IMG/VR virus record: IMGVR_UViG_3300045988_177007
Span: 1-35,064 of that record
DNA length: 35,064 nt
Source: a virus
Reading direction: 5' to 3' (one strand)
The notes beneath the pieces were generated by a model. That model saw nothing but the letters and a program-made list of their open reading frames with translations. It was not told where the DNA came from and made no database searches. Numbering within the stretch: the first letter of the stretch is position 1; each line of letters starts with the position of its first letter. Below are positions 1 to 35,064 of this stretch, in pieces. Both the position numbers and the translations under genes were made by a program.

Positions 1-190
1 ACGCCCCGAGGGCGTCACCGTGGCCTACACGCTGCACTTCCCCAAGACATACGCCGGGAGCCTGCGTGGCTGCTCGGTCGAGGTGCGCGGCACCCGCTAC
101 GACGTGGTGGGCGACCCGCAGCGCACGACCGTCGCCGCCACGCCCGGCCCCTTCGACATGGCCGTGGAGGTGACCCGCGCTGATGGGTAG
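1..190 (+). CDS. Head closure / head-tail joining protein, 3' part. The 5' part is at 34769..35064; one ~114-aa gene spans the circular junction
   Basis: The reading frame entering from 34769 continues through position 1 to TAG at 188-190. Size and position between the connector and the tail genes fit this call. Confidence 0.5.
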   Translation, partial: RPEGVTVAYTLHFPKTYAGSLRGCSVEVRGTRYDVVGDPQRTTVAATPGPFDMAVEVTRADG

Positions 191-536
191 CGTCAAGTTC
201 GGCAAGTTCAAGGCCAACAAGGCAGGGTACAGCGCCGTCAAGAACTCGAGCGCCGTCCAGAGCATGCTCCGCGGCAAGGCCGAGCGCGTGCGCTCCCAGG
301 CCGTAAGCATGGCCGGTGGCAACGGTGAGGTCCGCGGCCCCGCGAGACGCCACCCAAAGGACATCATCGCATACCCGGGGTCCGAGTACCGCAAGCCGCC
401 GTTCGTGGTGAAGCCCGTCGTGCTCCCGAAGGTGGGCGACCACGCGTACATCGTGGCCACGGGTACGAACCACGGGCGCTATAGCGAGGCCAAGGACAAG
501 GTTCTCTCGAAGTCGCTCGGCGCGGCGAGGGGGTAG
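183..536 (+). CDS. Neck / tail-completion protein (HK97 gp10-like)
   Basis: 117-aa ORF. ATG at 183 overlaps the upstream stop. Position between head-closure and tail genes. Family assignment is from recalled pattern only. Confidence 0.45.
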   Translation: MGSVKFGKFKANKAGYSAVKNSSAVQSMLRGKAERVRSQAVSMAGGNGEVRGPARRHPKDIIAYPGSEYRKPPFVVKPVVLPKVGDHAYIVATGTNHGRYSEAKDKVLSKSLGAARG

Positions 537-539
537 CGC

Positions 540-884
540 ATGGATATAGAGGCCGTTGTGGCAAGAAGGCTCTCAAAGGCCGTCGGCGTGCCGGGCCGCG
601 TGGAGGTCACCGAGAACACGCCGGAGCGCTTCATAAGCGTCGAGCGGCTGGGCGGGGGAGGCTCCATGTTCGAGCCCGTCCAGCTCGCCGTCGACTGCTG
701 GGCCGGCAAGAAGCAGCGCAAGGCCGCGCAGGCCCTCTCCGAGAAGGTGAAGGCCGCCGTCTACGACCTCGACGAGGAGCCGAACGTCTTCCACCCCGAG
801 GTCACGAACTGCTACCGGCAGAACGACCCGGACACGGGCCGCTCAAGATACATCGTGCAGGCCCAGCTGTGGGTCTGCGAGTAA
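540..884 (+). CDS. Tail terminator-like protein
   Basis: 114-aa ORF, tightly packed directly upstream of the major tail protein gene. Confidence 0.4.
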   Translation: MDIEAVVARRLSKAVGVPGRVEVTENTPERFISVERLGGGGSMFEPVQLAVDCWAGKKQRKAAQALSEKVKAAVYDLDEEPNVFHPEVTNCYRQNDPDTGRSRYIVQAQLWVCE

Positions 885-900
885 AGGAAGGGGCCTGCTA

Positions 901-1476
901 ATGGCTGAATCCAACACCAACAACCAGGCGAACGTCAGCTCCGCCAAGGGCGTGAAGGGCGGGTACATCTTCTCCGCCCCCGAGGGGACGGCGCTGCCGA
1001 CCGACATCAAGACCCAGCTCGACCCCGCGTTCAAGTGCCTCGGCTTCATCTCCGAGGACGGCTACGTCGAGACGGTCGACGAGGACGCCGACGACATCAA
1101 CGACATGAACGGCGACGTCATGGACTCCACCAACTCCAACAGAGTCGAGTCCGCGCAGCTCACCCTCGCCGAGATCAAGGCGGAGACCCTGAAGCGCCAG
1201 TACGGCGACGCCAACGTCACCGACGCGAACGGCATCATCACCGTCAAGCACAACGCCGACAGCCACGACGTCTTCGCCTACGTGCTCGAGCTCGTCCTCA
1301 AGAACGGCCGACGCTGGCGAAAGGTCGTGCCGAAGGGCAAGTCCTCCGAGCTCGACGACCTCACCATCGCCAGCTCCGAGCTGTGCCAGCGCGCGCTGAC
1401 CATGAAGTACCTCACCGACGAGCAGGGAAACACCTGCTACGACTACTACGAGTCCACGGAGACCCAGGCCGCCTAG
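901..1476 (+). CDS. Major tail protein
   Basis: 191-aa ORF. GGAAGG ribosome-binding site. Immediately precedes the G/GT chaperones and tape measure gene. Acidic, beta-rich composition. Confidence 0.65.
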   Translation: MAESNTNNQANVSSAKGVKGGYIFSAPEGTALPTDIKTQLDPAFKCLGFISEDGYVETVDEDADDINDMNGDVMDSTNSNRVESAQLTLAEIKAETLKRQYGDANVTDANGIITVKHNADSHDVFAYVLELVLKNGRRWRKVVPKGKSSELDDLTIASSELCQRALTMKYLTDEQGNTCYDYYESTETQAA

Positions 1477-1553
1477 GCCACCAGATACGGCGCGGGGCGA
1501 CACGGCCCCGCGCCGTTATTACCGACACGACAAAGATTTAAGGAGCGGCGCAA

Positions 1554-1844
1554 ATGGCCGACAAGAAGCACGAGATCGTCGAGTTCGAGTTCCGAGGCCA
1601 GAAGTTCGAGGCCGACAAGACCGCCTTCGGCTCGCTGAAGGTGCAGACCGCGATCAACCTCGGAGACAAGGACCCCAAGGCCGCCAACGAGGCCATGGAC
1701 CTCATCTGCTGCGGCCACTTGGTCGATTACATCGACCGCGTCCCCGACGCCGACGGCAACGCCCCCGACGAGCTCGGGTGCTCCGCCGAGGACTGGGGCG
1801 CCTTCACCAAGGCCATGGGAGAGGCCGTCGCGGCAAAAAACTAA
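1554..1844 (+). CDS. Tail assembly chaperone G
   Basis: 96-aa ORF with AAGGAG RBS. Sits directly before the tape measure gene. Ends at TAA 1842-1844, just after a slippery heptamer. Confidence 0.7.
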   Translation: MADKKHEIVEFEFRGQKFEADKTAFGSLKVQTAINLGDKDPKAANEAMDLICCGHLVDYIDRVPDADGNAPDELGCSAEDWGAFTKAMGEAVAAKN

Positions 1845-2239
1845 CCGGATTCGCCCTCGACTGGCTTTGGAACCGCGAGGACGTGATAGCGGACTTCCGG
1901 CAGTTCTACGGCATCGACCTCCCGTTGGAGGCCGAGGACGTGGACTGCACCCGATGGGGCCTGTTGTGGCACGCGCTGCCGCGCGAGTCGAGGACGGCGC
2001 GAAGGCAGTCCCCGGACCTCGAGTGGAGCGCGGGCGAGCACATGCTCAACCAGGCGGTCTACTACCTCCACATGCTCGAGTGGAGGCTGTGCACAAAGGA
2101 CGGCCAGAAGGGCAGGCGCGCCCCGCAGCCGCCGAAGACGCCCGGAGAGAGGGCGAATGCCGAGCGCAGGCGCGCGAACGCCGAGAGCGCACGCGCGGAC
2201 ATAGACAGGATTCTCGGAATCGAGGAAGGCGGTGCGTAG
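1554..2239 (+). CDS. Tail assembly chaperone GT, a programmed -1 frameshift product: join(1554..1841, 1841..2239)
   Basis: The -1 frame stays open from 1841 to TAG 2237-2239 and encodes a plausible, non-repetitive T-domain. Its stop overlaps the tape measure ATG at 2240. Confidence 0.6.
1835..1841 (+). promoter_or_regulatory. Slippery heptamer A_AAA_AAC for the -1 ribosomal frameshift of G/GT
   Basis: Read directly: gcg gcA AAA AAC taa in the G frame. The X_XXY_YYZ pattern lies 1 nt before the G stop. Confidence 0.65.
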
Positions 2240-4876
2240 ATGGCGGTCAACGTAGGCTCGGCGTCCGTGACGATCATGCCGACCATGAGCGGCTTCGCCG
2301 CGAAGATGGACAAGCAGCTGGGCGGCGCGGGCAAGACGGGCGGCGCGTCCTTCTCCAAGGCGTTCGGCGCGTCGGCGCAGCCGGGCACGGGCTTCCTGGG
2401 GAAGTTCCGTACCGCCGGCGGCAATGCCGGATCGGCCATGGGCGAGTCCGCGGGCAAGGGCATCAGCGCCAAGGGCGCGGCGATAGCCGGCGCCATGGGC
2501 GGCCTCGCCGCGTCCATCGGCTCGAAGCTCGTGGGCACCATCCAGGGCCTGATGGGCGAGATCACGGACGCCTCCGACTCGGCGCAGAAGTTCGCGAGCA
2601 CGCTGTCCTTCGCGGACATCGACGACTCGACGATCAAGGACCTGACGGCCTCCACGCAGGCCTACGCCGACGAGACGGTCTACGACCTCTCCGACATCCG
2701 CAACACCACGGCCCAGCTCGCGGCGAACGGCGTCGACAACTACGCGCAGCTCGCCGAGGCGGCGGGCAACCTGAACGCCGTCGCCGGCGGCAACGCCGAC
2801 ACCTTCAAGTCCGTGGCCATGGTCATGACCCAGACGGCGGGCGCGGGCAAGCTCACCACCGAGAACTGGAACCAGCTCTCCGACGCAATCCCGGGAGCCT
2901 CCGGCAAGCTCCAGGAGGCCCTGAAGGCCAACGGGGCCTACACGGGAAACTTCCGCGAGGCCTTGGAGAAGGGCCAAATCTCCGCCGAGGAGTTCAACAA
3001 GGCCGTGATGGACCTCGGCATGACCGACGCCGCCAAGCAGGCGGCGACCTCCACCGCGACCATCGAGGGCTCGATGGGCAACCTCGAGGCGGCGGGCGTC
3101 AAGGCCGGCATGGTCCTCACCGACGCCTTCAAGCCGCTCGTCACCGGCGGCATCAACGGCGTCTCCGAGACCATTGGCCAGGTGACCGACGGCGTCGTGC
3201 GGTTCTTCGGCGTGGCGCAGTCCAGCGGGTCGGTCCAACGGCTCGTCGACACGGTGGGCGCGCTCGGCGGCGCGGCGGGCAACATCCTCAGCGCGCTTGG
3301 TAGCCTCGCGCTCGCCGTGCTCGGCATCCAGCCCAGCGGCGACGCGGCAACCGACGCGGCCAACGGCCTGAAGGGCGCCCTCGACGCGGCCCAGCCGGTC
3401 ATCCAGGGCGTCTCCGACGCTACCGGGTGGCTAAAGGACCACGCAGCGGAGGCCGCGCCCACCGTCCAGGGGCTCGTCTTCGCCATCATGGCGATGCGTG
3501 TGGCCCAGGGCGTGGCGGGCTTCGTCTCCGCCTTCTCCGCCGCCGTCGGCAGCATGGCCATCGCCTCTCCCGCCGCGGCAGCCGGGACCACGGCGCTCGC
3601 GGGCGGCGAGACCGCCGCCGGAACCGCCGCAGGCGTCTCCGCCGCGCAGATGCTCGCCTTCGGCGCCGCCGTGCTCATGATTGGCGGAGGGGTCGCCCTC
3701 GCGTGCGCCGGCCTGCTCGCGCTCGCCAACGCCGCCGTCATGATCGCGTCGGCGGGACCCTCCGCCGCCGCCGGCATGGCCGCCATGGTAGGAACCGTGG
3801 CCCTGCTCGCCGTGGGCGCCGCCGCCCTCGGCCCCGCCCTCACGGCGGGCGCCGTCGGCATGGTGGCCTTCGGCGGGGCGGTCGCCCTCGTAGGCGCTGG
3901 GGTGCTCTTCGCGTCCGCCGGGCTGATGCTGCTCGGCGGGGCGCTCCCCGGAATCTCCGCCTACGGGGCGTCCGCAGCCGTCGGCGTCCTCGCGCTCGGC
4001 GCGTCGATGCTCGTGCTCGGCCCCGGCGCCCTCGTGGCCGCCGCAGGCGTCACGGCGCTCGGCGCGGGCGTGGCCGTGGCCGCCGCCGGCGTGGCGCTGC
4101 TCGCGGCGGGGACCGTGCTCCTCGGCAGCGGGCTCGCCCTCGTGGCGGCCTCGGTCGTGGTCGCGTCGGCGGGAATCGTCGCCATGGGCGCGGCCATGCC
4201 CATGGTCGCGTCCTCCGCGCCCGGCGCGGCGGCGGGGCTCGGCGCCCTCGCGGCGGCGGCCCTCGCGGCATCCCCGGGCCTGCTCGCGGCGGTGCCGGCC
4301 ATGAGCTCCTTCTCCTCCGCCTGCTCCACCGCGTCTTCCGCCTCCGCGCAGGCGCGCTCGGGAATCGACCAGGTCAAGTTCGCGAGCCAGTCCATGGCCA
4401 CGGCGGCGAAGTCCTCCTTCAGCGACTTCGCCAACTCGGCGAGGAGCGCGGCCTCGACCGCCTCCAACGCCATCATGGGAGCCTGCCGCCGGATGTCCGC
4501 CGAGGTCGGGTCGCTCAGGCTCACCCTGCCGCGCATCTCGGTCGGCGCTCTGCCGCACTTCTCCATGAGCGGAAGCTTCGACGCCCAGACCGGCTCCGTG
4601 CCGTCCGTGCACGTGAACTGGTACAAGACCGGCGGCGTCTTCTCGTCGCCGAGCGTCGTCGGCGTCGGCGAGGCCGGGCGCGAGGCCGTCGTGCCGCTCA
4701 AGCCGAGCGTGCTTCGCGGCATCGGCGAGGGCATCGAGGTGGAGCGAGGCGGCGACGGCGAGTCCGTCATCGCGTGGCTCGACCGCAACCTCCCCGCGAT
4801 CATCCAGAGGTACACCCCGGTCACGCTCGAGCGCGATCTCGACCGACACATCAGGACGGTGATGGCAGGTGCATAG
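2240..4876 (+). CDS. Tail tape measure protein
   Basis: 878-aa ORF following G/GT. Long Ala/Gly-rich hydrophobic central region and helical ends. Size and position are typical. Confidence 0.85.
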   Translation: MAVNVGSASVTIMPTMSGFAAKMDKQLGGAGKTGGASFSKAFGASAQPGTGFLGKFRTAGGNAGSAMGESAGKGISAKGAAIAGAMGGLAASIGSKLVGTIQGLMGEITDASDSAQKFASTLSFADIDDSTIKDLTASTQAYADETVYDLSDIRNTTAQLAANGVDNYAQLAEAAGNLNAVAGGNADTFKSVAMVMTQTAGAGKLTTENWNQLSDAIPGASGKLQEALKANGAYTGNFREALEKGQISAEEFNKAVMDLGMTDAAKQAATSTATIEGSMGNLEAAGVKAGMVLTDAFKPLVTGGINGVSETIGQVTDGVVRFFGVAQSSGSVQRLVDTVGALGGAAGNILSALGSLALAVLGIQPSGDAATDAANGLKGALDAAQPVIQGVSDATGWLKDHAAEAAPTVQGLVFAIMAMRVAQGVAGFVSAFSAAVGSMAIASPAAAAGTTALAGGETAAGTAAGVSAAQMLAFGAAVLMIGGGVALACAGLLALANAAVMIASAGPSAAAGMAAMVGTVALLAVGAAALGPALTAGAVGMVAFGGAVALVGAGVLFASAGLMLLGGALPGISAYGASAAVGVLALGASMLVLGPGALVAAAGVTALGAGVAVAAAGVALLAAGTVLLGSGLALVAASVVVASAGIVAMGAAMPMVASSAPGAAAGLGALAAAALAASPGLLAAVPAMSSFSSACSTASSASAQARSGIDQVKFASQSMATAAKSSFSDFANSARSAASTASNAIMGACRRMSAEVGSLRLTLPRISVGALPHFSMSGSFDAQTGSVPSVHVNWYKTGGVFSSPSVVGVGEAGREAVVPLKPSVLRGIGEGIEVERGGDGESVIAWLDRNLPAIIQRYTPVTLERDLDRHIRTVMAGA

Positions 4877-5708
4877 GCTCGCTTACGTCTCGTCCGGCGG
4901 CGGGCGCGTCGAGCTCGACGGGGACGGCGCCTTCGTCGGCGCCGCCCCCAAGCTGCGCTCGCGCGAGTGGTCGTACACGCTCGGCTGGAGAGGCGCGTCC
5001 GGCATCAGCCGCGACGCCCGCGAGGCCGCGCTGGACGCCGTCATGTCGGCCGGGCGCGCCGACGAGCTGCGCAGGCTCGCCGACCGCGACCTCTCCTCCG
5101 GCACGCCAGGGACCCTCGTCTTCGACGGCGAGTGGTACCAGCGCGCCTATATCGCGAAGAGCGAGGTGGAGGCGGTCTACGGGAGGTCGGCCGTGCGCGC
5201 GGAGCTCACCGTCCTGCTCCTCGACGGGGCATGGCGGCGCGAGGAGTCCACGGATTTCTTCGCCGAGGAGGTCAGCGACGGCGACGCGCTCAACTACCCG
5301 CACGACTTCGAGTACGACTACGGCGGGAGCGGCGAGAACCGCACCGTCACGGTCGCGGGCCTGCTCCCCGCCGACGTGAGGATGACCATCTTCGGCCCCG
5401 TGACCAACCCCCGCGTGGTCGTGGCCCAGGGCGAGTTCTCGAACACCTACGGCGCCAAGGTGACCGTGCCGGGCGGCTCACGGCTCGTCATCGACGGCTC
5501 GAGCCACCCGAAGAGCATCCGGCTCATCGGCACCTACGGCGAGGTGGAGGACCGCTTCGCCGACGGCGTGCGCGGCGAGGGCGCGGGCTCCGGCTCGTAC
5601 TGCTTCGAGCAGCTGCGCCCGGGCACCTCCACCGTGTCGTGGGACGGCAGCTTCGGATTCACGCTCACGACCTTCAGGGAGGAGGGCGAGCCCCCATGGA
5701 GCTCATAG
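4869..5708 (+). CDS. Distal tail protein (Dit-like)
   Basis: 279-aa ORF. Start overlaps the tape measure stop. Canonical position in a siphovirus tail module. Confidence 0.6.
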   Translation: MHRLAYVSSGGGRVELDGDGAFVGAAPKLRSREWSYTLGWRGASGISRDAREAALDAVMSAGRADELRRLADRDLSSGTPGTLVFDGEWYQRAYIAKSEVEAVYGRSAVRAELTVLLLDGAWRREESTDFFAEEVSDGDALNYPHDFEYDYGGSGENRTVTVAGLLPADVRMTIFGPVTNPRVVVAQGEFSNTYGAKVTVPGGSRLVIDGSSHPKSIRLIGTYGEVEDRFADGVRGEGAGSGSYCFEQLRPGTSTVSWDGSFGFTLTTFREEGEPPWSS

Positions 5709-6685
5709 TGGCGGACAGCGCGGGCAAGACCCTCTTCCCGCTCGCGGACTTCGAGCTGGACATGGACTCGGGCTGGGGCGACGGCGTCGACAACACGTTC
5801 GACTTGATCGTGCGCGACGCCTCCGCCCCGCTCCCGGAGGCCGCGTGGCGCGTCTACGCAGACGGCACGGAGATGGGCGGGCGCGTCGAGGGCTTCGAGC
5901 TGAAGACCGGCCGCACGTCCTCCGAGCTTCACTGGACCGGCTCCACATGGTCTGGCGTGCTCGCAAAGCGCCTGCTCTGGCCGGACTCGGGGCAGGACTA
6001 CCTCACGCTGTCGGGCGACGCCAACGCCGTGCTTCGCTCGGCCGTGGCCCGGCTCGGGCTCAGGTCCTTCTTCACCGTGCCCGACGGCGACGCGGGCGTC
6101 TCCGTGAGCTACAGGTGCTCGAGAGACATGCCGGATGCCTGGACGAACCTCCGGCTCGCCATGAGGTCTGCCGGGCTGCGCCTCGACGCGAGGTGGATAG
6201 ACGGAGCGTGTAGGCTCCAGGCGGCCAAGGTGACCGACTGGCGCGGCCGCGTCGACTCCGACCTCGTGGACTTCGACCTTACGAGCGACCTGCTCGTCAC
6301 GAACCATCTCAAGGCGGCGGGCAAGGGCGAGCTGGCGTCCCGCCAGGTCGTGGACGTCTACGCCGACAACAAAGGCAACGTCGGCACGTCAAAGGCCATG
6401 GCCGGCGTCTTCGAGCTCGAGGAGTACTACGACGCGAACAACTCCGAGGGCGACGACCTGCGAGACCAGGCCGTGAGCCGCCTGAAGGATATGCAGACGG
6501 AGGGCGGCGTCAAGGTCACCGTCGGCGAGGGCGTGAGCTTCGGCCTCGGCGACGTCGTGGAGGCCAGGCACTACTCTCCGAACGTCACGATCAGCGTCGA
6601 GATCTCCAGCCGCGTCACCACCGCCACCGGCGCGGGCGTCGCGGTCACCTACGGGGCCTCGCCCGGAACGACGAAGATAGGATAG
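5696..6685 (+). CDS. Tail-associated protein (Tal / baseplate-hub-like, short form)
   Basis: ATG at 5696, in frame with the tail of the long ORF 4967..6685. The upstream part of that ORF is a GC-frame artefact overlapping Dit. 329 aa. Follows Dit. Confidence 0.5.
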   Translation: MELIVADSAGKTLFPLADFELDMDSGWGDGVDNTFDLIVRDASAPLPEAAWRVYADGTEMGGRVEGFELKTGRTSSELHWTGSTWSGVLAKRLLWPDSGQDYLTLSGDANAVLRSAVARLGLRSFFTVPDGDAGVSVSYRCSRDMPDAWTNLRLAMRSAGLRLDARWIDGACRLQAAKVTDWRGRVDSDLVDFDLTSDLLVTNHLKAAGKGELASRQVVDVYADNKGNVGTSKAMAGVFELEEYYDANNSEGDDLRDQAVSRLKDMQTEGGVKVTVGEGVSFGLGDVVEARHYSPNVTISVEISSRVTTATGAGVAVTYGASPGTTKIG

Positions 6686-6694
6686 GAGCATCAC

Positions 6695-7570
6695 ATGGAA
6701 CTGGTAACCGGCAAGGCGGGCACCCCGCACGTCAGCTCCGCCGACGACGGACGCCGCATCGCGGGCGAGGTCGGCGCGGGCAGCTACGTCCTGAAGACGG
6801 GCGGCGGGCTCGCGCCTTCGCTCGTGGACGCGAACACCATCCGCTTCGCCACGGGCGACATTGTCGTGCAGGGCCGCCACATCGGCCTCACGGCGCCCGA
6901 GGACGTGAAGGTGGCGTCCGGCACGCAGGGCAAGAAGCGCACCGACTACATCTGCGTGCATTACAAGCGCGACGTCTCCGGCGCCAACCCGACGCTCGTC
7001 GAGACCTGCGAGTGGAAGGTGCTGCAAGGCACGCCGGGCACCGACGCCGCTGCGCCGGCGGTGCCCGCCGGGTCAATCCTCGACGGCGACGCCGAAGCGA
7101 CGGTGCCCGTCGCGAGCGTCGACTTCGACGGCCTGACCACGGGCGAGCCTAAGCTGCTCATCCCGACGCTCACGCCACTCGCGGACCTTGGGGATTCCGT
7201 ATCCCAGAGCGAGCCCGTGGTGCTGTTCAACAACTGGAGCAACGCCATAAACGCCGGGGCCACGCTCGCCGAGCCGATAAACAACTTCTCCCGCGTGACG
7301 TTTTCGTTTCGCACTAACGACGGCTTTCTGGCTCCGGATGTCACCGTGTTCTATCCCAGAGGGGATGTAACGAACATAGTCGCAAACGCTATCTACAGCC
7401 GTCCCGACGGCAATTTGTACATCAAGACGAGGGGCTTCACCGTCCGGGGCACGAAGGTCGAGACATCGCGCGACGGCGTGGCGTACTCCATAGCCGAGCA
7501 CAACTTGACCACGGGCGAGACCAAGCATATCGATGTGATCACCGTCGTGCGCGTTATGGGGTGGCGCTAG
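6695..7570 (+). CDS. Tail fibre / receptor-binding protein. Currently expressed form of a shufflon-like variable C-terminus
   Basis: 291-aa ORF with GGATAGGAG RBS. Contains the crossover-site core at 7194-7205, encoding LGDSVSQ. The C-terminal ~120 aa share the DGN..G..T / LTY pattern with the silent cassettes A and C. Confidence 0.65.
   Translation: MELVTGKAGTPHVSSADDGRRIAGEVGAGSYVLKTGGGLAPSLVDANTIRFATGDIVVQGRHIGLTAPEDVKVASGTQGKKRTDYICVHYKRDVSGANPTLVETCEWKVLQGTPGTDAAAPAVPAGSILDGDAEATVPVASVDFDGLTTGEPKLLIPTLTPLADLGDSVSQSEPVVLFNNWSNAINAGATLAEPINNFSRVTFSFRTNDGFLAPDVTVFYPRGDVTNIVANAIYSRPDGNLYIKTRGFTVRGTKVETSRDGVAYSIAEHNLTTGETKHIDVITVVRVMGWR
7194..7205 (+). repeat. Shufflon-like crossover site 1 (core ATTCCGTATCCC) inside the tail-fibre gene, coding orientation
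   Basis: The identical 12-mer occurs as reverse complement at 7884-7895, 8195-8206 and 8507-8518. Flanked by short inverted arms GGGAT / ATCCC. Confidence 0.7.
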
Positions 7571-7883
7571 ACACTGTACGTGAGCGTAGCGCCCCAATAT
7601 GTCGTGTCGATCACCTCGCCGGAAGAGCCTACGTTGTGGAAGCCGACGTTTCCGTCCGTCCCAACGTAGAACACGAGCTTGACGTTGCCGTTGACGTACG
7701 CGAGCTGGCGGACGTCATGGGAAGGCCTCAACTCGGCGGGCATCGTTCCGAGCCTCACGTACGCGTTTGGGTTGCCGGAGAAGAAGCCGGGGATGAGGCG
7801 TGTGTAGCTCACGGTGACGACCCGCCCGGCTCTCCATGCGGTGAGGTTCGTGTCCAAGTTGCCGAGGTTGATAAAGCCCTTCC
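7567..7883 (-). other. Silent tail-fibre C-terminal cassette A (107 aa downstream of crossover site 2)
   Basis: Minus-strand frame reads NSVSR-KGFINLGNLDTN...GTDGNVGFHNVGSSGEVIDTTYWGATLTYSV. The end is homologous to cassette C and to the RBP C-terminus. Its stop is convergent with the RBP stop at a shared CTAG (7567-7570). Confidence 0.6.
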
Positions 7884-7895
7884 GGGATACGGAAT
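7884..7895 (-). repeat. Crossover site 2 (GGGATACGGAAT on plus = ATTCCGTATCCC on minus)
   Basis: Exact 12-bp core. In frame it encodes N-S-V-S-R at the head of cassette A. Confidence 0.7.
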
Positions 7896-7898
7896 TCC

Positions 7899-8194
7899 TT
7901 ACTGCTCGCTGAGTACTAACATCCAATTTGCACGGAAGACGTGAGGGTTGGTGTTCGTGAAACGAAGTCGAATCTGCTTTCTAGCCGCATCAAATTCCGC
8001 GATTGCCGGCTCCATCACGTTGACCGAGTCACCACTACAGATAAAGCAGAATAAGTTTCCCACCCCCGTGTCCTCAACGCGGAAGTCGGAGACAGAGCAG
8101 CCAAGATACTGGGCCGCAGTCTCGAAGCTCATTAAGTCCCAGAAGTAGTTGTTGCCTTTATGTACGACAACCGACCCACAGGCAACCTTGCGCC
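7899..8194 (-). other. Silent tail-fibre C-terminal cassette B (98 aa after crossover site 3). Divergent, low-GC module
   Basis: Minus-strand frame reads (TAG)-QHSVSR-RKVACGSVVVHKGNNYFWDL...VLSEQ. Local GC is roughly 50% against ~66% background. Only a short Met-initiated ORF (7899..8132) is annotatable on its own. Confidence 0.5.
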
Positions 8195-8206
8195 GGGATA
8201 CGGAAT
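8195..8206 (-). repeat. Crossover site 3
   Basis: Exact 12-bp core. Lies 2 codons after the stop of cassette C, in the same frame. Confidence 0.7.
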
Positions 8207-8210
8207 GCTG

Positions 8211-8506
8211 CTAGGTCGTATACGTAAGCGAGATGTCGACGAGAGCCCACGTCGCCGAGTCGCCGCCCCAGCGGTGGATGACGTTTATCGACCCGTCCGT
8301 GTTGATCGAGACGATGCCCCACGTCGACCCTTGTACGCCGAAGAGCGCGCGGACGGGCACGGCTGGCCTGAAGCCTGCTTTAACGGAGCCGACCTTCGTG
8401 TCTTCGGTCTTCGTGAGCACGTCCTCGCCGAAAACGTGTACCGTCACGCTGCCGCCGCGGGCCGCGCCCTCGACGTGGAGGCCGTCGAAGACCTGCGTCT
8501 CAACCG
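8211..8506 (-). other. Silent tail-fibre C-terminal cassette C (about 98 aa after crossover site 4)
   Basis: Minus frame reads GVGHSVS-PVETQVFDGLHVEG...SINTDGSINVIHRWGGDSATWALVDISLTYTT. Homologous to cassette A and the RBP C-terminus. The upstream part of ORF 8211..8696 is an Arg-rich artefact overlapping the recombinase gene. Confidence 0.6.
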
Positions 8507-8518
8507 GGGATACGGAAT
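8507..8518 (-). repeat. Crossover site 4
   Basis: Exact 12-bp core, 3 nt from the 3' end of the recombinase gene. Confidence 0.7.
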
Positions 8519-8521
8519 GCC

Positions 8522-9388
8522 CTACGCCGCCATCGCCTCGGCGTAGACGCTGCTCGCGCGGGCCACGACGGTCCGGAAACTCTGCAGGTAGTGCCCCATG
8601 GCCGTGTTGACGGTCGTGTGCCCGAGCGCGACGGCTATGTCCTCGATGGCCGCGCCGTGCTCCAGCGCGATCGTGGCCCACGAGTGGCGAAGGCACGTCA
8701 TCGGCACATGAGGCAGTCCTGAGCGGCGGCAGAAGGCGGCGAAGCGGCGGGCCACGGCGTCAGGCGAGAGGGCGCACAGGCGTCCGGAGCGGCGGCTCCC
8801 GCGAATCGCCCGCAGGCGCTCTAAGGCGAAGCGGGGGAGCTTCAGGCGGCGGTCCGACAGCTTGGTCTTGCATCCCGTCTCCACCTCGCGCCCGCGCACC
8901 ACATGGAGGCCGCGCGAGACGTGCACCCAGCCGCTTCGCCAGTCCACGTCCTCGATTCTCACGGCGCAGGCCTCGCACCTGCGCAACCCGAGGGCTGCGC
9001 CGAGCAGCACGGCAGCCTCGAAGGACTGGCCGACGATGCCGCGCAGCGTCTCGCGCTCCTGCGGGGCCGTGAGCACCGGGCGGCGGACGGTTGGCTTGCG
9101 CGGCAGCTCAACGCCCTGCGTCACGTCCCAGATGCGCAGCTGTCGGCGGCGCAGCACCCAGCGGTACACCTGCCGGAAGGTCTTGTAAGCCTTCTCGGCG
9201 GCGCCGGGGCGCTCGAAGCCGTCCACCCATGCCTGGAGCTCGTCGAAGGTGACGGACTCAACCTCGCGCGCTCCCCACGCGGGCAGGACGTGGCAGCGGA
9301 GGGCCGACTCGTAGCCCTCCAGGGTGGTGGCCCGCAGGCGCTTTCGCTTGTCGGCCATGTACTCGGCGGCGGCATCACGGAACTGCAT
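8522..9388 (-). CDS. Small tyrosine recombinase. Candidate shufflon invertase (Rci-like role) rather than an integrase
   Basis: 288 aa with no long N-terminal arm-binding region. Tyrosine-recombinase boxes are readable: ...CLRHSWATIALEHG... and ...LGHTTVNTAMGHYL... It abuts crossover site 4. Confidence 0.65.
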   Translation of the reverse strand: MQFRDAAAEYMADKRKRLRATTLEGYESALRCHVLPAWGAREVESVTFDELQAWVDGFERPGAAEKAYKTFRQVYRWVLRRRQLRIWDVTQGVELPRKPTVRRPVLTAPQERETLRGIVGQSFEAAVLLGAALGLRRCEACAVRIEDVDWRSGWVHVSRGLHVVRGREVETGCKTKLSDRRLKLPRFALERLRAIRGSRRSGRLCALSPDAVARRFAAFCRRSGLPHVPMTCLRHSWATIALEHGAAIEDIAVALGHTTVNTAMGHYLQSFRTVVARASSVYAEAMAA

Positions 9389-9407
9389 TTTTGACCTCGA
9401 TTCAATC

Positions 9408-9461
9408 GGAAATCCCAGACGTCGGCGCAGGCGGATCCTGCCCCTATGCCTGGGATTTTCC
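9408..9461. promoter_or_regulatory. Inverted repeat GGAAATCCCAG ... CTGGGATTTTCC in the recombinase / CBM-gene intergenic region
   Basis: Arms are 10/11 complementary with a 31-bp spacer. They share ATCCCAGA with the flank of crossover site 1. Candidate recombinase binding or autoregulation site. Confidence 0.3.
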
Positions 9462-9481
9462 CCGAGAGAAAGGAGTCACGC

Positions 9482-9889
9482 ATGGCTTTGAGGGGAGTCT
9501 CGGTCGGGCCCTCAATCCGGCTCGCCACGGACGGCGGTGGAAAGCTCGTCGCGGAGACGGACCCGCCCGAGGTGCCCGAGGGATTCGTGGCCACCTACAC
9601 GCTGGTCGACACGGGCGAGCGCATCGAGCAGGTCTGGAGCGTGGCGCCGAGGTCGCGCGGCGAGGACTCGCTCGCGGTGGCCAAGATGGCCGCGCGTGGG
9701 CTGCCGGACTCCGACGCGGTGCGCGTCCCGCTGCTCTTCGGCGCCTGGTACGTCGGCGTGGCCGAGTACGCGGCGGGGGAGCGAGTGGAGCGGGGCGGCA
9801 GGCTCTACCGCTGCCTGCAGACGCACCAGCCGAGGCTGGGCACCGAGCCGGAGGCCACGGCCTCGCTCTGGGAGAGAATCGAAGGATAA
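9482..9889 (+). CDS. Carbohydrate-binding (CBM5/12-like) domain protein, tail-associated
   Basis: ATG at 9482 with AAAGGAG RBS; the longer ORF starting at 9446 is unlikely. Motif Y-AAGERVERGGRLYRCLQTHQP...LWERI fits the YxxGxxVxxxGxxYxC.Q.H....W pattern of CBM5/12. Confidence 0.5.
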   Translation: MALRGVSVGPSIRLATDGGGKLVAETDPPEVPEGFVATYTLVDTGERIEQVWSVAPRSRGEDSLAVAKMAARGLPDSDAVRVPLLFGAWYVGVAEYAAGERVERGGRLYRCLQTHQPRLGTEPEATASLWERIEG

Positions 9890-9898
9890 GGAGTACAC

Positions 9899-10477
9899 AT
9901 GTTCTACGGACAGTTCGTGAGCGGAGCCGTCTACCTCACCACCGACGGCAGTGGTCTGCCCATCCGCGAGGCCGCTGAGCCGACGCCTGGGGCGGGCTAC
10001 CACACCTCTCTCACCTATGAGCAGCACGACGGGGCCATCTGGCAGGTCTGGGCGCTCGTGCCGGACGCGGGCACCGCCCAGGACGCGGCCCTCATGCTTG
10101 CGCAGATTCAGGCGTCGAAGCTCAGCGACACCGACGCGCTGCGCGTGCCCGCGCTCTTTCCGCGCTACGAGAAGGGCCACGTCTACGCTCAGGGCGACCG
10201 AATTCTGCATCAAGGCGTGCTCTACAAGGCCATAAGCGGGCACACGGCCACCGCCGAGGAACCGACCTCAGACCCGCAGCACTGGGCGAAGGTCGTGCCC
10301 GCCTCCACCGGCGAGGCCGTTGCCGAGTGGGTCAGCGGAAAGACCTACGCCAAGGGCGACCGTGTGACCAAGTACGGGCAGGTCTACGAGTCGACCATGG
10401 ACGCCAACACGCTGGAGCCGGGCAGCTTCGGCAGCGACGGCGCCTGGACGCTCGTGACCGCGTCCGCCACCGCCTAG
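9899..10477 (+). CDS. Carbohydrate-binding (2x CBM5/12-like) protein, paralogue of 9482..9889
   Basis: 192 aa with GGAG RBS. Two copies of the Y.(G)D.(V/I)...G..Y......(W) motif. Central region aligns with the preceding gene. Confidence 0.5.
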   Translation: MFYGQFVSGAVYLTTDGSGLPIREAAEPTPGAGYHTSLTYEQHDGAIWQVWALVPDAGTAQDAALMLAQIQASKLSDTDALRVPALFPRYEKGHVYAQGDRILHQGVLYKAISGHTATAEEPTSDPQHWAKVVPASTGEAVAEWVSGKTYAKGDRVTKYGQVYESTMDANTLEPGSFGSDGAWTLVTASATA

Positions 10478-10516
10478 CAAGCGACGAAACCAACCGGAGA
10501 AAGGCGGTAGCAACAC

Positions 10517-10834
10517 ATGGACATGATCGCGGCAAGCGTCTTGACCACAGCGGCGAGCTCACTCGTGTCGGCAATCGTGGCGACGCTCGTCTCGCGCGCC
10601 AAGTCCGGTGTTCGCGAGATGGAGGCGTCTAGCAAGGCGCAGGAGCGCGGAATCAGGGAGCTGCTGTGGGGCGAGCTGAAGAAGCTGCACGCCGAGGCCA
10701 TGGAGCGCGGCGGCCTGACCATCGAGGACCGCCGCCACCTCGAGAACACCTACGCCGCATACCACAACCTCGGAGGCAACGGAACCGGCACACGCCTCTA
10801 CAAGGACGCGATGGAGATGCCGGTAATCGACTAA
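10517..10834 (+). CDS. Membrane-anchored hypothetical protein (one N-terminal TM helix)
   Basis: 105-aa ORF with hydrophobic N-terminus IAASVLTTAASSLVSAIVATLVS. Upstream of the holin. Confidence 0.35.
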   Translation: MDMIAASVLTTAASSLVSAIVATLVSRAKSGVREMEASSKAQERGIRELLWGELKKLHAEAMERGGLTIEDRRHLENTYAAYHNLGGNGTGTRLYKDAMEMPVID

Positions 10835-10862
10835 GGCCATTCGGCCGGGAAGGAAGGAAGAC

Positions 10863-11096
10863 ATGGAAGCAATCAAAGGCTGGGGCCGCGCGGCCCTCGT
10901 GCGCGCCGTGAAGACCGGCGCCCAGACTCTCGTGACCCTCATCGGCACCGGCGCGGTCGGCATCACCGACCTCGACTGGCCCGCGCTCCTCAGCGTGACC
11001 GCCACCACGATGGTGCTCTCTTTGCTGACCAGCGTCGCGGGCGTGCCTGAGGTGGGCGACGGCGAGTCGCCGCTGCACATGAAGTCGGGCGAGTAG
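10863..11096 (+). CDS. Holin
   Basis: 77 aa with two predicted TM segments and a charged C-terminus. GGAAGGAAG RBS. Upstream of the endolysin. Confidence 0.5.
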   Translation: MEAIKGWGRAALVRAVKTGAQTLVTLIGTGAVGITDLDWPALLSVTATTMVLSLLTSVAGVPEVGDGESPLHMKSGE

Positions 11097-11100
11097 GGGA

Positions 11101-11361
11101 GTGAGGCCCGCTAGGCGCCGCCGCCTCGCGCGGGCGTGCCGCCTCATGGTCGCCGTGGTGGTGGCCGAGGCGGCCGCCCTCGCGCCGCTCGTGACCGCTT
11201 CGCAGCCTGCGGGCAAGCCCGCGTGGAGACCGGGTAAGGCGATCGTCTCCGACAGGGCATACGAGCCGCCCATGAGGCTCGTCGTGGAGCCGGACACGGG
11301 GCAGACCTACACGGTCGCCGAGTCCGGCTCCGTCCATTTGATAAGGGAAGGCGACAGATGA
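11101..11361 (+). CDS. Small secreted protein (signal peptide). Possible lysis accessory
   Basis: GTG start. N-terminal RRRRLARACRLMVAVVVAEAAALAPLVTA is signal-like. Start choice is uncertain. Confidence 0.3.
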   Translation: MRPARRRRLARACRLMVAVVVAEAAALAPLVTASQPAGKPAWRPGKAIVSDRAYEPPMRLVVEPDTGQTYTVAESGSVHLIREGDR

Positions 11362-12167
11362 TGCCAAGCATCGACAAGCTCTGCGAGCGCATGCGCTACT
11401 GGTGCGACGAGGGCAATTTAGGCTACTGCCAGGAGCACCGCCAGGACATCCGTGTGGGCGGCGAGGCGGACTGTTCCTCGCTCGTCATCCATTGCCTGAA
11501 GGAAGCCGGTTTCGACACCGGTTCCGCGAGCTATACCGGCAACATGAGCGCCAATCTCTGTGCCCGAGGGTGGAGGCGCGTCGCAAACAACGGCAACCCG
11601 CAGCGCGGCGACATTCTGCTCAACGACGCGCACCACGTGGCCGTGTACGTCGGCGGGGGCCTCCTCTGCCAGGCGAGCCGCAACGAGCTCCACCGAGCCA
11701 ACGGCGGCAGACCGGGAGACCAGGACAACTACGAGACGAACACCCGCAGCTACTACAACTACCCGTGGTCCTGCTACTTGCGCTACGCGGGCGCGCAGGG
11801 CACGTCGCCCGCGCAGCTCGTCGTCGACGGCTATTGGGGCCGGGAGACCACGCTTCGCCTGCAGGAGCTCTTCGGCTGCCCGTACAAGGACGGGGTCATC
11901 TCCTCCCAGTGGGCGGGCGACGCATGGCGCCACGCGGCCTGCACGAGCTTCGAGCACGACAACTCCGGCGAGGGCTCGGTGACCATCGTGCGCCTGCAGC
12001 AGCATATCGGTGTGACCGCCGACGGCCTCTGCGGCAAGGACACGATCAACGCGCTCATCAAGCGCTTCATGTCGTCCTCCGGCGCGACCGTCCTGGACGG
12101 AAAGCTCGACGCCGCCTCCGTCACCGTCAAGGCCATGCAGCGCGCGATAAACGATGGGCGGCTCTGA
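11358..12167 (+). CDS. Endolysin: NlpC/P60- or CHAP-like cysteine peptidase domain plus two peptidoglycan-binding repeats
   Basis: 269 aa. Cys...His pattern DCSSLVIHCL...GDILLNDAHHVAVYVGGG. Two DG.WG..T...L...FG / DGLCGKDTINALIKRF repeats resemble PG_binding_1. Confidence 0.75.
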   Translation: MMPSIDKLCERMRYWCDEGNLGYCQEHRQDIRVGGEADCSSLVIHCLKEAGFDTGSASYTGNMSANLCARGWRRVANNGNPQRGDILLNDAHHVAVYVGGGLLCQASRNELHRANGGRPGDQDNYETNTRSYYNYPWSCYLRYAGAQGTSPAQLVVDGYWGRETTLRLQELFGCPYKDGVISSQWAGDAWRHAACTSFEHDNSGEGSVTIVRLQQHIGVTADGLCGKDTINALIKRFMSSSGATVLDGKLDAASVTVKAMQRAINDGRL

Positions 12168-12286
12168 TGCCGTACCCGTCGCCGGCGGACGAGCATGACG
12201 GCGATTGCCTGAACCTGGTCTTGTTCCTTATCGACCTCGCTTTGGTGTTCGTGGCCGCGCCGATGTGCCTCATGGGCCTGCTCTAG
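12167..12286 (+). CDS. 39-aa hydrophobic peptide overlapping the endolysin stop (ATGA)
   Basis: MPYPSPADEHDGDCLNLVLFLIDLALVFVAAPMCLMGLL. Translationally coupled to the endolysin. Confidence 0.3.
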   Translation: MPYPSPADEHDGDCLNLVLFLIDLALVFVAAPMCLMGLL

Positions 12287-12558
12287 CTGTGACCTACTGT
12301 GACCTAGCTCGTACCTACCGTGACCCCTCCTCGCTTCGGCGGGGAGGGTCTATTTTTATGTCGAAAACGCGTCCCTAACGCGTCCCAATTCTTCGGTTTT
12401 GTCAACTTTGTCGGCATTATCAACTCTATTTGCGCAGGTCACAGCGTTATCAACACCGATGGGCGTTGAATAGTAGACTAGAGAAGTGTAATCATCTTCA
12501 TAAAACCGCAGGTAGATAGGTTGTGACTCGAATAATTGTCCCTATTTGTCCCAAACGG
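12287..12558. promoter_or_regulatory. Candidate attP / integrase arm-site region (AT-richer, multiple short direct repeats)
   Basis: Tandem CTGTGACCTA x2 at 12287-12306. Three T(G/A)TCAAC repeats at ~12393, 12417 and 12446. Immediately 3' of the integrase gene. Confidence 0.3.
12323..12358 (+). terminator. Rho-independent terminator closing the late/lysis operon
   Basis: GC stem ACCCCTCCtcgc-TTCG-gcgGGGAGGGT followed by TCTATTTTTAT. Confidence 0.55.
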
Positions 12559-13671
12559 TCACGACTTTGCAGCGCGGTATCGCGCGTAGGCCTCGGCGAC
12601 GGCTTCGACGAACACGTCTCGCTCTGGCCGATCGTAATGAATCTCCCCGACGCTTTTCCCCGCGTGGCCCATCATCTTCTCGCACATGTCCTCGGGCACC
12701 TTCAGCTCCCAGCGCATGAACGTTCGCCAAGAGTTGCGAAGGTTCTGCAAGGGTATGTAGCTCAGCCCGGCGGAATCCAGCGCGCGCTTCCAAGCCCTTC
12801 CCGCCGCAGCCTGACCCATTGGCGACCCGTCGCCCCGGTCGCACAGCCACGACGCGCTGACCGCGAGAACGTCTTCGCTCCACGGCTCCGGGACTACCAC
12901 CCAACGCTCGCTCCGGCTGGTCTTTAGCGTGTCGAAAACTTCTCCGCTCCTGTTCACCTGACGCTCGATGCGCACGGCGGCGAGCGCCTGCCCGTGCGAC
13001 TCGACGCGCACGACGTCTGTTGCCTTCGCTCCTAAAGCCTCTCCGATCCTGCAGGAGGCCGTTCCGCACAGCACTGCAGGCAAGTAGACCGGCGTCCCTT
13101 TGATGGCCTCGAGAACAGACGTGAGGGCTTCGAGCGTGTACACGTCCTTCAGCCTCTCGCGGGCCGGGGTTCTCGGCATGCGGTAACGTGCAGAACACGG
13201 GTTCGATTTCGCAACCTCGTACCTGACGCACATGTCCAGCAACTGCGACAGCAGCTGCAGCGACCTCTGCGCGCTCGACGGCGCGAGCGTGAGCAGCCAT
13301 TCCTGCACCTGCAGCGGCTTCACGTCGGTAACCGGCACGTCAGCCCAGCGCGGAATGATGCGCGAGTTCCACATCGACCTGTACATCCGCTCCGTGTTTG
13401 CCGACACCTCGCCCTTGCTGAGCCTGTCCTCGAAGTCCGGGAGCCACCACATCTCGTATGCCTGCCGCACGGTCGGCGCAGGCGCGTCGCTTGAATGCTC
13501 CACCCGGCGCCGTGCGAGCACGTCGTCGGCGTCCTTGCGGGTGCCGCGCACCGTCTCGGAGACGCGGCGGTACCCCTTGCCGTCGTGGAGGTCGGCCCAG
13601 TAGCGGATGCGGCGCTTCCCGCGCCCGGCGTCCTCGTTGCTGCCCCACGACGACCTGCGCTTCTTAGGCAT
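12559..13671 (-). CDS. int: Tyrosine integrase
   Basis: 370 aa. Catalytic boxes ...RNSWRTFM... and ...MMGHAGKSVGEIHYDRP... Adjacent to the CI/Cro switch and to a low-GC att-like region. Confidence 0.8.
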   Translation of the reverse strand: MPKKRRSSWGSNEDAGRGKRRIRYWADLHDGKGYRRVSETVRGTRKDADDVLARRRVEHSSDAPAPTVRQAYEMWWLPDFEDRLSKGEVSANTERMYRSMWNSRIIPRWADVPVTDVKPLQVQEWLLTLAPSSAQRSLQLLSQLLDMCVRYEVAKSNPCSARYRMPRTPARERLKDVYTLEALTSVLEAIKGTPVYLPAVLCGTASCRIGEALGAKATDVVRVESHGQALAAVRIERQVNRSGEVFDTLKTSRSERWVVVPEPWSEDVLAVSASWLCDRGDGSPMGQAAAGRAWKRALDSAGLSYIPLQNLRNSWRTFMRWELKVPEDMCEKMMGHAGKSVGEIHYDRPERDVFVEAVAEAYARYRAAKS

Positions 13672-13760
13672 CGCGCACCCTCCTTACTTGTGGCGTTGAC
13701 GCAAAGGCGCGTCTCGCGTCTCGTGTGGAGCACGAGCCGCGCCTTTCCTTACTTCCTTTC

Positions 13761-14264
13761 TTACTTACTTTCTTGCTCGAACAGCGTTCGAACGATGCTC
13801 GCGCGACGTTCGCGGAGCCTCATCGGCCGCCTAGCGCCCCTCCGGGGCGGAGTCATGGACGGACCCCCCCCCCCAGACACTTTTTCGGGGGCAGGCGGGA
13901 GCCTCTCGGCCAGTTCATCCGAATTAAGCCCTTGGGGATAGGTCGCGACGAGCCCTGCCACCACGTTCTCCGCAATCTCGCGGCCCTCTTCGGACAGCGC
14001 GGCGTAGGCCGACATGAGACGTGAGCCGCACTGAGGCGCGGTGGATGTCTCCTCGCGCGGGTGTGTGGCGTACCAGTCGCAGAGGTCGTTAGGAGTGCAG
14101 CCGAAAACTACGGAAATCTCGTAGGCATCTTCCAGCGTGAGGGCAACTTCCTCACGCTCGAGGGAGGCGTAGCGCCGTTCCTTCATCCCTAAGGCCTTTG
14201 CTGCCTCTGATTGGGACTTGTACCCGGCACTTTTACGACATGCCTTCAACGAGAGTTTGAACAT
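13761..14264 (-). CDS. CI-like repressor (XRE-family HTH)
   Basis: ATG with GGAGGAG RBS at 14264; the ORF is open to 14303. HTH reads MFKLSLKACRKSAGYKSQSEAAKALGMKERRYASLE. Divergent from the Cro-like gene. An 11-G run lies in its coding strand at 13864-13874. Confidence 0.7.
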   Translation of the reverse strand: MFKLSLKACRKSAGYKSQSEAAKALGMKERRYASLEREEVALTLEDAYEISVVFGCTPNDLCDWYATHPREETSTAPQCGSRLMSAYAALSEEGREIAENVVAGLVATYPQGLNSDELAERLPPAPEKVSGGGGPSMTPPRRGARRPMRLRERRASIVRTLFEQESK

Positions 14265-14291
14265 ATCTCCTCCTTCTGTTGTCGAAAATTC

Positions 14292-14400
14292 TACGTGATT
14301 CACGTATTAATGGCAAAGATTTTTGCAATTCTCTCTTGACGCAACGCGAATCACGTTGATACTATGAAATGCAACGCGAATCACGTTGATATATGAGAAG
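14292..14400. promoter_or_regulatory. Divergent promoter/operator region of the lysogeny switch
   Basis: Palindrome TACGTGA-T-TCACGTA at 14292-14306. Two 21-bp direct repeats GCAACGCGAATCACGTTGATA at 14341-14361 and 14371-14391, each with CAACG..CGTTG arms. Candidate rightward promoter: TTGACG (14336-14341), 17-18 bp, TACTAT. Confidence 0.5.
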
Positions 14401-14414
14401 GGAGGGAGCCACGG

Positions 14415-14627
14415 ATGCCTGAGTTCAAGAATCGGGTTCGGCGCAGCTTGAGAGTGGCGATGGCCAAGGCGGACATGGATGCTCAGGAGCTTGCTGACAA
14501 GTCCGGCGTCTCCTACGACGCAATCCTGAGATACCTGCGGGGCGAGACCGGCCCGTTGCTTGAGACGGCTTGCAAGATTGCTGAAGCGTTGGGCTGCTCG
14601 CCCAACGATCTGTGCGGCATCGAGTAG
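14415..14627 (+). CDS. Cro-like HTH regulator
   Basis: 70 aa XRE HTH. Shares the C-terminal GC(S/T)PNDLC signature with the repressor. GGAGGGAG RBS. Confidence 0.65.
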   Translation: MPEFKNRVRRSLRVAMAKADMDAQELADKSGVSYDAILRYLRGETGPLLETACKIAEALGCSPNDLCGIE

Positions 14628-14664
14628 CCGCAGGACACGACGATTAAGAACGGAGGTAACACCA

Positions 14665-15402
14665 ATGAACGACATTCAGGTTTTTAAGAACGATCAGTTC
14701 GGGCAGGTTCGTGCCGCGCGCGGCAAGAACGGCGAGCCGGTGTTCGTTGCCAAGGACATTTGCGCGATTCTCGAACTTGGAAACCCTCGCTCGTCCATTG
14801 CACTTCTCGATGATGACGAGAAGGGTGTCCACAGCGTGGACACCCCTGGCGGCAAGCAGCAGATGACTACCGTCACTGAGCCCGGGTTTTACAAGCTCGT
14901 CATGCGTAGCCGCAAGCCTGAGGCGAAGGCTTTCCAGCGCTGGGTCACGCACGAGGTGCTCCCGGCCCTGCGGCGCGACGGCGGATACATGGTCGCCCGC
15001 GACGAGACCCCGGAGCAGACGATGGCCCGCGCGGTCCTTCTCGCCCAGGCCACCATCGACCGGCAGCGCGACCGCATCGCGGAGCTGGAGCCGAAGGCGC
15101 TCTTCGCGGACGCCGTGGCGGCGAGCGACGGCACGTGCCTCGTTGGCGAGCTCGCGAAGATGATGCGCCAGAACGGGGTCGAGGTGGGCCAAAACCGCCT
15201 CTTCGCCATGCTTCGCGAGGACGGCTACCTGGGCAACGTCGGGCAGAACCGCAACGTGCCCACCCAGCGCGCGATGGACCTCGGGCTCTTCCGCATCAAG
15301 GAGACCGCCGTGACGCACTCAGACGGCCACGTGACCATCAACCGCACGCCGAAGGTCACGGGCAAGGGCCAGATCTACTTCGTTAAGCGCTACGGCGCTT
15401 AG
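14665..15402 (+). CDS. Antirepressor (Bro-N domain + KilA-C/ANT-like C-terminal domain)
   Basis: ATG 14665 with GGAGG RBS; the 14560 ORF start is unlikely. N-terminus MNDIQVFKNDQFGQVRAARGKNGEPVFVAKDICAILELGN matches the Bro-N pattern. Confidence 0.75.
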   Translation: MNDIQVFKNDQFGQVRAARGKNGEPVFVAKDICAILELGNPRSSIALLDDDEKGVHSVDTPGGKQQMTTVTEPGFYKLVMRSRKPEAKAFQRWVTHEVLPALRRDGGYMVARDETPEQTMARAVLLAQATIDRQRDRIAELEPKALFADAVAASDGTCLVGELAKMMRQNGVEVGQNRLFAMLREDGYLGNVGQNRNVPTQRAMDLGLFRIKETAVTHSDGHVTINRTPKVTGKGQIYFVKRYGA

Positions 15403-15578
15403 CACAACCCATAGCACAACCTATCCCAGCAAGCGACGCGGGGCCATGCCCCGTGGCGGGGAGCCGTTGCGCGAATTGCACCACGTACCTTGACACCAGA
15501 ATGGCGCGCCGCCCTCGCCGAAAAGGACGGGAACAAACGCGGATGACGGGCGATGCGGCGGCCGGGAAGGAGCCGCGT

Positions 15579-15734
15579 ATGGGTGAAGATTTCTCCGCCA
15601 ACCGGCGCGCGGTCGTCGACAGCCTCACGGGGTGCGTCGAGCACCTCGCATCACTTGTCAAGGAGGGCAAGGCGGAGCTCGACGAGATGACGCTTCTCGC
15701 CGAGCTCGCCTCGACCCTCCTCGGGAGCATCTAG
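15579..15734 (+). CDS. Hypothetical small protein
   Basis: 51 aa, with GGGAAGGAG RBS before ATG 15579. Confidence 0.25.
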   Translation: MGEDFSANRRAVVDSLTGCVEHLASLVKEGKAELDEMTLLAELASTLLGSI

Positions 15735-15743
15735 GGCAAGGGT

Positions 15744-15905
15744 TTACCTTCCCTGCAGCTCAACGATCTTCTCGTACATTGCGTCCAGGAACTCAGCGGC
15801 CTGCCCGGGGCGGAGCATGTCGTCGTTGTTTCCGGTGGGGCTTTCGAGCGCGGAGCGGGTCAGCTCGATCGCCTTCTCGATTGCCCAGTTCTTCTTTTCG
15901 TCCAT
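15744..15905 (-). CDS. Hypothetical small protein
   Basis: 53 aa. GGGGAGGTGA RBS before ATG at 15905 (minus strand). Confidence 0.3.
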   Translation of the reverse strand: MDEKKNWAIEKAIELTRSALESPTGNNDDMLRPGQAAEFLDAMYEKIVELQGR

Positions 15906-16243
15906 TAGATCACCTCCCCTCTGGGGAGATATTAGGCCGTCGCACCGGCCGTCATCCACGGTTTTACCGAGAGCCTCCCCCGCGCGGCGCGGGTGTGCCC
16001 CTGACCTGCATCGCAGGTCGAAGCCTTCTCCGACCTTCACAGGGCATGCGCTTCACCACCCCCCTACGCTCCACAGAGCACCACGGCGCGGGACATAACG
16101 GCAGCCGGCGGGAGCCATGGCCCCGCGGCCGTGCCCGCGCCGCTCGGGGAGGGTTCTCGGTCGGCAAGACATTCAACAGGCAACAAAAAAGCCCCTCGGT
16201 CCGGCAAGACGTGGAGGGGCTCGACCTAAGGAGGTCGATTCAC

Positions 16244-16387
16244 ATGGTACCAAACGAGCTTGACGTGAGCCCCGAGGCGATGAACCTCATCGCCGCCTTC
16301 GCCGCGACGGCGCTCTCGATTCTCGCTGCCCGATTCTTCCTCTGGCTCCGTGAGCTGGAGGGCTACGCGAGGGGCGAGGGCCTGTGA
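16244..16387 (+). CDS. Small hydrophobic hypothetical protein
   Basis: 47 aa. AAGGAGG RBS. Hydrophobic stretch LIAAFAATALSILAARFFLWL. Confidence 0.3.
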   Translation: MVPNELDVSPEAMNLIAAFAATALSILAARFFLWLRELEGYARGEGL

Positions 16388-16608
16388 GCGGCGGGCGCGC
16401 CCTCGAATGGGCGAAGGCGGCGGGGCTGAGGCCGCAGATGTCTTACACGGTGCCCCAGACCGCGCGGTACACGGGCCTTAGCCGCTACCAACTCGAGCAC
16501 GAGATCGAGGCCGGGAGGCTTCTGACCATCATGCCCGCAGGCTGCGAGCGCGGCAGGCGGGTCACGGTCGAGGCCGTCGACGAGTGGCTGGATGCGAACG
16601 AGAGATAG
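16384..16608 (+). CDS. Excisionase-like HTH (MerR/HTH_17-type) DNA-binding protein
   Basis: YTVPQTARYTGLSRYQLEHEIEAGRLLTIM is a helix-turn-helix. GTG start at 16384, or ATG at 16438. Confidence 0.45.
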   Translation: MSGGRALEWAKAAGLRPQMSYTVPQTARYTGLSRYQLEHEIEAGRLLTIMPAGCERGRRVTVEAVDEWLDANER

Positions 16609-16622
16609 AAACGGAGGAAGAG

Positions 16623-16988
16623 ATGGGAAGCGTGCCTGCACAGGCCGGAGAGGTTGCCGGCGAGAAGGAGGCCCGCGAGAGGCCGCGCGGCGTGATGACG
16701 CTCGACGAGCTCCTGGCCTACGCCGAGGAGACCGGCGACCCGCTGGCCAGCCAGCTGGCGCCGGGCGTCCGCTACACCTACGTGCTCGACCAGCGCGAGG
16801 GGGTAGAGAGCCCCAAGGACGGGCACCGCTACGTCCCGCCGCGCTCCATCGTGGTCGAGGGCGAGAGGGGCAGGGTCGAGGACGCCGCCCAGGGCGTCGC
16901 CTGGATGCTCAGGCGGCTCGGGTGGACCTCGCGGATGATCGTGGAGGGCTGCGTGCTGAAGGACGCGCCCGCGAGGAAAGGGGATTGA
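16623..16988 (+). CDS. Hypothetical protein
   Basis: 121 aa. ACGGAGGAAG RBS. Confidence 0.4.
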   Translation: MGSVPAQAGEVAGEKEARERPRGVMTLDELLAYAEETGDPLASQLAPGVRYTYVLDQREGVESPKDGHRYVPPRSIVVEGERGRVEDAAQGVAWMLRRLGWTSRMIVEGCVLKDAPARKGD

Positions 16989-16989
16989 C

Positions 16990-17439
16990 ATGGGTTTCGG
17001 AATCAACCGCGTCGTCGTGAGCGGTCGTCTCTGCAAGGACCCGGAGCTGAGGGCCACCCGCTCTGGCCTGGACGTGATGACCGTGCGCCTGGCCACCGAG
17101 GACCGCAAGAAGGGGGCCGACGGCGCGTGGGTGGACGACACCAGCTACCTTGACATCGTTTCGTTCGGCGGGGTGGCCGCGGCCGCGGCGCAGCAGCTCT
17201 CGAAGGGCTCGCGCGTGGTCTTCGGCGGCAAGGTCAGGCAGCGGACGTGGGAGGACGAGGCGGGGACCCGGCACTACCGCGTCGAGATCGTCGCTGACGA
17301 CATCGTCGTGTGCGGGGAGAGGCCGCGCGCGGCCGCGGCGCCGGCGCAGCCCTCCCGGCCGCCCGTGGCGGCGGCTCCCGCGCCCGTCGCGCCGCCCGTC
17401 GCGCCGGCGGACGTCTACGACGAGGACATCCCGTTTTGA
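16990..17439 (+). CDS. ssb: Single-stranded DNA-binding protein
   Basis: 149 aa. OB-fold-like N-terminus, Pro/Ala-rich linker, acidic tail ending DEDIPF. Confidence 0.85.
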   Translation: MGFGINRVVVSGRLCKDPELRATRSGLDVMTVRLATEDRKKGADGAWVDDTSYLDIVSFGGVAAAAAQQLSKGSRVVFGGKVRQRTWEDEAGTRHYRVEIVADDIVVCGERPRAAAAPAQPSRPPVAAAPAPVAPPVAPADVYDEDIPF

Positions 17440-17597
17440 CGCCGCCGGAGAAGACGCCGCTGAAGCCCTGCGAGTGCAGCAAGTGCCGCCACTGCTGGGC
17501 CGCGGCGATGGTGTGCACGAGGCGGCTCATATCGAGGGCGCCCGGCGAGAAGCGGTCGGGGTGCCTGTACTACGAGGAGCGCGAGGGGAGGGGCTAG
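17436..17597 (+). CDS. Cys-rich small protein (C-x-C-x2-C-x2-C), possible zinc ribbon
   Basis: TTG start overlapping the ssb stop. CECSKCRHC motif. Start uncertain. Confidence 0.25.
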   Translation: MTPPEKTPLKPCECSKCRHCWAAAMVCTRRLISRAPGEKRSGCLYYEEREGRG

Positions 17598-18002
17598 GTG
17601 TCACGCCGTGGGATCAGGTGGTGCAAGCTCGACCTCGACATGCTGCGCGACCCGAAGGTGCAGCTCGTGCTCGACGAGGCCGGCGCCGAGGGCGTCGCCG
17701 TCTGGATCGCCGCCATCATCGAGATGTACACGGCGATTAACGACGGCCAGGTCTTCATCTCCGTCGACTCGCTCGTCCGAAGGGTCGCCTGTGACCTGAA
17801 TTTAGGCAAAATCCGGGCAAAAAAGCTCCTAAAAACGTGCGAAAAAGCGGGGCTTTTCGACCACGAAATGTGGGCCGAGGGAAGGGCCGCGAACGAGCGC
17901 GTCGCGGAGTTCTACGAGCAGTACCTGCGGAAATGCGATCGGGCCGAGAAGGCGAGGGCCGCCAGGGACGTTTCTAATATCAAGCCTGATATTAAGCCGT
18001 AG
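17598..18002 (+). CDS. Replisome organizer N-terminal-domain-like protein
   Basis: GTG start. N-terminus RRGIRWCKLDLDMLRDPKVQLVLDEAGAEGVAVWIAAI resembles the phage replisome-organizer N-terminal family. Followed by an AT-rich iteron region. Confidence 0.4.
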   Translation: MSRRGIRWCKLDLDMLRDPKVQLVLDEAGAEGVAVWIAAIIEMYTAINDGQVFISVDSLVRRVACDLNLGKIRAKKLLKTCEKAGLFDHEMWAEGRAANERVAEFYEQYLRKCDRAEKARAARDVSNIKPDIKP

Positions 18003-18107
18003 ATATTAGATAAGAGATATAGAGATAAGAACCCTCTCCCTTACTTGTGAGTAGGGGAACCTAACTTTTCAACAATCTTTCGACAAGTTTTCAACATTGG
18101 AGGACGT
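18003..18107. promoter_or_regulatory. Candidate replication origin / iteron cluster
   Basis: AT-rich. Repeats GATATTAGATAAGAGATATAGAGATAAGA, then TTTTCAACA ... TTTCGACAAG ... TTTTCAACA. Confidence 0.3.
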
Positions 18108-18320
18108 ATGAGCGACACGACCGGAATCCAGAGGCTGCGCAACGCCATCGAGGTCCAGGGCCGCGGCGGGGCGAAGACCCTCGTGCTCGACATGTCGGCG
18201 GCCGAGGAGATCTGCCGCGAGTGCGAGGACGAGCTCGAGGCGCTGGGCGAGGACCTCGACGGGCTCTACACCGCCGTCACCGGCGCGACGATGATCCTGC
18301 GCGCCGGGCTCGGGGAGTAG
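18108..18320 (+). CDS. Hypothetical protein. N-terminal domain paralogous to 18822..19328
   Basis: 70 aa. The RLRNAIE...ICRECEDELEALG pattern is shared with the downstream paralogue. Confidence 0.4.
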   Translation: MSDTTGIQRLRNAIEVQGRGGAKTLVLDMSAAEEICRECEDELEALGEDLDGLYTAVTGATMILRAGLGE

Positions 18321-18357
18321 TGCCCACCATGAACGTTTTCGCGAAGGTGAGACTGCG

Positions 18358-18825
18358 ATGAGGATAAGCCAGGACAAGCTGCCGCCGGCCATCGACCTGG
18401 GCCGGGCGGTGCCGGACGGCGGGATCTGCAAGCCGAGGGCAAAGGGCGAGCTGCGCGTGCCGCCCGACAAGGTGAGGCGCGAGGTCGTGGCGGCGCTGCA
18501 GGCGTGCTCGGCGCCGGGGCGCAATGGATGCGAGAAGCCGTTCGCGCAGGTCGTGGCCGCGCTCGGGCCGTGGTGGAGCAGGAACCAGGACTCCACGTTG
18601 CCGGAGGTGCTCGCCGACCTCGTGGCGCCGCGGGGCAAGGGCGCGCTGGCCGCCGAGGTCGCCGACAAGGTCGGGAGGCTCACGCTCGAGCGCGACGAGG
18701 CGGTTGCCGAGGCGGCGACGCTCCGCGAGCGGGCTGCGCGCGCCGAGGCCGAGGCAGACAGGATGCGCAGGAAGCTTGAGAAGGTCGAGCACCTGCTCGG
18801 AGACGACGAGGAAAGGAGTCGGTGA
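18358..18825 (+). CDS. Hypothetical protein with C-terminal coiled coil
   Basis: 155 aa. Stop overlaps the start of the next gene. Confidence 0.4.
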   Translation: MRISQDKLPPAIDLGRAVPDGGICKPRAKGELRVPPDKVRREVVAALQACSAPGRNGCEKPFAQVVAALGPWWSRNQDSTLPEVLADLVAPRGKGALAAEVADKVGRLTLERDEAVAEAATLRERAARAEAEADRMRRKLEKVEHLLGDDEERSR

Positions 18826-19328
18826 TGGCCGACAAGACAGGCGTGGCCAGGCTGCGCCAGGCGATAGAGAACCAGTGGGACGCGGGTGAGGCGTGCTTCA
18901 CGCTGCCGATAGGGGAGGCGGCCTCCATTTGCGACGAGTGCGAGGACGAGCTGGGGGCGCTGTCATGGGCTAAGGGTGTGCCCGTCCCAGTGGATGCTGA
19001 TGGCAATGTCGTGCCGCTCGACACGGAGAAGCTGTATACGGACGATGGCGAGATGGTCCGCGTGGATAGCATCTGCCACGGCGCCCGCCTGTGGCACGTC
19101 AAGAGAATGCACAGTGACAAGACGTATTGGCTCGACTCGCTCCACCTTCGCAGTCTTGACAGCTGGGAGAAACTGGAGGAGGACGCGAAGCTTGCGCCGC
19201 GCGCCTACCTGGAGAAGCGCGGTATGAACCCAGAGAAAACCGAGCGCGTCGCGTCCATGATGGCCGACCTCGTGAGCCGCGCCAAGGCCCTCGCGGAGCG
19301 CGACGCGAAGGGGGCCGACTGTGATTAG
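18822..19328 (+). CDS. Hypothetical protein
   Basis: 168 aa. N-terminus aligns with 18108..18320 (ARLRQAIE...ICDECEDELGAL). Confidence 0.4.
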   Translation: MMADKTGVARLRQAIENQWDAGEACFTLPIGEAASICDECEDELGALSWAKGVPVPVDADGNVVPLDTEKLYTDDGEMVRVDSICHGARLWHVKRMHSDKTYWLDSLHLRSLDSWEKLEEDAKLAPRAYLEKRGMNPEKTERVASMMADLVSRAKALAERDAKGADCD

Positions 19329-19641
19329 CGACAAGGAGCGCCGCGCTGTGGCTGCGCTGATGCGCGAGATTATGCGCGACGACCCGCACGGGTGGCTCGA
19401 CGTCATGGTCTCGCGCGCAGTGGCCGGCGTGCTGGGGGATGGCGTGAAAATCGGCGAGACCGTCGCCGACCTCATAGACCGTCCGACGTGCGAGTACGTG
19501 CCAATCGGCAACAGGAGATTCGGTTGCTCATGGTGCGGGCACGTCGTCAGGCTTGACTACGACGAGCTGATAGCGGACGAAATTTACCTGCCGTTCAACT
19601 ACTGCCCCAACTGCGGGGCGGAGGTGGTGGAGGATGTTTAG
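19321..19641 (+). CDS. Zinc-ribbon hypothetical protein
   Basis: 106 aa, GTG start. Two CxxC pairs: CSWCGH ... CPNCG. Confidence 0.35.
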   Translation: MISDKERRAVAALMREIMRDDPHGWLDVMVSRAVAGVLGDGVKIGETVADLIDRPTCEYVPIGNRRFGCSWCGHVVRLDYDELIADEIYLPFNYCPNCGAEVVEDV

Positions 19642-20020
19642 CGCCTATGTCGCGCGAGCCGCGCACGCCATACTCTGCCGTAAGACCGAGGTCGCCGACC
19701 TGTACAAGGGCGACTGCCGCGGCTGCGGCGAGTGCTGCTCGCGCTTCCTGCCTCTAAGCCCCTACGACCTGCGTCGTCTAAAGCCTTACGTGCTCGAGCA
19801 CGGAATCAAGCCGCATGAGCCGCGAGGCGAGGTCGACCTCATGTGCCCATGGCTCACCGACGGCAAGGAGTGCGCCGTCTACGCGGCAAGGCCCGAGGTG
19901 TGCCGCGCCTACCGCTGCGACCTGCACAAGCGCGGCGAGATTCGGACCTTCTTCGGGGCGGCGAGCGCCAAGGTCACCGACATGAGGGAGCTTGCGGAGA
20001 GGTGGAGCGATGACGTATGA
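19634..20020 (+). CDS. YkgJ-type putative zinc/iron-chelating (CxxCxxCC) domain protein
   Basis: CRGCGECCSRF...CPW...CAVY..RP..CR.Y.C pattern. Confidence 0.5.
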   Translation: MFSAYVARAAHAILCRKTEVADLYKGDCRGCGECCSRFLPLSPYDLRRLKPYVLEHGIKPHEPRGEVDLMCPWLTDGKECAVYAARPEVCRAYRCDLHKRGEIRTFFGAASAKVTDMRELAERWSDDV

Positions 20021-20089
20021 CAGCGCGGGCTACCGCGATCACTGCGGAGATTGCCGCCATTTCATTGAACCGAATCTAAAGGAGAACTG

Positions 20090-20515
20090 ATGCTAGACAT
20101 GACAAATGCAAGCCGCCGTAAATCTGTTCCTGTAATCGCCATCGTCGCCGCCCTCGCGGTTGCCGCGTCCGTCGCGCTCGCGGGATGCACGGAGAGCGCC
20201 CGCGTTAGCTACAACATCAAGCAGGACGCGGACAACTTCAACGTAGCGAGAAGGCTCACGGTCTTCAACATGCGCTCTGACAAGGTGCTCATGCAGATGA
20301 CCGGCTGCTTCGCGCTCCACAACGACGCGGACAACGAACTTGAGGTCGTGTGCGAGTTGCCAGATGGCAGCTTCCAAAAGCACCTCGTGTACCTCAACGA
20401 TTGGACGATGTACACGGTTGAGCAGCTAGACACGTCAGACGTCGACAGGTTCAACTACGAGCTCAACTTCCTTCCGCAGGAGCTGCCCGGCGTGAAGATC
20501 ACGAGTAAGGACTAG
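20090..20515 (+). CDS. Lipoprotein (moron). Candidate superinfection-exclusion factor
   Basis: Signal peptide with lipobox LAGC. Strong AAAGGAG RBS. Lower GC than the flanking genes. Confidence 0.55.
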   Translation: MLDMTNASRRKSVPVIAIVAALAVAASVALAGCTESARVSYNIKQDADNFNVARRLTVFNMRSDKVLMQMTGCFALHNDADNELEVVCELPDGSFQKHLVYLNDWTMYTVEQLDTSDVDRFNYELNFLPQELPGVKITSKD

Positions 20516-20521
20516 GCTGCG

Positions 20522-20791
20522 ATGACTACGACGAGTGACGCCCGCGAGACCGTCCGCGACCCCAGCTGGTACACGTCCGGCGCCGTGGAGACCATCGCGA
20601 AGATAGAGGCCGTCATCGACGGGCTGCCCGCGCGAGAGGCCTTCCTGCTCGGGCAGGTCATACGCTACGTCGACCGAGCCGGGGAGAAGGACGACCCGGC
20701 CCTGGACCTCGGCAAGGCGAACAACTACGCATGGCGACTGGTCACGGGCGATTGGAGGTGCGATGGCGGGGGCGAGCGTCTACCAAGGTAA
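20522..20791 (+). CDS. DUF3310-family phage protein
   Basis: PSWYTSG..ETI..IEAVI....FLLGQVIRYVDRAG.K......L.KA..Y matches the recalled DUF3310 signature. Confidence 0.5.
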   Translation: MTTTSDARETVRDPSWYTSGAVETIAKIEAVIDGLPAREAFLLGQVIRYVDRAGEKDDPALDLGKANNYAWRLVTGDWRCDGGGERLPR

Positions 20792-21869
20792 GGACGGCGT
20801 CTGGCGCGCCAGGGTCATCTTCCCGGCCGACCCCGCCACCGGCCGCCGCGCCCGCAAGGTCAAGGCCTTCCCAGGGGCGAGGGACGCCGAGGAGGCCCGC
20901 GCCATGGCCGAGGCCTACGCCGCCGGGGCGTCCGGCGCGTCCATCCAGGGCGCGCTCGCGCGCTACGCCGAGGAGGTCGCCGAGAAGGGGGCCGCGGGGC
21001 GCGCGCCCAAGGCCAACACGGCGCACGACTACCTGGGCTACGCCCGCCGCCTGGGCGAGGTCTTCCCCGCCGTGCCGGCCTGCGAGGTCACGCCCGGCAT
21101 GGTCTCGTCGGTGGAGTCGCAGCTCCTCTCGCGCGGGCTCTCGGCCACGACCGTCAACGGCTACCACCAGTTCATGAGCGGGGCCTTCTCGTGGATGGCC
21201 CGCCAGGGCTGGGTTCGCTCCAACCCGGCCGCGGACGCGATCCACCCGAGCGCCGGCAACCCCGACGCCTCCGGCAAGGCCCTCGACGAGGAGGAGCTGC
21301 GCGCGCTCACGCTTCGGCTGAGGGCCGACGAGCCGGAGGCCGGCGACTTCGGCGAGTGGCAGTGCGCCATGACGGCGCTCGACCTCATCGCCTGCACGGG
21401 GATGCGCCTGGGCGAGGTGCTCGCCCTGCGCGTGCGGGACCTCCGCCCCCAGGTGCCCGACGTCTACGTCTGCGGCACCGTCTGCGAGCGCGGCGGCCTC
21501 TTCCGCCAGCCCACGGCCAAGAGAGGGGAGGACAGGCGCCTGGCGGTGCCGACGCGCATCGTGCCGACCCTGCGCCTCATGGCCGCCGGCAAGCGGCCGG
21601 ACGACGCGCTCCTCTCGCCGGACGGCGCGATCGTGCGGCCCGCGGTCGTCCGGCAGGCCCTGCGCGCGGCGTGCCAGGAGGCCGGCGTGCGGCGCATAAC
21701 GCCCCACGCGCTCAGGCACACTCACGCCACGCTCGCCCTGCAGCGCGGCTTCACCATCGCCGACGTCCAGGCGAGGCTCGGCCACGCCGACGTGAAGACC
21801 ACGCTCGGCATTTACGGGCACACGACCGCCGCCCGCGACAGGGGCATCGCGGAGTCCTTCGGCGGGTAA
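20763..21869 (+). CDS. Second tyrosine integrase
   Basis: 368 aa. ...HALRHTHATLAL... and ...LGHADVKTTLGIYGHT... boxes. Lies in the early plus-strand region and is followed by a low-GC, mosaic island. Confidence 0.75.
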   Translation: MAGASVYQGKDGVWRARVIFPADPATGRRARKVKAFPGARDAEEARAMAEAYAAGASGASIQGALARYAEEVAEKGAAGRAPKANTAHDYLGYARRLGEVFPAVPACEVTPGMVSSVESQLLSRGLSATTVNGYHQFMSGAFSWMARQGWVRSNPAADAIHPSAGNPDASGKALDEEELRALTLRLRADEPEAGDFGEWQCAMTALDLIACTGMRLGEVLALRVRDLRPQVPDVYVCGTVCERGGLFRQPTAKRGEDRRLAVPTRIVPTLRLMAAGKRPDDALLSPDGAIVRPAVVRQALRAACQEAGVRRITPHALRHTHATLALQRGFTIADVQARLGHADVKTTLGIYGHTTAARDRGIAESFGG

Positions 21870-22067
21870 GGTTGGCGCCGGGGCGGCGAGGACCACGGCA
21901 GGACCACGGATGGCTTCCCGGCGCGGCGCCGCCCGGGCAGCGTTCCCGCTGGTCGCGCGGCCCGCCGCCCCTCTTTCCGCCCACGCCCCCGACGGACAAC
22001 GCCTAATTGTCCGATTTAAGTGGTATTGGTTAAGAGAGTTATGCAAGTTAGGTAGATTGGAGGCTTC

Positions 22068-22223
22068 ATGGCATACGAGGAAGAGCCGCCGAGTACGTTG
22101 GAGCTGCTAAGCATTCCGTTTCTGCTGCTTCTCGTCTTCGTGCTCGTGCTCTACGCGCCCTTTTGGGCAATCGACAAACTGCGCGAGAAGTGGAGAGAGC
22201 GCAGAAAGACAAACCGCAGGTAG
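22068..22223 (+). CDS. 51-aa single-TM membrane peptide
   Basis: GATTGGAGG RBS. FLLLLVFVLVLYAPFW hydrophobic core. Low-GC patch. Confidence 0.35.
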   Translation: MAYEEEPPSTLELLSIPFLLLLVFVLVLYAPFWAIDKLREKWRERRKTNRR

Positions 22224-22264
22224 AATAGTACGGGACGGATTCTCACCACGGGGATTGGAGACTG

Positions 22265-22756
22265 ATGCAAGCACGCGACTTCTTCGCATCGGTGCGCGCC
22301 GCGGCCGACGAGGCCGAGCGGACGAGGAGCCAGATAGAGCGCATGGAGGCGGCGGAGGGCGTGCGCGCGCAGGGGTACACCCCGGGCGTCTCCAGATCTA
22401 GGGCCGACGTCAACGGGACCGCCCGCGTCATCTCCCGCGTCGACTACGAGCGCAGGATGCGCAGGCGGCTCGAGGAGGACTACGCACTCATCGACCGCGG
22501 GTGCTCCGTGATCTACGGCAGCGACCAGACGGGCATGGGCGGCGTGGACGCGCTGCTGGGCTCCGCGACCGCCGACACGATGTGGTGGCGCTTCTGCGAC
22601 GGCGCGGGCTGGACTAAAGTGGCCCGCGAGGTCGGGCATTCCGAGAGCTGGTGCAGGCTCGCGGTCGAAACGGCGCTCGACGTGTGCGACCAGTACGGCA
22701 TGGACGCGATGACGCAAGGCCTCGGCATCGCCGAGGACAGGCCCGAGTCTTTCTAG
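22265..22756 (+). CDS. Hypothetical protein. Possible late-gene transcriptional activator by position
   Basis: 163 aa. Last gene of the early region before the packaging module. C-terminal helical region could be DNA-binding. Speculative. Confidence 0.3.
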   Translation: MQARDFFASVRAAADEAERTRSQIERMEAAEGVRAQGYTPGVSRSRADVNGTARVISRVDYERRMRRRLEEDYALIDRGCSVIYGSDQTGMGGVDALLGSATADTMWWRFCDGAGWTKVAREVGHSESWCRLAVETALDVCDQYGMDAMTQGLGIAEDRPESF

Positions 22757-22758
22757 GA

Positions 22759-22792
22759 GAGCCCCGACGCATCGAGCGCCGGGGCTTTTTTT
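22759..22792 (+). terminator. Rho-independent terminator
   Basis: GAGCCCCG..CGC-loop-GCG..CGGGGCT followed by TTTTTTT. Confidence 0.6.
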
Positions 22793-22812
22793 GTGGCTCT
22801 GTTAGACCAACA

Positions 22813-22844
22813 TTGACATATAGGTGATGCCACGGTGGTATAAT
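22813..22844 (+). promoter_or_regulatory. Extended -10 promoter (TGGTATAAT) in front of the transposase gene
   Basis: TGgTATAAT at 22836-22844. A TTGACA hexamer lies at 22813-22818 but 20 bp upstream, a non-canonical spacing. A 6-bp hairpin GCCGTA-AGCTC-TACGGC lies between the -10 and the RBS. Confidence 0.4.
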
Positions 22845-22873
22845 AGCCGTAAGCTCTACGGCATTGGAGTATC

Positions 22874-23929
22874 ATGAACGCCGAAGACCTGGTCATCATC
22901 TTCAAAAAGAACATGGCGAACCTCAGCAAAACCGAGCGCCGCCGCGCAATCGAATCCGTCAGGGACGTGATACGCGCGGCGATGTTCGATGATGCGGCCG
23001 GCTCCACCTATGAAGTCGAATGCTGCCCGCGCTGCGGGTCCATCGCGATCGTGAAGAAGGGCAAATCAAAGAACGGCGAGCAGCGCTACCTTTGCCGGGA
23101 CTGCGGCAGGACCTTCGGTATGGGCAGCGAGCGCATCCTGGGGACGAGCAAGCTCCCGAAGGAGACATGGATGGCCTATGCCGAGTGCTTCGTTCTCATG
23201 CTGCCCCTGCGCGAATGCGCGAGGCGCTGCCATGTCTGTCTCAAGACCGCCTACACCATGCGCCACAGGCTGATCGAGTGCCTCTCGGCCTACTCGCCCT
23301 CGTTTAAGGTCGAGCGGGGTTGCGGCTGCGAGCTCGACGAGACCTATTTCCCCGAGTCGTTCAAGGGCAACCACACGAAGGGGTCGTTCACGATGCCGCG
23401 ACCCTCCCGGCATCGCGGCAAGCAGGTGCACAAGCGCGGCCTGTCGCGCGAGCAGATTTGCGTCATGACCGGCGTGAACGACTCGAACGAGACGTTTTTC
23501 GAGGTCTCGGGGCGGGGCGTCCTGTCGAGGAAACGCGCCATGGATGTGCTGAGAGGCCGCATCATGTCCGGTTCCGTCGTGGCGACGGACAAGGCGTCCG
23601 CCTATGTCGACGTCCTCGCCGAGCTCGAGGTCGCCGCGCACACGGCCTACGATTCCAAGGACCGCTCTGAGGGGACCATCAACCGGATCAACACCGTCCA
23701 TTCGCTCCTTGGTGCCTTCATGGAGCCGTTCAGGGGCGTGTCGACGAAGCACCTCGCTGCCTACCTCGCCTGGTTCAAGTGGTGCCGGACCTTCATGGCG
23801 GCCGATTCCGGCACTGCCGAGCGCGCGGTCGCGCGGCAGCTCGCGAACGGCGTATGCAGGAGCCGTATCCGCGACATGTTCAACGTCCTGCCGCCCTATA
23901 TGGACTACTGGGTCACATCCGCCGCATAG
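22874..23929 (+). CDS. IS1595-family transposase (N-terminal zinc ribbon + DDE domain)
   Basis: 351 aa. CPRCGS...[10 protein letters not shown] zinc ribbon, then a DDE-type core. Inverted repeats could not be delimited by eye. Confidence 0.65.
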
Positions 23930-23975
23930 AGAAGATAAAATGGTTGCACCGTGATATACGAGGAGAGGTACAACC

Positions 23976-24161
23976 ATGCCGTCGAACATACCTGCCACGA
24001 CGATACGTATCGAACCGGAGGTCAAAAAAGAGGCCACGGCCATCCTTGACGAGCTCGGCTTGTCCATGTCCACCGCCGTCAATGCATTCCTCAAGGCGCT
24101 CGTCCGCGAGGGCGGCATGCCGTTCGAGATGAAGGTCACACCGAGGAAGGGCGAGGAGTAA
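23976..24161 (+). CDS. RelB/DinJ-family antitoxin (orphan; no toxin gene follows)
   Basis: 61 aa. TIRIEPEVKKEATAILDELGLSMSTAVNAFLKALVREGGMPFEM matches the DinJ pattern. Only a 12-codon ORF follows the TAACCATG junction. Confidence 0.65.
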   Translation: MPSNIPATTIRIEPEVKKEATAILDELGLSMSTAVNAFLKALVREGGMPFEMKVTPRKGEE

Positions 24162-24178
24162 CCATGACGTCGCAGGTC

Positions 24179-24197
24179 GAGAGAGAGAGAGAGAGAG
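24179..24197. repeat. (GA)9 dinucleotide microsatellite
   Basis: gtcGAGAGAGAGAGAGAGAGAGtag, read directly. Lies 50 bp upstream of the methyltransferase start. Confidence 0.9.
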
Positions 24198-24247
24198 TAG
24201 ATAGGCGCTCCGCGCCTACGGGGACCGCCGCAGGGCGGTGGTCCTAG

Positions 24248-35064: not shown

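Follow-up and report, generated by a model that had tools for sequence, protein, structure and literature searches.

The window, by which we mean the whole 35,064-nucleotide stretch of viral DNA analysed here, very probably carries a Rin-type shufflon in the complete genome (~34.9 kb) of a temperate gut siphovirus of Coriobacteriia (Olsenella/Parolsenella/Collinsella-like hosts). Its closest genome matches were Olsenella, Parolsenella and Collinsella, not Eggerthella. The locus is of a kind already named and described, and the system is not new: Rin shufflons are known from the Bifidobacterium breve/longum prophages Bb423phi1, Bl157phi1 and Bl30698phi1 (Mavrich et al. 2018, PMC6109161) and from clade 1 prophages of Eggerthella lenta, whose rix site is 'ttccgtat' (2022, PMC8778435). 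The window contains the same set of parts, namely a homologous constant region (Rc) of the receptor-binding protein (RBP), three start-less variable heads (Rv, the type calling for two or more of ~95–125 aa), related rix sites and a separate, armless recombinase, and rix-bounded inversions are found among its relatives. A first-pass annotation of this DNA had proposed a multi-inversion switch giving the tail-fibre gene alternative C-termini, a proposal supported by the core-bounded recombinants in relatives and the fusion proteins in databases that we describe below. The features of the locus, in window coordinates, are:

6695..7570, plus strand: RBP gene as now arranged, Rc-Rv0, 291 aa
6695..7193, plus strand: Rc, the constant N-terminal shoulder, 166 codons
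7194-7205, plus strand: rix site 1, the putative crossover core within the expressed RBP gene, encoding D-SVS
7206..7570, plus strand: Rv0, the head expressed now, 121 codons past the core, then the stop
7567..7883, minus strand: silent cassette A, 109 aa from NSVS, reading 7896->7570, tail-to-tail with Rv0
7884-7895, minus strand: rix site 2, with the TAA stop of cassette B in its 5' flank
7899..8194, minus strand: silent cassette B, 102 aa from HSVS, reading 8207->7902, GC 0.53
8195-8206, minus strand: rix site 3, with the TAG stop of cassette C in its 5' flank
8211..8506, minus strand: silent cassette C, 102 aa from HSVS, reading 8519->8214
8507-8518, minus strand: rix site 4, separated from the stop codon of rin by 3 nt
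8522..9388, minus strand: rin, Xer-like tyrosine recombinase and presumed invertase, 288 aa, TAG stop at 8522-8524

The exact 12-bp core ATTCCGTATCCC occurs four times in 35 kb, once on the plus strand and three times inverted, with no further exact copy, against a chance expectation of ~0.004 for any one 12-mer (70 kb, both strands). This confirmed the coordinates and frames of the first-pass annotation, which had placed one in-frame copy in the tail-fibre gene and three copies in opposite orientation. Read in frame, site 1 is GAT TCC GTA TCC, or DSVS, and supplies residues 167–170 of the ORF at 6695–7570; the constant part, earlier put at ~170 aa, is corrected to 166 aa plus DSVS. The inverted cores are in frame as well, beginning with AAT in cassette A (NSVS) and with CAT in cassettes B and C (HSVS), and no stop interrupts any of the three cassettes between its core and its own stop codon. 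These cassettes, called promoterless in the first-pass annotation, follow the recombinase gene on its strand, and none has an in-frame start codon at the 5' end; consensus scans of 6500–9600 for promoters and terminators found none. The tight packing of the locus was borne out too: the stop of cassette B (TAA, 7899–7901) lies 3 nt off site 2, that of cassette C (TAG, 8211–8213) lies 4 nt off site 3, and a CTAG at 7567–7570 is common to the stops of the fibre gene and cassette A.

The context of site 1, CTTGGGGATTCCGTATCCC, forms the dyad GGGA-TTCCGTA-TCCC, and cleavage would be expected to flank a ~7-bp overlap, the TTCCGTA between GGGA and TCCC. The first codon of the core encodes D in every expressed, Rc-linked copy and mostly H or N (in a few cases D) in silent copies, which fits strand exchange inside the core. 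Conservation extends over only ~12–16 bp per site, the sequence logo being flat 3' of CCC; this is short for a tyrosine-recombinase site and counts against the Rin-shufflon reading, as does the finding that sites 2–4 are direct repeats with nothing visible to block deletion between them. Selection on the core is at the level of DNA and not of protein, since the identical core was found in phages of 42–66% GC retrieved by protein similarity alone and is absent from Rc homologues without cassettes, which have GDTL, GDVL or GDSL at the core position and no repeat. Its three synonymous third positions are invariant across genomes of 37–71% GC. These observations bear on a different account, in which the cassettes would be a mosaic arising when co-infecting phages recombine homologously or illegitimately, the 12-mer would be a motif coding for a linker, and the recombinase would be used otherwise (dimer resolution or a second integration). 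Although a D-S-[VLM]-[ST] linker motif is common in this RBP family, and head types are common to phages with very different constant regions, we consider such an origin highly improbable: RecA-type exchange needs far more than 12 bp, the motif is kept in silent cassettes where there is no N-terminal domain to link, and both the fixed third positions and the missing motif in cassette-less homologues speak against it. Relatives moreover differ by inversions that have the cores as boundaries, and all complete loci examined have a Rin homologue along with their array of sites.

Under a Rin-type shufflon, the recombinase would pair the core in the RBP gene (7194–7205) with any of the inverted cores (7884, 8195 or 8507), and strand exchange within the identical 12 bp would flip the DNA between the paired cores. 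With the in-frame D-S-V-S core placed in the linker between shoulder and head, an inversion would join the 166-aa shoulder to a new head, the predicted products being Rc+Rv0 (291 aa), Rc+A (275 aa), Rc+B (268 aa) and Rc+C (268 aa). The replaced head would be stored as a silent cassette, and cassette order would be reshuffled by subsequent inversions at any two oppositely oriented sites. The heads probably differ in receptor specificity, and the likely benefit is that receptor or host-strain specificity is switched within the phage population.

Several relatives carry natural recombinants of the locus. A prophage 91–97% identical to the window (L020), with a Rin protein 96% identical, loses synteny with it exactly at the cores, where the flanks are hybrid. 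Window positions 8195–8522 (cassette C) correspond to L020 7823–7496, inverted and joined to Rc (97%), and window positions 7884–8208 (cassette B) adjoin rin in the prophage. Its rin-proximal site combines the left flank of window site 4, CGTAGGGC, with the right flank of window site 3, GGCGCAAG, exactly what two inversions would yield. Another pair, L004 and L009, is 96.9% identical over 6.5 kb, diverges right at a core and is then inverted for ~500 bp; what L004 carries as a silent cassette (HSVSQTQ...), L009 expresses as its head (DSVSQTQ..., 99%). Judged from these alignments, the two are inversion isomers. The same cassette family is also found in opposite orientations in L005 and L007. 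Proteins in databases correspond to the predicted fusions: P0077 (268 aa) consists of Rc (94.6%) and cassette C (98%), as does P0075 (Rc 95%, C 92%), while Rc::B fusions are represented by P0072 (269 aa, B part 79%), P0080 (268 aa, 81%) and P0001/L018, and P0083 is a fusion of Rc with an A-type head. The B-type head also occurs on a short unrelated N-terminus in phages of 42–43% GC (P0003, P0005). Metagenomic contigs of many relatives end inside the shufflon, one of them 4 nt past a core (L008), a pattern attributable to assembler behaviour at heterogeneous inversions.

The constant and variable parts of the RBP have separate distributions. Rc is 85–94% identical in nine close relatives with unrelated C-termini, and 99 of 120 listed homologues share Rc and have none of the window's four C-termini. 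The predicted fold of the RBP best matches the receptor-binding protein of lactococcal phage 1358, a match also reported for the Bifidobacterium protein. In the predicted structure, pLDDT drops to 66 at residues 161–170, consistent with the core region acting as an inter-domain linker. Rv0 shares 30% identity with the heads that L003 and L006 express and 90% with that of P0082, a protein whose Rc is only 37% identical; cassette A is 45% identical to the expressed heads of L001 and P0083. The first-pass annotation had regarded cassettes A and C and the current C-terminus as mutually homologous. For A and C this stood (BLASTP 29% over 65 aa; hhalign probability 57%, E 1e-4), whereas no similarity of Rv0 to either was detected (hhalign probability <1%), and the C-terminal end of Rv0 is VMGWR rather than the LTY that had been read there. 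The low GC ascribed to cassette B was correct (0.53, vs 0.71 in the constant region and 0.72 in the recombinase gene). A Pfam search of the four heads found no domain, H-type lectin included.

As first annotated, 3 nt separate site 4 from the end of the gene for a 288-aa tyrosine recombinase; the ORF (8522–9388) contains the Pfam domain Phage_integrase and, apart from that, only an N-terminal SAM-like domain. The best PDB sequence match of Rin is XerA (4a8e), and its best named relatives are XerA and XerC/D. The protein has no arm-binding domain, the ~75-aa N-terminal extension of the integrase being missing. R136, K174, R234, H257 and Y267 are invariant; counting against the reading, the HxxR box of the Rin family departs from the canonical form in lacking its first His (T231 in the window). 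Full-length Rin homologues lie ~12–70 nt from the outermost rix in L002, L005, L020 and L025; L024 has one as well, with ~1.3 kb between it and the closest site detected, and L010 has a rin fragment only. Rin is presumed to be the catalyst of the inversions. The searchable literature yielded no experiment demonstrating Rin catalysis or host-range change. That the small recombinase might instead be the chromosomal integrase was a worry raised at the outset; it is answered by a separate 370-aa integrase with an N-terminal extension, encoded at 12559–13671 beside the repressor, and we rejected this role for Rin. A third tyrosine recombinase is encoded at 20763–21869, for a window total of three, and one could suppose that the 370-aa integrase, this third recombinase or a host enzyme inverts the DNA in trans and that Rin is merely adjacent. 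A second bifidophage inversion locus without a flanking recombinase (Mavrich et al., PMC6109161) would agree with such an arrangement. Only Rin, however, co-occurs with rix arrays where the other genes differ, including in 39% GC phages of 70–130 kb, and we regard inversion in trans as the least probable of the explanations considered here, with next to no weight.

We compared the Rin-type locus of the window with its described counterparts. Like the Bifidobacterium system, it runs from Rc through rix and several start-less Rv of ~100 aa to an armless tyrosine invertase, with a lambda-like Int elsewhere. Rc measures 168 aa in Bifidobacterium vs 166 aa plus DSVS in the window. Compared with Bifidobacterium phage PMBT6 and with loci carrying published rix, identity is 36–41% for Rc and 38–42% for Rin; of 60 loci bearing the published Bifidobacterium rix, 48 have a recombinase 39–42% identical to Rin, and in summary the identity to such loci is about 39% for Rin and about 36% for Rc. 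The B. breve rix matches the window core at 9 of 11 positions (TTCCCTAACCC vs TTCCGTATCCC), and the rix shared by PMBT6 and ctl617, TTCCGTAACCC, is intermediate in form between the two. The window differs from Bifidobacterium in host class (Coriobacteriia, not Bifidobacteriales), in its GC of 66%, in its conserved core of 12 bp, and in having Rv0 and A tail-to-tail, with CTAG in common, within one invertible segment. Inversion is evidenced at read level for Bb423phi1, whereas the window phage is known from assemblies. The E. lenta system, compared by description, is alike in host class (Coriobacteriia), GC (~67%), similar genome size and a Rin distinct from Int, and its rix is the same sequence as positions 2–9 of the window core; an H-type lectin has been reported for its heads, in contrast to the window heads without any Pfam domain.

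In the R64/IncI shufflon, the tyrosine recombinase Rci acts at several asymmetric sfx sites, each a 7-bp spacer with a conserved 12-bp right arm, and inversions join a constant N-terminus to alternative C-termini of pilV, an adhesin of the conjugative plasmid; some segments hold two opposed C-terminal cassettes. The first-pass annotation had likened the window to this system. The likeness holds in logic only, the opposed cassette pair matching the Rv0/A arrangement, while the window sites differ and are shorter and a phage RBP takes the place of the pilus adhesin. Queried with Rin by tblastn, a collection of 72,556 plasmids gave 26 records passing E ≤ 1e-3, from Clostridioides, Bacillus, Streptomyces and comparable hosts; none of the 15 plasmid matches listed was annotated as a shufflon recombinase, and the organism groups shown included no enterobacterial genus. 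From this search, and with XerA and XerC/D as best named relatives, we did not assign Rin to the Rci family. Gin of Mu, Cin of P1 and Min of p15B, the last of which is a multi-segment shufflon too, are enhancer- and Fis-dependent serine (resolvase) invertases that swap the C-terminus of a phage tail fibre. The purpose is the same, but the window enzyme belongs to the tyrosine family (Phage_integrase) and the ORFs scanned were all free of resolvase domains, ruling out a serine-invertase switch in agreement with the first annotation. A diversity-generating retroelement was also rightly excluded there: no reverse-transcriptase domain was found in the 18 large ORFs scanned, and the repeats are of 12 bp, not ~100-bp TR/VR.

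Switching is probably ongoing in the window phage itself. We consider it unlikely that the shufflon is instead locked or fossil, that is, a once-active module in which switching no longer occurs or is too rare and the cassettes are inert. In keeping with that possibility, and counting against an active switch, the window and two further, independent assemblies of the same phage (L021 and L022; 99.98% identical) share a single arrangement; samples in which the phage occurs include SRR3993059 and ERZ27272200. Decay is evident among relatives: rin is missing from L003, which has a single site, and is reduced to its first ~98 codons in L006. An exact scan of viral and metagenome contigs for the Rc flank plus core, GACCTTGGGGATTCCGTATCCC, gave 0 matches, so no alternative junction of the exact phage was recovered. 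Likewise, blastn of 6600–9500 against 50,697 deposited phages returned no match, and a related-locus search of viral contigs with cassettes B and C returned nothing. The uniform orientation is, however, weak evidence, since consensus assemblies give the majority orientation only. The rin ORF of the window is intact and keeps every invariant catalytic residue, the four cores are perfect, and the silent cassettes are open, with like heads expressed elsewhere (A 45%; B and C 79–98%).

Beyond this phage, the chances seem to us evenly balanced that Rin/rix is a portable head-swapping module, not peculiar to Bifidobacterium/Eggerthella prophages. The identical core ATTCCGTATCCC was found with a Rin homologue (40–85% identical) in phages of 37–71% GC and 35–130 kb, some loci having rix arrays of up to 12 sites. 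It is joined to at least three unrelated constant regions: the 166-aa RBP shoulder, a short N-terminus of 48–56 aa, and a 260-aa fibre-like protein whose gene lies near the tail-tube gene. Related head families recur across lineages bearing Rin/rix. If the module is portable, rix would be a universal docking joint, with heads exchanged horizontally and shuffled within a genome. What is new is that the Rin system now reaches Olsenella/Collinsella-type Coriobacteriia and that phages of 37–71% GC and up to 130 kb have the core in common.

The 2018 paper left the question of how a tyrosine recombinase lacking an arm-binding domain comes to invert DNA in preference to deleting it (PMC6109161). The relatives described here supply natural isomers whose breakpoints are placed to the base, which makes this question testable on sites of ~12–16 conserved bp. 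One invariant core, spread so widely, suggests that a single recombinase/site pair may be usable as a modular tool for swapping RBPs. Shufflons bear on host-range prediction, on the inference of phage–host networks and on the quality of gut virome assemblies, the last because contigs often break at shufflon loci. For the phage itself, a shufflon would mean several receptor specificities from one temperate genome.

The 12-mer ATTCCGTATCCC, the crossover core (rix), occurs in exactly four copies in the 35-kb window, one on the plus strand and three inverted, as the first-pass annotation had recognized; the next-best matches lie elsewhere in the window with two mismatches each. All four copies are in frame. 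Site 1, GAT-TCC-GTA-TCC, encodes D167-S-V-S170 of the 291-aa protein formed by the constant 166-aa shoulder (Rc) and the current head (Rv0), and the inverted copies (AAT... or CAT...) open each of the three minus-strand frames, the silent head cassettes A, B and C, with NSVS or HSVS.

Features of the phage genome around the shufflon
2240-4876, tape measure, then Dit-like and minor tail genes
6695-7570, 291-aa ORF (Rc and Rv0), followed by the cassettes and recombinase
7194-7205, plus strand, rix site 1, exact 12-mer
7884-7895, minus strand, rix site 2, exact 12-mer
8195-8206, minus strand, rix site 3, exact 12-mer
8507-8518, minus strand, rix site 4, exact 12-mer
7896 to 7570, minus strand, cassette A, 109 aa, open from the core
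8207 to 7902, minus strand, cassette B, 102 aa, open from the core
8519 to 8214, minus strand, cassette C, 102 aa, open from the core
8522-9388, minus strand, 288-aa tyrosine recombinase (Rin)
11358-12167, endolysin, listed with two CBM_5_12 proteins and a holin, 3′ of the shufflon in gene order
12559-13671, minus strand, 370-aa integrase
13761-14303, minus strand, HTH repressor, then early genes
Portal, scaffold and capsid genes, last block in the gene order

The layout is as compact as had been described, with 3 nt between the cassette B stop and site 2, 4 nt between the cassette C stop and site 3, 3 nt between the recombinase stop and site 4, and a CTAG (7567-7570) common to the fibre gene and cassette A. 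The constant region and the recombinase gene have a GC content of 0.71-0.72 and the cassettes one of 0.53-0.66, with B, already noted as low, at the minimum of 0.53. The four sites have almost no sequence in common beyond the core. The cassette-site logo is tAG(c/g)A-TTCCGTA(T/A)CCC, in which the preceding cassette usually has its stop codon at TAG; conservation ends with CCC on the 3′ side. At the Rc site the sequence is CTCGGGGA-TTCCGTATCCC; its GGGA-TTCCGTA-TCCC is a 4-bp dyad flanking an asymmetric 7-bp centre, and the left half-site is degenerate in cassette sites. The centre may be the overlap region of strand exchange. In two related loci, cores are paired head-to-head 10-12 nt apart (L001, 7200-7233; L020, 8353-8388), with a short spacer from which two cassettes point outwards.

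The two ends of the window repeat each other directly over 141 bp (1-141 and 34924-35064), so the sequence is no prophage fragment; it is a whole genome of ~34,923 bp assembled as a circle (k=141). Because the 370-aa integrase, HTH repressor and early genes adjoin, the phage has its own integrase in a canonical lysogeny module, and the cassette-adjoining enzyme is an extra recombinase; the suggestion that it might be a chromosomal integrase falls to this separate integrase beside the repressor. Rin has SAM-like core-binding and catalytic domains only, without the integrase's N-terminal extension of ~75 residues, and XerA and XerC/D are its best relatives in PDB and NCBIfam. Its homologues all keep R136, K174, R234, H257 and Y267; T231 stands where HxxR would have its first His. 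A possible operator or regulatory hairpin for rin lies in the 58 nt that separate its start codon from the plus-strand gene that follows: an imperfect inverted repeat of 22 nt (9410-9458; 82% complementary, 5-nt loop). Immediately next to rin and ahead of the holin gene, the two consecutive small CBM_5_12 carbohydrate-binding-module proteins (9446-10477), kept in L020 and in two near-identical assemblies (L021, L022), may be tail accessories or lysis-associated. Elsewhere in the early region, a mobile or defence/anti-defence island may have been inserted at 20763-26580: a third tyrosine recombinase (368 aa, 20763-21869) is followed by an IS1595-like DDE transposase (22874-23929), an EcoRI-like adenine methyltransferase (24248-25414; Pfam E 1e-108) and a GmrSD_N+HNH endonuclease (25414-26580).

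These features are those of the Rin shufflon of Bifidobacterium, in which a 168-aa Rc, likened to the phage 1358 receptor-binding protein (RBP), is accompanied by cassettes of 95-100 aa, an 11-bp rix, TTCCCTAACCC, and a XerD-like tyrosine invertase without an arm-binding domain, and reads showed inversion variants (Mavrich et al., PMC6109161). Clade 1 prophages of Eggerthella lenta (67% GC) also have a Rin shufflon, with rix 'ttccgtat' (2022, PMC8778435). The window core contains this 8-mer and agrees with the Bifidobacterium rix at 9/11 positions; an intermediate, TTCCGTAACCC, occurs in Bifidobacterium phage PMBT6 (three sites) and Siphoviridae sp. ctl617 (seven sites), whose Rc and Rin are 40-41% and 38% identical to those of the window. 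Among 60 viral loci chosen solely by two copies of the published Bifidobacterium rix, a Rin homologue is encoded by 48 (median identity 39%) and an Rc homologue by 37 (36%). The window locus is a Rin shufflon, with the family's defining features in its Rc, cassettes, rix sites and recombinase and in the inversions among its relatives, and its target is an RBP. The feature is real, and its mechanism belongs to a system already described; our literature search found no paper linking shufflons to Olsenella or Collinsella phages. The likeness to R64/Rci holds as analogy, not relationship: tblastn of Rin against 72,556 plasmids (E <= 1e-3) matched 26 records, from Clostridioides, Bacillus, Streptomyces and similar hosts, with no shufflon-recombinase annotation among the 15 listed and no enterobacterial genus among the organism groups shown. 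The exclusion of other switches was sound, since Gin, Cin and Min are serine invertases and no reverse transcriptase was seen among the window ORFs scanned.

Close Rc homologues (84-94% identical) were found in an Olsenella MAG, Parolsenella catena, a dozen viral contigs, and assemblies labelled Collinsella aerofaciens and Olsenella uli. In every one of them that extends as far as the junction the 12-mer is unchanged, and they differ in rix number (1-7), orientation and spacing. Two contigs from the same metagenome, L004 and L009, are 96.9% identical across 6.5 kb and collinear until the core, beyond which ~500 bp are inverted; the expressed DSVSQTQ... head of L009 is the silent HSVSQTQ... cassette of L004 (99%). 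In L020, a prophage within a 2.3-Mb contig (Rin 96% identical), window cassette C with both bounding cores (8195-8522) is inverted and joined to Rc at 97% identity, cassette B neighbours rin, and the rin-proximal site combines the window's site-4 left flank (CGTAGGGC) with its site-3 right flank (GGCGCAAG), as would be expected of a site 1 by site 4 inversion followed by a second inversion. These two comparisons are decisive for recombination at the cores. The window, L021 and L022 have one common arrangement. Many relatives' metagenomic contigs stop within the shufflon (L008 4 nt past the core), the usual way in which assemblies break where inversions are heterogeneous. At the end of contig L019 (6001-7350), a second, inverted short constant region is joined to a different head (6943-7350, minus strand), apparently two shufflon states caught by the assembler.

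Among 120 listed homologues of the full 291-aa protein, several join Rc to window-type heads, the B and C fusions agreeing in length with the predicted 268 aa of both; none close to Rc+A (275 aa) was found.

Head fusions among database homologues (identity to window parts)
P0077, 268 aa, Rc 94.6%, C 98%
P0075, 268 aa, Rc 95%, C 92%
P0072, 269 aa, Rc 94%, B 79%
P0080, 268 aa, Rc 93%, B 81%
P0083, 272 aa, Rc 94%, A-type head (45% to A)
P0082, 290 aa, Rv0 90% on an Rc of only 37%

The first core residue is always D in Rc-linked, expressed copies and mostly H or N, with a few D, in silent ones, a pattern expected if exchange falls within the core. A and C, proposed to be homologous to each other and to the current C-terminus, are the only detectably related pair (hhalign probability 57%, E 1e-4); by BLASTP and hhalign among the four window heads, Rv0 and B show no relation to A/C or to each other. 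The head pool is large, since 99 of the 120 homologues carry heads unlike all four.

With inversions at cores in relatives and existing Rc+B and Rc+C fusions, the multi-inversion switch had been correctly understood, and the locus is very probably best explained by Rin-driven inversion at site 1 within the 12-bp core, giving alternative RBP heads. Rin would pair site 1 with one inverted site, and strand exchange inside the core would flip the segment, yielding four in-frame RBPs with a common shoulder. Catalysis by Rin, switching in this phage and head-specific receptors are presumed, as a proposal. The main rival, a shufflon that has become locked, has precedent in two decayed relatives, both locked on an Rv0-type head: L003 (Olsenella uli assembly, ~6500-7450) has one core and neither cassettes nor rin, and L006 (~6500-7450) has retained a second core, with rin cut down to its first ~98 codons. 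It is nevertheless improbable for the window, where rin, sites and cassettes are all intact.

The core itself reaches further. The 12-mer is unchanged in loci of differing base composition that were found purely by the resemblance of their proteins to heads B and C (L019 and L024, 42-43% GC; L025, 60% GC), and in the cassette-free Rc homologues L012, L014 and L015 the junction reads GDTL, GDVL or GDSL and the repeat is absent, which marks the core as a signal at the DNA level beyond a coding motif. Exact cores paired at cassette spacing were found in 33 viral stretches with GC contents of 37-71%; some of the contigs measure 115-130 kb, arrays hold as many as 12 sites, and a Rin homologue (40-85% identical) is usually present. 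The constant regions joined to the core are of at least three unrelated kinds: the RBP shoulder, a 48-56-aa N-terminus (P0003, L120) and a 260-aa fibre-like protein whose gene adjoins the tail-tube gene (P0013, L025). Large low-GC phages (IMG/VR contigs L091/L094, L093/L099, L096/L106, L098, L109 and L120; 70-130 kb, ~39% GC) have the identical core, a Rin homologue ~41% identical and up to 12 sites per locus, some with sites in two separately retrieved stretches; the L120 constant gene has just a 56-aa N-terminus ahead of TLRDSVS. The Rin shufflon of L025/L026 (6001-8897), which shares the core and has a Rin 53% identical, targets a 361-aa fibre-like protein encoded between the tail-tube gene and tape measure, outside the usual RBP position; the head that this protein expresses matches window cassette C at 73% identity. 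The spread of the core across GC contents, phage sizes and constant regions points to Rin/rix as a portable module whose heads would be drawn from a shared pool, a reading that, as far as we could find, goes beyond the two published descriptions of Rin.
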